Below are positions 1 through 64,000 of a DNA stretch of 64,000 nt, piece after piece. The stretch spans positions 3,712,001-3,776,000 of the forward strand of contig OZ241863.1 of NCBI GenBank assembly GCA_965203055.1. The letters run 5' to 3'. A program made the translations under genes and the position numbers. The notes beneath the pieces are model-generated. The model saw nothing but the letters and a program-made list of their open reading frames with translations. It had not been told where the DNA came from and searched no databases. Source of the stretch: Spirochaetia bacterium. Lineage in GTDB: Bacteria > Spirochaetota > Spirochaetia > SZUA-6 > Bin103. Numbering within the stretch: position 1 is the first letter of the stretch; every line of letters begins with the position of its first letter.

Positions 1-363
1 GCGGCGCCGCTGCTGCCGGTAGAGCAGCGGCTGCTGCGCGCGCTGCGGCGCGGGTCGCGGCGCTTCACCCTGCGGCAGTGGCGCCACGTCCTGCGCGGCG
101 GGCCATCGCCGGTGATCGAACGCGACGGACTGCGCGGCGCGCCCGGCTTCGGGCTGCTCGCCGACTGGGACCACGACGAGGTGCAGGAGGCCTGCGCCGC
201 TCTGGTCGCGGCCGGGCTGGCGCGGGTACCTTCGCGGGGGCCGTGGCGCGGGCGCCTCGTAGTGCCCCGGCCGCGCGGCGCGCGGCCGGGCCGAACGCTG
301 CGACTGTTTGACACCGGGCGCGCGGCGGCGCTACAATCGGCCCGTCTCCGAGATGCTGCCTAG
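1..363 (+). CDS. C-terminal part of a RecQ-like helicase (RQC-like winged helix), truncated by the window edge
   Basis: Frame 1 is open from base 1 (..EQRLLRALRRGSRRFTLRQWRHVLRGG..PGFGLLADWDHDEVQEACAALVAAGL), resembling the RQC pattern (VLRG..FG..W..LV.xG); stop at 361-363. Confidence 0.45.
   Translation, partial: AAPLLPVEQRLLRALRRGSRRFTLRQWRHVLRGGPSPVIERDGLRGAPGFGLLADWDHDEVQEACAALVAAGLARVPSRGPWRGRLVVPRPRGARPGRTLRLFDTGRAAALQSARLRDAA
308..337 (+). promoter_or_regulatory. sigma70-like promoter for the mmd operon
   Basis: TTGACA (308-313), N18, TACAAT (332-337), about 100 nt upstream of the mmdA ATG. Confidence 0.6.
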
Positions 364-437
364 TCACCTACGTTATTGCAGTAGATCAAGTTGCATGGAA
401 ATGAGCGGCCCTGTCGCCGGCCCGGTGGAACAGCCTC

Positions 438-1997
438 ATGAGTGACGGCGCGATGCCGGACGTCCTTGCCCGGCGGCGCCGCACGCGGGCGCAGATGCTG
501 CAGGGCGGCGGTGCGGCGCGGGTGGAAGCGCAGCACCGGAAGGGCAAGCTCACCGCGCGCGAACGTCTCGACCTGTTGCTCGACGAGCGCTCGTTCATCG
601 AGCAGCAGCCCTACGTTACGTTGCGCGCCGCCGACTTCGGACTGGAGCGGCGCCGGAGTCTGGGCGACGGCGTGGTCAGCGGCAGCGGGCTGGTGGACGG
701 GCGCCAGGTATTCGTCGCCGCGCAGGACTTCACGGTCAACGGCGGTTCCCTGGGCGAGATGCACGCCGAGCGCATCGTCGCCGCGCAGCGCGACGCCCTC
801 ACCAACCGCGTGCCGTTCATTCAGGTCAACGATTCCGGCGGCGCCCGGATTCAGGAAGGGGTGCTGTCGCTCAACGGATACGCCCGCATCTTCCGCGCCA
901 ACACGGCCGCCTCCGGCGTAATCCCGCAACTCTCGATCATTCTGGGTCCCTGCGCCGGCGGCGCCGTCTACTCGCCGGCGATCACCGACTTCATCTTCAT
1001 GGTGGACGGGGTGAGCAACATGTTCATCACCGGGCCGCAGGTAATCGCCACGGTGACCGGCGAGAAGATCAGCTCGGAGGACCTCGGCGGGTCGGCAGCG
1101 CACTGCAGCCGCAGCGGAGTGGCTCACTTCCGGTTCGCGTCCGAGCAGGATTGCCTGCAGGGGGTGCGCAACCTGCTGGCCTATCTGCCGGCCCACAACG
1201 GCGAAGACCCGCCGTTGCGGCCCGGCGGCGACGACGTCGACCGCGCCACGCCGGAGCTGCTGCAACTGGTGCCGGCCGACCCGCGGCGCGGTTACGACGT
1301 GAAGCAGGTGATCACGGCGCTGGTCGACCGCGGCAGCTTCCTGGAGGTCCACGCCGAGTACGCCGCCAACGTGGTGGTCGGGTTCGCGCGCCTGGCCGGC
1401 CGCACCGTCGGCATGTTCGCCAATCAGCCCAACGTGTACGCCGCCTCGCTGGACATCAACTCGTCCGACAAGGCGGCCCGCTTCCTGCGGTTCTGCGACG
1501 CCTTCAACGTTCCCATCATCGCCCTGGTGGATGTCCCCGGGTTCCTGCCGGGCGTGGCCCAGGAACACGGCGGCATCATCCGCCACGGCGCGAAGATTCT
1601 CTACGCCATCGCCGAGGCGACGGTGCCGAAGGTGGCGCTGATTCTACGCAAGGCGTACGGGGGGGCGTTCATCGCCATGGCCTCCAAGTCGCTGGGCTAT
1701 GACCGCGTGCTGGCCCTGCCGGGCGCGGAAGTTGCGGTAATGGGCGCCGAGGGCGCCGCCAACGTCATCTTCGCGCGCGACATCAAGGCGGCCGAGGATC
1801 CGGCCGCGATGCGCAAGCAGAAAATCGCGGAGTTTCACGAGAGCGTCATGACCCCTTACATCGCCGCCGGCTACGGGTTCGTGGACGACGTCATCGATCC
1901 CGCCGCGGCGCGCGCCGAGCTGGTGCGGTCGGTGGAGATGTACGCGCGCAAACGCGAATCGCGGCCGCCGAAGAAGCACGGCAACATCCCCCTCTGA
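438..1997 (+). CDS. mmdA: methylmalonyl-CoA decarboxylase alpha subunit (acyl-CoA carboxyltransferase)
   Basis: 519 aa; motifs GKLTARER, DSGGARIQEG, GPCAGGAVYSPA, DVPGFLPG and C-terminal KKHGNIPL; operon with delta, gamma and beta subunits. Confidence 0.9.
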   Translation: MSDGAMPDVLARRRRTRAQMLQGGGAARVEAQHRKGKLTARERLDLLLDERSFIEQQPYVTLRAADFGLERRRSLGDGVVSGSGLVDGRQVFVAAQDFTVNGGSLGEMHAERIVAAQRDALTNRVPFIQVNDSGGARIQEGVLSLNGYARIFRANTAASGVIPQLSIILGPCAGGAVYSPAITDFIFMVDGVSNMFITGPQVIATVTGEKISSEDLGGSAAHCSRSGVAHFRFASEQDCLQGVRNLLAYLPAHNGEDPPLRPGGDDVDRATPELLQLVPADPRRGYDVKQVITALVDRGSFLEVHAEYAANVVVGFARLAGRTVGMFANQPNVYAASLDINSSDKAARFLRFCDAFNVPIIALVDVPGFLPGVAQEHGGIIRHGAKILYAIAEATVPKVALILRKAYGGAFIAMASKSLGYDRVLALPGAEVAVMGAEGAANVIFARDIKAAEDPAAMRKQKIAEFHESVMTPYIAAGYGFVDDVIDPAAARAELVRSVEMYARKRESRPPKKHGNIPL

Positions 1998-2008
1998 GGC
2001 GGCCCGGA

Positions 2009-2293
2009 ATGGATCAGCAGCCGCTCGCCTTCGCCGGCATCGTGACCATCCTCGGCATGGGGGTGGTGTTTTCCTTCCTCGCCCTGTTGAGCGTGGGGAT
2101 GCTGGGGCTGCGCCGCCTGCAGCGCCGCGCCGCCGCCCCCGCGCCGGGCGCGCCCGGCGCCGCGCCCGAGCCCGCGGCGGCGCGCCATGACGCGCGCTGG
2201 GTGGCGGCCGCGGTGGCCGCGTACCTGTCTCACCAGGGCCGCTTCGACGAGGTGATCGCGGCGCCGTGGGAGCCGTCGCAGAGGCGCCCGTGA
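2009..2293 (+). CDS. mmdD: OadG-family / MmdD (delta) membrane anchor subunit
   Basis: 94 aa; N-terminal TM (LGMGVVFSFLALL), Ala/Pro linker, AAAVAAY motif. Confidence 0.8.
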   Translation: MDQQPLAFAGIVTILGMGVVFSFLALLSVGMLGLRRLQRRAAAPAPGAPGAAPEPAAARHDARWVAAAVAAYLSHQGRFDEVIAAPWEPSQRRP

Positions 2294-2736
2294 AGCAGCA
2301 GGTTTCGTTCGAGTACGAGGGCCGCGCCTACACCGTTGCGGTGGAGCGCCGCGGCGACACGCTGACCATCGAAAGCGAAGGCCAGCGCTACGAGGTCACC
2401 TTGACCGGCAGCGCCGGCGGCGCCGGGCAGCCGGCCGGCCCGCCCGCTCCCGCGCCCGCGCCCGTTGCCCCCCCGGCGCCGGCGGCACCCGCGCCTACGC
2501 CGGCCGGCGTCGCCGGTCCCGGCGACGTGGTAGCGCCGATGACCGGGACCATCCGCGAGGTTCGCACGCAAGTGGGGGCCGCGGTGGTGGAAGGCCAGGT
2601 GCTGTTCATCATGGAAGCGATGAAGATGGACCTGGAGGTACCGGTGGCGGTAGCCGGTTCGATCACCGAGATTGCCGTGCAGGCGGGGGACAGCGTGGTC
2701 GAGGCGCAGCTCCTGGCGCGCGTCGCCGCCGGCTGA
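2290..2736 (+). CDS. mmdC: biotin carboxyl carrier (gamma) subunit
   Basis: GTG start overlaps the upstream TGA; Ala/Pro linker, APMTGTI and the EAMKM biotinylation motif. Confidence 0.88.
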   Translation: MKQQVSFEYEGRAYTVAVERRGDTLTIESEGQRYEVTLTGSAGGAGQPAGPPAPAPAPVAPPAPAAPAPTPAGVAGPGDVVAPMTGTIREVRTQVGAAVVEGQVLFIMEAMKMDLEVPVAVAGSITEIAVQAGDSVVEAQLLARVAAG

Positions 2737-2741
2737 CCGCC

Positions 2742-3905
2742 ATGGAGCTGATCGGGAAGTTCTTTGCCAACAGCGGCGTCGCCGGTCTGATCCAGCTCGG
2801 CCCGGACTGGTGGCGCCCCCTGGTGATGCTGGGCGTGGGCGGTCTGCTGATCTACCTGGCCATCGCCAAGGAGTACGAGCCGCTGCTGCTGCTGCCGATC
2901 GGCTTCGCGGCGATCCTGGTCAATCTGCCGCTCACCGAAATGTTCCACGGCAAGGCAACGCTGCTCGACCAACTCATGGGCGAGACGGTGCCCGGCCTGC
3001 TCGACTACGTGTTCTTCGGTCTCTCCACCGGGGTGTTCCCGCCGCTGATCTTCCTCGGTCTGGGGGCGATGACCGACTTCAGCCCGCTGCTGGCCAAGCC
3101 GCAGACGTTCCTGTTGGGGGCCGCCGCCCAGTTCGGCATCTTCGGCACCCTGCTCGCGGCGCAGGCATTCGACTTCACCTTCGCCGAGGCCGCCTCCATC
3201 GCCATCATCGGCGGCGCTGACGGACCGACCGCCATCTACGTCACTTCGCGCCTCGCCGATCATCTGCTGGGGGCGGTGGCGGTGGCCGCCTACTCCTACA
3301 TGGCGCTGGTACCGATCATCCAGCCGCCCATCATCCGCCTGCTCACCACCAAGCGGGAGCGGGCGGTGGTGATGTCGGAGGTGCCGCCGGTGCCGCGTTC
3401 CATCCGCATCCTGTTCCCGATCGCGATCACCCTGAGCGCGGCGCTGCTGGTACCGCCGGCCACGCCGCTCATCGGCATGCTGATGTTCGGCAACCTGCTG
3501 CGCGAGGCCGGCGTGGTGGAGCGGCTGTCGAAGGCGGCGCAGAACGAGCTGACCAACCTGATCACCATCTTCCTCGGCCTGGCGGTAGGGTCCAAGCTCA
3601 CCGCGGCCGAGTTCCTGACCACCGACACGCTGCTGATCATCGCTCTGGGCCTGGCGGCGTTCGCCGTCGGCACCGCCTCCGGCGTACTGCTCGGCAAGCT
3701 GCTCTACCTGCTGTCCGGCGGCAAGGTGAATCCGATGATCGGCGCCGCGGGCGTGTCGGCGGTGCCGATGGCGGCGCGCGTGGTGCAGCGCATGGGCCAG
3801 CGCGAGAACCCCAACAACTTCCTGCTGATGAACGCCATCGGCCCCAACTACGCCGGCGTGATCGGTTCCGCAGTCGCCGCCGGCGTGCTCATGGCCCTGG
3901 CCTGA
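2742..3905 (+). CDS. mmdB: Na+-translocating decarboxylase beta subunit
   Basis: 387 aa polytopic protein; IGGADGPTAIY, YSYMALVPIIQPP, GVSAVPMAARV, GPNxAGVIGSA. Confidence 0.92.
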   Translation: MELIGKFFANSGVAGLIQLGPDWWRPLVMLGVGGLLIYLAIAKEYEPLLLLPIGFAAILVNLPLTEMFHGKATLLDQLMGETVPGLLDYVFFGLSTGVFPPLIFLGLGAMTDFSPLLAKPQTFLLGAAAQFGIFGTLLAAQAFDFTFAEAASIAIIGGADGPTAIYVTSRLADHLLGAVAVAAYSYMALVPIIQPPIIRLLTTKRERAVVMSEVPPVPRSIRILFPIAITLSAALLVPPATPLIGMLMFGNLLREAGVVERLSKAAQNELTNLITIFLGLAVGSKLTAAEFLTTDTLLIIALGLAAFAVGTASGVLLGKLLYLLSGGKVNPMIGAAGVSAVPMAARVVQRMGQRENPNNFLLMNAIGPNYAGVIGSAVAAGVLMALA

Positions 3906-3919
3906 AGCGGACCGCCACG

Positions 3920-5149
3920 GTGCCTCTGGACCCGCGCGCCATCATCGCCCGCGGCGAGAACGCCAAGACCGAGTTCAAGCGCGACGACCGCGGCCTGCGC
4001 CCGCCGCGGCTGGCGCGGGAGATAGTCGCCTTCGCCAACATGAACGGCGGCCTGATCGTGCTCGGAGTGGATGACGACGGCACGGTATCCGGCGTCACCC
4101 GCGACAACCTCCAGGCCTGGCTGATGGACACCGTAATCGGGCGCCACGTCGACCCGCAGCTCATTCCCGACTACGAGGAGTTCATCGTGGACGGCAAGCC
4201 GATCGCCATCGTCACCGTCCCCGCGGGCGCGGCCAAGCCGTACGGCGTGCGCCAGCAGGATCGGATCGACTATTACGTACGGCTCGGCGATGCCACGCAA
4301 CGCGCCGGCCGCGAGCAGATGGCGCGTCTGTTTCAGTCCGGCGGCCTGGTGTCGGTAGAGAAGATGCCGGTCCGCGGCAGCTCCCTCGCCGATCTGGACC
4401 TGCGCCGCCTGGAGGACTACTTCCTGAACATCCTGGGCGAGGAGCGGGTGGACGACTGGCAACGCACCCTGCTCAATCGCGAGCTGCTGATTGCCGACGA
4501 ATGGCGGCCCGAGGCGCGCTGCTGCTCCTATGCCGCGTGCGTGCTGTTCGCGCGGGAGCCCCGGCGCCGCATGCCGCAGGCCGGGATACGGCTGCTGGTG
4601 TTTCCCGGCACCGACCTCGACTACGACGCCAATCTGGACGAAGTGCTGGACCTTCCCTTCGTCGGCTTGCAGGAACGCCGCGAACGAAAGTTCGTCGAGC
4701 AGTCCCTGCCCAACCGGGTGCTCAGCTACCTGCAGCCGCACCTCAGCCGGGAGCGGCTGGAGGGGATGCGGCGGCACCGGCACTGGGACTATCCCACGGA
4801 GGTGATCCGCGAGCTGCTGGTGAACGCCTTCGCGCACCGCGACTGGACGCGTCCCACCGACGTGCAGATCACCATCTTCGCCGACCGCCTCGAAGTGAAC
4901 AGCCCGGGCTCCCTGCCCAACGGCGTAACCGTGGAGAAGGCCAAGGAGGGATTGCGCGTCCCGCGGAACTCCAACATCGTGAACATCCTGCGCGACTATG
5001 ACTTCATGGAGCATCGCGGCATGGGAATCCGCCGCAAGGTGATCCCCCTCACCCGCGCTCACAACGGCACCGAGCCGGAGTTCGAGGCGACCGACGATTA
5101 CTTCAAGGTGACCCTGTGGAAGGACCGGTCGAGGTCGCCCGCGCCGTAA
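3920..5149 (+). CDS. Schlafen/AlbA_2 domain + HATPase_c_4-like protein
   Basis: N-terminal GENAKTEFK..AFANMNGGLIVLGVDDDG; C-terminal YP..IRELLVNAFAHRDW..NSPGSLP..PRN..MEHRGMG. Confidence 0.85.
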   Translation: MPLDPRAIIARGENAKTEFKRDDRGLRPPRLAREIVAFANMNGGLIVLGVDDDGTVSGVTRDNLQAWLMDTVIGRHVDPQLIPDYEEFIVDGKPIAIVTVPAGAAKPYGVRQQDRIDYYVRLGDATQRAGREQMARLFQSGGLVSVEKMPVRGSSLADLDLRRLEDYFLNILGEERVDDWQRTLLNRELLIADEWRPEARCCSYAACVLFAREPRRRMPQAGIRLLVFPGTDLDYDANLDEVLDLPFVGLQERRERKFVEQSLPNRVLSYLQPHLSRERLEGMRRHRHWDYPTEVIRELLVNAFAHRDWTRPTDVQITIFADRLEVNSPGSLPNGVTVEKAKEGLRVPRNSNIVNILRDYDFMEHRGMGIRRKVIPLTRAHNGTEPEFEATDDYFKVTLWKDRSRSPAP

Positions 5150-5170
5150 CCCCGCTACGCCCCCCGGCCG

Positions 5171-6763
5171 CTACCTGCGGTCAAGGGAATCGTCGCGGTA
5201 GTGGCTGCCCAGACTGCGCGGGTTGCGCAGCGCGGCGTAGGTCACCAGCAGCGCGGTCTGGACGGCGTTGCGCAACGTGAGCAGCCGCGGGGTGAGCCGG
5301 TTGTCGGCGTAGAAGCTGTCGATCTCGGTCTTCAGCTCGCGCAGCAGGTGGGTGGCGCGGTCCAGTCGCTTGGAGGTGCGCACCAACCCGACGTAGTTCC
5401 ACATGGTGTTGCGGATCAGGCTCAGGTCCTGGGTGATCAGCTCGTCGTCGGGTTCGGCCTCGGGCATCACCCACGGCCGCACGGCCGGCAGGTGGAAGCT
5501 GCCGCCGGCGATCTCCGCGGCATGCTGGCGCGCCGCCTGGACGCCCATCACCACGCACTCCAGCAGCGAGGTGCTGGCCAGTCGGTTGGCGCCGTGAAGC
5601 CCGGTGCACGCGGTCTCGCCGATGGCGCTGAGATGGGCGATGTTGGTGTTGCCCGCCATGTCGGTGTGGATGCCGCCGCAGGCGTAGTGGGCCGCCGGCA
5701 CCACCGGGATCGGCTGGCGCGTCATGTCCACCCCGGCGGCCGTCAGGTGCGCGTCGATGGTGGGAAAGCGGCGGCGCGCGTAGTCGGGATCGACCCGGGA
5801 CAGATCGATGTAGACCGAGTCGCTCGCGCTCTTGAGCAGCTCGGTGTGGATGGAGCGCGCGATCACGTCGCGCGGCGCCAGCGATCCCAGGGGATGGTAC
5901 CGCTCCATGAACGCCGCGCCCTGGTGGTTGACCAACACGCCGCCTTCGCCGCGCACCGCTTCCGACACCAGAAACGGGCGCTGCCCCGGATGGTGGAACA
6001 CGGTGGGATGGAACTGTACGTACTCCAGGTCGATCACCCGCGCGCCCACCCGGTAGGCCATCGCGATGCCGTGGCCAAACGCGCCGCGGTCGTTGGTGCT
6101 GTGCAGGTAGAGCTGCCCCAGCCCGCCGGTGGCCAGCACCGTCTTCCTGGCGACGATGGCGCGTACCTGTCCCTGCGCCACCTCCAGCACGTAGGCGCCG
6201 ATGCAGCTCAGCGGGCGGTAGCGGTCCAGGAAGTCCACCGAGCTGTGCGACAGGGTGAGCAGATCCACCGCGAAGGCGCCGGTGGCGAGCGTCAGGCTGC
6301 CGCCGCCGGGCAACGGGCCGGCCGCGGCAAGCTGTCTCAGACGCCGGTGGAGGGCGCCGAGGATGGCGCGCCCGGTATGGTCCTTGGCGTAGATGATGCG
6401 GTGGCGGGAATGGGAGGCCTCGCGGGTAAAGCTGAGCGCGCCGTCGGCGCCGCGGTCGAAGGCGACCTGCAGGTCGTCGATCAGCAGCTCGCGCACCACG
6501 CGCGGGCCGGCGGCGACCAGCGCGTCCACCGCCGCCGGGTTGGCGGTGTGGGCGCTGGCGGCGTCGATGTCGGCGCGCAGCAGGGCGCCGTCCACCTCGT
6601 CGAAGATGATGCCGCCCTGGGCCCACCTGCTATTGCTGGCCTGCAGCTCGCCGGCGCCGGTGATCAGAGTGACCTGGAGGCCGGCGCGCGCCGCCTGCAG
6701 CGCGTAGACCGCGCCGGCGGCGCCGGCGCCGATCACCAGGCAGTCGGTGCGCGTAGTGGTCAT
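5171..6763 (-). CDS. nadB: L-aspartate oxidase
   Basis: ATG at 6763 overlaps the nadC stop; IGAGAAG, SNSRWAQGGI, QFHPT, SEAVRGEGG, LAPRDV, GLHGANRLASTSLLE. Confidence 0.93.
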   Translation of the reverse strand: MTTTRTDCLVIGAGAAGAVYALQAARAGLQVTLITGAGELQASNSRWAQGGIIFDEVDGALLRADIDAASAHTANPAAVDALVAAGPRVVRELLIDDLQVAFDRGADGALSFTREASHSRHRIIYAKDHTGRAILGALHRRLRQLAAAGPLPGGGSLTLATGAFAVDLLTLSHSSVDFLDRYRPLSCIGAYVLEVAQGQVRAIVARKTVLATGGLGQLYLHSTNDRGAFGHGIAMAYRVGARVIDLEYVQFHPTVFHHPGQRPFLVSEAVRGEGGVLVNHQGAAFMERYHPLGSLAPRDVIARSIHTELLKSASDSVYIDLSRVDPDYARRRFPTIDAHLTAAGVDMTRQPIPVVPAAHYACGGIHTDMAGNTNIAHLSAIGETACTGLHGANRLASTSLLECVVMGVQAARQHAAEIAGGSFHLPAVRPWVMPEAEPDDELITQDLSLIRNTMWNYVGLVRTSKRLDRATHLLRELKTEIDSFYADNRLTPRLLTLRNAVQTALLVTYAALRNPRSLGSHYRDDSLDRR

Positions 6764-7599
6764 CGCCGCCCCAGGAGGTCGAGCCCCAGATCGGGCCGGC
6801 GCGCCGCGCCGGTGATGGCGCTGGTGGAGATCACCTGGGCGCCGGCCGCGGCGTAGTCGGCCAGCGACTCCGGGGTAACGCCGCCCGACACTTCGATGAG
6901 CGCGCGGCCGGCCACCACCGCCACCGCTTCGCGCACCGCCGCGGGAGACATGTTGTCGAGCAGAATGACGTCGGCGCCGGCCGCCGCCGCCTCCCGCACC
7001 TGCGCCAGGGTATCGGTCTCCACCTCGATGCGGGCGACGTGGGACGCCTGCGCCCGCGCCCGGCGCAGCGCGGCGGTGATGCCGCCGGCCACGGCGACGT
7101 GGTTGTCCTTGATCATCACGCAGTCGGCCAGCGAGGCGCGGTGGTTGCGCCCGCCGCCGCAGCGCACCGCGTACTTTTCCAGTTCGCGCAGCCCGGGGGT
7201 GGTCTTGCGCGTCTCGCACACCACCGCCGAGGTACCGCGCAGCCGCTCCACGCAGGCGCGGGCCGCGGTGGCGATGCCGGACAGATGTTGCAGCAGGTTG
7301 AGGGCAGTGCGTTCGGCGGCCAGGATCGCGCGCGCGCGGCCGGCCACGTACAGCAGCCGCTGCCCGGCGGCCGCGGCCGCGCCGTCGGCCAGCGCCAGCT
7401 CCACGTGCAGGTCGGGATCGAGGCGCCGGAACACGTGGGCCGCAATCTCGCCGCCGCTGACCACCAGCGGCTCGCGCGCCACCACCGCGGCCCGGCACTC
7501 GGCGTCGGCCGGCACCACCGCGGAGCCGGTCGCGTCACCCAGCCCCAGGTCCTCCTCCAGGGCGGCTTCGATGACCCGCCGCGCGGAGAACGGAATCAC
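6760..7599 (-). CDS. nadC: quinolinate phosphoribosyltransferase
   Basis: EDLGLGDAT, ERTALNLLQHLSGIAT, TRKTTPGLR, IKDNH, LLDNM, EVSGG. Confidence 0.95.
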   Translation of the reverse strand: MIPFSARRVIEAALEEDLGLGDATGSAVVPADAECRAAVVAREPLVVSGGEIAAHVFRRLDPDLHVELALADGAAAAAGQRLLYVAGRARAILAAERTALNLLQHLSGIATAARACVERLRGTSAVVCETRKTTPGLRELEKYAVRCGGGRNHRASLADCVMIKDNHVAVAGGITAALRRARAQASHVARIEVETDTLAQVREAAAAGADVILLDNMSPAAVREAVAVVAGRALIEVSGGVTPESLADYAAAGAQVISTSAITGAARRPDLGLDLLGRR

Positions 7600-7615
7600 C
7601 GGCGCCCGCTCCGCT

Positions 7616-8644
7616 TCAGGGAGTGAGCTCGAACATGCGCTCGAGGGAGCGCAGCGCCGCCGCCCGCACCGTCTCGTCGAGCTCGATGATCTGGTGCGGC
7701 TGCGGATCGACCAGCACGTCGCGGATCTTCTTGAGGCTGTTGAGCTTCATGTAGGGACACAGCCGGCAGGAACCGATGAACTGCTTGCCGGGGTTCTCCA
7801 CCTCCACGCGGCTCACCAGCCCGCACTCGGTGAGCAGCATGAAGTACGCCGCGTCGGTGGCGCGCACGTACTCCATCATCTTGCCGGTACTGCCCACGAA
7901 GTCGCTGGCCGCGGTGACGTCGGTGGGGCACTCCGGGTGGCTCACCACCTTGACGCCGGGGTAGCGGGCGCGCGCCGCGGCGATCGCCTCGGCCGTGAAC
8001 TGATCGTGCACCAGGCAGGTGCCGTCCGAGCCGTGGATCACCTTGTCGCTGCCGCGCGCGGCCATCTCGCGGCGGATGTTGGCGGCCATCAGGCGGTCGG
8101 GAACGAACAGGATCTCGCGCTGCGGCAGCCGTTCGATGATGGAGTAGACGTTGCCGGAGGTGACGCACACGTCGCTCGCCGCCTTCACCTCGGCGGAGCT
8201 GTTGATGTAGCACACCACGGCCGCTTCCGGGTAGCGCGCCTTGAGCGCCAGCAGCTCGGCGCCGGTGAGGGAATCTGCCAGCGAGCAGCCGGAGGCGACG
8301 TCGGGCACCACCACCAGGGCGTCGGGACAGAGGATCTTGGCGGTCTCGGCCATGAACACCACGCCGGCGAATACGATCACCTCGGCGGCGGAGTCGCGCG
8401 CTTCCAGGCTGAGCGCGTAGGAGTCGCTCTTGAAGTCGGCCACGCCGTACACGATTTCGGGATTGACGTAGGAGTGGGCCAGGATGATGGCGTTCTTCCG
8501 CGCCTTGAGCCGGTTGATCTCGGCCGTGAGGGGGGCGACCTCGTAGCAGCGCTCCAGAGTCCATTGGGCGCCGGGCTGACACTCCACGTGCAGCAGATTG
8601 GAGAACAGCCGTTCCGCTTCCTGTGCCACTGCGCCGGCAGGCAT
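7616..8644 (-). CDS. nadA: quinolinate synthase (4Fe-4S)
   Basis: ILAHSY, GVVFMAETAKIL, GCSLA, YINSSAEVKA, CLVH, SHPEC, CPYMK. Confidence 0.95.
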   Translation of the reverse strand: MPAGAVAQEAERLFSNLLHVECQPGAQWTLERCYEVAPLTAEINRLKARKNAIILAHSYVNPEIVYGVADFKSDSYALSLEARDSAAEVIVFAGVVFMAETAKILCPDALVVVPDVASGCSLADSLTGAELLALKARYPEAAVVCYINSSAEVKAASDVCVTSGNVYSIIERLPQREILFVPDRLMAANIRREMAARGSDKVIHGSDGTCLVHDQFTAEAIAAARARYPGVKVVSHPECPTDVTAASDFVGSTGKMMEYVRATDAAYFMLLTECGLVSRVEVENPGKQFIGSCRLCPYMKLNSLKKIRDVLVDPQPHQIIELDETVRAAALRSLERMFELTP

Positions 8645-8980
8645 CGCGTGTAACCGTCTAGATACTCACCCGGCCGGACCGATGTCAACGGCGCGCGCGG
8701 GCGGCTCCAGGAAAATCCCATGCTACAGAGGCTGGTCGGAGCCGCGCCGACGCGGGGGCCGGAGTGGCGAGCGACAATCAAGATGAGAACGTAGCGGCTG
8801 CCTCCGGCGGAGGGGAATGGGACAGCGGGTGGCGCACCTGAGGGCCTGGTCCCGACCGTCGTCGCACAGTTGGCCCCGGACGGCGACCGGATGGGAGCGC
8901 GGGGCGTGATTCCGCGCTGCGCGGAGAAGATGGTGCGGGATGCGGCGCACCGTGCGGTGGAGGCGGGAACGGTATGAAAT

Positions 8981-9165
8981 ACGATTCAGAAGCCGGAGCA
9001 GCTCATCGAGCGGTTGGTAAACGCCAGCTCATGCGAGGGCGATCTGGTGCTTGATCCGTTTGCCGGAGTAGGCACCTGCCCGGCGGTATGCAAGCGTCTC
9101 GGGCGCCGTTTTATCGGCATCGAGAGAGACGAGGAGTTTGTACGGGCGGCAAGAATCGACTGCGT
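8981..9165 (+). pseudogene. C-terminal fragment of a beta-class N4/N6 DNA methyltransferase
   Basis: TIQKPEQLIERLVNASSCEGDLVLDPFAGVGTCPAVCKRLGRRFIGIERD; in-frame TGA at 8975-8977 just upstream; no motif IV (D/S-PPY) half. Confidence 0.75.
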
Positions 9166-10592
9166 CAGATCGAAGACGTGGATTCGGTTCCGAGCACGTC
9201 CGGCGGATGCCGCGTGTGCCAGTCGGTCAGCTCCTGGTAGGCGGCGGCGACTGCCAGCACCACGTTCTCGTCATAGGCTCGGCCCAGGATCTGCAGGCCG
9301 GCCGGCAAGCCTGCTTCGGTGAATCCCATCGGCACGGAGATCGCCGGCAGTCCAACGCAGCTCCCGAACGCCCCCAACGGGTCGGCGGCCCACTCCCTCG
9401 GTTCCTCGACCCACGGCCGATCCGCCGGCGGCGCAGCTTTCGGCTGCGTGGGCGACACCAGCGCGTCGTACCGCTCCAGCAGCCGGTCGATCGCCACCGC
9501 GATCGTGCGCCGCAGGCGCAAGGCACGGAGATAGTCGGTGGCCAGCATCGCGGTACGGGGATAGACGCCCCGGCGCCCCTCCGGTGCCGTGAGCTGCGTG
9601 GTGATGCCGCTCTCGATGATCTCCTCCATGACGCTGGCCGATTCGGCCAGGAAGATCGCGCTGGACACCGCGGCGTAGGGCAGGTCGGGAAGCTCGACCT
9701 CCTCGACCTCGGCCACCTCGGCCAGCGCCGCCAGCGCCTCCCGAAAGCGGTCGCGTACGCCAGGTTCGGAGCCGTCCGGCACTCCCTTGGGGACCGCCAG
9801 CCGGAAGCGCCCGCGCTCGGGACGGTACGGGAGATACCGGTATGGCCGTGTGGTGGTCGCCTCGTCGCGCCGGTCATGGCCGGCGATTGCCTCTAGCACG
9901 AGGCCGCAGTCGGCGGCGGTCAGGCATATCGGTCCTGGCTTGTCCATCCCGAAGGTGAGGGGCATACCGCCGTGGCGGCTCACCCGGCCGAAGGTCGGAC
10001 GCAGCCCGGACACGCCGCAGCAGCACGCCGGCACCAGGATCGAACCCCAGGTCTCGGTGCCGATCGCGAACGGCACCAGACCCGCGGCGACCGCCGCTCC
10101 CGAACCGGTCGACGAACCGCCGCTCCAGACGCCGCGGTCCCAAGGGTTGAGACCGGGACCGGTGAACGAAGCGTCCGCGCGGCCGTAGCGCGCCCCGCCG
10201 GCCAACTCCACCAACGCCAGTTTCGCGGCCAGCACGGCGCCGCCCGCTTGCAGCTTGCGGACGATCGTGGCGTCGTAATCGAACGCCTGCTCCCGTAGTG
10301 GCCCTGCGCCCCAGGTCGTCGGGTAGCATGCGGTGGCAAAGAGGTCCTTGAGGCCGTAGGGGATGCCGTGCAGCGGCCCGCGGTAGCGGCCGGCGGCGAT
10401 CTCGCGCTCGGCCTGCCGCGCCTGCGACTCCGCCAGCTCCGCGGTCAGGGTCACCACCGCGTGGTAGCGCGGCCCAAGCCTTTCCAGCCGGTCGAGGAAG
10501 AGGCGGGTCAGCGCGGCCGGGGAGACCTGCCGCGCCCGCACGCGCTCGGCCAACTCGCGCAACGGCAGGAATACCGCGTCGCGCTCCGTCAC
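9165..10592 (-). CDS. amidase-signature family enzyme (GatA/AtzE-like)
   Basis: GTG at 10592; GPLHGIPYGLKD, GGSSTGSGAAVAAG, GTETWGSI, GLRPTFGRVSR. Confidence 0.9.
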   Translation of the reverse strand: MTERDAVFLPLRELAERVRARQVSPAALTRLFLDRLERLGPRYHAVVTLTAELAESQARQAEREIAAGRYRGPLHGIPYGLKDLFATACYPTTWGAGPLREQAFDYDATIVRKLQAGGAVLAAKLALVELAGGARYGRADASFTGPGLNPWDRGVWSGGSSTGSGAAVAAGLVPFAIGTETWGSILVPACCCGVSGLRPTFGRVSRHGGMPLTFGMDKPGPICLTAADCGLVLEAIAGHDRRDEATTTRPYRYLPYRPERGRFRLAVPKGVPDGSEPGVRDRFREALAALAEVAEVEEVELPDLPYAAVSSAIFLAESASVMEEIIESGITTQLTAPEGRRGVYPRTAMLATDYLRALRLRRTIAVAIDRLLERYDALVSPTQPKAAPPADRPWVEEPREWAADPLGAFGSCVGLPAISVPMGFTEAGLPAGLQILGRAYDENVVLAVAAAYQELTDWHTRHPPDVLGTESTSSI

Positions 10593-10810
10593 CGGTCGTC
10601 GCCCCGGTAGGGCGTGAACGGCGGAAACGGCTCCTGGTTCGGCTCCACGGCGGCCACCCGGAGCGCCCTGGAGACCCGGGCCAACTCCGCGGCTACCCGC
10701 GCGCGAACCTCCAGCTCCTGGTCCGGCTCCGCGAACCGTTCGCCGTACCACTCGCGGAGCAGCGCCATGCGCAGCTCGACTTCCCGCTCGTCGTTCCCTT
10801 CGGCAGCCAT
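10589..10810 (-). CDS. 73-aa amidase accessory protein (GatC/AtzG-like position)
   Basis: Helical 73-aa ORF ending VEPNQEPFPPFTPY; its stop overlaps the amidase GTG. Confidence 0.6.
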   Translation of the reverse strand: MAAEGNDEREVELRMALLREWYGERFAEPDQELEVRARVAAELARVSRALRVAAVEPNQEPFPPFTPYRGDDR

Positions 10811-12357
10811 CAGCCGGCGGCCACCTCGAAGGCCGTCACGTTGCGCGTCTTGCGGCTGAACTCCACCCCGATCAGGTGGATCGGCTCCCCCCGACCGCGG
10901 TACTTGGCCGCGTAGCCGCGCTCCCGCAACTGCGCCAGCGCTCCCCCCGGCGGCGCCGTCTCCACCACCTTGAACTCGAACAGATACACGTGCCCTCCGG
11001 TCCGCACCGCCATGTCCAGCCGCCCGACCGCGCTCGACTCCTCCACCACGATGTCGTACCCCAGCGCCGCGAAGTAGGAATAGAACACGCTCGCGTAGTA
11101 CCCCTCGTAGCGCGCGATGTCGTTGTTGGTGTGCCACTCATACGGGATGCCGGCGAAGAAGGCGTGGAACAACTCCTGCAGGCCGGCGCAGTCGTGCGCT
11201 TCCAGCAGGCGCGCCAGACGGATGCTGTTCGCGGTCTGCCGTCTGGTGTCCTGCACCAGCCGGCGCAGCAGCACCCGGTTCAGGCTCTGCCGCACTTCCC
11301 GGTTCGGATAGCCCAGCCGATACAGCGGCAACCCGCCCAGCTCTTCCTCCCCCGTGATCGTCAGGTAGCCGGTCTGGAACAGCAGCGCCTCGGTGCCGAT
11401 GTGCTCCACGTCGAACGCCGACAGCAGGTCGTCGGTGCCGACCATCTCCTGCAGCGAGACCGACGACACCCGCCGCTCGAACAGCGTGTCGACCAGGAAC
11501 GCCGGCGTGCCGGTCTCGAACCAGTGGGCGGCGAACTTGCGGCGGCGCAGCAGCAGCAGCACGTCGAAGGGGTTGTAGACCGATTCCTCGCCCAGCCAGC
11601 GATAGCCGTTGTACCAGTCGCGCACCCGTTCCCGGTCCAGTCCGTCGAGCTCCGGGGCGAACACGGTGTCCAGGTCACCCTCGGTATAGCCGCAGATCGA
11701 GGAGAAGGCTGGGTCCAGCGTGATGTCGGTGAGGTTGTTGAGATCGGAGAACAGGCTCACCTTGGAGAACTTGCTCACCCCGGTCAGGAACGTGAACCGC
11801 AGGTGCGCGTCGCAGTCCTTGATCACGCCGTACACGCCGCGCAGATAGTCGCGGTTGGCGCGCGCCACTGGCGGCGTGTCCAGCGCTTCCAGGATCGGCT
11901 TGTCGTACTCGTCCACCAACACCGCGACCCGTTGCCCGCTGCGTTCGTGCAGCGACCTGATGAGATAGCCGAACCGCTCCGGCGCGGTGTCGTAGCGGGG
12001 GCGCACGCCGGCCGCCTGCTCCAGGCCGTCCAACTGCGTGGCCAGGTTGGCGTGCAGCTGGCCCGGCTCCTTGAAGTGGCCGCCGGCAAAGCTCAACCGC
12101 ACCACCGGATGTCGTTCCGACCAGTTCCAGGCGGCGTGGACGTGGAGCCCGGCGAACAGCGGCTCGTTGCCTTCGAACAGCTCCTTCAGCGTGTCCAGGA
12201 ACAGGCTCTTGCCGAACCGCCGCGGGCGCGACAGGAAGTAATGCTTCCCTTCGTGGAGCAGCCGTTCGATGAAGGTGGTCTTGTCCACGTAGTAGCAGTT
12301 CTCCTCCCGCAGCTCGCGGAAGGTCTGGATGCCGATCGGCAGCCGGCGCTTGGTCAT
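10810..12357 (-). CDS. AAA-ATPase-like protein with C-terminal PD-(D/E)XK nuclease (PDDEXK_9 type)
   Basis: LPIGIQTF, YYVDKT, RPRRFGKS, LVDEYDKP, WFETGTP, GRLD..FEFK. Confidence 0.9.
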   Translation of the reverse strand: MTKRRLPIGIQTFRELREENCYYVDKTTFIERLLHEGKHYFLSRPRRFGKSLFLDTLKELFEGNEPLFAGLHVHAAWNWSERHPVVRLSFAGGHFKEPGQLHANLATQLDGLEQAAGVRPRYDTAPERFGYLIRSLHERSGQRVAVLVDEYDKPILEALDTPPVARANRDYLRGVYGVIKDCDAHLRFTFLTGVSKFSKVSLFSDLNNLTDITLDPAFSSICGYTEGDLDTVFAPELDGLDRERVRDWYNGYRWLGEESVYNPFDVLLLLRRRKFAAHWFETGTPAFLVDTLFERRVSSVSLQEMVGTDDLLSAFDVEHIGTEALLFQTGYLTITGEEELGGLPLYRLGYPNREVRQSLNRVLLRRLVQDTRRQTANSIRLARLLEAHDCAGLQELFHAFFAGIPYEWHTNNDIARYEGYYASVFYSYFAALGYDIVVEESSAVGRLDMAVRTGGHVYLFEFKVVETAPPGGALAQLRERGYAAKYRGRGEPIHLIGVEFSRKTRNVTAFEVAAG

Positions 12358-12407
12358 CGGCTCAATCGTACCACGTCAGCCGCGCGCGGTTGGGGCATCT
12401 TCGATCA

Positions 12408-12473
12408 ATGAGTGTTTTCGGGTTGACCGGAAAGTACTCATGAGTATATTTGGACGCACCAGAAAACACTCAT
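12408..12473. promoter_or_regulatory. concentric dyad operator overlapping a sigma70-like promoter and the start codon
   Basis: Outer inverted repeat ATGAGTGTTTTC (12408-12419) / GAAAACACTCAT (12462-12473); central perfect palindrome TACTCATGAGTA (12435-12446) on the same centre; TTGACC (12423), N16, TATATT (12445). Confidence 0.75.
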
Positions 12474-13614
12474 GTCAGCGCCGCGCTACCTCACCCCCGC
12501 CGTCACCGCCGACCTCGCCGAGCGGATGGTGTTCGTCGGCGGGCCGCGTCAGGTCGGCAAGACCACGTTCGCGCTGTCGCTGCTCGGGGCCGGGAGCAAC
12601 GAGTCATCGCCGGCCTGCCTGAACTGGGACCATCTCGCCGACCGGGAGGCGATCCTGGCCACGCGCCTTCCGCCGGGGCAGCCGCGCGTCATCTTCGACG
12701 AGCTTCACAAGTACGCGGGATGGCGCGGCCTGATCAAGGGCCTCTACGACACGCACCGGTCATCGATCTCGTTCCTGGTGACCGGCTCGGCCCGGCTGGA
12801 CTACTACCGCAAGGGCGGCGATTCCCTGCAGGGGCGCTATCACTACTACCGCCTCCATCCGTTCACCCTGCCGGAAGGCGGCCACCTCACCGAGACTCGA
12901 TCGGTGGACCATCTGCTGCGGTTCGGCGGGTTTCCGGAACCGTTCCTGCGCGGCGAGGAGCGCTTTCACCGCCGCTGGCTGCGCGAGCACTCCGCCCGCG
13001 TCGTGCACGAGGACCTGCGCGATCTGGAGCAGGTCCGCGACGTGTCGCGGCTCGATCTGCTGTTGGCCCACCTGCCCTCCTGCGTGGGGTCGCCGCTGTC
13101 GGTCAACCGCCTGCGCAAGCTCCTGCAGGCGTCGCATGACAGCGTCGAGCGCTGGATCGCGGCGTTCGAGCGGCTCTACCTCTGCTACCGGGTGCCTCCG
13201 TTCGGGTCAGCCTCGATCAGGGCCGTGCGCAAGGAACGGAAGCTCTATTTCTGGGACTGGTCGCGCGTGGACGATCCCGGCGCCCGCTTCGAGAACCTGG
13301 TGGCCGGCCACCTGCTCAAGTACTGCCACTTCATCGAAGACACCGAAGGGTACGCGATGGAGCTGCGCTTCCTCCGCGACACCGACGGGCGCGAGATCGA
13401 CTTCGTCGTGCTGCGCGACGGCCGCCCGGAGTTCGCCGTCGAGTGCAAGAGCGGCGCGCGCAACGTTTCCCTTGCCTGCCGTTACGTGCGGCGCCGCACC
13501 GCCATTCCCCGCTTCTATCAGGTGCACCTGGGCGACGCGGACTTCGGCGACGCCGACAGCGACGTGCGCGTGCTGCCGTTCCCGACCTTCTGCCGCGAGC
13601 TGGCGCTGCCGTAG
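12472..13614 (+). CDS. AAA_14 ATPase + DUF4143 protein
   Basis: GPRQVGKTT, IFDELHK, TGSA, SLQGR, GGFPE, KLYFWD, FENLV, EIDFV..VECK. Confidence 0.9.
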   Translation: MSAPRYLTPAVTADLAERMVFVGGPRQVGKTTFALSLLGAGSNESSPACLNWDHLADREAILATRLPPGQPRVIFDELHKYAGWRGLIKGLYDTHRSSISFLVTGSARLDYYRKGGDSLQGRYHYYRLHPFTLPEGGHLTETRSVDHLLRFGGFPEPFLRGEERFHRRWLREHSARVVHEDLRDLEQVRDVSRLDLLLAHLPSCVGSPLSVNRLRKLLQASHDSVERWIAAFERLYLCYRVPPFGSASIRAVRKERKLYFWDWSRVDDPGARFENLVAGHLLKYCHFIEDTEGYAMELRFLRDTDGREIDFVVLRDGRPEFAVECKSGARNVSLACRYVRRRTAIPRFYQVHLGDADFGDADSDVRVLPFPTFCRELALP

Positions 13615-13641
13615 CCCGCCTCCGGACCGCTTGGCGCAGGT

Positions 13642-14475
13642 TCAGACGGGCAGCACCTCACGCTGCACCTGCGTCACCTTGCCGGGAAACGTCTCCCCTC
13701 GGACCCACATGATCGGCATTCGCGCACCCCGGCCGGCAACCGCACCCTCCGCCCACGCCGCGCGGGCGCTGAGGTAGTGGGACACGTAACTGCGCCGGAA
13801 GCGACCGCTGTGGTTGTCGGTGCTCTTGTGCAGCAGATGGCTGTGGAACCAGATCACCGAGCCGGGCTCCGCTTCGAGCGCCACGCCCTCTTCGTCGCGG
13901 GTGTTGCGGGCGAGCTTGAACTCGCTCTGCTGCGAACCCTCCAGCGCGTCGTGCTCGACAATCGGGCGCCGGTGGCTGCCGGGGATTACGTACAGGCAGC
14001 CGTTCCCGCGGTCGGCGGCGTCGAACGCGGTCCAGGTTCCCACCGTGGTTTCAGTCGCGAAGCGGCTGCGGAAGTAGAACATGTCCTGGTGCCACGGAAA
14101 GCCGAGCCCGATCCGCGGCGCCTTCCAGATGTAGAGGTTGTTGATGCCCAGAATATCGGGGCCAAGCAGATCGACGACCGGGTCGATCAGCCGCGGATCG
14201 CGCACCCGCTGCAGGAATTCCGAGACGTAGCAACTCGGAAAGTGCAGCTTGTGCATGGCGTGGATCCCGGAACGCTGCTCGGCGCCGTCCCGAACCAGCG
14301 CGTTCCGGTCGACGTGCGCCGGCGGGAAGGGCCGCGTTCCGGCGACGATCTGCTCGGCGATGGTGTTCAGCCTGCGGTTCTCCTCGGCGGCGAATACGCC
14401 GGTACGGATGACGAACCCGTCCCGCTCCCAGGCAGCCCGTTCTTCGGCGCTGAGCCGATGCTGTCTATCTGACAC
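13642..14475 (-). CDS. phytanoyl-CoA dioxygenase (PhyH) family Fe(II)/2OG dioxygenase
   Basis: GTG at 14475 preceded by AAGGAGG; PWHQD, NGCLYVIPGSH, LLHKS..N.S..RR. Confidence 0.88.
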   Translation of the reverse strand: MSDRQHRLSAEERAAWERDGFVIRTGVFAAEENRRLNTIAEQIVAGTRPFPPAHVDRNALVRDGAEQRSGIHAMHKLHFPSCYVSEFLQRVRDPRLIDPVVDLLGPDILGINNLYIWKAPRIGLGFPWHQDMFYFRSRFATETTVGTWTAFDAADRGNGCLYVIPGSHRRPIVEHDALEGSQQSEFKLARNTRDEEGVALEAEPGSVIWFHSHLLHKSTDNHSGRFRRSYVSHYLSARAAWAEGAVAGRGARMPIMWVRGETFPGKVTQVQREVLPV

Positions 14476-14528
14476 GGTTCCTCCTTGCACGCACCGGTCA
14501 GGTCTTGTCACGGCGCCGGTGTCGAATT

Positions 14529-15338
14529 ATGCTGCTTGCCGTGGCCCCGCTTGCAGACACCAGACCGAAGCGGCGCAGGATCGGCTCGGTGGTCAAGGGG
14601 TTACGCATTCTCGAGACCATAGTAGGGGCGGCGAACGGCATCAAGGTGTCCGAGATTGCGCGCGTCTTCGACATGCCGACCTCCAATCTTACCCTGTTCC
14701 TGAACTCGCTGGTGGATACCGGCTACATCATCAGAAACCCGGCGAACGGCAAGTACTACCCGTCCGAGAAGATCAACCACATGGCGGCGGCGATCGATAC
14801 CCCGTACACGCGCCTCACGATCAGCGCGCAGGAAGCGATGCAGGAGTTGCACGATCGTTACGACGAAAACGTACTGTTGGCGGTGTTGAACAACAGCTTC
14901 CTGCAATTCATCGCCACGCTCCAGTCCAGCCGCAACATCCAGATTCTCAACAATGACGATCGTTCTTTCATTCCCCACGTCACGGCCGCGGGAAAGGCGA
15001 TTCTGGCGTTCCTGCCGGATACTCAACTGCGCGTATACCTGGGCGGCGTACCGCGCGATCGATTCACGCCCAAGACCATCACCGAGGTTGCCGCGATACG
15101 CCGCGAACTGGAAACGGTGCGCCGCCGCGGGTACGCGATCAACCGCGGCGAGTACGAACCGGAAGTGATGGCGGTGGCGGCTCCGGTGTTGATCGATACT
15201 GCCATTCAGGGATCGCTGGTGGTTCAGTTTCCCACCTTTCGCTACCGCGAAGCGGACCTCGAAGCGCAGGCCGAACACATCGTGGCCGCGGCGCTGCGCA
15301 TCAGCCGGCGGCTCACCGATACCGGCACCGCGGCCTGA
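14529..15338 (+). CDS. IclR-family transcriptional regulator
   Basis: SVVKGLRILE HTH, HVTAAGKAILAF, RRRGYAIN.GE, VAAPV; start uncertain. Confidence 0.9.
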   Translation: MLLAVAPLADTRPKRRRIGSVVKGLRILETIVGAANGIKVSEIARVFDMPTSNLTLFLNSLVDTGYIIRNPANGKYYPSEKINHMAAAIDTPYTRLTISAQEAMQELHDRYDENVLLAVLNNSFLQFIATLQSSRNIQILNNDDRSFIPHVTAAGKAILAFLPDTQLRVYLGGVPRDRFTPKTITEVAAIRRELETVRRRGYAINRGEYEPEVMAVAAPVLIDTAIQGSLVVQFPTFRYREADLEAQAEHIVAAALRISRRLTDTGTAA

Positions 15339-15366
15339 TCGCGGCGGCAGGCGCGGCACCCCGAAC

Positions 15367-16506
15367 CTACTGCGCATAGGGGTCGGCGGCGTCGCGCATG
15401 CCGTCGCCGACGAAATTGAAGGCCAGCACCGTGAAGATGACGAACAGCCCCGGTATCAACAGCCACGGCGACAGCGCCACGGTCTGCACGTTCTGGGCTT
15501 CGCTCAGCAGCACTCCCCAGCTCACCACCGGCGGCCGCAGTCCCAGGCCCAGGTAGCTCAACGCGGTTTCGGCCAGGATCATGTGCGGCACCGCCAGCGT
15601 CAGCGACACGATCACGTAGCTCAGAAACGAGGGCAGCAGGTGGCGCACGATGACGCTGCCGTCGCTCGCGCCGGCTACCTTGGCGGCCGTCACGAAGTCC
15701 TCCTGGCGCAGCGCCAGCAGCTTGCCGCGCACCACGCGCGCGAGTCCGGTCCAGCCGATCAGCGACAGGATCACGGTAATTCCCAGATACACCTTGATCA
15801 CCGGCCAGTGCGGCGGCAGCGCCGCGGCCAGCGCCATCCACAGCGGAATGGTGGGGATCGAACGCAGAAACTCGATCAGCCGCTGCACGAACGTATCGAT
15901 CGAGCCGCCGAAATAGCCCGACACGCCGCCGATGCTCAACCCCAGCAGAAAGCTCAGCAACACGCCGATCAGGCCGATCGACAGCGACACCCGGGCGCCG
16001 TAGAGGACGCGCGAGAACATGTCGCGCCCGAGGCGGTCGGTGCCGAACAGGTAGATGGTGCCTTCGGTCACGCCAAACAGGTGCCGGCGAGAACGGAACA
16101 GTCCCCACATCCGGTACTCGGAGCCCTCCACGAGCAGGCGCACCGGAAGCACCTGCGCGCGGTCGGGCGTGTATACGTTGCGCCACGTGACCGGATCGAT
16201 CTCCCGCTCCAGGCCGTACACGAAGGGCCGCTGCAGGCGACCCTGGTGAACGATGCGGATGCGCTGCAGCGGCGCGAACAGCGCGTCGGAGTTGCGCTCC
16301 AGCGGGGTATAGGGGCTGAGGAACTCGCAGAACAGCCCGCCGGCGTAGAACACCGCCAGCACGGCAATGCCGAGCAGCGCGATGCGGTGCTTGCGCAGCT
16401 TCCACCATGCCAGTTGCCACTGCGAGGCGACGTAGCGTCGTTCCGCCGCATCCGGCGGCGCGCCGGCCGCGGCCGCGACCGGTGCCGGCGCGGTGGCTTC
16501 GCTCAT
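15367..16506 (-). CDS. peptide/nickel-type ABC permease (OppC-like)
   Basis: ASQWQLAWWKL, GTDRLGRD, EAA loop EDFVTAAKVAGA, LSYLGLG, NFVGDGMRDAADPY. Confidence 0.92.
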   Translation of the reverse strand: MSEATAPAPVAAAAGAPPDAAERRYVASQWQLAWWKLRKHRIALLGIAVLAVFYAGGLFCEFLSPYTPLERNSDALFAPLQRIRIVHQGRLQRPFVYGLEREIDPVTWRNVYTPDRAQVLPVRLLVEGSEYRMWGLFRSRRHLFGVTEGTIYLFGTDRLGRDMFSRVLYGARVSLSIGLIGVLLSFLLGLSIGGVSGYFGGSIDTFVQRLIEFLRSIPTIPLWMALAAALPPHWPVIKVYLGITVILSLIGWTGLARVVRGKLLALRQEDFVTAAKVAGASDGSVIVRHLLPSFLSYVIVSLTLAVPHMILAETALSYLGLGLRPPVVSWGVLLSEAQNVQTVALSPWLLIPGLFVIFTVLAFNFVGDGMRDAADPYAQ

Positions 16507-16532
16507 CGCCGCGGCCCGCGCATCGCCGCCGC

Positions 16533-17522
16533 CTACCCCGCCATCCGGATGCGCGGGTCGAGCAGCGCCAGCAGCACGTCGGAGATGAAGGTACCCACCA
16601 CGGTGAGCACCGAGAGCAGCAGGAAGAACGCGCCGGCCAGGTACATGTCCTGACTCAGCAGCGACCGCAGCAACACCGGCCCGGTGGTCGGCAGGCTGAG
16701 CACCACCGCGACGATCGGCGCGCCGGAGATGATCTCGGTCAGGCTCCACCCGATGGTGCTCGCCACCGGGTTGAGCGCGATGCGCACCGGATACTTGAAG
16801 ATCAGCCGGCGTTCGTGGATGCCCTTGGCGCGCGCGGTGATCACGTACTGCTTCTCCAGTTCGTCCAGCAGCATGGCGCGGGTCACGCGAATCAGCCCCG
16901 CGGTCCCGGCGGTGCCCAGCACCACCATCGGCACCCACAGGTGGGTGAGCAGGTTCACGAACTTGCCCAGGCTCCAGGCCGCCGCCTGGTAGTCGGGCGA
17001 GAACAACCCGCCTACGCTCTGGCCGAAGTACTTGAACCCGATCCACATCAGGACCAGCGCGAGCATGAAGTTGGGGGTCGCAAGTCCGACGTAGCCGAGC
17101 ACCGTAAAGGAGAAGTCGCCCGCGGTGTACTTGTGCAGCGCCGAGTAGATGCCGATCGGGACGCCGACCACGAAGGTGAACAGCAGCGAGGAGATGGCTA
17201 CGATGGCGGTGAGCGCGAACCGTTCGCCGATCAGATCCCGAACCGGCTTGTTCCACTGGAACGACTGCCCGAAGTCGCCGCGCGTCACGATGCCGGTAAT
17301 CCACTTGAAGTACTGCACGAACAGCGGCTGGTCGAGGCCGTACTGCTGCCGCATGGAGGCCAGTTCCGACTCGGTCACCTCGGTATTGGCCTCCTCCAGT
17401 TGCGCGATGTAGGTGGAGAGATAGTCCCCCGGCGGGAGCTGGATCAGCACGAACGCGACCACCGAAACCAGCGCTACGGTGATCACCATGAAGACGAACC
17501 GTCTGAGCAGATAGTCGATCAC
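16533..17522 (-). CDS. peptide/nickel-type ABC permease (OppB-like)
   Basis: IQLPPGDY, YGLDQP, YVITARAKG, DPRIR. Confidence 0.92.
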   Translation of the reverse strand: MIDYLLRRFVFMVITVALVSVVAFVLIQLPPGDYLSTYIAQLEEANTEVTESELASMRQQYGLDQPLFVQYFKWITGIVTRGDFGQSFQWNKPVRDLIGERFALTAIVAISSLLFTFVVGVPIGIYSALHKYTAGDFSFTVLGYVGLATPNFMLALVLMWIGFKYFGQSVGGLFSPDYQAAAWSLGKFVNLLTHLWVPMVVLGTAGTAGLIRVTRAMLLDELEKQYVITARAKGIHERRLIFKYPVRIALNPVASTIGWSLTEIISGAPIVAVVLSLPTTGPVLLRSLLSQDMYLAGAFFLLLSVLTVVGTFISDVLLALLDPRIRMAG

Positions 17523-17549
17523 GACGGTGCCCTCCTACGCTGCGCGGAC

Positions 17550-17608
17550 GGGAGCCGGGACGGGCGGGCCGGCCCGGCTCCCTGAAGAAGACGCTACGCC
17601 CTCTTCAG
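17550..17608 (-). terminator. twin hairpins between the binding-protein gene and the permease (attenuation or mRNA stabilisation)
   Basis: GGGAGCCGGG (17550-17559) / CCCGGCTCCC (17573-17582); CTGAAGA (17582-17588) / TCTTCAG (17602-17608). Confidence 0.5.
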
Positions 17609-17626
17609 CCGAAGCTCAGCCAAGGC

Positions 17627-19636
17627 TCAGCCGGGCCAGTACCATTGCTCGGCCTGGTACGGCATGAACATGAACGGCCCGCCCTGCCACATGCCCTCGG
17701 TGGGGGTGTTGGCCAGCTCCCGGTTGAACACGATCGGAATCGGCGGCATGCCGATGATCCCGATCGAACGCAGGCTGCGGGCGTGGATCTCCAGCATCTC
17801 CGCGCCGAGCTGCAGGTACTCGTCGGAGCCGGGCTCGGTCTGCTGCCAGCGGCTCGCCACGTCGTAGAGCTGAATCACGTCGTCGGGCGGCTGGACGCCC
17901 TCGGCGCCGCCGGTAACGATCCATCGCTCCCAGTCGCGGCCACTCTTGCGCGAGCCCCACTTCGCCAGGATCTTGAAGGCGCCGGGGTTCTGGAACATCA
18001 GCGCTTCCATCGACTCGCCGAGGTAGTAGACGCCGACCTGGATTTCGCCGGCTTCGCGCCGCGCCACGCCCAGGTTGCTCTCCAGCTTCTTGACCGCGAC
18101 CTGCACGCCGACCGCCTCCCAGTACTCCTTGACCAGTTCGGAGTAGTCGACGAACACCTGATGCACGGTTTCGACCGTCACCTGCAGCGGCTGGCCGTCG
18201 GGGCGCAGGCGGACGCTGCGGTCCGCGTTCCACTCCAGGCCCATCTCGTCCAACAGCTCGTTGGCGCGGTCCGGGTCGTACTCGGCGAAGTAGTCGCCGG
18301 TCCAATCCACGTAGAAGGAGGTATTGGGCAGCGCCGCCGCCTGCATCGGCTCGGCGCGGTCGAACGCCAGCACCTTGATGATTTCCTCGCGGTCGATCGC
18401 CAGCGACATCGCCTGCCGGAAGCGGAGGTCCTCGAAGATGGCGCGCAGCACCTCATCCTTGTAGCCGAAGTTGAAGTCGTAGGTGGTACGTCCGTTGACC
18501 GCCTGCGGCCACACCATCACGCGGTAGCCCTGCGCCTGTTCGTTCTCCTTGTACAGGGTGTACTCCTTGAGCGGCAGGTCCCACCCCACGTAGTCGAACT
18601 CGCCGCTGACCAGCTTCAGCGTGCGCACCTCCCGGTTCTCCACCAGCACGCGCACCTGTTCGTCGACATACGGCAACTGATTGCCGGCGGTGTCCACCTT
18701 GTAGAAGTAGGGATTGCGCGTGTAGTACTTGCTGCCGGCCGAGTCGACCCGGTCCAGCACCCAGGTATCGAGCGCCGGGCGGTCCAGGTTCTCGCTCGCG
18801 TCGCGCGCGATGCGCTGCGCCGCGAAGCGGCTGTACCAGTTGTCGAAGCCGGCCGCCTGCGCCTCGGCCTCCGCCGCGTCGTTGTAGTTGACGTGGAACT
18901 GCTCCAGATAGTGCCTCGGGTGCAGCAGGATCGGCTCGTGGGTCAGCGTCAGGATCGGCAGAATCGGCGGAAAGGGCACCGCGAACGAGAGCCGGAAGGT
19001 ATGGTCGTCGATCACCTCCAGGTCCATGAACTCCCCGCCGGGGCTGAGGTTGCCGGGCGTTACCGGGGTCAGCTCCTTGTTCAGCAGGACGTCGCGGTAG
19101 GCGAACTCCACGTCCGCGGTGGTGACCGGCGCGCCGTCGGACCACTTCAGCCCCTTGCGCAACGAGACCGTGATCGCCGACAGGTCGTCGTTCAGATCCC
19201 AGCCGGTTGCAATCGCAGCCACCACGGTGGTGAAGTCGGACTCGTAGGCGAACAGATTCTGCTGCCGGGCACGGTGGATGTCGAGTCCCGCGGTAGTGGG
19301 GCTCAACGCCGGCGCGCGAATCGAACCGCCGTAGGAACCAATGGCATCCTTGGGACTCACCACCATCGGCTCGTCGGGGAGCCGTTCGCCGACCGGTGGC
19401 AGGTCGCCGGCCGCCACCAGCGCGGCCAGCACCGGCGCCTCGTTGAAACTCGCAATCGTGTTGCCGGTTTCACGCTCGTAATCGGCCAGCGTGGCGTAGT
19501 TGATGATCTCGCCGCCGGTCGCCATCGCGGCGCCCGCGGCTTCGGCGGCTGCCGGTTGTTCTTCGTCCGCGCCCCCGAAGGCGAGGCCGGCCGTAAACGC
19601 CAACGCGGCCGCGGCCGCGTACCAACTTCGTCGCAT
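17627..19636 (-). CDS. family 5 ABC substrate-binding protein (probably sugar or oligosaccharide)
   Basis: ATG at 19636 with GGAG; signal peptide; LPPVGERLP..P, KWSDG.P.T..DV, RNPYFYKVD..GNQLPY, FRQAMSLAIDR. Confidence 0.92.
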   Translation of the reverse strand: MRRSWYAAAAALAFTAGLAFGGADEEQPAAAEAAGAAMATGGEIINYATLADYERETGNTIASFNEAPVLAALVAAGDLPPVGERLPDEPMVVSPKDAIGSYGGSIRAPALSPTTAGLDIHRARQQNLFAYESDFTTVVAAIATGWDLNDDLSAITVSLRKGLKWSDGAPVTTADVEFAYRDVLLNKELTPVTPGNLSPGGEFMDLEVIDDHTFRLSFAVPFPPILPILTLTHEPILLHPRHYLEQFHVNYNDAAEAEAQAAGFDNWYSRFAAQRIARDASENLDRPALDTWVLDRVDSAGSKYYTRNPYFYKVDTAGNQLPYVDEQVRVLVENREVRTLKLVSGEFDYVGWDLPLKEYTLYKENEQAQGYRVMVWPQAVNGRTTYDFNFGYKDEVLRAIFEDLRFRQAMSLAIDREEIIKVLAFDRAEPMQAAALPNTSFYVDWTGDYFAEYDPDRANELLDEMGLEWNADRSVRLRPDGQPLQVTVETVHQVFVDYSELVKEYWEAVGVQVAVKKLESNLGVARREAGEIQVGVYYLGESMEALMFQNPGAFKILAKWGSRKSGRDWERWIVTGGAEGVQPPDDVIQLYDVASRWQQTEPGSDEYLQLGAEMLEIHARSLRSIGIIGMPPIPIVFNRELANTPTEGMWQGGPFMFMPYQAEQWYWPG

Positions 19637-19703
19637 AGCACACTCCTTTGCCGGAGACGAGCAGGATGACACCCGGCCCTCGACACCCAGGGGACAGAAT
19701 TGA

Positions 19704-19740
19704 TATACACTATACCCCAATCGGGAAACAGTGTATAGCG
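19704..19740. promoter_or_regulatory. operator copy A
   Basis: TATACACT (19704-19711) / AGTGTATA (19730-19737) inverted repeat directly downstream of the -10 box; 30/37 identical to 21831-21867. Confidence 0.7.
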
Positions 19741-19744
19741 AGCA

Positions 19745-19773
19745 ATTATACGACCGGGCCGCCGGCATGTCAA
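19745..19773 (-). promoter_or_regulatory. perfect-consensus sigma70 promoter of the binding-protein gene
   Basis: Minus strand: TTGACA (19773-19768), N17, TATAAT (19750-19745). Confidence 0.9.
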
Positions 19774-19822
19774 GTCAATCGGCCTGCCCTGCCGGCGCCC
19801 CCTTGACGCCGCGCGCGCCCGT

Positions 19823-21808
19823 TCATGGCGCCAGCGGCAGCCAGACCGTCATGGCGCAGTTCCCCCGATTGTGCCATGCGAAGTAGGGGATCAGGCGGAT
19901 GGGGACCGGCGCCTGTTCCCGGCGTTCGCCCCGGCGGTAGAGCTCGTGCTCCCAGGGCCGGCCGGCGGCGCGGACTGCCGTCCCTTCCAGCACCGCCACC
20001 CCGCCCAGAAGCTCCCGTTCATAGCGCGCTTGCGGCGCAAAGTCGCGCGGCAGGTGAATCTCGTCGAGCGGCGTCCCCTCGCTCAAGTCCGCGGCCTCCA
20101 GGCAGTACACTACCGGCCCGCGCACCACCGCGGCCTGATTGCGGTCCTGCTCCAGCCGCGGGTTGGCGGTCACCAGCTCGGCGCGCAACGGGAGCGTAAG
20201 CGTCACCCGGTCGCCGGCCCGCCACTGCCGCCGGACGGCAACGTAGCTGCCGGCCGCCGCCGCGGCCGGCGCGGCTCCGGCCACGCTCAGCTCGGCGCCG
20301 TGCGCCCAGCCCGGGACCCGCAGGTGCAGAGTGAACGGTTGCGGCGGCGGCTCCTGCACGGTAACGACGATCCGTCCGTCCCACGGGTAGGCGGTGTCCT
20401 GGGTGAGGGCCAGCCTGCCGCCGGCCACCTCCGTCTCCAGGCGGCTGCCGCCGTAGAGATGCACCCACACGGCGTCCTCCGCCAGCCCGTACGCCCAGCG
20501 GTGCACCTTGGCGATGGTGCGCGCCACCTGCGGCGGGCAGCAGTAGCAGCGATGGGTGAACCAGCGCTCGGGCGTATCGTTGCTGAGCTGCCGGTGGTCC
20601 GCGCCGTGCCAGCGCAACGGGTTGGTGTAGCAGAACCTGGTGCCGTCGGCGCTCATCCCCGACAGCCCGCTGTTGTAGAGCACCTGCTCCAGCACGTCCG
20701 CGTACCCGGCCTCGCCGGTCAGCGCCGCCATGCGCCGCGCCCACATCGCCTGACCGATGTTGGCGCAGGTCTCGGTGTAGGCGGTCGCGTTGGGCAAGTC
20801 GTGCGGCAGTCCGAATGCCTCGTGCACCGGATCGCGCCGGATCGAAGCGCTGAAGTGATGCGCGCCAACCGCGCCGGTCAGATACAGCTTGGTGGCGGCC
20901 ACGTCGCGCCAGATGCGCTCCAGCGCCTGCCGCAGCGCCGTTTCTCCCGTCTCCGAGTACACGTCCGCGGCGCCCGCCCACAGATAGGTCGCGGTCACCG
21001 CATGCCCGACCGCGGCGGTCTCGTCCCGGAGCGGCACCCGATCCTGGTTCTGGTCGCCGGTCACCCCCGGATCGGGCGCGGAGCCGCGGTTGCTCACGAA
21101 CACCCCGGCGAGGTCCAGGTAACGCCGCTCGCCGGTCACCCGATACAGGTCCACGAGGCCGACGATCTGCGATGGATTGAACCCGAAGTTGGCCAGCTCG
21201 GCCGGCGTCGGCAGGAATACTCCGCACAGGTAGTCGGCCAGCTTGACCGCGACCGCCAGCAGGTTGCGCTTGCCGGTCGCCTCGTAGTGCACCGCGGCCG
21301 CGGAACAGCAGTGGCCGGCGTTGTACAGCTCATGGTCGTGGACGTCCTGCCAGCGCTGCTTGTGCGGATTCAAGGTGATCTGCGTGTTGAGGTAGCCATC
21401 CGGCTCTTGCGCCGCGCCAATCCAGTCGATCACCTCGTCCATCTGCCGGTCCAAGGCGCGGTCGCGGGTTACGCCGTACACGTGGGCCATCGCCTCCAGC
21501 CACTTGTAGCAGTCGCCGTCGCTCCAGTGGCGACCGGCGTGCGTGCCCTCCTCCAGTCCGGCCGCAATCCGGAAATAGGCCAGCCGCGCCTTGTTGGCAG
21601 GATCCTCGAGCGCTCGCCGCATGCTCGGAAGAACCGTGTGGTGGCAGAGTTCGAACCGATCAGCCCAGAAGCCGCCGGTCCAGCGGCTCTGCCCCAGCGC
21701 CGGCGCTCTCATCCGGGCATGCGGACTGCGGTGGTGATACTTGGAACGCCGGCCCTGCAACCGCCCGTCAGCGGCCGCCGGCGCGGCCGCGTACCAACTT
21801 CCTCGCAT
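19823..21808 (-). CDS. glycoside hydrolase family 127 (beta-L-arabinofuranosidase-like)
   Basis: WSDGDCYKWLEA, HELYNAGH, VGHAV, HEAFG, YTETCA, CYCCPP, RGPVVYCLE, LIPYFAW.NRG. Confidence 0.92.
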   Translation of the reverse strand: MRGSWYAAAPAAADGRLQGRRSKYHHRSPHARMRAPALGQSRWTGGFWADRFELCHHTVLPSMRRALEDPANKARLAYFRIAAGLEEGTHAGRHWSDGDCYKWLEAMAHVYGVTRDRALDRQMDEVIDWIGAAQEPDGYLNTQITLNPHKQRWQDVHDHELYNAGHCCSAAAVHYEATGKRNLLAVAVKLADYLCGVFLPTPAELANFGFNPSQIVGLVDLYRVTGERRYLDLAGVFVSNRGSAPDPGVTGDQNQDRVPLRDETAAVGHAVTATYLWAGAADVYSETGETALRQALERIWRDVAATKLYLTGAVGAHHFSASIRRDPVHEAFGLPHDLPNATAYTETCANIGQAMWARRMAALTGEAGYADVLEQVLYNSGLSGMSADGTRFCYTNPLRWHGADHRQLSNDTPERWFTHRCYCCPPQVARTIAKVHRWAYGLAEDAVWVHLYGGSRLETEVAGGRLALTQDTAYPWDGRIVVTVQEPPPQPFTLHLRVPGWAHGAELSVAGAAPAAAAAGSYVAVRRQWRAGDRVTLTLPLRAELVTANPRLEQDRNQAAVVRGPVVYCLEAADLSEGTPLDEIHLPRDFAPQARYERELLGGVAVLEGTAVRAAGRPWEHELYRRGERREQAPVPIRLIPYFAWHNRGNCAMTVWLPLAP

Positions 21809-21830
21809 AGCACACACTCCTCTTCCTTGC

Positions 21831-21867
21831 TACATATTATGCACCAATAGTGAAACAGTGTATAGCG
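21831..21867. promoter_or_regulatory. operator copy B, upstream of GH127
   Basis: TACATATTATGCACCAATAGTGAAACAGTGTATAGCG; the last 16 nt are identical to copy A. Confidence 0.7.
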
Positions 21868-21882
21868 CAGCCACCGGGCAGC

Positions 21883-22803
21883 TCAGTCGAGGGTGACGAC
21901 TCCTTTGATGTAGGTCGGGTCGCCGGAGGCCACCTGCGCCAGGAGGTCGGGATAGTCTTCCAGCGGGACGGTGTGGGTGATCAGGGGCTGCAGGTCGATG
22001 ATGCCCTTGGCGAGCAGGCGGATGGCCGGCGGGAAGGGATCGCGGATCTGGGAGCCGGGCGCCGAGTTCACCACCGTGAAGCCGCCGAGGTGCCAACGGT
22101 CGCCGGGGAACGTGGGCCGGCCGTGGTTCCAGCCGAACAGGTTGAGGCGCCCGCCGCGGGCGAGCAGCTCCGCGGCCAGGTCGAGGCCGGCCTGGGCGCC
22201 GCTGGCGTCCACCACGCAGTCGAACGGCTCCTCCGCCGCCAGCGCGGCGTCCTGCGGGTGATGCGCCGCGTCCACGCCGAAGCGGCGCGCCAACTCCAGC
22301 CGGTCGCGGTTCACGTCGACCGCGGCCAGATGGCCGGCGCAGGAGCGCGCCAGTCCCTGTATCAGCATCAGTCCCATGAATCCGCAGCCGACCACGGCGA
22401 TGCGGTCGCCGGCCTTGACCGGCGTGTGGTCGAGGCCGGTCACCACGCAGCTCACCGGTTCCACGATCCAGCGCTGCAGGGGAATGGCGCTGTCGGGGGG
22501 AATCCGGTGGGCGCGCTGCGCGGCGACGTTGTGCACGGTGGCGAAGCCGCGCGCCACCACGGCGTCGCCCTCCGCCACCCCGGTGACGCCGCGGCCGACC
22601 TTGATGACGCGGCCCACGCCCTCGTGTCCGGCGGGCGCCGCGCTGGCCGCGTCGCTGCCGCGGCGGTAGGTGAACAGGTCCCACGCGCAGATGCCGCAGG
22701 CGACCGCGCGCACCTGCACCTCGCCCGGTCCGGGGTCGGCGACCGCCACCTCCACCAGCCGCACGCCCCCGCCCGGCTGGTACTCGATGCTCCGTGCCTT
22801 CAT
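21883..22803 (-). CDS. Zn-dependent (MDR) alcohol/polyol dehydrogenase
   Basis: CGICAWD, GHEGVG, VVGCGFMG, LITH. Confidence 0.88.
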   Translation of the reverse strand: MKARSIEYQPGGGVRLVEVAVADPGPGEVQVRAVACGICAWDLFTYRRGSDAASAAPAGHEGVGRVIKVGRGVTGVAEGDAVVARGFATVHNVAAQRAHRIPPDSAIPLQRWIVEPVSCVVTGLDHTPVKAGDRIAVVGCGFMGLMLIQGLARSCAGHLAAVDVNRDRLELARRFGVDAAHHPQDAALAAEEPFDCVVDASGAQAGLDLAAELLARGGRLNLFGWNHGRPTFPGDRWHLGGFTVVNSAPGSQIRDPFPPAIRLLAKGIIDLQPLITHTVPLEDYPDLLAQVASGDPTYIKGVVTLD

Positions 22804-22910
22804 CGCTCCACGGTCGCATGCCGGCGCGCCGTTGCTCAACCCGGCGAGCCGCCCGCCCCGCCCGCCGCCGCCGGTTGCCCCGCTCAGCGGCCCGTGACGA
22901 TCATTGCCGC

Positions 22911-23864
22911 GTGGCCGGCGCCGCCCGCACCTTTTCGCCAGCTCCCCTCCTCGCCCTCCTGCTGCTCGCCGCCGGCGCTGTGGTTGCCTCCTGCGCGCTG
23001 AACGAGGAGTGGATCTCGCTGATCGGCCGGCGCGGCTTCGAGCCGGGCCAGTTCTTCCGCCCCGCGCACCTGGCGGTCGACGCCGCCGGCTATCTCTACG
23101 TGGCCGACACCGACAACCACCGCGTGCAGAAGCTCACGCCGGAGGGGGAGTTCGTGGCGGCGTTCGGCGCCTGGGGTTCGGCGCCGGGGCAGTTCCTGGG
23201 GCTGAGCGGACTGGCGGTCGGGGCCGACGGGGCGATCTATACGGTGGAGTTCACCAATCACCGGGTCCAGAAGTTCACCGCCGACGGCCGGCTGCTGGCG
23301 GCCTGGGGCGGCAACGGCGGCGGCCCGGGCGAGTTCGCCCAGCCGCGCGCGGTGGCCGCGGCGCCGGACGGCAGCATCTTCGTGGCCGACACCGGCAACC
23401 ATCGCATCCAGCACTTGAGCGGCGCTGGCGAGTTCCTCAACGCCTGGGGCCGGGAGGGCCGCCATCCCGGGGAGTTCCGCGAGATCAGGGCACTGGCGGT
23501 CGATTCGCAGGGCAACGTGTACGCGGCCGACGCTCACAATCACCGGGTGCAGAAGTTCACCGCCGGCGGGGCGTTCGTGGCCGAGTGGGGCCGCCGCGGG
23601 CGTACCGCCGGCGACTTCATCTTCCCCTCCGGCCTGGTGGTGGACGACCGCGACCGCGTGTACGTGGCCGACCGCTCCAACTACCGGGTGCAGGTGATCG
23701 GCCCGCACGGCGCCATCGTGGACCTCATCGAGGTGGGCTACGTTCGGGCCGGCACGCGCGCGGTGATCGGCCCCCTGGCGTGGGCGGCGGGCGCCCTGTA
23801 CGCCGCGGACACCTTCAACCACGTGGTGCTGCGCATCGACCTGGAGGCGCGGCGCAGCCGGTGA
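22911..23864 (+). CDS. exported NHL-repeat beta-propeller protein, probable lipoprotein
   Basis: Hydrophobic N-terminus with VASC lipobox; 5-6 repeats of G.F..P..AVD..G..YVADT.NHRVQK; start uncertain. Confidence 0.85.
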   Translation: MAGAARTFSPAPLLALLLLAAGAVVASCALNEEWISLIGRRGFEPGQFFRPAHLAVDAAGYLYVADTDNHRVQKLTPEGEFVAAFGAWGSAPGQFLGLSGLAVGADGAIYTVEFTNHRVQKFTADGRLLAAWGGNGGGPGEFAQPRAVAAAPDGSIFVADTGNHRIQHLSGAGEFLNAWGREGRHPGEFREIRALAVDSQGNVYAADAHNHRVQKFTAGGAFVAEWGRRGRTAGDFIFPSGLVVDDRDRVYVADRSNYRVQVIGPHGAIVDLIEVGYVRAGTRAVIGPLAWAAGALYAADTFNHVVLRIDLEARRSR

Positions 23865-23882
23865 TCGAGCTTTCCGGCCCGG

Positions 23883-25028
23883 TCAGAGACTGTGATAGGG
23901 GTCGGCGGAGTCGCGCAGGCCGTCGCCCACGAAGTTGAAGCAGAGCACGATCACGATCACGCACAGCGCCGGCAGCAGCATCCACGGATGGGTGGTCAGG
24001 GTGGCGACGTTCTGGGCGTCGATCAGCGCCGTGCCGAGGCTCACCGCCGGCGGGCGGATGCCGAAGCCGAGGAAGCTCAACGCCGTCTCCCCCAGGATCA
24101 TGCCGGGGATGCGCAACGAGATGTCCACCACAAGATAGCTGGTGAAGGAGGGCAGCAGATGCTCGCGAATGATCGGCAGCTCCTTCTTGCCGGCGATGCG
24201 CGCGGCGGTGACGAAGTCGGCTTCGCGCAGCTCCAGCAGCTTGCCGCGCACCACCCGCGCCAAGCCGGTCCACCCGACCAGCGACAGGATCACGGTAATG
24301 CCGAAGTAGACGCCGATGATCGACCAGGTCGGCGGCAGGGCCGCGCTCAGCGCCAGCCACAGCGGAATGGTGGGAATGGAGATCAGGATCTCCACCAGCC
24401 GCTGGATGCCGTTGTCCACCCAGCCGCCGAAGTACCCCGAGAGGCCGCCCAGCAGGCAGCCGAGAATGAAGGCCAGGAACACCCCGACCAGACCGACGCT
24501 GAGCGAGATGCGCGAGGCGACGATGATCCGCGAGAGGACGTCGCGCCCCAGCCGCTCGGTACCCAGCAGGTACACGTAGCCGTCTTCGGCGCGGGTGCCG
24601 AAGAAGTGCAGGTCGCTCTTGAACAGCCCCCACAGGCGGTACTCCCCGGCGCGGACGAACAGGCCGAGGCGAAACCGTTGGCTCGGGTCGACGGTGAACT
24701 CCTCGCGAAACGTCTCCGGGTTGCGTTCGCTGCGGTACCCGTAGACGTAGGGCGCAGTCAGCCGTCCATCCTCGAAGAGGCGAATCCGTTGCGGGGGGGC
24801 GAAGCGCAGCGCGGTGTTGCGGTCGAGCTTGTCGTACGGGGCGAAGAACTCGGCGAAGATGGCAATGAAGTAGAACACTCCGAGGATGGTCATGCCGAGC
24901 ACCGCAAGGTGGTGGCGGCGGAACTTGCGCCACACCAGTTGCCACTGGGAGGCGATGAAGTACTGCTCCTGAAGGTCGTCGGCCGCGGCGGCGCCGGCAG
25001 CCGGCGGCGCGAGGAGCTGGCTGCTCAC
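23883..25028 (-). CDS. peptide/nickel-type ABC permease (OppC-like), paralogue of 15367-16506
   Basis: ASQWQLVWRKF, GTERLGRD, NFVGDGLRDSADPY. Confidence 0.92.
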   Translation of the reverse strand: MSSQLLAPPAAGAAAADDLQEQYFIASQWQLVWRKFRRHHLAVLGMTILGVFYFIAIFAEFFAPYDKLDRNTALRFAPPQRIRLFEDGRLTAPYVYGYRSERNPETFREEFTVDPSQRFRLGLFVRAGEYRLWGLFKSDLHFFGTRAEDGYVYLLGTERLGRDVLSRIIVASRISLSVGLVGVFLAFILGCLLGGLSGYFGGWVDNGIQRLVEILISIPTIPLWLALSAALPPTWSIIGVYFGITVILSLVGWTGLARVVRGKLLELREADFVTAARIAGKKELPIIREHLLPSFTSYLVVDISLRIPGMILGETALSFLGFGIRPPAVSLGTALIDAQNVATLTTHPWMLLPALCVIVIVLCFNFVGDGLRDSADPYHSL

Positions 25029-26023
25029 GCCGCGGAACTCCGCTCCATGCGGATGCGCGGGTCGACCAGCACCAGCAGGAGGTCCGAGATCAACGTGCCG
25101 ATCACGGTCAGCAGGCTGAGCACCACGATGATGCTGCCGGCCAGGTACATGTCCTGCTGCAGGAGCGCGGTGAGCAGCAACGGTCCGGTGGTGGGCAGGC
25201 TCAGCACGATGGCGGTTACCGTGGCCCCGGAGATGATATCCGGGAGCAGCCAGCCGATGGTGCTCACCAGCGGGTTGACGGCGATGCGCACCGGATACTT
25301 GAACAGCAGGCGCCGCTCCACCACCCCCTTGGAGCGCGCGGTGATCACGTACTGCTTGCGCAGCTCATCCAGCATGGTGGCGCGCATGATGCGGACCAGC
25401 GCCGCGGTGCCGGCGGTTCCCACCACCACGATCGGCACCGGCAGGTGGGTGATCAGGTCCCACAGCTTCGCCAGGCTGAACGGCGCGGTCACCATCTCCG
25501 GCGAGAACAACCCGCCGATGGTCACGCCGAACCAGCGGCTGAACAGGAACATCAGGATCAGGGCAAGCAGGAAGTTGGGCGTCGCCAGCCCGATGAACCC
25601 GACGGTGGTGACCGAGTAGTCGGTCAGGGAGTACTGGTGGGTCGCCGAGTAGATGCCGATCGGGATCGCCATGGCGAACGTGAACAGGGTGGTCAGCAGG
25701 GTGATAAGCGCGGTCAGCGGCACCCGTTCGGCGAGCATGTCGGTCACCTTCTGGCGGGTGGCGAACGACTGCCCCAGATCGAGGGTGATCAGGTTCCCCA
25801 TCCACTTGAAGTACTGCACCAGCACCGGTTGATTGAGCCCGTAGCGGTTTTCCAGGCCCGCCAGCTCTTCGCGGTCGGTCTCGATGCCGCGGTCGCGGAG
25901 CTGCTGGATGTAGATGTCTAGGTAGTCGCCCGGCGGCAACTGGATCACGACGAAGGCGAGGATCGAAATCCCCAGCAAGGTGATCAGCATGTAGCCGACG
26001 CGGCGCACCAGGTACTGAATCAC
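25025..26023 (-). CDS. peptide/nickel-type ABC permease (OppB-like), paralogue of 16533-17522
   Basis: IQLPPGDY, YVITARSKG, DPRIR. Confidence 0.92.
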   Translation of the reverse strand: MIQYLVRRVGYMLITLLGISILAFVVIQLPPGDYLDIYIQQLRDRGIETDREELAGLENRYGLNQPVLVQYFKWMGNLITLDLGQSFATRQKVTDMLAERVPLTALITLLTTLFTFAMAIPIGIYSATHQYSLTDYSVTTVGFIGLATPNFLLALILMFLFSRWFGVTIGGLFSPEMVTAPFSLAKLWDLITHLPVPIVVVGTAGTAALVRIMRATMLDELRKQYVITARSKGVVERRLLFKYPVRIAVNPLVSTIGWLLPDIISGATVTAIVLSLPTTGPLLLTALLQQDMYLAGSIIVVLSLLTVIGTLISDLLLVLVDPRIRMERSSAA

Positions 26024-26039
26024 CGTTCGCCCGAGATGC

Positions 26040-26345
26040 CTATACCGGGTGAGTCCGGCGTGATCTCACCGCGGCGCCCCTGCGGGAACCGGCGGTGATT
26101 ATCACGTCAATGAGTTTCGTCAGGGCGGCCGTCACGCTTTTCTGGTACTCTTCCTTCAGCGGTTCCTGCGACAGCAGGTCCCGATACTGTTCCACAGAGT
26201 CCCCAAATACCGGTTTGATCAGAGACTCCAAGGTGGCAGCCATTTCGTCTTCTCGGTGAATATCCCAGATCACCTCGCTAAGGCGTAGTGCGATCTCATG
26301 TCCATCGTTGGTACCAATCAATCTCACTTTTTCGACATCGGTCAC
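26040..26345 (-). CDS. hypothetical protein (lower GC)
   Basis: 101-aa ORF coupled to the upstream ORF by a GTGA overlap; AT-richer codons. Confidence 0.5.
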   Translation of the reverse strand: MTDVEKVRLIGTNDGHEIALRLSEVIWDIHREDEMAATLESLIKPVFGDSVEQYRDLLSQEPLKEEYQKSVTAALTKLIDVIITAGSRRGAAVRSRRTHPV

Positions 26346-26578
26346 CCTAACATCTCCTCCAAAGCCTGCGATACTGTCTTGTATACCTGATAATTCATCA
26401 TTTCCTGCTGCTTCTGCTCTTCGTCTCTGCGTTTCTGCTCTTCGTCCCTCCGCTCCTGAAGATCAAGCGATTTTCTAACGTTGAGCGCCGAGCGCCAGGC
26501 GGCAATTGCCGTCACACAACTCGCTACCGAAAGAACGAAAGTCGCCCCGAGGGTGAGCGTGTCGAATATGGTCGGCAC
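26342..26578 (-). CDS. small membrane-anchored coiled-coil protein
   Basis: 78 aa; N-terminal TM, RRDEEQK twice; GGAG upstream. Confidence 0.55.
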   Translation of the reverse strand: MPTIFDTLTLGATFVLSVASCVTAIAAWRSALNVRKSLDLQERRDEEQKRRDEEQKQQEMMNYQVYKTVSQALEEMLG

Positions 26579-26661
26579 TATCAGCTACTCCAACCGGCCC
26601 CAGGCGGCCAACGACCGGCCATGACGGAAGCGTATCGCTTTCGGCGCTTTTGTCAACCGAC

Positions 26662-26900
26662 CCGAATGATGAGACGCCATCGGGGTGTCGCGGGCCGACA
26701 TTCGCACGGTCACTGCCGCCGTGCCGCGTGGTGGCGCCGTGCCGCGTGGTGGCGCCGGAGATGATGCGGCGCACCTTCCCGGTTGGATCGTGAACGTTCG
26801 GCAGCATCGCCGGCCTCCACGGGCACCCGGGGAGGCGGCCTTGTCGACGCTGGCCAGAGGTCACCCGGTCTACGGTATGGCCAAGGCAGCGGTCCGCCAG
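26662..26900 (+). pseudogene. degenerate partial duplicate of the adjacent SDR gene
   Basis: Aligns with about 27497-27702 (GGGGTGTCGC..GCCGGAGATGATGCGGCGCA..GGCAGCATCGCCGGCCTCCACGGGCACCC..TACGG.ATGGCCAAGGC), with frameshifts and an 18-nt tandem duplication at 26718-26753. Confidence 0.85.
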
Positions 26901-26945
26901 CGCGCGTTTGACGAGCGCAGCATCCCAGCCTATACCTTGTCAGGC

Positions 26946-27116
26946 ATGTCGTCCAACAAGAAGCCGCTCAGCGTGCGCTCCACCGTGCCGCGCCCGGCCA
27001 CGCCGCACGCGTGTGATTGGAGTGACGCGGAGCGGCGTCTGCAGTCGGTCTATCCGACGCTCATCGGCGGGCTGCCTGCATCGCAGATCATTGCGGATGG
27101 CCGCGGAGAACGGTGA
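26946..27116 (+). CDS. 56-aa hypothetical protein, possibly an orphan antitoxin
   Basis: TTGACG (26908), N17, TATACC (26931) just upstream; the C-terminus ASQIIADGRGER resembles type II antitoxin tails. Confidence 0.35.
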   Translation: MSSNKKPLSVRSTVPRPATPHACDWSDAERRLQSVYPTLIGGLPASQIIADGRGER

Positions 27117-27126
27117 GTCTCTACTA

Positions 27127-27963
27127 ATGGGTGAGCGGGACGGGGTGCTGGAGGGCAGGGTCGCCTGGGTGACCGGCTCATCGCGCGGGATCGGGCGGGT
27201 GGTCGCCGGCCACTTGGCCGGCCTGGGCGCGCGGGTCGCCGTGCACGGCACCACGCCCACCTCGACCCGCGCCTTCGGCGAGGCCGACTCCCTGCAGGCG
27301 GTGGCCGCCGAGCTGGCGGAGCAGACCGGGGGCGAGGTGTTCGCGGTGCACGGCGACCTGACCGACGAGCCGACCGTCAAGGAGCTGTGCCGCCGCATCC
27401 GCGCCCGGTTCGGGCCGATCGACATTCTCGTCAACAACGCCGGCGGCGACATCGGCTCCCAGGGCACCACCGGGCCGAACGCCGGCAAGCCGGCGGCGAA
27501 CGACGCCGTCGGGGTGTCGCTGGCCGACATCCGCACGGTGCTCGACCGCAACGTCATGACCTGCCTGCTGCCGTGCCGGGAGGTGGCGCCGGAGATGATG
27601 CGGCGCAAATCCGGTTGGATCGTGAACGTCGGCAGCATCGCCGGCCTCCACGGGCACCCCGGAGAGGTGATCTACGGCATGGCCAAGGCCGCGGTCCACC
27701 AGTACACGCGCTGCCTGGCGGCGCAGCTTCGGCCCTACGACGTGCGCGTGAACGCCGTCGCCCCCGGCGAGATCGTTACCCCGCGGTTCCTGGCCAGCCG
27801 GGTGGCGGACGAGTCCCGCAAGGTGGAGGGCGGCACCCTGACCCGCTACGGCCGGCCGCTCGAGGTGGCCCGCGCCGTGGAGTTCCTGGTCACCGGCGGC
27901 GCCTCCTACGTCACCGGGCAGATCCTCCGGGTCGACGGCGGCGCCCAGCTCTGGCCGGCCTGA
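27127..27963 (+). CDS. short-chain dehydrogenase/reductase
   Basis: VTGSSRGIG, ILVNNAG, GSIAG, YGMAK, NAVAPG, YVTGQ.L.VDGG. Confidence 0.93.
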   Translation: MGERDGVLEGRVAWVTGSSRGIGRVVAGHLAGLGARVAVHGTTPTSTRAFGEADSLQAVAAELAEQTGGEVFAVHGDLTDEPTVKELCRRIRARFGPIDILVNNAGGDIGSQGTTGPNAGKPAANDAVGVSLADIRTVLDRNVMTCLLPCREVAPEMMRRKSGWIVNVGSIAGLHGHPGEVIYGMAKAAVHQYTRCLAAQLRPYDVRVNAVAPGEIVTPRFLASRVADESRKVEGGTLTRYGRPLEVARAVEFLVTGGASYVTGQILRVDGGAQLWPA

Positions 27964-30230
27964 CCGCCGCGGCTCCGCCGCTGGCGCGCCGGGTGCTGCT
28001 GGCGGCGGTTCCCGCGGCCGCGGCGCTGGCGTTGCTGGCCGCCCTCTGGCGGGGGGCCGCGGCGGCGCCCGGCGGCGGCCCCCCGCAGCCGACCGCGCTG
28101 CCGTCGCAGGCGGACGACGTGGTCGCCGTCGCGCTGCAGTTCGGCGCTCGCGGCGGCGATGGGCTGGATGCGGCGAACCTGCCGCTCGTCGCCGAGGTGG
28201 ACGCCTACTTCCGCGCCATGGAGGGGCTGCGCGGCTATTCGTCGCCGTTGCGCGCCACCGTGGTGCGGGCGACCGAGTTCGACATCGTGGTGCGCCCGTT
28301 CGTGCCGCCAACGCTGCCGGAGGCGTATGACGCGCGCGCCGCGGCGGCGCTGCGCCGCTCCTACGACCGGTTCCCGGAGATCCATCCCTACTGGAGCGCC
28401 GACTTCAGAAGCGCCGCCTTCTACCTGGAGCTGGGGTCGCGGCTGGCGCCGGCGGTGCTGGTGGAGCAGTTGGAGCGCCTGCAGCGCGCCTTGGCTGATG
28501 AGTATGGCGCGGTCCTGCACTTTACCGGCGCGCGCCCCCTCGCGGAGTCGATCGGCCGCCTGATGGTGCGCGACCTGCGCGCCCTGCTGCCGCTGGTCGG
28601 CGCCGCCACCGCGGCGATCTTCCTGCTCACCTTCGGCGGGCCGCGCAGCGCGCTGGTCGCCCTGGCGGCTACGGCCAGCGCCGCGGCGGCCGGCAACGCC
28701 CTGTTCCTGCTGCTGGCCGGCGCCGGCTCGCCGCTCCTGATCCTGGCGCCGGTGTTCGCCGGCGGCCTGTTCAGCGACTACGCGATCCACATGGGTTACC
28801 ACCTGGGCTGGCGCGGCGACCGGTCGGCGCGCGCGGCGCGCGCCTACCTGCGCCTGCCGCTGGCGCTGACCGCGGCCACCACGGTGATCGGCTTCCTGGC
28901 GCTGGGCGGGGTGGGGAGCAACGTCCACCAGTTCGTGGCGGTGACGGTCAGCGCCGGGGCGCTGGCCGCGCTGGCGCTGGCGCTGTGGTGGATGCCGGCC
29001 GCCGGCCGCCTGCGCGGCGCGCGGCGCCGCGGCGCGGCCGGCGCGGTCGCGCGCCGCCTCCACCGCCTGCTGGTCGGGGTTCTGCTGCTGCTCGCGCGCC
29101 ACCGCCTGCCGGCAACCGCGCTGCTGCTGCTGCCGGTCGCCGCGGCCGTGCCGCAGCTCGGGCGGCTGGCGCCGGAGCCCTATCCGCTGCACCAGCTTCC
29201 GCCGGCCTCGACGATCGTGCAGGCGGAACGCATCTTCAACCGGGAGTTCGCCGGGACGGTGCCGTTCGCCGTCGAGATCGACGCCGGCCGCGCGGACGCC
29301 TTCCTGCAGCCGGCGGCGCTGGGTCACCTTGCGACCGCGCAACGAATGCTGGCCGAGGTGCCGGCGGTGGGCCACCAGCATTCGCTGCTGTCGGTGGTGC
29401 AGCGCATCCACCGCTACTTCAACACCGCGGCGGGCGCCGGGGAGCTGCCCGCGAGCGACGATCCCGAGCGGTTCGCGCGCGCAATCGCGCAATATCTGCT
29501 GTTCTACAGCGCCTCCGCCGACGCCGCCGAATATGCGGCGCTGGCCGACCACCGCCTGGCCGCGGTGCGGTTGCACGGCATCCTGCGCTACCACGACTTC
29601 GCCACCCTCGGCGCCCTGCGGCAAGCGGTGCAGCGCATCCGCGCGCGGTTGCCGGAGGAGTGGCGCATCAGCCTCAGCGGCCCGGCCCGCGAGCTGCTGG
29701 CGCACGGCGAACGGCTGCGCCGCAACTGGCTGCGCGCGGCCGCAGCCAGCGGCGTGTTGATCTTCGGGGCCGTGCTGGCGGTGTTCCGCAACCTGCGGCT
29801 GGCGCTGCTCAGTCTGGTCCCGGCGGGCGCCGTGCTGGTTGCCGTCAGCGGTCTGGCGCCCGCCTTCGGGGTGCGCATCGACGACTACACGGTGATTGCG
29901 CTCGCCGTCACCCTGGGGCTTGCCGTGGACTACACCATCCACGTGCTCAACGCGCTGCGCCATGCCGCGGGCGGCGACGGCCGGCGGCGGCACGGCGCGG
30001 CGGCAGCCAGAATCGGGCAGGCCTCCGCCATCGTGCGCGGCTGCGGGGTGCCCACGTGCATGAGCTTTCTCACCTCGCTGGCGGCGTTCCTGGCGCTGGC
30101 GGTCTCCTCGTTCTCCGGGGCCGTGCACTTCGGTATGATGATTGCAGCCGCAATCCTGGGCGCCCTGCTGTTGAGCCTGTTGCTCGCCGGATGGCACCTC
30201 GCCCGGACGGAGGTGGCATGCGACTCGTAA
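27960..30230 (+). CDS. MMPL/RND-family membrane transporter
   Basis: Two TM bundles with SDYAIH and GLAVDYTIH; LTAATTVIGF; start unclear (CTG at 27960 overlapping the SDR stop, or a downstream GTG). Confidence 0.82.
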   Translation: MTAAAPPLARRVLLAAVPAAAALALLAALWRGAAAAPGGGPPQPTALPSQADDVVAVALQFGARGGDGLDAANLPLVAEVDAYFRAMEGLRGYSSPLRATVVRATEFDIVVRPFVPPTLPEAYDARAAAALRRSYDRFPEIHPYWSADFRSAAFYLELGSRLAPAVLVEQLERLQRALADEYGAVLHFTGARPLAESIGRLMVRDLRALLPLVGAATAAIFLLTFGGPRSALVALAATASAAAAGNALFLLLAGAGSPLLILAPVFAGGLFSDYAIHMGYHLGWRGDRSARAARAYLRLPLALTAATTVIGFLALGGVGSNVHQFVAVTVSAGALAALALALWWMPAAGRLRGARRRGAAGAVARRLHRLLVGVLLLLARHRLPATALLLLPVAAAVPQLGRLAPEPYPLHQLPPASTIVQAERIFNREFAGTVPFAVEIDAGRADAFLQPAALGHLATAQRMLAEVPAVGHQHSLLSVVQRIHRYFNTAAGAGELPASDDPERFARAIAQYLLFYSASADAAEYAALADHRLAAVRLHGILRYHDFATLGALRQAVQRIRARLPEEWRISLSGPARELLAHGERLRRNWLRAAAASGVLIFGAVLAVFRNLRLALLSLVPAGAVLVAVSGLAPAFGVRIDDYTVIALAVTLGLAVDYTIHVLNALRHAAGGDGRRRHGAAAARIGQASAIVRGCGVPTCMSFLTSLAAFLALAVSSFSGAVHFGMMIAAAILGALLLSLLLAGWHLARTEVACDS

Positions 30231-31000
30231 CCGTGGTTCCGATGCTGCTCGCCGCCCTGGCCTGGGCGGCGCCGTCGACCGCCGCCGCCCAGGACGCGGC
30301 GACGATCGCGGCCCGCGCCGACGCGCGCGGCGCGCCCGCCAATCTGAGCGGGTCCCTCACCCTGACCATCACCTCGCCGGACGGCGCGCAGCGCGTGATC
30401 CGCGCGGACGCCTACCAGAAGCGGCGCGGCGCCGAGCGCGAAGACCGGCTGTTCGTGTTTACCTTTCCGCCCAACGTGCGCGGCACGGCGCTGCTGGTCC
30501 ACTCCAACCTCGAACAGGGCGCCGACAGCATGTGGATCTACCTGCCCGCGCTGGAGCGGATCAAACGCGTCGACCTGGACGCCGCCGGGGGCGGCTATTT
30601 CCTCGGCAGCGACTTCACCTTTCGCGATCTGGTGAGCCGCGACCCGGCCGACTACGCGCACGCGCTGCTGCCGGCGGAAGACGCCGCCCACTACCTGATC
30701 GAGCTGCGCGGGCGCACCCCGGAGCTGCAGCGCGCGTTCGGCTACGCGCGCGAGGAGCACGTCATTCGCAAGGACGACTTCCAGCGCCAACGGGTGCGGT
30801 TCTACGACTTGGCCGGCGATCTGTTGAAGGAGCTTGTCGTGGAGGAGACGCACGCCGCGGGCGGCCATGCCTTCCCGTCGCGGGTACGCATGGTCAATCA
30901 TCAGACCGGCCACGTGTCCGAGATCGTATTCGAGGAGCTGTCGTTCTCTGCCGGCATCCCGGACCGGTTGTTTACCCGGCGCTACCTGCGGCAGCGGTAG
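30218..31000 (+). CDS. LolA-like outer-membrane lipoprotein-sorting protein
   Basis: GGAGG + ATG at 30218; signal peptide; F..P.NVRGT.LL, WIYLPAL.RIKR, FLGSDFTF.D, FYD..G.LLK. Confidence 0.85.
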   Translation: MRLVTVVPMLLAALAWAAPSTAAAQDAATIAARADARGAPANLSGSLTLTITSPDGAQRVIRADAYQKRRGAEREDRLFVFTFPPNVRGTALLVHSNLEQGADSMWIYLPALERIKRVDLDAAGGGYFLGSDFTFRDLVSRDPADYAHALLPAEDAAHYLIELRGRTPELQRAFGYAREEHVIRKDDFQRQRVRFYDLAGDLLKELVVEETHAAGGHAFPSRVRMVNHQTGHVSEIVFEELSFSAGIPDRLFTRRYLRQR

Positions 31001-31007
31001 GCGCGGG

Positions 31008-32420
31008 ATGAGACGGCCCGTCAGGCGCGCCCGGCGTTCGGCCGCGCTGCTGGTCCCGGCGGCGCTGGCTGCGCTGGCGGCGGTGCCGGCGGCAGCCGAT
31101 GAGCTGGAGGTAGGCGTGAGCGGCCTGGTGCGGCTCGAGCACTTCTGGCTGGTAGCGGAGGATCGATCCTCCGCCGACGACCGGTCGCGGCTCACCGCGT
31201 TGAACCAGCTCCGGGCCGGCGCCGGCGACGGCTCGTGGACGGCGTTCCTGGAGCTGATCGGGCACCTCCGGGTCGGCCCCGACGGCGCCGCCCTCTCGCC
31301 CGACGAGTTGACCCTGGGCGACGCCGACGATCTGATCCGCCAAGCGTACCTCGCGTTGCGGCTGGGCGCGTTCGACGTCGACCTCGGCAAGAAGTTCGTG
31401 CCCTGGGGCAAGGTGGACTTCGCCAGCCCGCTGGACGTGGTCAACCACTTCAACGGCGACCTGCTGGCGCTGACCGACCCGTTGCACGGCCCGCGCGCCG
31501 ACCCGCTGCTGCGCGTCACCGCCTATCCGAGCGATGACCTGAGCGTGGAGCTGGTCTACGTACCGTTTCTCGCGCCCAACGCGCTGCCCTTCGAGGAGCT
31601 GGACCTCGACTTCCGGCTGGGCGCGCTCGACGTGGACGCCGCGTTGCGCTACCCGGAGGTGGCGCCGTTCGCGGAGTTCGCGCACTCGCTCCACGGCGCG
31701 GTCTCCTGGTCCACCTTCCTGCTCGACCTGCAGGTGAGCTACTCCTGGTTCCGCGACCAGATGCCCGACCTCGATCTGAGCCGGCTGCAGGAGCGGATCG
31801 GAGCGCGGCACGAGATCGAGGGCGTGGTGGTCCCCGCATACCACCGCGCCCACAACGTCGGCCTCGGCGCCAGCCTGGCCCTCGGCGGCTGGGTGATCTC
31901 GGCCGACGCCGGCGCCAAGTTCCTCGAACAGAACCTCTACGGAACCCGCATCGACCTCAAGAACCCGGAGATCCGCTCCGCGCTGCAGGTCGACCGGCTG
32001 TTCGCGCTCGGGCCGCAACCGTTCACCGCCACCGCCGGCGCAGTCCACCGCCTGGTGCTCTACGACCGGAGCGCCTGGCAGTCGCCCTACGGCGAATTCC
32101 TCACCAACTTCATCGGCATCGAGGCCGACCGCCGCCTGCACCTCCAGCACGAACCGTCGACCTGGTACCTGTTGAGCCGCCTGCAGACCAGCTTCCTGCG
32201 CGAACGACTCAGCGCCGAAGCGACCGCGGTGTGGGGCGTCACCGAGCAGGCGCTGCATCTGGCGCCGCGGCTGAGCTACGCGATCAGCGACGCCTGGTCG
32301 GTGGCCGGCGGCGCCAACCTGTGGCTGATGCTCGACGGCCCCGACAGCGCCAGGACGGGACTGCTGCGCCGGGACGACGCCAAAGACAACCTGTTCTTCC
32401 GCACCACGCTACGCTACTGA
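31008..32420 (+). CDS. outer-membrane beta-barrel protein (DUF1302-like)
   Basis: Signal peptide; RQAYL..LG.FD..LGKK.VPWG..D..SPLD; amphipathic strands; C-terminal DNLFFRTTLRY. Confidence 0.7.
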   Translation: MRRPVRRARRSAALLVPAALAALAAVPAAADELEVGVSGLVRLEHFWLVAEDRSSADDRSRLTALNQLRAGAGDGSWTAFLELIGHLRVGPDGAALSPDELTLGDADDLIRQAYLALRLGAFDVDLGKKFVPWGKVDFASPLDVVNHFNGDLLALTDPLHGPRADPLLRVTAYPSDDLSVELVYVPFLAPNALPFEELDLDFRLGALDVDAALRYPEVAPFAEFAHSLHGAVSWSTFLLDLQVSYSWFRDQMPDLDLSRLQERIGARHEIEGVVVPAYHRAHNVGLGASLALGGWVISADAGAKFLEQNLYGTRIDLKNPEIRSALQVDRLFALGPQPFTATAGAVHRLVLYDRSAWQSPYGEFLTNFIGIEADRRLHLQHEPSTWYLLSRLQTSFLRERLSAEATAVWGVTEQALHLAPRLSYAISDAWSVAGGANLWLMLDGPDSARTGLLRRDDAKDNLFFRTTLRY

Positions 32421-32425
32421 CGCCG

Positions 32426-32977
32426 CTAACTCGCCGCCTCCTGCTTCATAAGCGTGAGCTGCTCTGCGGCCGTCTTCGTTGCCATAATGGCCATGAGGGC
32501 GAAGCCGCTGACCTTGAGTTCGTTATCCATCAGTTCGTACTTCAGGGTCTGAGGAGCCGCCAACAGCGTCGGTCTGAGGGCTTCAGGAACGGTGTCTTCC
32601 GGGACTATACTGGCGATGGTAACGGCGATCTCCGCTTCGCTCACCTTGATGCTCCCGGTCACGTCGATCGGCGGCTGCGCCGGCGCTGATTCCGGCGCGG
32701 TGGTGGTTACCTTGAGCGAAACGGTATCCTTGTTCGAGCCGGTGCCCTTCGCGATAGTTGCCGTGACGGTCCTCGTCACCGGAATCTCCTGCGCCGGAGT
32801 CTCTCCAGCCGCCGGAATAGAGACCGTCCCGGCTATCTCACCCGACATCCAGGTGCCCACCAGCGGCGTCACGTAATCTTTCGTCGTCGTCGTTCCTGCT
32901 GCGCCGCCGCAGCCGGCCAACACCGCTATGGCGGCGAGCGCGACCACCCCGCCGAGTGAAACGAATCTGCATTTCAT
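32426..32977 (-). CDS. lipoprotein, lipocalin-like beta fold
   Basis: GGAGG RBS; LAGC lipobox; LVGTW motif. Confidence 0.7.
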   Translation of the reverse strand: MKCRFVSLGGVVALAAIAVLAGCGGAAGTTTTKDYVTPLVGTWMSGEIAGTVSIPAAGETPAQEIPVTRTVTATIAKGTGSNKDTVSLKVTTTAPESAPAQPPIDVTGSIKVSEAEIAVTIASIVPEDTVPEALRPTLLAAPQTLKYELMDNELKVSGFALMAIMATKTAAEQLTLMKQEAAS

Positions 32978-33062
32978 TCCGATTCCTCCCCGCGTGGGCG
33001 CATTCGGTGCGCCCACGTACCCTTGAGCATGCGACGGCCCGGGCGGCCCGTCAAGCTGCGCG

Positions 33063-33191
33063 CTACGCGAGCAGTTCGTCGGCGGTATGGAGGAGCTTGA
33101 GCGCTTCCAGGTTGTCGCCTTCGATCAGCAGGTTCCGCGTCGATTCCCAGGCGACGCTCTCCTCGGGGTCTCCAGCGGTGATTCGCTTCAT
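33063..33191 (-). pseudogene. 42-aa remnant of a type III R-M Mod methyltransferase N-terminus
   Basis: MKRITAGDPEESVAWESTRNLLIEGDNLEALKLLHTADELLA*; the EES..W..T.NL.IEGDNL..LKLL motif is typical of Mod; not in the ORF track. Confidence 0.7.
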
Positions 33192-33210
33192 GTCATTGCT
33201 CCGAACAGAG

Positions 33211-33238
33211 GAGGGCCGGCCGCGGTGGGCCGGCCCTC
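33211..33238 (-). terminator. hairpin terminator after the binding-protein gene
   Basis: 11-bp stem GAGGGCCGGCC / GGCCGGCCCTC with a 6-nt loop. Confidence 0.65.
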
Positions 33239-33270
33239 TCGAATAGCGGTGGGATCTGCGGGAAGGAGAT

Positions 33271-35301
33271 CTACTCGCGGTCGAACCAGAGCTGGTCGGC
33301 CCAGTACATCAGGTTGCCCTTCCAGTCGGTGTTGGAGACCGGAAACTCGGTCGGGACGTTGCGCAGGTCGTTGCTGGTGAGCAGCACCGCCGGCGCCTCG
33401 CCGACGGTACCGATGGCAAACACGTTGTCACCGGTCCAGTCGTACATGCGCTGGGCCAGCTCGAACCACTCTTGGGAACCGAACTCGGAGAGGCGGAACT
33501 GGCGCTGCCACTCGAAGTAGCGCTGCCACTCCTCCGGCGGCTCGGTGCCGGGCAATTCGCCGCCGTAATCCTCCAGCCGGCGCTCGCCGCGCTCCACCGC
33601 CACGCGCGCCGTCTCCCAGATGTCGTAGCTGCCGGCCATGTTGAAGTCGCCGTGCAGGCCGACGCCGCCGGAACCGGCGCCGTCGTTGATCCAGTTCCAG
33701 AACTCGGTAATGGCGTCGATGATTCCCGGCTGCAGCATGAACTCGTCCTGATCCCGATTCTCGCCCCAGGCGGCGTTGTCCACCAGGCGCGGCACCACGC
33801 GCAGATCGACCTCCGCCCATTGCGCGATCTCGATCTCGAACAGCTTGCTGATGTCCACCGAACCGCCGGTGCGGGCGGCGACCTGGATGGTCAGGTTGGA
33901 GCCGTCCGGGAAGGTGCGAAAGCCGTCGCGGTCGCGCCCGTCGAGCCCGATCTCGTCGAGCAGCCGGCCCGCCAGCTCGGGATCGTAGGTCGCCCACAGG
34001 GTCTGCCACTCCGGCTTGTAGAAGCGCGCCCCGGAATGGATCGTGGCCGCGGTCGGGCGGCCCAGGCCGAGGAAGTACACTTCGTTCAACTCGTCGCGGT
34101 CCAGCGCCACCGACATGGCGCGCCGGAAGCGCACGTCCCGGAACAGGTCGCGGTACTTCTCGTCCTTGTAGGTGGGGTTGAAGCCGAAGGCGCGCCCCAC
34201 GTCGATGCCCGGAATCAGGGTGATCTTGTAGTTGCCGCGCTCCTCGTTCTCCTTGTAGTCGGGCAATGACGCGAAGTTGGTCTGCGCGATGGCCCAGTCC
34301 ACCTCGCCGGCGATTGCCTTGAGGTTGAACACCTCCACGTCAGCGTTGGGCGTGGACAGCACGCGGTCGATGTAGGGAAGCTGCTGCCCGGCCGGATCGA
34401 CCTTCCAGAAGTAGGGGTTGCGCTCCCACACTTCGGCCTGCGCGCTGATCTCCTTGGGCGCCCACGGGAACATGGTCGGCGTCTCCAGCAGACCCACGCC
34501 CACCGTGATGTCCCAGTGCGCGATCAACGCTTCCCCCCAGGTTTCGAAGCCTTCTTCTTCGGCCAGCTTCTGGGCGTCCTTGTTGTAGCGGATGTGCCAC
34601 CGCTTGAGGAACGAACTCGGCGCGTACTGCACGTAGTTGCCGCCCTTCCAGGTGGTCCAGCCGGGGATGATGACGTGGTCCTCGGCGGAAAGGTGGAACT
34701 GCATCGTGTAGTCGTCGATCTTGGAGATCCGCGTGGCGGTGGGCGGCGTCTCGTTGGGGCGCCAGCCGGGATCGACGCGGTCGTCCCACTTCAGGTCCTC
34801 CATCACGAACTTGATGTCGTCCACCACGAACGGGTCGCCGTTGGACCACCTGGTGCCCGGCCGCAACTCCAGGGTGACGGTCAGGCCGTCCGCCGACACG
34901 TCGTATCCCTTGGCGATGTTGGGCAGGATTTCGCGCGTCTCCTGGTGCATCTTCAGCAGGTAGATGTCCACTTCCTGGTTGGTCATCTCATGCCCGCGCC
35001 GATTCATGGCGCCGGTGGCATCCGACACCCGCAAGGTGCCGCCATACTTGCCGACGCCGTCGGCGAGCATCTCCTGCACCACCGGTTCGACGGCGATGCG
35101 CTCCTCCAGCGGCGGCAGCTCGCCGGCCGCCACCATGGCCGCCAGCATCGGCGCCTCGCTGAACTGGCCGCTGGCCGCGGTCATGGCGGTCGCGGCGCTG
35201 CCGCCCTGCTCGTCGGCTTCGCCGCCGGCCAGCACCAGGGCCGGCCCCCCCCCTAGCGCCAAACCAAACGCCAGCAATCGCTTCACTACGGTATGCATCA
35301 C
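33271..35301 (-). CDS. family 5 ABC substrate-binding protein (stand-alone)
   Basis: GGAGG RBS; EAPML..V.AGELPP.EER, GKYGG.L, RNPYFWKVD..GQQLPYID, FRRAMSVALDR. Confidence 0.92.
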   Translation of the reverse strand: MMHTVVKRLLAFGLALGGGPALVLAGGEADEQGGSAATAMTAASGQFSEAPMLAAMVAAGELPPLEERIAVEPVVQEMLADGVGKYGGTLRVSDATGAMNRRGHEMTNQEVDIYLLKMHQETREILPNIAKGYDVSADGLTVTLELRPGTRWSNGDPFVVDDIKFVMEDLKWDDRVDPGWRPNETPPTATRISKIDDYTMQFHLSAEDHVIIPGWTTWKGGNYVQYAPSSFLKRWHIRYNKDAQKLAEEEGFETWGEALIAHWDITVGVGLLETPTMFPWAPKEISAQAEVWERNPYFWKVDPAGQQLPYIDRVLSTPNADVEVFNLKAIAGEVDWAIAQTNFASLPDYKENEERGNYKITLIPGIDVGRAFGFNPTYKDEKYRDLFRDVRFRRAMSVALDRDELNEVYFLGLGRPTAATIHSGARFYKPEWQTLWATYDPELAGRLLDEIGLDGRDRDGFRTFPDGSNLTIQVAARTGGSVDISKLFEIEIAQWAEVDLRVVPRLVDNAAWGENRDQDEFMLQPGIIDAITEFWNWINDGAGSGGVGLHGDFNMAGSYDIWETARVAVERGERRLEDYGGELPGTEPPEEWQRYFEWQRQFRLSEFGSQEWFELAQRMYDWTGDNVFAIGTVGEAPAVLLTSNDLRNVPTEFPVSNTDWKGNLMYWADQLWFDRE

Positions 35302-35374
35302 TGCACCTCCTCCTCGGCTGGTTTCCCCCTGTTATCGGGTAAGCGTGACAGGCTACGATACCGATGGTTCAGAG

Positions 35375-37105
35375 ATGCGGTCAACCATTCGTTTCGCGGG
35401 TCTCGCCGGCGCCGCCCGCGCGGCGCCGGGATTGGCGCGCGCGGCGCTGTTCGGCGTTGCGGCGCTGTTCGGCGCCGCGGCCTGCGCTTCCCTGGCGCGG
35501 GACCCGGCGCCCGGCGGCGGCGCCCCGGTAACGGTCGCCGCGTTCCCGCTGGCGGCCGGGCAGTGCGGCGGCGGCTTCGCCGCCCTGGACCTGCCGCACG
35601 AGATCGAGGTCGCCTCGCCGCGGGTGTTCAACTACGACTCGCTGGGCGCCGGACTGGCCGCCGGCGACCTGGACAACGACGGCGACGTCGATCTGGCGCT
35701 GGCCAACCTGGACGGCCCCACGGCGCTGTTGTGGAACGAGACCGCGCCCGGCGGAGCGCTGCGCTTTCGCCGCCGCGACCTGACCGACGCCGCCTCCAGC
35801 AAGCCCACCAGCGCCGTCCTGGCGGTCGACGCCAACGCCGACGGCTGGCTCGACCTGGCCCTCACCCACACCAGCCGGCCGCCCACCTTGTGGCGCAACG
35901 AGCCGCGCGCCGGCGGCGGCGGCCGCACCTTCGTGCGCGATCCCGACTTCGCGGCCGGCTACTTCGCCCACGTAATGGATTGGGCCGATCTGGACGCCGA
36001 CGGCGATCTGGACATCGTTACCGCCACCTACGACTACCTGCTGGCCAAGGAGTTCGGCGGCTTCATCCCCGGCGGAGGAGTGGCCTACTACGAGAACCGC
36101 GGCGCCGGCCTGCTGCCCGCGCTGCTCACCTCCGGCGCCGACGCGCTGGCCGTGCTGGTGACCGACCTGGACGGCGACGGCAGCCGGGAGATCATCATCG
36201 GCAACGACTACGCGCGGCCGGACTACGTCTTCACCCGCAGCGCCGCCGCTCCTCCGCCGGGCTGGGCCGAGATCACGCCGCTGGCCGCCACTCCCACCAA
36301 CACCATGAGCTACGCCGCCGGCGACGTCGACAACGACGGCCGCCCGGAATTGTTCGCCGCGGACATGAAGCCGTACCGGGACGACGCCGAGACCCGCGCG
36401 GCCTGGGGCGGCCTCGCCGGCGGGGCGCCGCCCGATGCGGTGCAGACCGACGCCAACGTGCTGCTGGCGGCGGGCGGCGACGGCAGCTACCGCGACCGCG
36501 CGCCGGAGGCGGGGGTGGATGCGACCGGCTGGAGCTGGTCGGCCAAGTTCGGCGACCTGGACCAGGACGGGAACCTGGACCTGTACGTCGTCAACGGGGT
36601 GATCACGGTCGAGGTGTTCGGCCACCTGCCGGGCGATGAGCTGGTGGAGGAGAACCAGGCCCTGCGCGGCGACGGCCGCGGCGGCTTCACTGCGGTACCG
36701 CAGTGGGGTCTGGGCAGCACCCGCAGCGGGCGCGGCATGAGCATGGCCGACCTGGACGGGGACGGCGACCTGGACATCGTGGTGAGCAACCTGCGCGCGC
36801 CGTCGCAAGTGTTCGAGAACCGGCTGTGCGGCGGGGGCGGCGGCCTGCTGGTCGACCTGCGCCAGCCCGGCACCCCCAACACCCACGCCGTCGGCGCGCG
36901 CGCCGTGCTGGTGACCGCGGCCGGGGTGCGGCAGAGCCGCGTGGTGCGCGCGCAGAGCGGCTATCTGTCGGGCGACCCCAGCCGCCTGCACTTCGCCGTT
37001 CCGGCCGGCGACGCCCCGGCCCGGCTGGAGATTACCTGGCCGGACGGCGCGCGCTCGGTGGTGAACGAGCCGGCCGCGGCGCGGCTGGAAGTGACCCGCC
37101 GGTGA
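35375..37105 (+). CDS. CRTAC1-family protein (FG-GAP/VCBS repeats + ASPIC/UnbV domain), probable lipoprotein
   Basis: Repeated D.D.DG..D motifs; C-terminal AVGARA..V..QSGYLS..LHF..LEITWPDG; AAC lipobox. Confidence 0.88.
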   Translation: MRSTIRFAGLAGAARAAPGLARAALFGVAALFGAAACASLARDPAPGGGAPVTVAAFPLAAGQCGGGFAALDLPHEIEVASPRVFNYDSLGAGLAAGDLDNDGDVDLALANLDGPTALLWNETAPGGALRFRRRDLTDAASSKPTSAVLAVDANADGWLDLALTHTSRPPTLWRNEPRAGGGGRTFVRDPDFAAGYFAHVMDWADLDADGDLDIVTATYDYLLAKEFGGFIPGGGVAYYENRGAGLLPALLTSGADALAVLVTDLDGDGSREIIIGNDYARPDYVFTRSAAAPPPGWAEITPLAATPTNTMSYAAGDVDNDGRPELFAADMKPYRDDAETRAAWGGLAGGAPPDAVQTDANVLLAAGGDGSYRDRAPEAGVDATGWSWSAKFGDLDQDGNLDLYVVNGVITVEVFGHLPGDELVEENQALRGDGRGGFTAVPQWGLGSTRSGRGMSMADLDGDGDLDIVVSNLRAPSQVFENRLCGGGGGLLVDLRQPGTPNTHAVGARAVLVTAAGVRQSRVVRAQSGYLSGDPSRLHFAVPAGDAPARLEITWPDGARSVVNEPAAARLEVTRR

Positions 37106-38787
37106 GCGCCGCCGCCCGCGCGGCAGCGCTGGGGCTGGCGCTGCTGCTGGCGGCCTGCGCCTCGCTCCCGCCCGGCGCGGACCTCACGGCCCCGCCGCCC
37201 TACACGGTCACTCCCCTCGCCGCGCCGGCGGCGTGCAGCGGCGGCTTTGCCGCCCGCGACCTCGACCACCGCATCCAATGGCTGGGCGGGCGCATCACCA
37301 ACTTCGATACCATCGGCTCCGGCCTCGCCGCCGGCGACCTGGACGACGACGGCGACCTCGATCTGGTGCTCGCCAACCTCGCCCGGCCCGGCACGGTGTA
37401 CTGGAACGACGGCGCGCTGCGCTTCCGCGCCGAGCCGCTGGCCACCGGCGCCGCGCGCGGCGTGAACGCCATCGACTTCGACGGCGACGGCTGGCTCGAC
37501 CTGGCCTTCACCCATCCCGCGGCGCCGCCCTCGCTGTGGCTCAACCAGGGCGCCGCGGCCGCCGCCGGCGCCGCGGCCCGCGACCGGTTCCAGCGCGTGG
37601 CGCGGCTGGGCGCCGGCTACGTAGCCAACGCCATGGGCTGGGCCGACCTGGACGGCGACGGCGACCTCGATCTGGTCACCGGCAGCTACAACAGCGAGCT
37701 GCCGGCGGTGAGCGCGGGCTTTGCCATCGGCGGCGGCGTGGCCTACTACGAGAACCGGGGAGAGCGCCTGGCCCTGACCGTGCTGGCGCCGACCGCCGAG
37801 GCGCTGGCGGTGCTGCTCACCGACCTGGACGGCGACGCGCTGCTCGACATCGTGGTAGGCAACGACTACGACCATCCTGACCAGGTCTTCCTGCGCGACC
37901 CCGCGGCCGAACACGGCTGGCGGGCGGCGCCGCTGTTCCGGGCCACCGCCACCAACACCATGAGCTACGACGCCGGCGACGTCGACAACGACGGCCGCCC
38001 GGAGCTGTTCGCGGCCGACATGAAGCCGTACCGGCGCGACCCGGCGGTGAGCTACGCCTGGGAACGCATCACCATCCTGCCGCCGCCGGACGACGTGCAG
38101 ACCAACGAGAACGTGCTGCTCATCCCCGGCGGCGCGGCCGGGGCCGCCGCCTACGACAACGACGCCCCCGCGCGCGGCGTGGACGCCACCGGCTGGACCT
38201 GGTCGGCCAAGTTCGGCGACCTCGACAGCGACGGGTTTCTCGACCTGTACGCGGTCAACGGGATGATCGACTCGCTGGTGTTCGGCCACCTGCCGGGCGA
38301 CGAGCTGGTGGAGGAGAACCAAGCCCTGCGCAACCGCGGCGACGGCACCTTCGAGCCGGCGCCGCAGTGGGGGCTGGGCAGCGAACGCAGCGGCCGCGGC
38401 ATGAGCATGGCCGACCTGGACGGCGACGGAGACCTGGACGTGGTGGTCAGCAACATGCGCCGGCCGTCGCAGGTATTCGAGAACCGTATCTGCGGCGGAT
38501 CCAACCTGCTGGTCGACCTGCGCCAGCCCGGCACCCGCAACACCCACGCCATCGGCGCGCAGGTGACGTTGACCGGCGAACACGGCGGCGCGCCGTTGCG
38601 CCTGCTGCGGGAAGTGCGCTCCCAGAGCGGTTACCTGTCCGGCGACCCCAGCCGCCTGCACTTCGGCATCCCGCGCGGCGCCGCCCTGCGCCGCCTGCAG
38701 ATCCGCTGGCCCGACGGCACCCTGTCCGCCATCCCGAACCCCGCCGCCGGCACCCTGATCAGCGTCACCTACCCCCCTGAACCGTAG
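37102..38787 (+). CDS. second CRTAC1-family protein, tandem paralogue, probable lipoprotein
   Basis: GTGA overlap; LAAC lipobox; same architecture with long near-identical DNA blocks. Confidence 0.88.
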   Translation: MSAAARAAALGLALLLAACASLPPGADLTAPPPYTVTPLAAPAACSGGFAARDLDHRIQWLGGRITNFDTIGSGLAAGDLDDDGDLDLVLANLARPGTVYWNDGALRFRAEPLATGAARGVNAIDFDGDGWLDLAFTHPAAPPSLWLNQGAAAAAGAAARDRFQRVARLGAGYVANAMGWADLDGDGDLDLVTGSYNSELPAVSAGFAIGGGVAYYENRGERLALTVLAPTAEALAVLLTDLDGDALLDIVVGNDYDHPDQVFLRDPAAEHGWRAAPLFRATATNTMSYDAGDVDNDGRPELFAADMKPYRRDPAVSYAWERITILPPPDDVQTNENVLLIPGGAAGAAAYDNDAPARGVDATGWTWSAKFGDLDSDGFLDLYAVNGMIDSLVFGHLPGDELVEENQALRNRGDGTFEPAPQWGLGSERSGRGMSMADLDGDGDLDVVVSNMRRPSQVFENRICGGSNLLVDLRQPGTRNTHAIGAQVTLTGEHGGAPLRLLREVRSQSGYLSGDPSRLHFGIPRGAALRRLQIRWPDGTLSAIPNPAAGTLISVTYPPEP

Positions 38788-38875
38788 CCGGCAAGCCCGC
38801 ACCGGCGGACACCCACACTCGCAGCGCACCGAGACCAGCTTGCGCCGCGGTCGCCGGTCCGGCATCGTAGTGCTC

Positions 38876-40189
38876 ATGGCACAGCCATTTGAGCCTCCGC
38901 GCGACATCTGGGAGGTCAACCGGACCATGCACGTCAATGAGCCGCTGGACGGCGACCGGGACCCGCGCTGGGTGGATACCGAACCGGCACGCGGTGAGTA
39001 CAGCCTGAATGAACTGTGTCGAACGCTGGGAGTGGACCGTTCCAGGCGGGAACTGACGGCGCCCGACGACGGCTACTACCTGTTCTGCGGCCATCGCGGC
39101 AGCGGCAAGAGCACCGAGCTGCGGCGCATTGCCCGTGAGCTCCACGACGAAACGCTCTACTACGTGGTGTTCGCCGACACCGCGCAAGAACTCGACGTCA
39201 ACAACCTGCGGTACCAGGACGTCCTGCTTCACCTTGCCGGCAAGCTCATGGCACGACTCGATCGCGATAGTGTTCCTGTTGAACAGGTATACCTGCGCAA
39301 GCTCCAGGACTGGTTTACGGAGCGCGTCGAAAGAACAGAACATACCAGAGCGTTCGCGCTGGATGCGAAGGCAGGCATCAGTGCCACGGTAGGACTCCCT
39401 TTTCTGGCCAAGGTATTCGCGCATATCAGCACTGCGTTCAAGACCAACACGACGTACAAGGCTGAACTGAGACGTACGCTGCGTAACAACTTCAGCGACT
39501 TCTCGGAGGGATTCAATCAAATCATCAGCGCCGCCGAAGCCAAAATCGGCCGCCGGATATTGTTCGTGATCGACGGCACCGATCGTCTCGGCGGCGATGA
39601 CGCGCAAGCGTTCTTCGTCGCGGACGTGCATCAACTGCAGCAGGTGCATGGCGTGTTCGTGTATTGCGCACCGGTCCACCTGGCTTACGAGGGCAATAAC
39701 ATCAGGCAGAACTTCAAAGAAATCTTCCGATTGCCGATGATCAAAGTTGCAAACGACGACGGATCTCGGCATGCTGAAGGGTATACGGCGATGCGGGAGA
39801 TGCTGCATCGGCGCGCGGCTCCCGAACTATTCGATAGCGGCGTCGCCGACCTTCTGATCGAGCATAGCGGAGGTCATCCGCGTGATCTGCTGCAACTCTT
39901 GCTGAAAGCTCACTCACACGCCGAGCACGACCGTTTCGATGATACCTCGGCTCGTCAAGCGGTGCGCAAGCTGGCGACTGAATACCGGCGCATCCTGACG
40001 GCGGACGACTATCAACTTCTGGCAAGGATCGACGCCACCCCTCAAACCCCGCCAAGCTCCGAGCGCGTTCGCGGGTTGCTCTACAACCTGGCACTGTTGG
40101 AGTACAACGACTTCTACTGGCGCAGCCATCCCGTCATCCGGACGCTGCCGGCATACGAGGCCGCGCGTAGAGCCGTCACCGATGAGTGA
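38876..40189 (+). CDS. STAND-like P-loop ATPase
   Basis: Walker A GHRGSGKS, Walker B ILFVIDGTD, helical GxP motif SGGHPR, C-terminal winged-helix-like LALLEY..HP. Confidence 0.8.
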   Translation: MAQPFEPPRDIWEVNRTMHVNEPLDGDRDPRWVDTEPARGEYSLNELCRTLGVDRSRRELTAPDDGYYLFCGHRGSGKSTELRRIARELHDETLYYVVFADTAQELDVNNLRYQDVLLHLAGKLMARLDRDSVPVEQVYLRKLQDWFTERVERTEHTRAFALDAKAGISATVGLPFLAKVFAHISTAFKTNTTYKAELRRTLRNNFSDFSEGFNQIISAAEAKIGRRILFVIDGTDRLGGDDAQAFFVADVHQLQQVHGVFVYCAPVHLAYEGNNIRQNFKEIFRLPMIKVANDDGSRHAEGYTAMREMLHRRAAPELFDSGVADLLIEHSGGHPRDLLQLLLKAHSHAEHDRFDDTSARQAVRKLATEYRRILTADDYQLLARIDATPQTPPSSERVRGLLYNLALLEYNDFYWRSHPVIRTLPAYEAARRAVTDE

Positions 40190-42236
40190 AGCCGGTACCG
40201 CATGGCCGCTCCGTTCGGAGCACTCCGGAACACTGCTGCAGCTGCGCCGGACGATAGCAAACAGGCGATCGTTTACCCTCTGCTTCCTGACCTATTCCGA
40301 CAGCACCTATCGCGACATCGTGGCTGCCTTTCTGGCCGACCTGCTGGGGGCGCGGCTGCGCGTGACCATAGATCGTGATATTCGGATCGGCACCGAAGAC
40401 CTGTTCGAACGCCTGAGCGACCCGGCGCACGACGGTCCGGTACAGGTCAGCGGCCTGGAACGGTGGCCGGAAGGTCTGAATAACCTGTTGCAGCGGTTGA
40501 ACTATCGCCGGGAAGCGTTGGCCGCGCGCTGCCGGCGTCCGTTGCTAGTGTGGATTCGGAACCGCGACGTGACCGCGGTAGCGACCGGCGCCGCAGATCT
40601 CTGGGCTTGGCGTTCCGGGGTGTTTGATTTCTTGCTGCCTGCGTCTGCCGATAGTGTCGATCCCCTGCCAACGAGGATGAATCTTCTTACGGCGAATGAA
40701 TCCAAACGCCGCGAACGTCTGGATGAATTGCAGCTATTTTTCGAGTCACGCTCGCCATTACGGCCAGTGGACGTCGACTTGCTGCTTGAGCTCGGCGACT
40801 TGCAGCGATCCATCGGCCAACCGGACGAGGCGGAGCGCTCCTACTCGCGTGCCCTTACGGAGCTGTCAAGCATGGACGACCGCCGGCGTCGGGCCACCGC
40901 TCGGGGGCGGATAGCCGACCTCCTGGAAACCCGAGGCGAATTGGACGAGGCACTGCGCATCCGCACCGACGAACAACTACCGGTCTACGAACGTCTGGGA
41001 GACGTACGGTCGCTAGCTATCACCAGGGGCAAGATCGCGGACATCCTGCAAACCCGCGGCGAACTGGGCGAGGCATTGCGCATACGTACCCAAGAGGAAC
41101 TCCCCGTTTACGAACGTCTGGGTGACACCCGATCGCTGGCTATCACCAAGGGTGAGATCGCCGACATCCTGCAAATGCGCGGCGAACTGGACGAGGCTCT
41201 CCGCATACGCACCGAGGAACAACTGCCGGCATTCAAACACCTGGGGGACGCACGCTCCGTAGCCATTACCAAGGGCCGGATCGCCGACATCCTGGAGCCA
41301 CGCGGCGATCTGGACGAGGCGCTGCGCATCTATACCGAAGAACAACTGCCGGTGTTCGAACGCCTAGGGGACGCGCGCTCCGTGGCCGTCATCAAGGGCC
41401 GGATCGCCAACATCCTCCAGGCGCGCGGCAATCTGGACGAGGCGCTCCGCATACGCACCGAGGAACAACTGCCCGTCTACGAACGTCTGGGAGACGTACG
41501 GTCGCTGGCTATCGCCAAGGGCAAGATCGCCGATATCCGGCAAACCCGCGGCGATCTCGACGAGGCGCTGCGCATCTATACCGAAGAACAACTGCCGGTG
41601 TTCGAACGCCTAGGGGACGCGCGCTCCGTGGCCATCACCAAGGGCCGGATCGCCAACATCCTCCAGGCGCGCGGCAATCTGGACGAGGCGCTCCGCATAC
41701 GCACCGAGGAACAACTGCCCGTCTACGAACGTCTGGGAGACGTACGATCGCTGGCTATCGCCAAGGGCAAGATCGCCGATATCCGACAAGCCCGCGGCGA
41801 TCTAGACGAGGCGTTGCGCATACGCACCGATGAAGAGATTCCTGTTTACGAACGTCTGGAAGATTTGCACTTGCTGGCCATTACCAAGGGCCAGATCGCC
41901 GACATCCTGCATATGCGTGGTAACCTGGGCGAAGCGCTACGCATACGCACCGATGAGGAGATCCCCGTCTACGAGCGGCTCGGTGACGCGCGATCGCTGG
42001 CCATCACCAAGGGTCAGATCGCTGACATCCTGCAGGCGCGCGGCGATCTGGATGAGGCGCTGCGCATACGCACCGATGAGGAGATCCCCGTCTATGAGCG
42101 CTTGGGTGACAAGCAATCGTTGGCCGCGGCCAAGGCGCAAGTCGCGCAACTCCGGCAGGCGCTCTCACGAACCCGCGAGACGCCGCCCCGGACGAGCAGG
42201 GCGGCAGCGGATACCCCTACCCCGGCGCGTGGATAG
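40182..42236 (+). CDS. TPR-repeat protein with a degenerate NTPase-like N-terminal domain
   Basis: Overlaps the ATPase stop; LNYRRE..PLLVW..ADLWAWRSGVFDF with no Walker A; ten 41-aa TPR-like repeats. Confidence 0.85.
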   Translation: MSEAGTAWPLRSEHSGTLLQLRRTIANRRSFTLCFLTYSDSTYRDIVAAFLADLLGARLRVTIDRDIRIGTEDLFERLSDPAHDGPVQVSGLERWPEGLNNLLQRLNYRREALAARCRRPLLVWIRNRDVTAVATGAADLWAWRSGVFDFLLPASADSVDPLPTRMNLLTANESKRRERLDELQLFFESRSPLRPVDVDLLLELGDLQRSIGQPDEAERSYSRALTELSSMDDRRRRATARGRIADLLETRGELDEALRIRTDEQLPVYERLGDVRSLAITRGKIADILQTRGELGEALRIRTQEELPVYERLGDTRSLAITKGEIADILQMRGELDEALRIRTEEQLPAFKHLGDARSVAITKGRIADILEPRGDLDEALRIYTEEQLPVFERLGDARSVAVIKGRIANILQARGNLDEALRIRTEEQLPVYERLGDVRSLAIAKGKIADIRQTRGDLDEALRIYTEEQLPVFERLGDARSVAITKGRIANILQARGNLDEALRIRTEEQLPVYERLGDVRSLAIAKGKIADIRQARGDLDEALRIRTDEEIPVYERLEDLHLLAITKGQIADILHMRGNLGEALRIRTDEEIPVYERLGDARSLAITKGQIADILQARGDLDEALRIRTDEEIPVYERLGDKQSLAAAKAQVAQLRQALSRTRETPPRTSRAAADTPTPARG
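40902..42131 (+). repeat. 10 x 123-nt intragenic tandem repeat
   Basis: Unit about KGxIADILQxRGxLDEALRIRTxExLPVYERLGDxRSLAIT; 41301-41546 is nearly identical to 41547-41792. Confidence 0.95.
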
Positions 42237-42240
42237 CTAG

Positions 42241-42936
42241 CTACCTGAGTTCGGCGGCGGTTTGGAGCTGGGCGGCCGGTTCCTGGCCGAGGCGGCCGCG
42301 CCAATGCCCGGCAAGTATTCGGTTGCGCGCCACGCACTGGTCCACGAGCCGCGGGGCCAACTCGCTGCTGAGCAGGCCGTACCAGTCGCCGGCCGGGTAG
42401 GCGATAAGGCATCCGGCGAAGCGGTGGCCGCCCACGTGGCTGGAGCGGCGCACGGTCACTTGGTGGAGGCCGCGTTCCGCGAGCTCCCGCTCGACCGCGG
42501 CGGCCAGCTCCGGCCCCTGGTCGCCGCAACGCTGGTCGCGCGCGGCATGCACGCATACGAACAGATGGTGGCCGGTGAGCGGCTCGCTGATGAGGCGAGT
42601 CGAAGTCCTGCCGCCCAGCAGATGGTCCTCCACCAGCGCGGCAAGGTCCGTCTCCGGGCGGTCGGCGCCCACGGCGCAATAGCGCACCATGTCGGGGAAC
42701 ACCAGCACGTCGTGGCCGCGCGCGGCCGTGTTGCCGGTAGCGGCGGTGACCTTGACGTCACCGAGGCGGTCAGCATGGTCCGCAACCGCGGCCAGCAACG
42801 CGCCGGGCAGGCCATCCGCCTGGTCGAGATGCGACGGCCAGTCGGCCTGGGCGGTGAGCACCACCACGTGGCGCCGGTACAGCTTGACGGTGCCGGCGAG
42901 CTGCTCCTCGCCGGCGCCGTTCTGCAGGTCACTCAT
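42241..42936 (-). CDS. sucrase/ferredoxin-like (Apd1/Aim32-type) [2Fe-2S] thioredoxin-like protein
   Basis: VCVHAARDQRCG (C-x8-C), SHVGGHRFAG, WYG, HWRGR. Confidence 0.85.
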   Translation of the reverse strand: MSDLQNGAGEEQLAGTVKLYRRHVVVLTAQADWPSHLDQADGLPGALLAAVADHADRLGDVKVTAATGNTAARGHDVLVFPDMVRYCAVGADRPETDLAALVEDHLLGGRTSTRLISEPLTGHHLFVCVHAARDQRCGDQGPELAAAVERELAERGLHQVTVRRSSHVGGHRFAGCLIAYPAGDWYGLLSSELAPRLVDQCVARNRILAGHWRGRLGQEPAAQLQTAAELR

Positions 42937-43047
42937 CGGCAACAAGTGAGCCGGCCGCGCCGCTTCCTGTCAATGGCGCGCAACGGCGGTATCCTGGGTC
43001 ACCAGTTGCCGCGCCACGTGCGCCGGCCGCGATGGAGGCGCCCGCCG

Positions 43048-43971
43048 ATGGCCGATCATCAGTTCGTTCCCACCACGTATCACACCACGCTCGGTCCGCA
43101 TGACCCGGTACTTACCATCGAATCGGGCGATCGAGTTGCCACCACCACCGTAGATGCCTACGGCTGCGACGCGGCGGGAGACGAGGTCACCCCCGCCGGC
43201 AATCCTCAGACCGGGCCGTTCCGGGTAGCCGGCGCCGCGCCGGGCGACACCCTGGCGGTCCACCTGGAGTCGATTCGCCCCAACCGCGCCCGCGGCTACA
43301 CCAAGAGCTGGGTAGCGCCCAACGTGCTCGATCCCGGCTCGCCCACCCTGCCCGCTGACCTGCCGGAGCGCATCGAGTGGGCCGTAGACGCCGGCGCCGG
43401 CTGCGCCGCTCCCTTGGAGGTGCCCGGCCTGGAACGCTGGCGGCTGCCGCTGGCGCCGATGATCGGCTGCTTCGGCGTGGCCCCGGAGCGTCAGCAGGCG
43501 ATCTCCGCCGCCACCTCCGACCGCCACGGCGGCAACATGGATTGGAACGGCTTCCGCGCCGGCGTCACCGCCCTGTTTCCGGTGTTCGAGCCCGGCGCCC
43601 TGTTCTCCCTCGGGGACGTGCATGCCGTCCAGGGCGACGGCGAAATCGTCGGCACCGGCATCGAGATCTCCGCCGACGTGGTGTTCCGCGTCGAGTTGCT
43701 CAAGGGCCGCGCCATCGGCTGGCCGAGGGCGCAGTCGCCGGCCTTCATCGCCGCCCTGGGCAACGCCCGTCCCCTCGACCAGTGCGTGCAGCACGCCACC
43801 ACCGAAATGCTGCGCTGGCTGGCGGAGGACTACGGCCTCGACCGCCACTTGGCCCACGTCGTCCTCGGCCAGGCCGCCGGCTACCAGCTCGGCAACATGT
43901 TCGACCCCGCCTACACCATGGTCTGCACCCTCGCCAAGCAGGTACTCAATGCCATCACCTCCGGCGCCTGA
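43048..43971 (+). CDS. acetamidase/formamidase family protein
   Basis: GGAGG + ATG at 43048; NPQTGP..V.GA.PGD.L, HGGNMD, GDVHA.QGDGE. Confidence 0.9.
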   Translation: MADHQFVPTTYHTTLGPHDPVLTIESGDRVATTTVDAYGCDAAGDEVTPAGNPQTGPFRVAGAAPGDTLAVHLESIRPNRARGYTKSWVAPNVLDPGSPTLPADLPERIEWAVDAGAGCAAPLEVPGLERWRLPLAPMIGCFGVAPERQQAISAATSDRHGGNMDWNGFRAGVTALFPVFEPGALFSLGDVHAVQGDGEIVGTGIEISADVVFRVELLKGRAIGWPRAQSPAFIAALGNARPLDQCVQHATTEMLRWLAEDYGLDRHLAHVVLGQAAGYQLGNMFDPAYTMVCTLAKQVLNAITSGA

Positions 43972-44063
43972 ACCCGCAGCGCGCACAGACTGCCGCTTGC
44001 AAACCGCCGTCCCTATGGTGTTATGCTGCAATCGATCCCAGATCGTTTCGAGGGACTAAGCAC

Positions 44064-45071
44064 ATGCCAAGCGAAAAAAGCCTGCACCTTCCGCAGCTAG
44101 CGATAAGTGGGTTCCGCGGTATCAACGAGCTCTTGATTCCACGGCTGGGCAGAGTGACGTTGCTTGCTGGAAAGAACAGCGTCGGAAAGACGACCGTGTT
44201 GGACGCCGTTCGCGTCTATGCATCTCGGGGCCGCTACTCCGTCCTGCGCGACCTCTTGCGGGACCGGCAAGAGCTCACCGAATCAACCGATCAAGACGGG
44301 GACATCTCAGTTGACCTCGACTGGATGTCTTTGTTCCATGGTCGGTATTCGAAGGTGCAAGGAGAAATCATCATCGGCCCTAACGACGCAGAATATCACC
44401 TCGAGATACACGCGGCCGACACATCTCTACATCACGCTGACCCTACAGTGACTATCAAGCCTATATTTCGGAATAAAGAAGATAAAATGCCACCATCAAT
44501 GACCTGTGAATATCTGGGACCGGGTAGGTTAAACGAGGGCCAAATGTCACATCTCTGGGACAGTGTCGCACTGACTGATGATGAGAACCGCGTACGGAAC
44601 GCTCTTGATTTGGTTATAGGAACAGATGTAGTAGGTGTCGCGATAGTAGGAGAATCGAGGTCTGTGAGAGGAGCCCGTCGCGCGATTGTCAGACTGAAGA
44701 GCCAAGATCATCCAGTCCCATTAAAGAGTCTGGGAGATGGTGCGGTACGGCTGTTTGGCGTTGCGTTGGCGTTGGCTAACAGCCGCGGAGGATTTCTGCT
44801 TATCGACGAGGCCGAGAATGGCATCCACCACACTGTTCAGCGAGCCCTCTGGACCATGATCCTTCGTGCGGCACACGAGAATGACGTACAAGTGCTGGCC
44901 ACGACACATAGTTGGGATTGTGTGAGAGGCTTTGCCCAAGCTGCTACGGACTTCGAACACGGCGAAGGTGTTCTGGTCCGTCTCGAACGAGACAACGGAG
45001 AACTGCGGGCTATCGAGTATTCAGAAGAAGACCTCAGGATTGCGGCAGAGCATGGCATCGAGGTGAGGTGA
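44064..45071 (+). CDS. ABC-type ATPase (AAA_15/AAA_21-like)
   Basis: GFRG, GKNSVGKTT, LGDG, LLIDEAENGIH, TTHS; lower GC; extended -10 TGtTATGCT at 44019-44027. Confidence 0.88.
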   Translation: MPSEKSLHLPQLAISGFRGINELLIPRLGRVTLLAGKNSVGKTTVLDAVRVYASRGRYSVLRDLLRDRQELTESTDQDGDISVDLDWMSLFHGRYSKVQGEIIIGPNDAEYHLEIHAADTSLHHADPTVTIKPIFRNKEDKMPPSMTCEYLGPGRLNEGQMSHLWDSVALTDDENRVRNALDLVIGTDVVGVAIVGESRSVRGARRAIVRLKSQDHPVPLKSLGDGAVRLFGVALALANSRGGFLLIDEAENGIHHTVQRALWTMILRAAHENDVQVLATTHSWDCVRGFAQAATDFEHGEGVLVRLERDNGELRAIEYSEEDLRIAAEHGIEVR

Positions 45072-45072
45072 G

Positions 45073-45687
45073 TTGCTCAATACTGACGCATCATCTCGCG
45101 TATTGCTAGTCGAGGGCACCGACGACGAACACGTTGTCAGACATTTCTGTCAACGTATCGGATCGATACCTCTCTTTCAGATAATTGACAAACGGAGCAT
45201 AAGGCCTCTCCTCGATACGATCAGGCTGGAGGTCCGGGCTCCCGGACGAGAAGTACTAGGCATATTGGTAGACGCTAATGACCGCCCGCAGGATCGCTGG
45301 CGAGCAGTCGCTGATCGATTGCAACGAGCTAACGTAGCAACGCCCGACAAGCCCGATCCGGCAGGCACGATCATCGACAGCGCACCGCGTGTCGGCATCT
45401 GGTTGATGCCGAATAATCAGGAGTCGGGCGAACTGGAAGACTTCGTTGCCAGGATGATCCCAACGAACGATACCGTGTGGCCGTTGTCGGAGAAGTACGT
45501 CAACGGCATACCGAACGACGCTCGCAAGTTCAAGCCGGGCAAGACTCTCAGAGCCAGGGTTCACTCCTGGCTTGCCACTCGGGAGGAGCCGCGGAAGATG
45601 GGAGCGGCGATCGGGGCCGGAGATCTGAACGTTGCCGCGCCGGAGGCGGTTCGGTTCGTGGAGTGGCTGCGGCGGCTCTTTGGTTGA
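45073..45687 (+). CDS. TOPRIM-like protein (DUF3226-like)
   Basis: LLVEGTDD, ILVDAND, GIWLMPNN..G.LEDF. Confidence 0.8.
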   Translation: MLNTDASSRVLLVEGTDDEHVVRHFCQRIGSIPLFQIIDKRSIRPLLDTIRLEVRAPGREVLGILVDANDRPQDRWRAVADRLQRANVATPDKPDPAGTIIDSAPRVGIWLMPNNQESGELEDFVARMIPTNDTVWPLSEKYVNGIPNDARKFKPGKTLRARVHSWLATREEPRKMGAAIGAGDLNVAAPEAVRFVEWLRRLFG

Positions 45688-45703
45688 GCCGGCGAGGCTA
45701 CTT

Positions 45704-46615
45704 TCAGGAGCGCGGTTTGCGGAGGTCTTCCAGCTCGTCGACGCTGCGCGGCCAGTCGGACTTGAGCAGGCGGGACAGGGAACGGTCGGCGAGCAGCTTG
45801 CCGCCGGTCTGGCAGCGCGGGCAGTAGTTGCTCTCGTTGTCGGCGTAGACGATGCGCTGCACCGGAGTGGCGCATACCGGGCACGGCTGCCCGTACTTGC
45901 CGTGCACCGCCATGCGCGGATGGAACGCGGTCACCTTCTTCGGGAATGCCTCCCCGCTCTCGGCGCGCAGCAGCTCCACCCACTCGCTCAGCACGGCCAC
46001 GCACGCGCGGCGCAGCGCGTCGATCTGCGCGCCGGTCATGCGCTGAGTGAGCTGCAGCGGCGACAGCCCCGCCCGATGCAAAATCTCATCCGAAAAGGCG
46101 TTGCCCACCCCCGAGAACAGACGCGGGTCGGCCAGCGCGCGCTTCAAGGTGTGATTCTCCCGCAGCAGCGCCTCGCGGAACGCCGCGGCGTCAGCTTCCA
46201 ATATCTCCAGACCGCCGCGCTCGTGTTCGGCCATCCCATCGGCCCCCGCCACCAGGTGCAGCGACGCGCGCCGCTTGCTGCCCGCTTCGGTAAGGACCAG
46301 GGTGCCGCTATCGAACTCGAAGCCCGCCAACCCGGTCTTACGCGGCATCCTGGCCGGCGCGGCGCCCTCCTGCCAGCGCAGGCGCCCGGCGACCATCAGG
46401 TGGATCACCAGGAACAACTCATCGCTCAGCGTGAACACGATGCGCTTGCCAAGGCGCTCCACGGCTTGCACCTGCTTGCCTGCGGCAGCGCTGATCGGGG
46501 GCGCGTAGGAACGCAGTACGAACGGGCTGGCGATGCGCACGCGCAGCAGCGCGCGGCCCACGGTGCGGCGCCGCAGATGCTCCACGTATACGGTTATCGA
46601 CGGCAGTTCAGGCAT
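45704..46615 (-). CDS. Fpg/Nei-family DNA glycosylase
   Basis: MPELP, RLGK, HLM..G, H2TH G.GN..SDE.L, zinc finger CPVC..CPRCQ. Confidence 0.9.
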   Translation of the reverse strand: MPELPSITVYVEHLRRRTVGRALLRVRIASPFVLRSYAPPISAAAGKQVQAVERLGKRIVFTLSDELFLVIHLMVAGRLRWQEGAAPARMPRKTGLAGFEFDSGTLVLTEAGSKRRASLHLVAGADGMAEHERGGLEILEADAAAFREALLRENHTLKRALADPRLFSGVGNAFSDEILHRAGLSPLQLTQRMTGAQIDALRRACVAVLSEWVELLRAESGEAFPKKVTAFHPRMAVHGKYGQPCPVCATPVQRIVYADNESNYCPRCQTGGKLLADRSLSRLLKSDWPRSVDELEDLRKPRS

Positions 46616-46721
46616 GGTTCCGCAGCGCTTCCTACTGCCGGCAGGCTACGCTGCCGCGGCGCGCTCGCCAAGCGCGGCGCGGCGGCGCCCGGGCGATGCG
46701 CCTGTGCTATGCTGAGCGGCG

Positions 46722-47759
46722 ATGAAAGCTGTCGTCTACAACGGGCCTTGGGACATGGAAGTGGTCGATCTGCCGGCGCCGGAGCCGGCGGCCGGGGAAG
46801 CGCTGCTGCGGGTGGACACGGTCGGCATCTGCGGCAGCGACGTGCACGGGTTCACCGGCGAGAGCGGGCGCCGCACCCCCGGCATGGTGATGGGCCATGA
46901 AGTGAGCGGCACGGTGGCGCGCCTCGGTCCCGGCGCCGACGCGCCGCCGGCCGGCACCCGGGTGGCGTTGTACAACATCATTGCCGACCACGCGCCGAGC
47001 CCGGAGGAGGGCGACCCCTCGTTCCTCAACAAGCAGGTGGTGGGGGTGAACCTGGGCCGGCGCGGCGCGATGGCCGAATACCTGGCCGTTCCGACCGCCA
47101 ACCTGATCCCGCTGGCGGAGGGGGTGCCGAGCGAGGTCGGCCTGCTGGCGGAGCCGTTGGGCGTGGTGCTGCACGGCTGGCACCGGCTGGAGGAGCGCAA
47201 CGTGGCGCCGCGGCGGGTGGCCATTCTCGGCGCCGGCACCATTGGCATGGCGGGGGTGCTGGTGGCGCGGGCGCGGGGGGCGGAGCAGGTCGCCTCCCTC
47301 GACACCATCGCCGCCAAGGCGCAGCGCGCGGGGGAGCTCGGCGCCATACCGGTGCCGATCGCCGCCGGGGAGGCGCCGGCCGCCGCCCGCGCCGCAGTCA
47401 CGGCCGCGCTTGGCGATGCCCCCGACGTGGTGATCGACGCGGTCGGCAGCCGCGGCTCCTTTGCCGGCGCGGTGCGTCTGGTGGCCGAGGGCGGCACGGT
47501 GCTGGTAATCGGCAACCTGGCCAAGGAGGCGCCCCTGCCGCTGCAAGACCTGGTCAGCAACGAGTGGACCCTGGTGGGAACCTACGCCTTCGACCGGCGC
47601 GCGTTCACCGACGCGGTAGCGCTGCTCGGCCAATTGCAGGGTGAACTGGCCGGCTTCATCGAGGCGCGCTGTACCCTGGACGAGGTGCCGGCGATGATGA
47701 CCGCGCTGGCGAAGGGGGAACGGCAGGCCCTCAAGGTGGTGATCGACGTCGCCCGCTGA
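46722..47759 (+). CDS. Zn-dependent (MDR) dehydrogenase
   Basis: GICGSD, MGHE, GAGTIG. Confidence 0.88.
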   Translation: MKAVVYNGPWDMEVVDLPAPEPAAGEALLRVDTVGICGSDVHGFTGESGRRTPGMVMGHEVSGTVARLGPGADAPPAGTRVALYNIIADHAPSPEEGDPSFLNKQVVGVNLGRRGAMAEYLAVPTANLIPLAEGVPSEVGLLAEPLGVVLHGWHRLEERNVAPRRVAILGAGTIGMAGVLVARARGAEQVASLDTIAAKAQRAGELGAIPVPIAAGEAPAAARAAVTAALGDAPDVVIDAVGSRGSFAGAVRLVAEGGTVLVIGNLAKEAPLPLQDLVSNEWTLVGTYAFDRRAFTDAVALLGQLQGELAGFIEARCTLDEVPAMMTALAKGERQALKVVIDVAR

Positions 47760-47780
47760 CAGCGCGCGCTGGCCGGGCTT

Positions 47781-48506
47781 CTACAGGTGCTGTAGCGGGT
47801 GCAGGGCCATCAGCGCGATCATTACCGGGAAGGCGGGCAGGAAGTTGGCGGTCTTGAGCCGGCGCAGGTCCAGCAGGTTGATCCCGATCATGGCGATCAG
47901 GACGCCGCCCGCGGCGCTCAGCTCCGCCAGCAGCGGTTCCGTTACCAGTGGCCGGAGGGTGCCGGCGAGCAGCGTGAGGCCGCCTTGATAGAGCAGGATC
48001 ACCAGGCTGGCGAACGCCACCCCGACGCCCATGGCGGCCGCCAGCAGCACCGCCATGAAGCCGTCCAGCACCGACTTGGTGAGCAGCAGCTCATAGTCGC
48101 CTTCCGCGCCGGCCTGGAACGAGCCCACCAGCGTCATGGCGCCGACGCAGAACAACACCGACGAGTTCAGGAATGCCGCCGCGAACCCCCGCCGTCCCTC
48201 GACGCCCCGGCCACGGCCGGCCGCGCGCCGGCCGGCCGGCAGCAACCGATGCAGGCCCTCGCCAAGTCGCGTGATGCCGGCTTCGATCTGCCACCACTCT
48301 CCCAGCAGCCCGCCGATGGTAATCGCCAGCGCCAGGTACACGATCTGCTGTGACTCGAAGCTGAGGCGAAACCCCAGTACCAGCGTGACCACGCCGATGC
48401 CGCTGGTGACGACGCCGCGGAACCGCTCCGTGATGAAGCGCCGCAACAACAAGCCGGCGGCGGCGCCCACCACCACCGTAACGGCGTTGATATAGGTCGC
48501 GATCAT
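47781..48506 (-). CDS. DUF554-family membrane protein
   Basis: LFCVGAM, KSVLDG, LYQG, ANFLP. Confidence 0.88.
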   Translation of the reverse strand: MIATYINAVTVVVGAAAGLLLRRFITERFRGVVTSGIGVVTLVLGFRLSFESQQIVYLALAITIGGLLGEWWQIEAGITRLGEGLHRLLPAGRRAAGRGRGVEGRRGFAAAFLNSSVLFCVGAMTLVGSFQAGAEGDYELLLTKSVLDGFMAVLLAAAMGVGVAFASLVILLYQGGLTLLAGTLRPLVTEPLLAELSAAGGVLIAMIGINLLDLRRLKTANFLPAFPVMIALMALHPLQHL

Positions 48507-48576
48507 GCCTCTTTCAGCAGGTTACGCGCGCCTGATCCAACGCCGCGCCGCTCGCCTGGTATCGTGCGTACCGGAA

Positions 48577-48903
48577 TCAGCGGATCCCTACTGCCGGAGC
48601 CAGTGCGACCGCTACTTCTACTTCAACCATCGACACCGTGGTTTCCAGTTCCGGGCCCGCGTGGCCGTGTTCATTCAGGACTTCACTGTGATACGTCATC
48701 GCTTCCCCTATTGACCGTCGGGGCTCGGGTACCGGGTCGCCGTTGTCCATCAAGCCTTCGAGGTGGAACCCGATTGCTGCGCGTATGTTGTCCCGAATCT
48801 CGCGCCAACTGACGCCGGTGCTGATGCAGCCCGGCAGATCTGGAACATAGGCTCCATAATTGTTAGGCGTCCGTTCATATACCACGGCATACTTCAGCTT
48901 CAT
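48577..48903 (-). CDS. hicB: HicB-family antitoxin
   Basis: Y..VYE..NYGAYVPDLPGCISTG..AI.FHLEGL..G.PVP.P. Confidence 0.9.
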   Translation of the reverse strand: MKLKYAVVYERTPNNYGAYVPDLPGCISTGVSWREIRDNIRAAIGFHLEGLMDNGDPVPEPRRSIGEAMTYHSEVLNEHGHAGPELETTVSMVEVEVAVALAPAVGIR

Positions 48904-49100
48904 TCATCCCTCTCTCTGAGTCCTGCTTGCCTCAGCACGCTCAGCCACATGGCCGGAGACAGATCGTCTCCCGGTTTCCCGGGAATGGTCACGGTTCCGG
49001 CTTTCTCTGCGTGATGGTATTGCCGGTGGCTGCCGCGCGTCCGCACCTGCCGCCAGCCGTCTCTCTCCACCAATCGGATGGCGTCCCTGACCTTCCGCAC
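48900..49100 (-). CDS. hicA: HicA-family mRNA interferase toxin
   Basis: 66 aa; DGW..VR.RGSHRQY.H..VT.PG. Confidence 0.92.
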   Translation of the reverse strand: MRKVRDAIRLVERDGWRQVRTRGSHRQYHHAEKAGTVTIPGKPGDDLSPAMWLSVLRQAGLRERDE

Positions 49101-49122
49101 GTTCCGCTCCGGCGCCGGACGT

Positions 49123-50625
49123 TCACTGAGCGGGGCGGTGCAGGGCGGCTTCCAGGTGGCCGCGCCAACGGTGGTAGGCGGCGGCGTAGGCCGCGCGCCG
49201 GGCGGCGTCGGGCGCTACCGTGAGCACCCGCTGCAGACCCTCGAACGCGGCCTCCCGGTCGTAGATGCCGGCGCCAATGCCGGCGCCGCGCGCCGCGCCC
49301 TGGGCGCCGTCGGCGTCGTACAGCTCGACGACGGCGCCGGTGGTGGTGGCGAACGCCTCGCGGAACAGCGGGCTGAGGAACAGGTTGGCGTGGCCGGCGC
49401 GCACCGCAGCCGCGGTAACGCCAACCCCGCGCATCACCTCCAGCCCGTAGGCCAGCCCGAAGGCGATGCCCTCCTGGCCGGCGCGCAACAGGTGGCCGCG
49501 CTGATGGGTATTGAAGCCCAGCCCATGCACCGACGCCCCCAGGTCGCGGTTGCCGAGCATGCGTTCGGCGCCGTTGCCGAACGGCAGGACCACCAGTCCC
49601 GCGGCACCAACCGGAGTGGCGGCCGCGGCGGCGTTCAGCGCCGCGTAGTCCGCTCCCTCCGCGCAGATGCGCCGCAGCCAGCTATTCAGAATACCGGTCC
49701 CGTTCAGGCACAGCAGCACCCCGTAGCGCGGGCGGTCCGCGGCATGGTTGACGTGCACGAAGGTGTTGACCCGCGACTGCGGATCGTAGTCCGCGCGGTC
49801 GGCCACCCCATACACCACCCCGGAAGTACCGGCGGTGGCCGCTACGGTACCCGGCTCCAACACGCCCAGCGCCAGGGCGTTGTTGGGCTGATCGCCGGCG
49901 CGGTAGGTGAGCGGGATGCCGCGCCGCAGCCCCAGCTCGGCGGCCGCCGCGGCGGTAAGTTCGCCCTGCGGCGCGAACGTGGGCACCACTTCCGGCACCA
50001 GCGCCGGGTCGATGGCGTAATGGTCCAGCAGGAAGTCGGCGCGCCGGCCGTGCGAGAAATCCCACAGCATCCCCTCCGACAACCCCGCCGGAGTAGTCGC
50101 CCATTCGCCGGTGAGCCGCCAGGCGAGGTAGTCGCCCGGCAACAGCAGATGCGCCGCCGCGGCGGCAACGCGCGGCTCCTGCTCGATCACCCAGCGCATC
50201 TTCGAGGCGGTGAAGTTGCCCGGCGAGTTGAGCAGGCGCCCCAGCGTCTGCTCGCGGCCCAGCTCCTGCAATGCGCGGTCGCCGATGGCCACCGCCCGGC
50301 TGTCGCACCAGATGATGGCGGGCCGCAGCACCGCGCCGGCGGCGTCAGTCAGCACCAGGCCGTGCATCTGATAGGAAACGCCGATCGCCTCCACCGCCGC
50401 CAGGGAGCGGCCGGCGCCCGCCGCGCGCAGCATGCCGGTGGCCGCGGCCAGGTGCTGCCACCAGGTGGCCGGATCCTGCTCCGCCCAGCCGGGCCGCGGC
50501 GCCGCCATCGCCAGCTCGGTCGCCGGCGAGGTGGCCGCCGCCACCTGCCGCCCGCTGTCGATCGCCACCAGCGCCGCCTTGACCGCGGAGCTGCCGACGT
50601 CGTAGCCCAGCAAGTATCCTGCCAC
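49123..50625 (-). CDS. xylB: FGGY carbohydrate kinase, xylulokinase-like
   Basis: LGYDVGSS, EQDP..WW, YQMHG, IIWCDSR, NFTASK, AGDQ, GTSG. Confidence 0.8.
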   Translation of the reverse strand: MAGYLLGYDVGSSAVKAALVAIDSGRQVAAATSPATELAMAAPRPGWAEQDPATWWQHLAAATGMLRAAGAGRSLAAVEAIGVSYQMHGLVLTDAAGAVLRPAIIWCDSRAVAIGDRALQELGREQTLGRLLNSPGNFTASKMRWVIEQEPRVAAAAAHLLLPGDYLAWRLTGEWATTPAGLSEGMLWDFSHGRRADFLLDHYAIDPALVPEVVPTFAPQGELTAAAAAELGLRRGIPLTYRAGDQPNNALALGVLEPGTVAATAGTSGVVYGVADRADYDPQSRVNTFVHVNHAADRPRYGVLLCLNGTGILNSWLRRICAEGADYAALNAAAAATPVGAAGLVVLPFGNGAERMLGNRDLGASVHGLGFNTHQRGHLLRAGQEGIAFGLAYGLEVMRGVGVTAAAVRAGHANLFLSPLFREAFATTTGAVVELYDADGAQGAARGAGIGAGIYDREAAFEGLQRVLTVAPDAARRAAYAAAYHRWRGHLEAALHRPAQ

Positions 50626-50725
50626 TTCAGCCCCTCATCCCGGCTCCACGACGCGCGGGCCGGCCGCGAGGCGGTTGCGCTGCCCGGCGGCTCTGGCCGC
50701 GCGGCCCCGGCCGCGGCGGCGCCGG

Positions 50726-52066
50726 TCAGCCGCCACCGCGGTAGGCCGGCAACAGGTCGCCGTGGGCCTCGATCAGATCGTCGCACAGGCTCACGATCTG
50801 GTCCAGGCTCAGCTCGCTGGCGGTGTGCGGGTCGAGCATCGCGGCCTGGTAGACGTGGTCGCGGCGCCGGGTCAGGGCCGCTTCCACGGTGAGCAGTTGG
50901 ACGTTGACGTTGGTGCGGTTGAGCGCCGCGCACGGCTCCGGCAGGTCGCCCACGACGCAGCCCTGCACCCCGTTGCGATCCACCAGCGAGGGCACCTCGA
51001 CGCAGGCCGCGCGCGGCAGGTTGCCAATGAAGCCGGCATTCAGCAGGTTGCCGTGGATGCGGTAGGGGGTGTCGGTGACGATCGCCTCCATGATGCGCGA
51101 GCCGTACTCCACCGAGCGCTCGTGGCCCAGGTCGGGATTGTCGACCATGGTGGCGCTCTGCGTACGCCAGCGTTCGAGCTGCCGCAGGCAGCGCCGCGGG
51201 TACTCGTCCAGGGGGATGTTGAACTCTTCGATCAACTCGGGATGGGTGCGCTTGATCCAGTAGGGGAAGTACTCGGCGCTGTGTTCCGAGGATTCGGTGA
51301 GGTAGTAGCCGAAGTGGCGCATCATCTCGAACCGCACCATGTCGCCGTGGCGCGCGCCGCCGGCGCGCGCGGCGCGGTTCAGCTCGGCGGCGCGGCGCTT
51401 CACCTCGGGGTAGAGATCCTCTCCGGCGGCGCGCAGCTCCAGCAGCCACGCCTGGTGGTTGATGCCGGCAATGCGCCACTTGGTGGCCGCCGGATCGTGC
51501 TCCATCTGCAGTTTCTGCAGCAGGCGCGGCACGCAGGCCTGCACCGAGTGGCACAGGCCGACCGCCCGCACCGCGCGCCGGCGCAGCACCGCGCCGGTCA
51601 CCATCGCCATCGGGTTGGTGTAGTTCAGCAGCCACGCCTCCGGCGCCGCCTGCTCCATGTCCCGCGCCAAGTCGAGCATCACCGGAATGGTGCGCAGCGC
51701 GCGGAAGATGCCGCCGATCCCCAGCGTGTCGCCGATGGTCTGGCGCAGGCCGTAGCGCTTGGGCACCTCGAAGTCGATCACCGTGCTCGGCTCGTAACCG
51801 CCCACCTGAATGGCGTTGACCACGAAGTCGGCGCCGCGCAGCGCCTCCCGCCGCGCGCCGGTGCCCAGGTGGGTCTCGATCCGGGCGCGGCCGGCGTTGA
51901 GGTTGCGGTTCAGGGTAGTAAGCATCGCCTGCGACTCGCGCAGGCGCTGGGCGTCGATGTCGTACAGGGCGACGGTGGCGGCGCGCAACGGCTCGGTCAG
52001 CAGGCAGTCGCCGATGATGTTCTTGACGAACACGGTCGAGCCGGCGCCGACGAAGGTGATCTTCAT
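50726..52066 (-). CDS. melA: GH4 NAD+-dependent alpha-galactosidase/glucosidase
   Basis: KITFVGAGS, QTIGDTLG.GG, NYTNPM, GLCHS, GINH, TESSEH. Confidence 0.88.
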   Translation of the reverse strand: MKITFVGAGSTVFVKNIIGDCLLTEPLRAATVALYDIDAQRLRESQAMLTTLNRNLNAGRARIETHLGTGARREALRGADFVVNAIQVGGYEPSTVIDFEVPKRYGLRQTIGDTLGIGGIFRALRTIPVMLDLARDMEQAAPEAWLLNYTNPMAMVTGAVLRRRAVRAVGLCHSVQACVPRLLQKLQMEHDPAATKWRIAGINHQAWLLELRAAGEDLYPEVKRRAAELNRAARAGGARHGDMVRFEMMRHFGYYLTESSEHSAEYFPYWIKRTHPELIEEFNIPLDEYPRRCLRQLERWRTQSATMVDNPDLGHERSVEYGSRIMEAIVTDTPYRIHGNLLNAGFIGNLPRAACVEVPSLVDRNGVQGCVVGDLPEPCAALNRTNVNVQLLTVEAALTRRRDHVYQAAMLDPHTASELSLDQIVSLCDDLIEAHGDLLPAYRGGG

Positions 52067-52106
52067 GGCGCATGATTGCAGCATGGAGCGACAAAATATG
52101 CCAGCG

Positions 52107-52145
52107 GCTATCCCGCCGCGCGCGGGCGGCGCGCGGCGGGATAGC
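52107..52145. repeat. perfect 17-bp inverted repeat in the melA/trkA divergent spacer
   Basis: GCTATCCCGCCGCGCGC (52107-52123) / GCGCGCGGCGGGATAGC (52129-52145). Confidence 0.85.
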
Positions 52146-52216
52146 GCGCGGTTGGGGCGTGCGCGCGGGCAGGCATCTTGTTGCCAGCCGCCCGCGCAAA
52201 GGCCATATTGACGCCG

Positions 52217-53614
52217 ATGCCTGAGAAGGTGGTCATCGCCGGCGCCGGCACCACCGGCTTCCAGGTGGCGCGTCACCTGGTGGCCGACAACAAGGACGTG
52301 GTCCTCATCGAGCGCAATCCCGAGACCGCCAAGTATGCCGTGAACCACCTCGATTGCATGGTGATCAACGACTCCGGCAACCGCCTGCCGGCGCTGCGCG
52401 AGGCGGGCATCCACAACGCCGACTTCTTCATCAGCGTCACCGACAGCGACGAGTTCAACATCGTGGCCTGCGGCTTGGTGGCGAGCGAATTCCGGGTACC
52501 GTGCAAGATCGCGCGGGTGCGCAACCCGGAGTACGCCAACTCGCACCTGCCCGAGCACTCCTTCCTGGAGGTGGACTACTTCGTCAATCCCGAGATCGAA
52601 GCGGCGCGGGCAATCGCCAAGTCGGTGGAGCAGGGCGCCACCAGCGACGTGATGACCTTCGAGAATACCGACCTGCAGATGCGCAACTTTCTGGTGGACG
52701 ACCGCACCCTGTTCGCGCGCCAGAGCATCGCCGGCATCAAGCAGGCGCTGGACGCCGAGTTCATGGTGGCCGGCATCTCCCGCGGCGCGGAGTTCTTCGT
52801 GCCGAGCGGCGATGCGCGGGTGGAAGCCGGCGACGAGCTGTATCTGGTAGCCGCCGAGCACACGCTGGACGAGGTGTTCGTGATCGCCGGGCGGCCGCGG
52901 GTGACGCTCAAGAACGTGATTCTGGTGGGAGGCGGCCGGGTCGGGAGCTTCGTGGCCGAGGCGCTGGTCGCCAAGCCCAACGGACGCCAGGCGCGGCGCC
53001 TGCTCGACTACCTGCGGCGGACCCAGAAGACCCTCAAGATCGTGGACAGCAACTACGACAACTGCAAACGTCTGGCCGAGCGGTTTCCCGATGCGGTGGT
53101 GATCAACAGCGACGTGTCCGAGGAAGGGTTCTTCGAGGAGGAGACGCTGGCCGGCTACGACCTGATCATCACCACCACCAACAACCCGGAGCTCAACATC
53201 CTGGTGGCGATCTATGCCAAGACCCTGGGCATCAAGCGCTCCATTGCCCTGGTGAACAAGTTCAACTACCTCAAGGTGGCGTCGCGGCTTGGCGCGGACG
53301 TCATCATCAGCCCCAAGTACAGCGTGGTGAACAGCATCCTCAAGTTCATCCGGCGCGGGCGGGTGAAGAGCGTGCACAGCATCTTCGGCGGGCTGGCCGA
53401 GGTAATCGAGTCGAAGCTGGATGGTTCGCGCGGGTTCGTCGGGCGCGAGATCCGCGACCTCAGGATGCCGGACAACTCGCTGGTGGTAGCGGTGACCCGC
53501 AACGGCTCCCACTTCGTGCCGCGCGGCAACTTCGTCCTTCACGACGGCGACAAGCTCACCATGGTGGCCAAGACCGAGTCGATCGCGCGCGTGGAGGAGA
53601 TGTTCAACACCTGA
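52217..53614 (+). CDS. trkA: Trk K+ uptake NAD-binding subunit
   Basis: Two RCK units (GAGTTG, GGGRVG), DEFNIVAC, KIARVR. Confidence 0.92.
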   Translation: MPEKVVIAGAGTTGFQVARHLVADNKDVVLIERNPETAKYAVNHLDCMVINDSGNRLPALREAGIHNADFFISVTDSDEFNIVACGLVASEFRVPCKIARVRNPEYANSHLPEHSFLEVDYFVNPEIEAARAIAKSVEQGATSDVMTFENTDLQMRNFLVDDRTLFARQSIAGIKQALDAEFMVAGISRGAEFFVPSGDARVEAGDELYLVAAEHTLDEVFVIAGRPRVTLKNVILVGGGRVGSFVAEALVAKPNGRQARRLLDYLRRTQKTLKIVDSNYDNCKRLAERFPDAVVINSDVSEEGFFEEETLAGYDLIITTTNNPELNILVAIYAKTLGIKRSIALVNKFNYLKVASRLGADVIISPKYSVVNSILKFIRRGRVKSVHSIFGGLAEVIESKLDGSRGFVGREIRDLRMPDNSLVVAVTRNGSHFVPRGNFVLHDGDKLTMVAKTESIARVEEMFNT

Positions 53615-53619
53615 AGCGG

Positions 53620-55143
53620 GTGCGCGCGCCGCAGCCCGGCCGGCGGGTCGGCCGCCCGCCCCATCGCGCGCCCGCGCCGGCGAGCGACCGGCCGGGCCGG
53701 GCCGGGGTCATCATCTACACCATTTCGGCCCTGCTGCTGATGGTGGGCCTGTTCATGCTGGCTGGGGTCGCCGTGGCCCTGGGGTATGGAGAAGTGCATG
53801 CGGCGCGCGGCTTCGCCGTCGCCGTGAGCGTGGCGCTGGGCTGCGGCCTGAGCGGATTCCTGCGGTTCCGCCGCTACCGCGACGGCGCCCTGCTCACCCG
53901 CGACGGATTTCTGGTGGTGGTTGCGAGCTGGCTGGTGGTGTCCGCCTTCGGCGCGCTGCCGTTCGTCCTCACCGGCAGCATCCCCAGCTACACCGACGCC
54001 TTCTTCGAGACCATGTCGGGGTTCACCACCACCGGCGCCTCGATCCTGCGCGACATCGAAGCGCTGCCCCGTTCGATCCTGTTCTGGCGTTCCCTGACCC
54101 ACTGGATAGGCGGCATGGGCATCGTGGTGCTCACCGTGGCGGTGCTGCCGCGCCTCGGCATCGGCGGGCTCAAGCTGATGCGCTCGGAAGCGCCGGGGCC
54201 GACCCTGGACAAGCTCACCCCGCGGCTCACCGAAACCGCCAAGATCCTGTGGCTGATCTACCTTGCGCTGACCGCGGCCTTGTTCGGGTTGCTGCTGCTG
54301 GCGGGCCTCGACTGGTTCGACGCGCTGACCCACACCTTCGGCGCCGTCGGAACCGCCGGTTTCTCGCCGCGCAACGCGAGCGTCGGCGCCTTCGATTCGG
54401 CATTCGTGGACCTCGTGGTGACGGTGTTCATGCTCCTGGCGGCGGTGAACTTCTCCCTCTACTTCCAGGTGATCCGCGGGCGGCCCGGGCACCTGCTCAG
54501 CAACCTGGAGCTGCGGGTATTCGCGGCGGTGTTCCTGACCGCGGTGGCGCTGGTGACGCTGGCGGTCACCCCGGTGTACGGATCGGTCGGCGAAGGATTG
54601 CGCTACGCCAGCTTCCAGGTGGCCTCGATCCTCACCACCACGGGGTTTGCCACCGCCGACTTCGACGCCTGGCCGGCGCTCGCCAAGGGGGTGCTGGTGA
54701 CCCTGATGCTGGTGGGCGGGTGCGCCGGCTCCACCGCCGGCGGGGTCAAGGTGATTCGTCTGGTAACCCTGTTCAAGCAGGGCCTCAACGAACTCAAGTA
54801 CCTGGTCCACCCGCAGGGCATCTTCATGCTCAAGATCGGCGACCGTCCGGTGAAGAAGGACATCCTGTATCCGGTAGCGGTGTTCTTCTTCCTCTACGTC
54901 ACCCTGGTGATGGTGACCGCGCTCATCGCCTCCGCCGCCGGCCAGGACCTGGTCACCGCCATTGCCACCGGCTTGGCCATGGTGGGCAACGTCGGCCCCG
55001 GCTTCGGGGCCATCGGCCCCACCCGCAGCTACGCGTTCTATCCTGACGCGGTGAAGTGGTGGCTCAGCTTCACCATGCTCATCGGGCGCCTGGAGGTCTA
55101 CAGCGTGCTGGTGCTGCTCACCCCTACCTTCTGGCGCCGGTAG
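53620..55143 (+). CDS. trkH: Trk K+ uptake membrane subunit
   Basis: FETMSGFTTTGAS, W.GGMG, TTTGF, GGCAGSTAGG.K, GNVGPG, GRLE; start uncertain. Confidence 0.92.
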   Translation: MRAPQPGRRVGRPPHRAPAPASDRPGRAGVIIYTISALLLMVGLFMLAGVAVALGYGEVHAARGFAVAVSVALGCGLSGFLRFRRYRDGALLTRDGFLVVVASWLVVSAFGALPFVLTGSIPSYTDAFFETMSGFTTTGASILRDIEALPRSILFWRSLTHWIGGMGIVVLTVAVLPRLGIGGLKLMRSEAPGPTLDKLTPRLTETAKILWLIYLALTAALFGLLLLAGLDWFDALTHTFGAVGTAGFSPRNASVGAFDSAFVDLVVTVFMLLAAVNFSLYFQVIRGRPGHLLSNLELRVFAAVFLTAVALVTLAVTPVYGSVGEGLRYASFQVASILTTTGFATADFDAWPALAKGVLVTLMLVGGCAGSTAGGVKVIRLVTLFKQGLNELKYLVHPQGIFMLKIGDRPVKKDILYPVAVFFFLYVTLVMVTALIASAAGQDLVTAIATGLAMVGNVGPGFGAIGPTRSYAFYPDAVKWWLSFTMLIGRLEVYSVLVLLTPTFWRR

Positions 55144-55189
55144 CCGCCAGCCGCCCGCGCGGCGGCAGCGTCGAATCGGCTTGGCGGCG

Positions 55190-55216
55190 GCTCGGCGCGC
55201 TCGGCGCGCTCGGCGC
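55190..55216. repeat. 3 x 9-nt tandem repeat GCTCGGCGC
   Basis: Exact units at 55190, 55199 and 55208 in the intergenic region. Confidence 0.7.
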
Positions 55217-55277
55217 GGCGCGTGGTTGACCCGCGGCGGGCGGCGGCGCAGACTGGCGCGCGGGAGGTGTGAATTAC

Positions 55278-55730
55278 ATGCCACATGCAACGCCGGGGTC
55301 CGGCAAGGGTTTTCAGGGATTGGCCGGGGTGATTACGGCGCTCACGGTGCTCGCGACCGTAATCTTTACGCTGCTCGGCGTGGTGGGCGTCGTCGACATG
55401 AACTGGGTCGATACGGAGCGGGGGGCCGCGCTCGCCTACGCGGTGGCGTTCGGCAGCATCGCGTTGAGTCCGCTGGCGGCGATCGGCTTCGTCGCCGTCG
55501 GTCTGTTCAACGCGATCGGCATCATCGCGATCGGCGCCGGGTCGGCGCGCGGGATCATTGCCATCGCCGGGGACGACGCGGGCGGCATCATCGCCATCAG
55601 CGCCGGCGGGCGGGCGAGCGGCGTCCTGATCGGCATCGGCGACGAAGCGCGGGGGCTGATTGCCATAGCCTACTCCGGCCGAAAGGCCGCGCCGTTCGCG
55701 AACTGGCCGCCCTGGCCCGGCTCGAACTGA
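55278..55730 (+). CDS. small membrane protein with G(I/L)IAI(G/A) repeats
   Basis: GGAGG upstream; TM segments, then repeats GIIAIG, GIIAIA, GIIAIS, GVLIGIG, GLIAIA. Confidence 0.65.
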   Translation: MPHATPGSGKGFQGLAGVITALTVLATVIFTLLGVVGVVDMNWVDTERGAALAYAVAFGSIALSPLAAIGFVAVGLFNAIGIIAIGAGSARGIIAIAGDDAGGIIAISAGGRASGVLIGIGDEARGLIAIAYSGRKAAPFANWPPWPGSN

Positions 55731-55735
55731 GCTCC

Positions 55736-56242
55736 ATGCGCATCTACCTCCTGCGCCACGGCGAGGCCGAGCCGGCCGCCGCGGGGCAGGCCGACGCCGG
55801 GCGGAAGCTCACCGCCCAGGGTCGGCGCCAGTCGGCGCGCGCCGGCGCCGCGTTGCGCGTGCTCGGCGACGCCCCGGCGCTGGTCCTCACCAGCCCGCTG
55901 CCGCGCGCGCGGGAGACCGCGGAGCTCGCCGTAGAGGCGCTGGCCGGAAAGCAGCGCCGCCCGCCGCTGCGGACGCTCGACCGGCTTGCCTCCGGCGCCT
56001 ACCCGGGCGAGGTGCTCGAGGCGATTCCCGCCGATCAGCCGTCGGTGATGCTGGTCGGCCACCAGCCGACGCTCGGGGCCCTGCTGGGGGTGCTGATCGG
56101 CGGCCCGCACGCGGCGCCGATCTGGCTGTCGAAGGCATCGCTGGCCTGCCTGGAGACTCCGGGCGCACCGCAACCCGGCGGCGCCGCGCTGGAGTACCTC
56201 CTGCGCCGCCGCGTCATCGCCGCCCTCGCCGAAACCGCGTGA
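55736..56242 (+). CDS. sixA: SixA-like phosphohistidine phosphatase
   Basis: YLLRHGEA, R.LT..G, TSP..RA.ETA, LVGHQP. Confidence 0.85.
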   Translation: MRIYLLRHGEAEPAAAGQADAGRKLTAQGRRQSARAGAALRVLGDAPALVLTSPLPRARETAELAVEALAGKQRRPPLRTLDRLASGAYPGEVLEAIPADQPSVMLVGHQPTLGALLGVLIGGPHAAPIWLSKASLACLETPGAPQPGGAALEYLLRRRVIAALAETA

Positions 56243-56254
56243 CGGGAGAGTAAC

Positions 56255-57250
56255 ATGCAAGAGAAGGTTCGCTGGGGCATCATTAGTACCGCCCAGATCG
56301 GGCGCAACGTGTTCATTCCGGCGCTGCGCGCCGCCCGGCGCGGGGAGCTGGCGGCGGTGGCCGGGCGCGACGCCGGCCGGACCGCGGCGTTCGCGGCCGA
56401 GCTGGGCGTTCCCGAAGTGTTCGCCAGCTACGACGCCCTGCTCACCAGCGACCGCGTGGATGCGGTGTATCTGCCGCTGCCCAACACGATGCACGAGGAG
56501 TGGACGTTGCGCGCAGTCGAGTGCGGCAAGCACGTCTTCTGCGAAAAGCCGCTGGCCACCACGGCGGCCGGGGCGCAGCGCATGGTGGACGCCGCCCGCC
56601 GCCGCGGCGTGCTGCTGTGGGAAGCGATGGTGTTCCGCTACCACCCGCAGACGCTGCGCCTGCGCCGGCTGCTGGACGGCGGGGCCATCGGCGACCTGCG
56701 CCACCTGCACATGCGCATGAGCTTCAACCTGCCGGCCGGGGAGAACATCCGCCGGCAACCGGAGCTGGGAGGCGGCGTCCTGATGGACGTGGGCTGCTAC
56801 CTGATCACCGTGGCGCGCTGGGCGGCCGCCGGCGAGCCTACCCAGGTCAGCGCCGCCTGGCACGTCGATCCGCAGCACGGCGTCGACCTCCGCCTCGCGC
56901 TGCTGCTGGCGTTCCCCGGCGGCGCCGCGGCGACGCTGTACGGCGGCTTCGACGGGGCGGCCACGCCCGGCGCGCACCTGATCGGCAGCCGCGGTTCCCT
57001 GCACGTCGAGCAGCCGACCCACCCCTACGAGGAGAGCGCCTACACCCTGACCACGCCGGCCGCCACCGAACGGGTCACGCTGCACAACGGCGTGCGCGCG
57101 TTCACCCCCGCCCTCGATCACTTTCACGACTGCGTGCTGGACGGGCGCATGCCCCTGCTCGACGCCCGCGACGCGATCCTCACGCTGCGCGTGATGGAAG
57201 CCGCCCAGGAGGCCGCCCGCAGCCAACGCACCGTCACGCTCGACGGGTAG
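56255..57250 (+). CDS. Gfo/Idh/MocA oxidoreductase
   Basis: WGIISTA.I, DAVY.PLPN..H, CEKP, GG.LMD.GCY. Confidence 0.9.
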   Translation: MQEKVRWGIISTAQIGRNVFIPALRAARRGELAAVAGRDAGRTAAFAAELGVPEVFASYDALLTSDRVDAVYLPLPNTMHEEWTLRAVECGKHVFCEKPLATTAAGAQRMVDAARRRGVLLWEAMVFRYHPQTLRLRRLLDGGAIGDLRHLHMRMSFNLPAGENIRRQPELGGGVLMDVGCYLITVARWAAAGEPTQVSAAWHVDPQHGVDLRLALLLAFPGGAAATLYGGFDGAATPGAHLIGSRGSLHVEQPTHPYEESAYTLTTPAATERVTLHNGVRAFTPALDHFHDCVLDGRMPLLDARDAILTLRVMEAAQEAARSQRTVTLDG

Positions 57251-57269
57251 GCGGCTCGCCGCCCGCCGG

Positions 57270-58823
57270 TCACGGCACGCGGAGTTCGACGGCCGTTTCG
57301 TAGAGCCGTATTTGCCGGCTCACGCTGCCAGAACGCACCGCGGAGTTGACGATGCTGGTTCCGATGCGCTTCTTGCGCACCTCGTGCAGATCGACGATCC
57401 TGAAACCCTCTCGTTCGGCAATTTCGGCGAACAGCCGGTCGGTCTGAAACTCGATCCCTTGCAGGATATTGTTCCCGATCACGACCACGACCGTTCCCCC
57501 GGAACGCATGAGCGGCAGCGTGGCGGCGCAGAATTTCTGGCAGTCGTTGAAGTACGCCGCGGCGTAGTTCGCCCAGCCCGGACCGCCGTAGACTCCCTTA
57601 TCGGTATTCCGGCTCCTTAGTTCCTCCAATTGACGGGCCAAGTGGGGAAGATCAGCCCGTAGAGACATCGCGGGACCGGAGCGAACGGTCTGCCAGAACT
57701 GGCCGAAGCTGTGCTGCTCTATCTGCTTCAACTCGGCCGCGTGCCGCACCATGCCCAGCCAGAATAGATGCGGCCGCGTGTTCCGCACGTAGTGATAGTT
57801 GTTGAGATAGGGCGGGGAGGTGATGAGTGCGTCCACGCTGCCTGGTTCGGTGCGGTCGGAATGGTCCAGGTAAGATAAGGGATGGACAGCAGCCCGCGGG
57901 AGCTTGTCGTACTTCGCCATCCGGGTCTGAAACGTTACGATATCTTCGTGCATGTCGCGCAACTTGCGGCGTACGACACCGAACACGTCGGCGTTCTCGA
58001 CCGCCGGTTTGCCGGCGCCGGCGCGAGTGCCGAGACTCGGTTCGTAGGTATAGTTCGAGAAGCTCACCATTACGGAACCGAAAGCGACCTGCAGCAGGTC
58101 CCTTACCCAATCGCTCCGTTGCTGGGAAATGAAGTCCATACAAGCCAATACCTGGCGCTCCACCGCAGGACTGAAGAATGGTATCCTGCTACGGAAGCCG
58201 GCCGGTATGCTTGACTGTACGCCGTTGAGCCACGACTCGTCCTCGTCGTATTCTTCGAGTGCGGCAATCACCTCTTCGACCATGGAAGCATCGTAGTGGG
58301 CAGCATTGATCTTCACCCTGCACGCCATGGCGGCGTAAGGATTGATCTCGTAGCCAATCGCGTCGTCGCCCTCCTTGAGCGCTTCGATCAGCGTGGTGCC
58401 GACGCCGGCGAATGGATCCAGAACCTGGAGGCGCCGGCGCGGACTGCGCACCGAGTCGAGCACGCCGGCAACGAACGAACCGGAAAAGCCGGCAATCCAC
58501 GGCACCCAGCGGTGCAGCGCGCGGTCATGGTTTTCGGCGAACGCGGTATCGCCGAGTCCGGCCGCGGGTAACAACAATTCGTATTGCCTGGGGCCGGAGC
58601 CGCCGCTCTCCGTGACGGCAACATTGCGTTTGGCGATGCTGCCGGCCTCTCCGGCCAGCCACGCTTCCAACGCCGGCCGCAGGAAACGCCACTCCCGGCC
58701 CACCTTCCGCGACGGGACGCGCCGCATTCGGGCCAGCTCGCCGAGCGTCCTCTCGCTCACCCGAATCAGCGCAGCCGCCTCAGACAGGGTCAGGATGTCT
58801 GAAACCAGCTTCGTTTCGCTCAT
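57270..58823 (-). CDS. excisionase-type HTH fused to an alpha-order DNA methyltransferase (probably N4-cytosine)
   Basis: N-terminal ILTLSEAAALIRVSERTL..VPSRKVGREWRF; HRW....AGFS; motif I DPFAGVGTT precedes motif IV TSPPY. Confidence 0.85.
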   Translation of the reverse strand: MSETKLVSDILTLSEAAALIRVSERTLGELARMRRVPSRKVGREWRFLRPALEAWLAGEAGSIAKRNVAVTESGGSGPRQYELLLPAAGLGDTAFAENHDRALHRWVPWIAGFSGSFVAGVLDSVRSPRRRLQVLDPFAGVGTTLIEALKEGDDAIGYEINPYAAMACRVKINAAHYDASMVEEVIAALEEYDEDESWLNGVQSSIPAGFRSRIPFFSPAVERQVLACMDFISQQRSDWVRDLLQVAFGSVMVSFSNYTYEPSLGTRAGAGKPAVENADVFGVVRRKLRDMHEDIVTFQTRMAKYDKLPRAAVHPLSYLDHSDRTEPGSVDALITSPPYLNNYHYVRNTRPHLFWLGMVRHAAELKQIEQHSFGQFWQTVRSGPAMSLRADLPHLARQLEELRSRNTDKGVYGGPGWANYAAAYFNDCQKFCAATLPLMRSGGTVVVVIGNNILQGIEFQTDRLFAEIAEREGFRIVDLHEVRKKRIGTSIVNSAVRSGSVSRQIRLYETAVELRVP

Positions 58824-58870
58824 ATTCCGTTATCTTCCGGTATATTCTATTCCACGTGATGGGATGTCAA
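58821..58870 (-). promoter_or_regulatory. 10-bp direct-repeat array and promoter of the HTH-methyltransferase gene
   Basis: CATATTCCGT / TATCTTCCGG / TATATTCTAT (58821-58850); minus-strand TTGACA (58870-58865) and TAGAAT (58849-58844) with a short 15-nt spacer. Confidence 0.55.
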
Positions 58871-58961
58871 GACGTCCGAATCGCGCTTGACTACCTCCTC
58901 GTCTTGTGAGATCATGCCGTTGAGTCTCGATAGTCTCGACGGCTCAGGAGGAAGTGTGACA

Positions 58962-60299
58962 ATGAAGACCTCTGTCATGGCGATGCTGTTCTCTCTGACG
59001 GTCAGCGGGACGCTGCTTGCGTCGGCTGCGCAGGAAGCCGCGAGCTCGGACGAAGCGGCGGAGCTCGTGGTCTGGACGCACGCCACAATCACTCCTGAGC
59101 GTCGAGTTGCCTGGGAGGCGGACGTGAAGGGCGCCTTTCAAGAGGCGCACCCCCACGTAACGATCAACCTGGAGTTCATTCCCGAAACGTACGACACCGC
59201 AAAGACCGCCATCGCCGGCGGCGGCGGCCCCGACATCACGGTGATGTACGGCGGTCACGCGATGGAGCTGGCCAAGGCCGGGCTGCTGTACGAGATGAAT
59301 GACTACGCGGAGCAGTACGGGTGGGACGAGCGGTTCGCCTCCTGGGCGCTGCCGCTGTGGGGCGTGGAAGGCAACGTCTATACGTTGCCGGACGAGATCG
59401 AGACCCTGGTGCTCTACTACAGCCCCCAGGTATTCGAACGGCACGGCTGGACGCCGCCCGACACGATGGACGACTTGATCGCGCTGGCGGAGCAGGTCGA
59501 AGCCGCGGGGGTGATTCCGTTCGGTCACAACAGCGCCGACTGGCACAATACGCACGAATGGTTCATCGGCGAGTTCATCAATGGCTGGGCCGGTCCCGAG
59601 AAGACCTACGAGGCGCTGACCGGCGAGCGCAGTTGGACCGATCCCGACTTCGTCGAATCAATGGAGATTCTCGCCAGCTTCCAGCAAAACGGTTGGTTCT
59701 CCGGCAGCCTCGACCGCTACTACGCGGGGACCTTCTCCGAACGGTGGGGGAACTTCGCCAACGGCGACTCCGCGATGCTCATCGAAGGCACTTGGTTCCC
59801 GAGCAGCGCGGTCGATTACTTCGGACCCGAACACGGCAACGACAACGAGTGGGATTGGGTCCCCACCCCCACCAGAACCGGCGACGCGATCTTCAACGTC
59901 GGCATTGGCGAGGGTTACGCGGTAGCCGCCGCTACCCGGCACGCGGACGCGGCGGCGTTGTTCCTCGACTGGTTGTTCTCGTCGGAGACGCAGGGGCAGT
60001 TGTTCGCCGGGGACGTCGGCAAGCAGCCGGCTCCGGTCAAGGTGGAACCCGAACACATGGAGGGCGCCGATGAACGGGTAGCCGGGATTCTGGGCCTGAT
60101 GCACGAAGCGTTCGCCAACGGCAACTACGGCTATACCATGTGGACCTTCTCCGGCCCCAAGACCAATACCTACCAGAACCGCGGGGTGGAGAAGCTGTGG
60201 GCGGGCGACATTACCGCCGCGCAGTACATGGCAGACTGGCAGGAGCTGCACGCCGCGGAGTTGGCCGAAGGCGCCGTGCCGCCCATACCCCCGCGGTAG
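58962..60299 (+). CDS. carbohydrate ABC substrate-binding protein (family 1)
   Basis: AGGAGG RBS; signal peptide; F.EAHP..TI, GGGPD, LYY, F.NG..AM...GTW. Confidence 0.9.
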   Translation: MKTSVMAMLFSLTVSGTLLASAAQEAASSDEAAELVVWTHATITPERRVAWEADVKGAFQEAHPHVTINLEFIPETYDTAKTAIAGGGGPDITVMYGGHAMELAKAGLLYEMNDYAEQYGWDERFASWALPLWGVEGNVYTLPDEIETLVLYYSPQVFERHGWTPPDTMDDLIALAEQVEAAGVIPFGHNSADWHNTHEWFIGEFINGWAGPEKTYEALTGERSWTDPDFVESMEILASFQQNGWFSGSLDRYYAGTFSERWGNFANGDSAMLIEGTWFPSSAVDYFGPEHGNDNEWDWVPTPTRTGDAIFNVGIGEGYAVAAATRHADAAALFLDWLFSSETQGQLFAGDVGKQPAPVKVEPEHMEGADERVAGILGLMHEAFANGNYGYTMWTFSGPKTNTYQNRGVEKLWAGDITAAQYMADWQELHAAELAEGAVPPIPPR

Positions 60300-60353
60300 C
60301 GCGCTCCCGCACGGCACGGCGCTCCCTAGAGGCCCGATAGCCCGGCTGCGGGC

Positions 60354-61247
60354 ATGACCCTGTTGCGCGGTCACCGTCTGCGGGCCGCCAAGCTCACGCC
60401 GTGGCTGTTCCTGTTGCCGATCCTGATCGTCCACTTCGCTATCAGGATCGCGCCGTCGGCGGCGGCCGCCTACTATTCGCTTACCGATTGGACCGGAATC
60501 GGTGGGGCGGAGTTCATCGGCCTCGACAACTTTCGTCACCTGTTTCAGGAAGACCCCGACTTCCTGGCGGCGTTCAGCCACAACTGGTTGTGGCTGGCGT
60601 ACACGAGCATCTCCTTCACCATGGCGCTGCTGGTAGCGGCCCTGCTGGTGCCGCTGAAGCGGGGCGGCATGACCATCCGCACGCTGCTGTTCATTCCGTT
60701 CGTGCTGCCGAGCGTGGTGGTGGCCTCCACCTGGAGAGACCTGCTGCACCCGGACCTCGGCATCGTGGCGCTGTTCGGGCGAGTGTTCGGCATCGCCGGC
60801 CTCGACCGCGCCTTCCTGGCGGTGCCGCAGACCTCGCTGTTCGCGGTGTTCTTCATCGACAACTGGCGCTGGTGGGTGTTCCTGATGATCCTGCTGCTCA
60901 CCGCGATGCAGAACATCGATCGCGAGCAGTACGAATCGGCGCGGGTCGACGGGGCAACCGCCTGGCAGGAGTTCTTTCACATCACCTTGCCGGGGATCCG
61001 CCCGACGTTGATGTTCCTGGCGCTGATGGTCTGTATCTGGACCTTTCTGGTGTTCGACTACGTCTTCCTGTTGACCGGCGGCGGGCCGGGCAACTCCTCC
61101 GAGGTGCTGGGAACGCTCCTGTTCACCCACGCCTTCCTCAACTTCGAAGCCGGCTACGCCGCCGCGATCGGGATCGCGATGACCCTGATCTCCTCGCTCT
61201 TCATCGTGATGTTCGTGTTCCTGCGGCGCCGGGGATGGGACATCTGA
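60354..61247 (+). CDS. carbohydrate ABC permease
   Basis: FIGLDNF, YESARVDGA, LTGGGPG, GYAAA. Confidence 0.92.
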   Translation: MTLLRGHRLRAAKLTPWLFLLPILIVHFAIRIAPSAAAAYYSLTDWTGIGGAEFIGLDNFRHLFQEDPDFLAAFSHNWLWLAYTSISFTMALLVAALLVPLKRGGMTIRTLLFIPFVLPSVVVASTWRDLLHPDLGIVALFGRVFGIAGLDRAFLAVPQTSLFAVFFIDNWRWWVFLMILLLTAMQNIDREQYESARVDGATAWQEFFHITLPGIRPTLMFLALMVCIWTFLVFDYVFLLTGGGPGNSSEVLGTLLFTHAFLNFEAGYAAAIGIAMTLISSLFIVMFVFLRRRGWDI

Positions 61248-62095
61248 TGACCGCCGCGGGGGGCCGCCTGCGCCGCGGCCGCGTGCTGAACTATCTCATC
61301 CTGTTCCTGTTCGTGGCGTTCGCCTTGGGGCCGATCGTCAACGTCGTGTTCAACTCGCTCAAGACGCAGGCCGAGATCGGCCGCAATCCGCTCGGACCGC
61401 CGTCCGCCGAGCTGCACTTCGAGAACTATCCGCGCGCCTGGGAGTATGGCGAATTCGGGACCACGGTTCGCAACAGCCTCATTCTGGTCGCCGGTACGGT
61501 GGCCGGAATCCTGCTGTTCGGGGGGATGGCGGCCTACAGCATGGCCAAGCTGCACTTGCCGGCCGCGGCAACCAACGTGCTGTTGCTCTATCTGCTGGTG
61601 ATGCAGAGCCTGCCGATACATCTCTCTCTGGTACCGCTGTTCTGGATCTTCCGCGTCATCGGGCTGGTCAACACCCACGTCGGGGTGATCCTGATCTATC
61701 TGGCGCTCAACTCGCCGTTCTCGATCTTCCTGATGCGCTCCTACTTCCTGCAGATCCCGGACGATTTTCGCGACGCCGCCCGGCTCGACGGCGCGAACGA
61801 GATGCAGATTCTGTACCGCGTCATGGTGCCCATGGCGTGGCCGGTGTTCCTGACGGTGGGGCTGGTCAACGCGCTGTTCGTGTGGAGCGAGTTCATGATC
61901 GTGCGCATCTTTCTGATCCGCGGCGACCTGTTTACGGTAGTCACCAGCTACTTCCGGTTCGCCACCGCCTACGGCCGCGACTGGGGGCTGACCAGCGCGG
62001 GAGCGGTGATGATGATCTTCCCGATCGTGGTGACCTTCCTCCTGCTGCAGCGCCGCTTCATCCAGGGCCTGACCCAGGGCGGAGTGAAGGGCTGA
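61247..62095 (+). CDS. carbohydrate ABC permease
   Basis: TGATG coupling; NSLKT, ENY..AW, DAARLDGA, QRRFIQGLT.GGVKG. Confidence 0.92.
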   Translation: MTAAGGRLRRGRVLNYLILFLFVAFALGPIVNVVFNSLKTQAEIGRNPLGPPSAELHFENYPRAWEYGEFGTTVRNSLILVAGTVAGILLFGGMAAYSMAKLHLPAAATNVLLLYLLVMQSLPIHLSLVPLFWIFRVIGLVNTHVGVILIYLALNSPFSIFLMRSYFLQIPDDFRDAARLDGANEMQILYRVMVPMAWPVFLTVGLVNALFVWSEFMIVRIFLIRGDLFTVVTSYFRFATAYGRDWGLTSAGAVMMIFPIVVTFLLLQRRFIQGLTQGGVKG

Positions 62096-62119
62096 CACTC
62101 CGGCGGCCGAACGGAGCTT

Positions 62120-64000
62120 TCAGGACTCCGGTTCGGTGACCGCCAGAATCTGGTCAGCGGGCAGGTCGCGGAGGGTTTGCGTGACCCCGCTCGGCCAGTG
62201 GATCTCGAGCGTCTCGACCTGCGCGGCGCGGCCGAGCCCGAACTCCAGGTCGATGCTGTCCATCGACAGATAGCTGGAGCCCGCGCGCACCTCCTGCACC
62301 TGAACCGTGGCCGGCGCGCCGCCGGTGGTGAGGTAGACCCGGGCGCCAATGGCGTCCGCGTTGCTGCCGGTCCCGTCGATCGCCATGCGCCCCCGCAGGC
62401 GGAGGGTGAGCCAGTGATTGCCGCCGCCGCCGTTCAACCACGTGAAGACCGGGCCGGGAGCGGGCGCCGTGGAACGGCGCCCGGTGATGGCGTTGGGTTC
62501 ACCCACGTACCGCTCGCCGCTGCTGTTGGTGGCTATCAGATCGACGTAGCCGTCGCCGTTCAGGTCGCCGTGCGCCAGCCCCTTGCCGTTTTCGTGGTTC
62601 ATGCGATCGATGCGGCGCAGTTTGAGGTCGGTCGGGTTGCGCGGCCCGGACGCGTCCAGGCCGGCGTAGTCGACGTCCACGATGTTCAGCAATCGGGCGC
62701 GCACCGTAACGTCGGCGAACGAACCGCGCCCGTCGCCGCGCAGCATGCGTCCGGCGGCGGGGTAGATGGCGCCCCAGGGACTCTCACCGCGACCGCGGGT
62801 GGAGCCGGTCCAGTACAGATCCTGATCGCCGTCGTTGTCGTAATCGAAGAAGGTCGCCCCGAACGCGAAGTCGTAGGCGGCGAGTCCCTGTGGAATCTGG
62901 TGCGCCGGGTGAATGACGGATGGTTCCAGCGCCAGCGGCGGAAACAGCGGGCTCGGCGCAACGTGGGTAGCTGCGGCGACGTCGCTGAACCTTCCGGGGG
63001 CGACGTTGGCCAGAAGGAAGTGGGAGCAGGTGCCGGAGGTGAAGCGCGCGAAGTAGTCGCAGGTAGCGCGCGGCACGGCCAGCGGCTCCCGCAGCAGCGA
63101 GTGGAAGCCGACGTTGGCGGCGAACAGGTCGAGGTCGGCGTCGCCGTCGTAGTCGCCCACCGCAAACGCCATCCAGGCGCCAACCTTGTCGATCCCCATC
63201 TCGCGCGCGACCGGGGTGAACGCGACGGTCCCGCCCGCCGAGTCGTTGCGGTAGAGGTGCAGCCGGTCGCCGTCGTTGGCCACCCACAGGTCGGGATCGC
63301 GGTCGTCGTCGTAGTCGAAGAACAGCACCGCGTGGGTCTGGCCGGTGGGCTCGCCGACGCGGTTGCCGAGCTCGTCGGTAAGCTGCGGATCGTATCCCTG
63401 GTACACGGCGCCGGTGTCCGGGTCGGTATGCAGTACCGGTGAATCGTCGGGGTGGCGCATCTCGATCTGCGGCCCGTGCACGCCCACTTGGCGGGCGATC
63501 TCGGTAAAGGTCAGGTCGCCGTTGTTCATGAACAGAAGGTTGTAGTGACCGGGCTGGTTGAGGTCGTCGAAGTAGCGGAAGTCCTCGTCCAGCAAGTTGC
63601 CCACGTACAGGTCGAGCCAGCCGTCGCCGTTGACGTCGGCGCAGGCGACGCCGGCCGCGGAGCGCACGTTGACCTGGCCGCCGAAGGCGCCGGCGGTTAT
63701 CTCCTCGAAGGTGCCGTCGCCGCGATTGCGCAGCAACGAGTCGCGGTGGCCGGTCTGCGGGGAACGAAAGCCGAGGCCGTCCGCGGGATCGCCCCAGGCG
63801 CCCACGTACAGGTCCTGGAAGCCGTCGTTGTCGAGGTCACAGGCCACTGCGCCGGTGCTGTGGCTCTGCTCCAGGGCGACCCCGGCCTGCTGCGCGACGT
63901 CGGTGAACACCGCGTTGCCGTCGTTGCGGTACAACCAGTTCGCATGCCCGGCGGCCGCGGTGAGGTACAGATCGAGGTCCCCGTCGCGGTCGTAGTCGAA
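62120..64000 (-). CDS. third CRTAC1-family (FG-GAP + ASPIC/UnbV) protein, 5' end beyond the window
   Basis: Many D.D.DG..D repeats; C-terminal NHWL.L.L.G..SN.DAIGARV..GSSYLS..FGLG..I.WPSG. Confidence 0.88.
   Translation of the reverse strand, partial: FDYDRDGDLDLYLTAAAGHANWLYRNDGNAVFTDVAQQAGVALEQSHSTGAVACDLDNDGFQDLYVGAWGDPADGLGFRSPQTGHRDSLLRNRGDGTFEEITAGAFGGQVNVRSAAGVACADVNGDGWLDLYVGNLLDEDFRYFDDLNQPGHYNLLFMNNGDLTFTEIARQVGVHGPQIEMRHPDDSPVLHTDPDTGAVYQGYDPQLTDELGNRVGEPTGQTHAVLFFDYDDDRDPDLWVANDGDRLHLYRNDSAGGTVAFTPVAREMGIDKVGAWMAFAVGDYDGDADLDLFAANVGFHSLLREPLAVPRATCDYFARFTSGTCSHFLLANVAPGRFSDVAAATHVAPSPLFPPLALEPSVIHPAHQIPQGLAAYDFAFGATFFDYDNDGDQDLYWTGSTRGRGESPWGAIYPAAGRMLRGDGRGSFADVTVRARLLNIVDVDYAGLDASGPRNPTDLKLRRIDRMNHENGKGLAHGDLNGDGYVDLIATNSSGERYVGEPNAITGRRSTAPAPGPVFTWLNGGGGNHWLTLRLRGRMAIDGTGSNADAIGARVYLTTGGAPATVQVQEVRAGSSYLSMDSIDLEFGLGRAAQVETLEIHWPSGVTQTLRDLPADQILAVTEPES

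Follow-up and report, generated by a model that had tools for sequence, protein, structure and literature searches.

The window analysed here (64,000 nt from a Spirochaetia bacterium; positions are counted from its first nucleotide) contains two overlapping genes in a block of lower GC content, as an earlier note on this DNA had described. The GC content is 0.58–0.63 at 39000–41999, compared with 0.71–0.77 at 35000–38999 and 0.70–0.72 at 42000–43999. The features of the locus are as follows.

38840–42172, forward strand: two-gene cassette, with bounds taken from DNA homology to other genomes
38876–40189, forward strand: gene 1, a predicted active P-loop ATPase of 437 aa, open reading frame translated without internal stops
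39089–39115, forward strand: Walker A, GHRGSGKST (gene 1 residues 72–80), a conserved motif
39557–39583, forward strand: Walker B strand, ILFVIDGTD (gene 1 residues 228–236), identified by conservation, with a strand at residues 228–233 in the model
39869–39886, forward strand: GGHPRD (gene 1 residues 332–337), lid motif of GxP type that includes an arginine, identified by conservation
40182–40189, forward strand: 8-nt overlap of the gene 1 stop and gene 2 start (ATGAGTGA), read from the sequence
40182–42236, forward strand: gene 2, 684 aa, open reading frame translated without internal stops
40182–40646, forward strand: gene 2 N-domain (residues 1–155), a Walker-less AAA+-like alpha/beta domain predicted from the AF2 model and fold matches
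40905–42134, forward strand: ten tandem 41-aa TPR-type repeats (gene 2 residues 242–651), from TRF and the unit spacing

Gene 1 has an alternative TTG start at 38840, and its homologues start at the ATG at 38876. The Walker A residues G72, H73, G75, G77, K78, S79 and T80 are invariant in homologue sets of 24 and 65 sequences, and the Walker A pattern is present in 65/65 gene 1 sequences. Within the Walker B strand, F230 and D233 are invariant and L229, G234, T235 and D236 are kept in at least 90% of the 65 sequences; the same set has G332, G333 and R336 of GGHPRD invariant and P335 kept in at least 90%. The Walker A/B and GxP motifs reported in the earlier note are therefore invariant or nearly so. 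The AF2 model (pLDDT 91.9, pTM 0.90) consists of an AAA+ core, a lid (residues 300–373) and a C-terminal winged helix (376–436), after which the chain ends, the repeats belonging to gene 2. A helical insertion of approximately 110 aa (residues 113–224) lies between Walker A and Walker B, and the N-terminal 60 aa or so have no domain assignment. Pfam identified only generic AAA_22/AAA_16 matches, in line with the claim that gene 1 lacks a sensor or effector domain, though that claim does not extend to the N-terminus and the insertion, neither of which has an assigned role.

Structure comparison of the gene 1 model gave PAB2304 (Z 14.3), TnsC (14.3), Orc1/Cdc6 (14.2) and SSO1545 (13.6), followed by plant NLRs (12.2–13.2), MalT (10.8) and CED-4 (9.8), while Foldseek matches included BrxC, RdrA, Cdc6 and TnsC. 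Since ORC/Cdc6, TnsC and the archaeal ATPase_2 proteins PAB2304/SSO1545 match as well as or better than NLRs, the predicted fold does not tell STAND from its ORC/transposase-ATPase neighbours. Gene 1 falls under the Pfam cut-offs of NACHT (24.0 vs 26.7 bits) and nSTAND_NTPase5 (20.6 vs 34), and NB-ARC gave no match at E <= 1. At least 741 homologues were found, with 59–93% identity among the 120 matches listed, and mean column identity across phyla is 50% (65 sequences). Judged from this alignment, gene 1 appears to be under strong purifying selection, with a conservation unusual for a defence gene. It is predicted to be a catalytically competent switch-type ATPase of the ORC/Cdc6-STAND-KAP neighbourhood, so that the STAND-like assignment made earlier is upheld, by the AF2 model and fold matches, as a STAND/ORC-like one.

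The gene 2 product begins with a dead AAA+-like N-domain, which a linker joins to the TPR array, and ends in a short tail of low complexity. No Pfam match was found for residues 1–195. The AF2 model of the N-domain (pLDDT 85.2, pTM 0.72) has five strands alternating with helices. Foldseek provided 29 matches at E <= 1e-3, of which those listed are AAA+ proteins (CbbX, ORC, NSF, MuB, RFC), the top matches being CbbX, ORC, NSF-D2 and MuB with E 6e-5 to 1e-3 and TM 0.4–0.5. The best 50 VIA matches are all AAA+ or related ASCE ATPases (Z 8.5–10.8, rmsd 3.0–5.8 Å, alignments of 122–152 residues). Among 65 N-domain sequences, which are 18–84% identical to the window copy, the Walker A pattern [AG]x4GK[ST] occurs in 0/65; [YF][NS]D[SP]xYR stands in place of the P-loop and hhh[GD]LExW in place of Walker B. 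Seven residues are invariant in this set (F31, N107, R110, W124, D139, W141 and W143). A canonical arginine finger could not be placed, as sequence conservation is lacking in the stretch that follows strand 4, and paralogy to gene 1 was not detected by hhalign (probability 24.5%). The N-domain is thus predicted to have an AAA+-type fold without nucleotide-binding motifs and to be catalytically dead.

Pfam matches to TPR models begin at approximately residue 198 of gene 2 (TPR_12, E 3e-28; TPR_MalT, 2e-19), with weak SNAP-like matches on the same repeats. The units are about 80% identical to one another and spaced exactly 41 aa, and TRF reports a 123-nt period with 9.5 copies and a 76% match over 40910–42076. 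Variation between units clusters at positions 2, 8, 9, 12, 22, 34 and 40. The earlier description of gene 2 as a Walker-less N-terminus followed by TPRs is accurate, and the NTPase-like fold suggested for that N-terminus was recovered by AF2, Foldseek and VIA alike. Likewise, neither Pfam nor PADLOC identified an enzymatic effector in the window copy of the cassette.

A search of 185,579 species genomes gave 559 pattern matches, 493 of which encode a gene 1 relative, and the best 80 loci were kept. The gene 2 N-domain lies directly downstream of gene 1 on the same strand in 64/80 loci by phmmer. In the remaining 16 loci, open frames searched with a profile added 11 at E <= 1e-7 and one weak match, bringing the count to 75/80 (76/80 with the weak match). 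Conservation of the pair is strong and far exceeds chance. The start and stop codons overlap in 50 of the 64 loci, most commonly by 4 nt (15 loci) or 8 nt (15 loci), and the pair is probably a translationally coupled module. No third gene is conserved, the next commonest neighbour cluster occurring in 7/80 loci once shadow ORFs inside both genes are set aside, and the conserved unit has no integrase, transposase or toxin-like domain. A fused gene 1–gene 2 polypeptide occurs in 0/80 loci. A weak search for longer gene 1 relatives gave a single match (P0381), in which the gene 1 core is joined to an unrelated helical region.

The cassette bounds come from a blastn comparison of window positions 30000–52000 with the 80 loci. 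The match is 84.1% over 38840–42172 in L073 and 78.9% over 38875–42134 in L001, and the cassette DNA of gammaproteobacterial MAG loci matches at 67–70%. Among the eight closest loci listed, flanking DNA gave no blastn match except for a 152-nt match of L001 to 43119–43268. Hosts include Spirochaetia, Gammaproteobacteria, Acidobacteriota, Dehalococcoidia, Myxococcota, Nitrospirae and Desulfobacterota, among others. Matches to the cassette are present in 12 of 41 related genomes: 6/10 in the same genus, only three of them full-length, 5/13 in the sister genus and 0/17 in other families. One relative (G010) retains at the syntenic site a gene 1 remnant (residues 1–97 and 301–435) without gene 2, and another (G001) carries an intact pair at a different genomic place. 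No relatives were found in 50,697 phage records. Because DNA homology stops at its ends, its GC content is lower, and its presence in relatives is patchy with decay, the gene pair forms a discrete, horizontally mobile or accessory cassette that is self-contained in two proteins.

Complex prediction of gene 1 with its gene 2 partner gave a median score of 0.48 (runs 0.52, 0.48 and 0.43) and 0.00 for the best control; at least 88% of contacts are the same between runs, and the pLDDT of the partner is 76. Among solved complexes, 116 of 157 attain the level of 0.48, as do 2 of 215 mismatched pairs, and scores at 0.60 or under comprise only 18 of the 157 solved complexes together with both mismatches that passed. 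The two-protein modelling proposed in the earlier note thus separates the pair from its control in a score range that the passing mismatches share, and it weakly suggests that the two proteins may bind each other.

The N-domain is also found beyond this pair. Cluster representatives matching its profile number 4,593 at E <= 1e-3, of which 1,663 reach E <= 1e-10, and the domain is N-terminal in 149 of the best 150 matches. The C-terminal tails in 15 N-domain proteins are TPR (12), SpoIIE (1), nSTAND5 with TIR (1) and none (1), and those in 20 of 37 proteins without the 41-aa repeat are TPR (13), SpoIIE (2), REC with SpoIIE (1), REC (1), Metallophos (1) and none (2). A TPR region followed by DUF6166 is also seen. 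On cyanobacterial plasmids, a distant gene 1 homologue (23–28% identity) is followed by a giant protein that starts with a match to the dead domain (hhalign 95.8%, E 6.8e-9) and has nSTAND1 and WD40 after it; in L082 the two genes overlap by 4 nt. The metallophosphatase tail (P0347) resembles DS-8 and DS-9A most (E 3e-18 and 5e-15; 65 and 55 bits), scores far below the NCBIfam cut-offs of 790 and 420 respectively. Receiver and PP2C tails are classic modules of non-immune signalling as well. The C-terminal variability among homologues that the earlier note proposed to check is extensive (TPR types, PP2C, receiver, metallophosphatase, nSTAND5-TIR and nSTAND1-WD40), and the TPR array appears to be one option among many exchangeable modules that a constant adaptor carries at its C-terminus. 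Because the dead domain also heads STAND-WD40/TIR, PP2C, receiver and metallophosphatase proteins, the array is probably not just a sensor that was split off from gene 1.

Within the window, a PADLOC candidate pair, PDC-M38A/B, lies 1.8 kb downstream of the cassette (E 8e-79 and 7.5e-36). PDC-M38A/B also adjoins the gene 1 remnant of G010, and in L056 a PDC-M38A-like ATPase is fused in frame to a gene 1 homologue. Of 33 loci examined, 7 have a credible PADLOC model no more than two genes away from the cassette; the other 26 have no credible defence model within that distance, and neighbours are mostly housekeeping genes. The defence-island signal around the cassette is modest. Immune-flavoured tails on the dead domain comprise TIR, nSTAND-WD40 and the DS-8-like metallophosphatase. 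No family-level model of PADLOC-DB 2.0.0, NCBIfam 20.0 or Pfam covers either constant part. The best PADLOC match of gene 1 is mad8 (E 0.003, 15 bits) and gene 2 is matched only by TPR-driven models, so that the description of the pair as undescribed agrees with PADLOC; NCBIfam gives gene 1 40 bits vs a cut-off of 75 for the Sll1717 family and 14.6 bits vs 370 for DS41_1.

The closest described analogue of the pair appears to be the nSTAND2 two-gene operon. Passages of Kaur, Iyer, Burroughs and Aravind (eLife 2021, PMC8195603) describe this as a mobile bacterial operon whose first product is an active STAND-type NTPase bearing a winged HTH and whose second starts with an NTPase module with eroded nucleotide motifs, followed by TPRs and variable modules; a hetero-multimer of active and inactive NTPase is proposed, and the hosts listed are Pseudomonas, E. 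coli, Rhizobium, Sorangium and Nannocystis. The likeness to those passages, an active STAND gene with wHTH adjacent to a motif-eroded NTPase gene, is architectural only. As described there, the inactive nSTAND2 module retains the wHTH and ends in HEPN or GT4 effectors, whereas the dead domain here is an alpha/beta core of about 155 aa followed by a linker and TPRs, with no wHTH in the gene 2 model (residues 1–195) and no HEPN or GT4 in Pfam. A tblastn search of 72,556 plasmids did not find Rhizobium or Pseudomonas relatives of gene 1. In the iSTAND/iSTAND2 ternary systems, as outlined in passages of Kaur et al. (2020, 2021), an inactive STAND-like module is likewise the constant component and the effectors vary, including TPR, receiver, TIR and phosphatases, with enrichment in bacteria with complex lifestyles. 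Those systems are described as built on a MoxR-vWA pair, whereas no MoxR or vWA gene is conserved near the cassette, and gene 2 has no match at E <= 1 to a Pfam model of this kind.

The cassette also resembles Avs/bNACHT proteins, which excerpts of PMC13581612 describe with a P-loop NOD bearing a lid and winged helix, with TPR-type repeats as the commonest sensor and oligomerisation-driven activation as the likely logic. Avs is a single polypeptide with an N-terminal effector, whereas here the ATPase and repeats are separate and would be linked through the dead AAA+ domain; the window copy has no effector, and no Avs/NACHT model passes its threshold. Characterised Avs sensors are idiosyncratic, and the repeats here are near-identical, consensus-like units rather than a unique sensor fold. 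DS-8 and DS-9A are validated anti-phage proteins, and DS-8 couples a metallophosphatase to a NACHT NTPase and protects against phage, according to parts of the DefensePredictor paper (Science 2026, PMC13092281); this likeness concerns the variant tail (P0347) of another organism and not the window locus. As in KAP ATPases (PF07693), Walker A and Walker B of gene 1 are separated by a large insertion; the language-model clusters nearest to gene 1 carry KAP_NTPase on 12–95% of members, and one plasmid homologue is annotated by NCBI as 'KAP family NTPase'. Against the PF07693 cut-off of 20, gene 1 scores 10.9 bits (below) and the distant cyanobacterial homologue in L082 24.4 (above). True KAPs carry transmembrane helices in the insertion of the NTPase domain; by hydropathy only, the gene 1 insertion has no clear one, with a Kyte-Doolittle(19) maximum of 1.41 at residues 166–184 (family median 1.04, maximum 1.56), below the usual 1.6 rule of thumb. 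Both proteins have ORC and clamp-loader subunits near the top of their fold matches, and the pairing of an active ORC/Cdc6-like ATPase with a motif-less AAA+ domain is a possible mechanistic analogue only, the cassette being accessory and mobile without a replication context.

From the sequence we infer an immune role for the cassette. The reading that it is an NTPase-regulated conflict (immune-type) module of two proteins, with a constant ATPase core and a variable module, has about an even chance. A less probable reading is non-immune signal transduction, in which gene 1 would be a STAND/ORC-like nucleotide switch acting in the manner of MalT, itself among its fold matches (Z 10.8), and gene 2 an adaptor with an output or scaffold module, regulating a process such as partner-switching, stress response or development. 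The strong purifying selection on gene 1, the mostly housekeeping neighbours and the receiver and SpoIIE/PP2C tails typical of partner-switching signalling fit this reading, and 391 of 589 STAND clades are non-defence in excerpts of PMC13581612. It sits poorly with a cassette in a lower-GC block that is patchy within one genus, has decayed copies and spreads across phyla at 67–84% DNA identity between unrelated flanks. Moreover, no target gene (anti-sigma antagonist or regulon) is conserved nearby, the adjacency to PDC-M38 is repeated, and the TIR, nSTAND-WD40 and DS-8-like metallophosphatase tails point to immunity.

The split NLR of the earlier note, in which a single STAND-TPR chain was fissioned so that gene 1 is the NOD, the TPRs of gene 2 the sensor and the N-domain a vestige without a role, now seems improbable. 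An N-domain with seven invariant residues over 65 sequences and a confident fold does not look vestigial, and the clusters that carry it number at least 4,593, complete active STAND NTPases being among the tails. It has no detectable paralogy to gene 1 (hhalign 24.5%), and neither the 80 loci nor the weak search for longer relatives, with its one match bearing an unrelated tail, yielded a gene 1–gene 2 fusion. These points outweigh the NOD-like three-tier architecture and GxP-type motif of gene 1, the TPR_MalT-type repeats in the next gene and the tight overlap, and a conflict system of constant core plus variable module fits better than a simple split NLR. Equally improbable is a selfish or addiction-type mobile cassette, or an NSF-SNAP-like chaperone or assembly pair, without a conflict role against invaders. 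The cassette does travel autonomously as two genes, the fold matches of the dead domain include NSF D2 and other remodelling AAA+ proteins, and the TPRs have weak SNAP-like Pfam matches. However, the conserved unit lacks an integrase, transposase or toxin-like domain, gene 1 probably lacks a pore-loop architecture (ORC, TnsC and STAND match it better than classical AAA does), and loss of the cassette appears to be tolerated because decayed copies exist.

Under the preferred reading of an immune-type conflict module, gene 1 would be the constant, catalytically competent switch with a lid and winged helix, and gene 2 would join a constant dead AAA+-like domain to a variable C-terminal module. 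The dead domain may dock onto gene 1 in the manner of the inactive subunits of ORC, clamp loaders and the nSTAND2 pair. The TPR array would bind a ligand, an invader protein or peptide being the likeliest, and binding would alter the engagement of gene 1 by the dead domain, after which the ATP state of gene 1 would drive hetero-oligomer assembly. In the enzymatic variants, assembly would gather the C-terminal enzymes. The TPR-only variants, including the window copy, would have a non-enzymatic output: the repeat array may sequester or scaffold, the winged helix of the ATPase may engage DNA, or an unlinked partner may be used. Taken in this way, the pair, carried by hundreds of bacterial species, seems to be an immune-type system that has not been described before.

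The two genes that the earlier note had read as a split NLR-like system, a STAND-like ATPase paired with an inactive-NTPase/TPR protein over 38876..42236, are confirmed as overlapping ORFs in a lower-GC block, with the Walker motifs and the TPR array it described. The features of the region are as follows.

34964-38787, +: two tandem paralogous FG-GAP_3/FG-GAP/UnbV_ASPIC genes (Pfam E 2e-36 and 4e-38), directly upstream of the cassette
38876-40189, +: gene 1, ORF of 437 aa from its ATG
40182-42236, +: gene 2, ORF of 684 aa
40905-42134, +: ten 41-aa TPR units of gene 2 (residues 242-651) with a mutual identity of about 80%; at the DNA level, a tandem array of 123-nt period
44064-45687, +: block with an AAA_21/AAA_15 ATPase (335 aa; PADLOC PDC-M38A E 8e-79, AbiLi E 2e-43) and, 1 nt past its stop, a DUF3226 protein (204 aa; Pfam E 4e-51, PDC-M38B E 7.5e-36)

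The two genes of the cassette overlap by 8 nt (ATGAGTGA), and a TTG at 38840 offers an alternative gene 1 start that would add 12 codons, while its homologues begin at the ATG. The GC content is 0.58-0.63 over 39000-41999, against 0.71-0.77 upstream and 0.70-0.72 downstream. The flanks of the cassette are ordinary and include an SBP_bac_5 solute-binding protein, with a Suc_Fer-like protein and an acetamidase/formamidase downstream. Many partial copies of the upstream FG-GAP/UnbV_ASPIC gene pair are found in related genomes. A promoter scan of 38500-42600 identified no sigma-70-like site, a result that is uninformative for this organism.

The first gene of the cassette encodes an ATPase with only generic P-loop matches in Pfam (AAA_22 E 2.7e-8, AAA_16 E 8.3e-8). 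NACHT (24.0 bits) and nSTAND_NTPase5 (20.6 bits) fall below the Pfam cut-offs, no PADLOC or NCBIfam match is usable (the Sll1717-family ATPase model gave 40 bits against a cut-off of 75), and a profile search of PDB sequences returned P-loop-local matches only, the best being a thymidine kinase (E 3e-4). A collection of 5.8 billion proteins contains at least 741 relatives, some 440 aa in length, and the 120 listed share 59-93% identity and are nearly all unnamed. The Walker A motif GHRGxGKST is found in 65/65 gene 1 sequences, together with a Walker B motif (ILFVxDGTD), a lid motif (GGHPRD) and an N-terminal DPRWVDTxxARG.

The AlphaFold2 model of gene 1 (pLDDT 91.9, pTM 0.90) consists of an AAA+ core, a helical insertion, a lid and a C-terminal winged helix. 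Its structural matches were the archaeal ATPase_2 protein PAB2304 and TnsC (both Z 14.3), Orc1/Cdc6 (14.2), Drosophila ORC1 (13.9), SSO1545 (13.6), the plant NLRs WRR4A and ZAR1 (13.2 and 12.2), MalT (10.8), RdrA (10.7) and CED-4 (9.8), and Foldseek gave further matches to BrxC, RdrA, Cdc6, TnsC and RuvB. Its language-model neighbours are P-loop NTPases of roughly 430-480 aa, mostly from cyanobacteria and Myxococcota, in clusters of which 12-95% of members carry KAP_NTPase. Because of these motifs, the model and both sets of neighbours, gene 1 is predicted to be an active switch-type ATPase of the ORC/Cdc6-STAND-KAP neighbourhood. The term "STAND-like" is a fair one for it, with membership of a named STAND family not established.

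The insertion of about 110 aa (residues 113-224) separates strand 2 of the model from its Walker B strand and shows no convincing transmembrane helix by hydrophobicity. KAP NTPases are described as having transmembrane helices in the equivalent insertion. The most hydrophobic stretch of gene 1, residues 166-188 (39371-39439, AGISATVGLPFLAKVFAHISTAF), falls within this insertion, in the lowest-confidence part of the model, and has the conserved form GLPFLxxxFA; its value of 1.41 is below the usual transmembrane threshold, and the family median is 1.04. This stretch may face a membrane as a vestigial or amphipathic helix. A different domain arrangement is seen in the metagenomic relative P0381 (1034 aa), which joins a gene 1 NTPase core (residues 4-286, 59% identity) to an unrelated helical region of about 750 aa that replaces the lid and winged helix, with neither the gene 2 N-terminal domain nor 41-aa repeats. 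This protein might have arisen by recombination or represent another architecture in which the ATPase occurs.

The second gene begins with a domain that has lost its Walker motifs (residues 1-155, here called the dead domain). Searches of Pfam, PADLOC, NCBIfam and PDB sequences matched nothing in residues 1-195, and a PDB-sequence profile search with the dead domain gave nothing below E 0.3. The NTPase-like fold expected of this N-terminus in the earlier note was nonetheless recovered in a model built from an alignment of 65 homologous N-domains (pLDDT 85.2, pTM 0.72), which predicts a five-stranded alpha/beta domain over residues 12-150. Foldseek identified 29 matches at E <= 1e-3, including CbbX, ORC subunits, NSF-D2, MuB and RFC, all AAA+ proteins, and an independent search against structure representatives listed 50 rows, every one of them an AAA+ domain or a related ASCE ATPase domain (Z 8.5-10.8). 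Walker A is present in 0/65 of the N-domains, which have [YF][NS]D[SP]xYR where the P-loop would be and hhh[GD]LExW in place of Walker B, and F31, N107, R110, W124, D139, W141 and W143 are invariant. Paralogy between the dead domain and gene 1 is not supported, as hhalign gave a probability of 24.5% with the two out of register.

The TPR region follows from residue ~198 (Pfam TPR_12 E 3e-28), and its ten 41-aa units differ mainly at unit positions 2, 8, 9, 12, 22, 34 and 40. Between 0 and 13 of the 41-aa repeats are present in each of 65 gene 2 proteins (median 6). Relatives with N-domains about 84-85% identical have total lengths of 526 (P0124), 672 (L073), 684 (the window) and 776 aa (P0123). 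Since such close relatives differ in total length, the sequences suggest that repeat number changes fast through unequal recombination of the 123-nt array.

Conservation of the pair was assessed by scanning one genome per species (185,579 species), which gave 493 places with a gene 1 relative, of which the best 80 were fetched. The dead domain is encoded immediately downstream of gene 1 on the same strand in 64 of these 80 loci, and start and stop overlap in 50 of the 64. For the remaining 16, searching open-ended frames with a profile added 11 clear cases and a weak one with 147 nt of contig left. In the last four, the contig stops 15 nt past gene 1 (L052), the domain is missing (L035 and L060) or gene 1 is read through (L056). 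The apparent gene 1-gene 2 fusion at L056 is in fact this read-through into a PDC-M38A-like AAA_15/21 ATPase, and a weak search for fused forms among longer relatives gave one match, P0381, without the dead domain. Neighbour clustering across the 80 loci identified no conserved third component or effector gene, the most widespread cluster outside both genes occurring in 7/80. Clusters present in 55, 32, 18 and 18 loci were rejected as shadow ORFs, judged from example members that lie inside genes 1 and 2 in other frames or strands. The PADLOC check proposed earlier, extended to NCBIfam and Pfam, returned no family-level match for either constant part.

The dead domain is not restricted to TPR proteins. 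Its profile matches at least 4,593 cluster representatives (50% identity) at E <= 1e-3, 1,663 at <= 1e-10 and 253 at <= 1e-30, and the domain is N-terminal in 149 of the best 150 matches. Of the 15 locus proteins examined that have few or no 41-aa repeats, twelve carry other TPR types, one SpoIIE/PP2C (L023), one nSTAND_NTPase5 with TIR (L059, cut by the contig end) and one nothing recognisable (L038). Among 20 of the 37 representatives lacking the 41-aa repeat, the tails are TPR (13), SpoIIE (2), receiver plus SpoIIE (1), receiver (1), metallophosphatase (1) or none (2), and DUF6166 ends some TPR forms. On cyanobacterial plasmids, distant gene 1 homologues (23-28% identity) are followed by genes for giant proteins, with a 4-nt overlap on Acaryochloris pMB06. 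The first ~150 residues of the giant protein match the dead domain (hhalign 95.8%, E 6.8e-9), and the rest contains an active nSTAND1 NTPase and WD40 repeats. The C-terminal variability anticipated among homologues is thus present. Because the same dead domain heads many different C-terminal modules, the conserved unit is the gene 1 ATPase with the dead AAA+ domain, and the TPR array of the window one of many interchangeable tails. Of the original reading, the two-protein ATPase pair stands, and "split NLR" gives way to a constant ATPase and dead-AAA+ adaptor with interchangeable tails.

The cassette is also mobile and dispensable, judging from its distribution. DNA similarity to the closest loci starts at 38840 and ends at 42172 with unrelated flanks; the nearest Spirochaetia MAG is 84% identical, and gammaproteobacterial MAGs are 67-72% identical. 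The host genome holds one copy. Matches occur in 12/41 related genomes: 6/10 of the same genus (3 full-length), 5/13 of a sister genus in the family and 0/17 of other families of the order. In the congener G010 (L084, G010:C1:3702000-3709000), what is left at the syntenic site is a remnant of gene 1 (residues 1-97 and 301-435, 67-71% identity), with no gene 2; PDC-M38A/B lies about 125 nt past the remnant, followed by the Suc_Fer-like gene, a block order unlike that of the window. Another related genome, G001, carries an intact pair (69% and 68% identity) elsewhere.

A mechanism can build on an intact ATPase that has a lid and a winged helix, on a partner gene tightly coupled to it, and on the dead AAA+ domain and variable tail which that partner encodes. 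The dead domain would dock onto the ATPase through an AAA+-type interface, as in inactive ORC and clamp-loader subunits and in the nSTAND2 proposal. Ligand binding by the tail would alter this contact, ATP binding by gene 1 would drive assembly, and assembly would activate or concentrate the tail. In the TPR-only form the regular repeat array might sequester or scaffold, the ATPase might engage DNA, or the output might come from an effector that is unlinked. Binding of the two proteins was likely beforehand because of their genomic linkage. The AlphaFold-multimer check suggested for the pair lends it weak support: the complex prediction gave a median score of 0.48 (best control 0.00), the runs sharing at least 88% of contacts with a partner pLDDT of 76. 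The mark for this score was reached by 116/157 solved complexes and 2/215 mismatched pairs, and the range at 0.60 or under holds just 18 of the 157 together with both passing mismatches.

The nearest described system, in the portions of the literature available, is the nSTAND2 operon (Kaur et al. 2021, PMC8195603), which likewise combines an active and an eroded NTPase, TPRs and variable ends. As far as that account describes it, the cassette differs in a second protein without wHTH and without HEPN or GT4 and in its taxa, a separation made by described architecture and not by sequence alignment. The cassette is also distinct from the ternary, GAP1, NucA and EACC1 systems as they appear in the accessible text of Kaur et al. 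2020, where EACC1 is a single-TM domain and was rejected as the constant module, and from single-chain Avs. Literature searches found no paper describing the pair, and "Sll1717" occurs in 0 papers. The available part of the supplements of a 2026 STAND survey (PMC13581612) holds none of MYH29655, Sulfidibacter, NC_013194 or CP071793, and the clade may be there under another identifier.

Whether the cassette is a conflict (immune-type) system is, in our estimate, evenly balanced. The TIR and STAND-WD40 tails count towards such a role, as does the metallophosphatase tail, which is closest to DS-8 and DS-9A, both validated against phage according to the available part of the source (PMC13092281). 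The lower GC content, the patchy, transferable distribution and the decayed copies point the same way, and so does the PADLOC candidate PDC-M38, repeatedly nearby (the window, G010 and L056). A non-immune switch is unlikely. Several observations count against an immune role: receiver and PP2C tails also serve in ordinary signalling, the conservation of gene 1 is high, the window's copy has no enzyme, and a tblastn search of phage records found no phage-borne relatives. In favour of it, credible PADLOC models within two genes of the cassette occur in 7/33 loci (a raw count), namely MTase_II, HNH/mREase_IV, E1-E2 with an AriA/GajA-like ATPase, PDC-S01 twice, HEC-01 and DUF499; on the opposing side, the other 26 have none, and neighbours are mostly housekeeping genes. 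Generic hits were discounted at L001 (RtcR-like NtrC), L007 (UvrD), L020 (radical SAM) and L038 (Lon).

Two defence-type neighbourhoods of the cassette belong to Azotimanducaceae MAGs: at L013:3566-6865 gene 1 has immediately upstream of it a ThiF+JAB (E1-E2-like) gene and an AAA_15/21 ATPase, and at L016:11276-11884 a DUF4276/HEC-01 protein (E 2e-54) lies downstream of the cassette. In the window, PDC-M38 forms a separate low-GC block (0.53-0.55), 1.8 kb past gene 2. The congener G008 has about 216 nt between its acetamidase and Fpg genes, with no match to this block in the interval, which suggests from sequence an empty site. At L056:6986-10278 (Methylovulum MAG) the gene 1 homologue runs stop-free into the PDC-M38A-like ATPase as an 806-aa ORF, followed by a DUF3226 protein, with no gene 2 homologue; this is the third adjacency of gene 1 and PDC-M38 after the window and G010. 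The read-through may be an assembly or frameshift artefact, and the adjacency might stem from a functional connection or from a hotspot into which both insert.

A bolder and rather doubtful proposal is that NLR-like immunity in bacteria uses the ATPase and dead AAA+ domain as an adaptor pair not recognised before. In this view the dead domain would be a heterotypic docking tag, the role of Death-fold/TIR adaptors elsewhere, by which diverse sensors and effectors recruit or are licensed by one KAP/ORC-like ATPase, the widespread constant core of a new two-component immune class with the TPR-only form as its minimal member. The tag-bearing proteins would then be TPR arrays, nSTAND1-WD40 and nSTAND5-TIR receptors, and PP2C, receiver and metallophosphatase proteins.

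Conflict systems centred on NTPases that pair an active with an inactive one are already known, and on the conflict-system reading the cassette would be a further form of this kind. If our reading is right, it represents a large unannotated family of two-protein systems (493 gene 1 places in 185,579 species genomes and at least 4,593 dead-domain clusters) and would supply two profiles absent from current defence-annotation libraries. Were it a non-immune switch instead, it would still be an uncharacterised, widely transferred regulatory module. The conflict-system reading, if true, would extend the NLR/STAND theme, with a dead AAA+ domain as a portable docking tag that brings interchangeable sensor and effector modules to one conserved ATPase. 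The copy in the window, about 3.3 kb with two genes and no enzyme, would then be a simple, tractable model for how active/inactive NTPase pairs signal and how TPR-only "effector-less" systems act.
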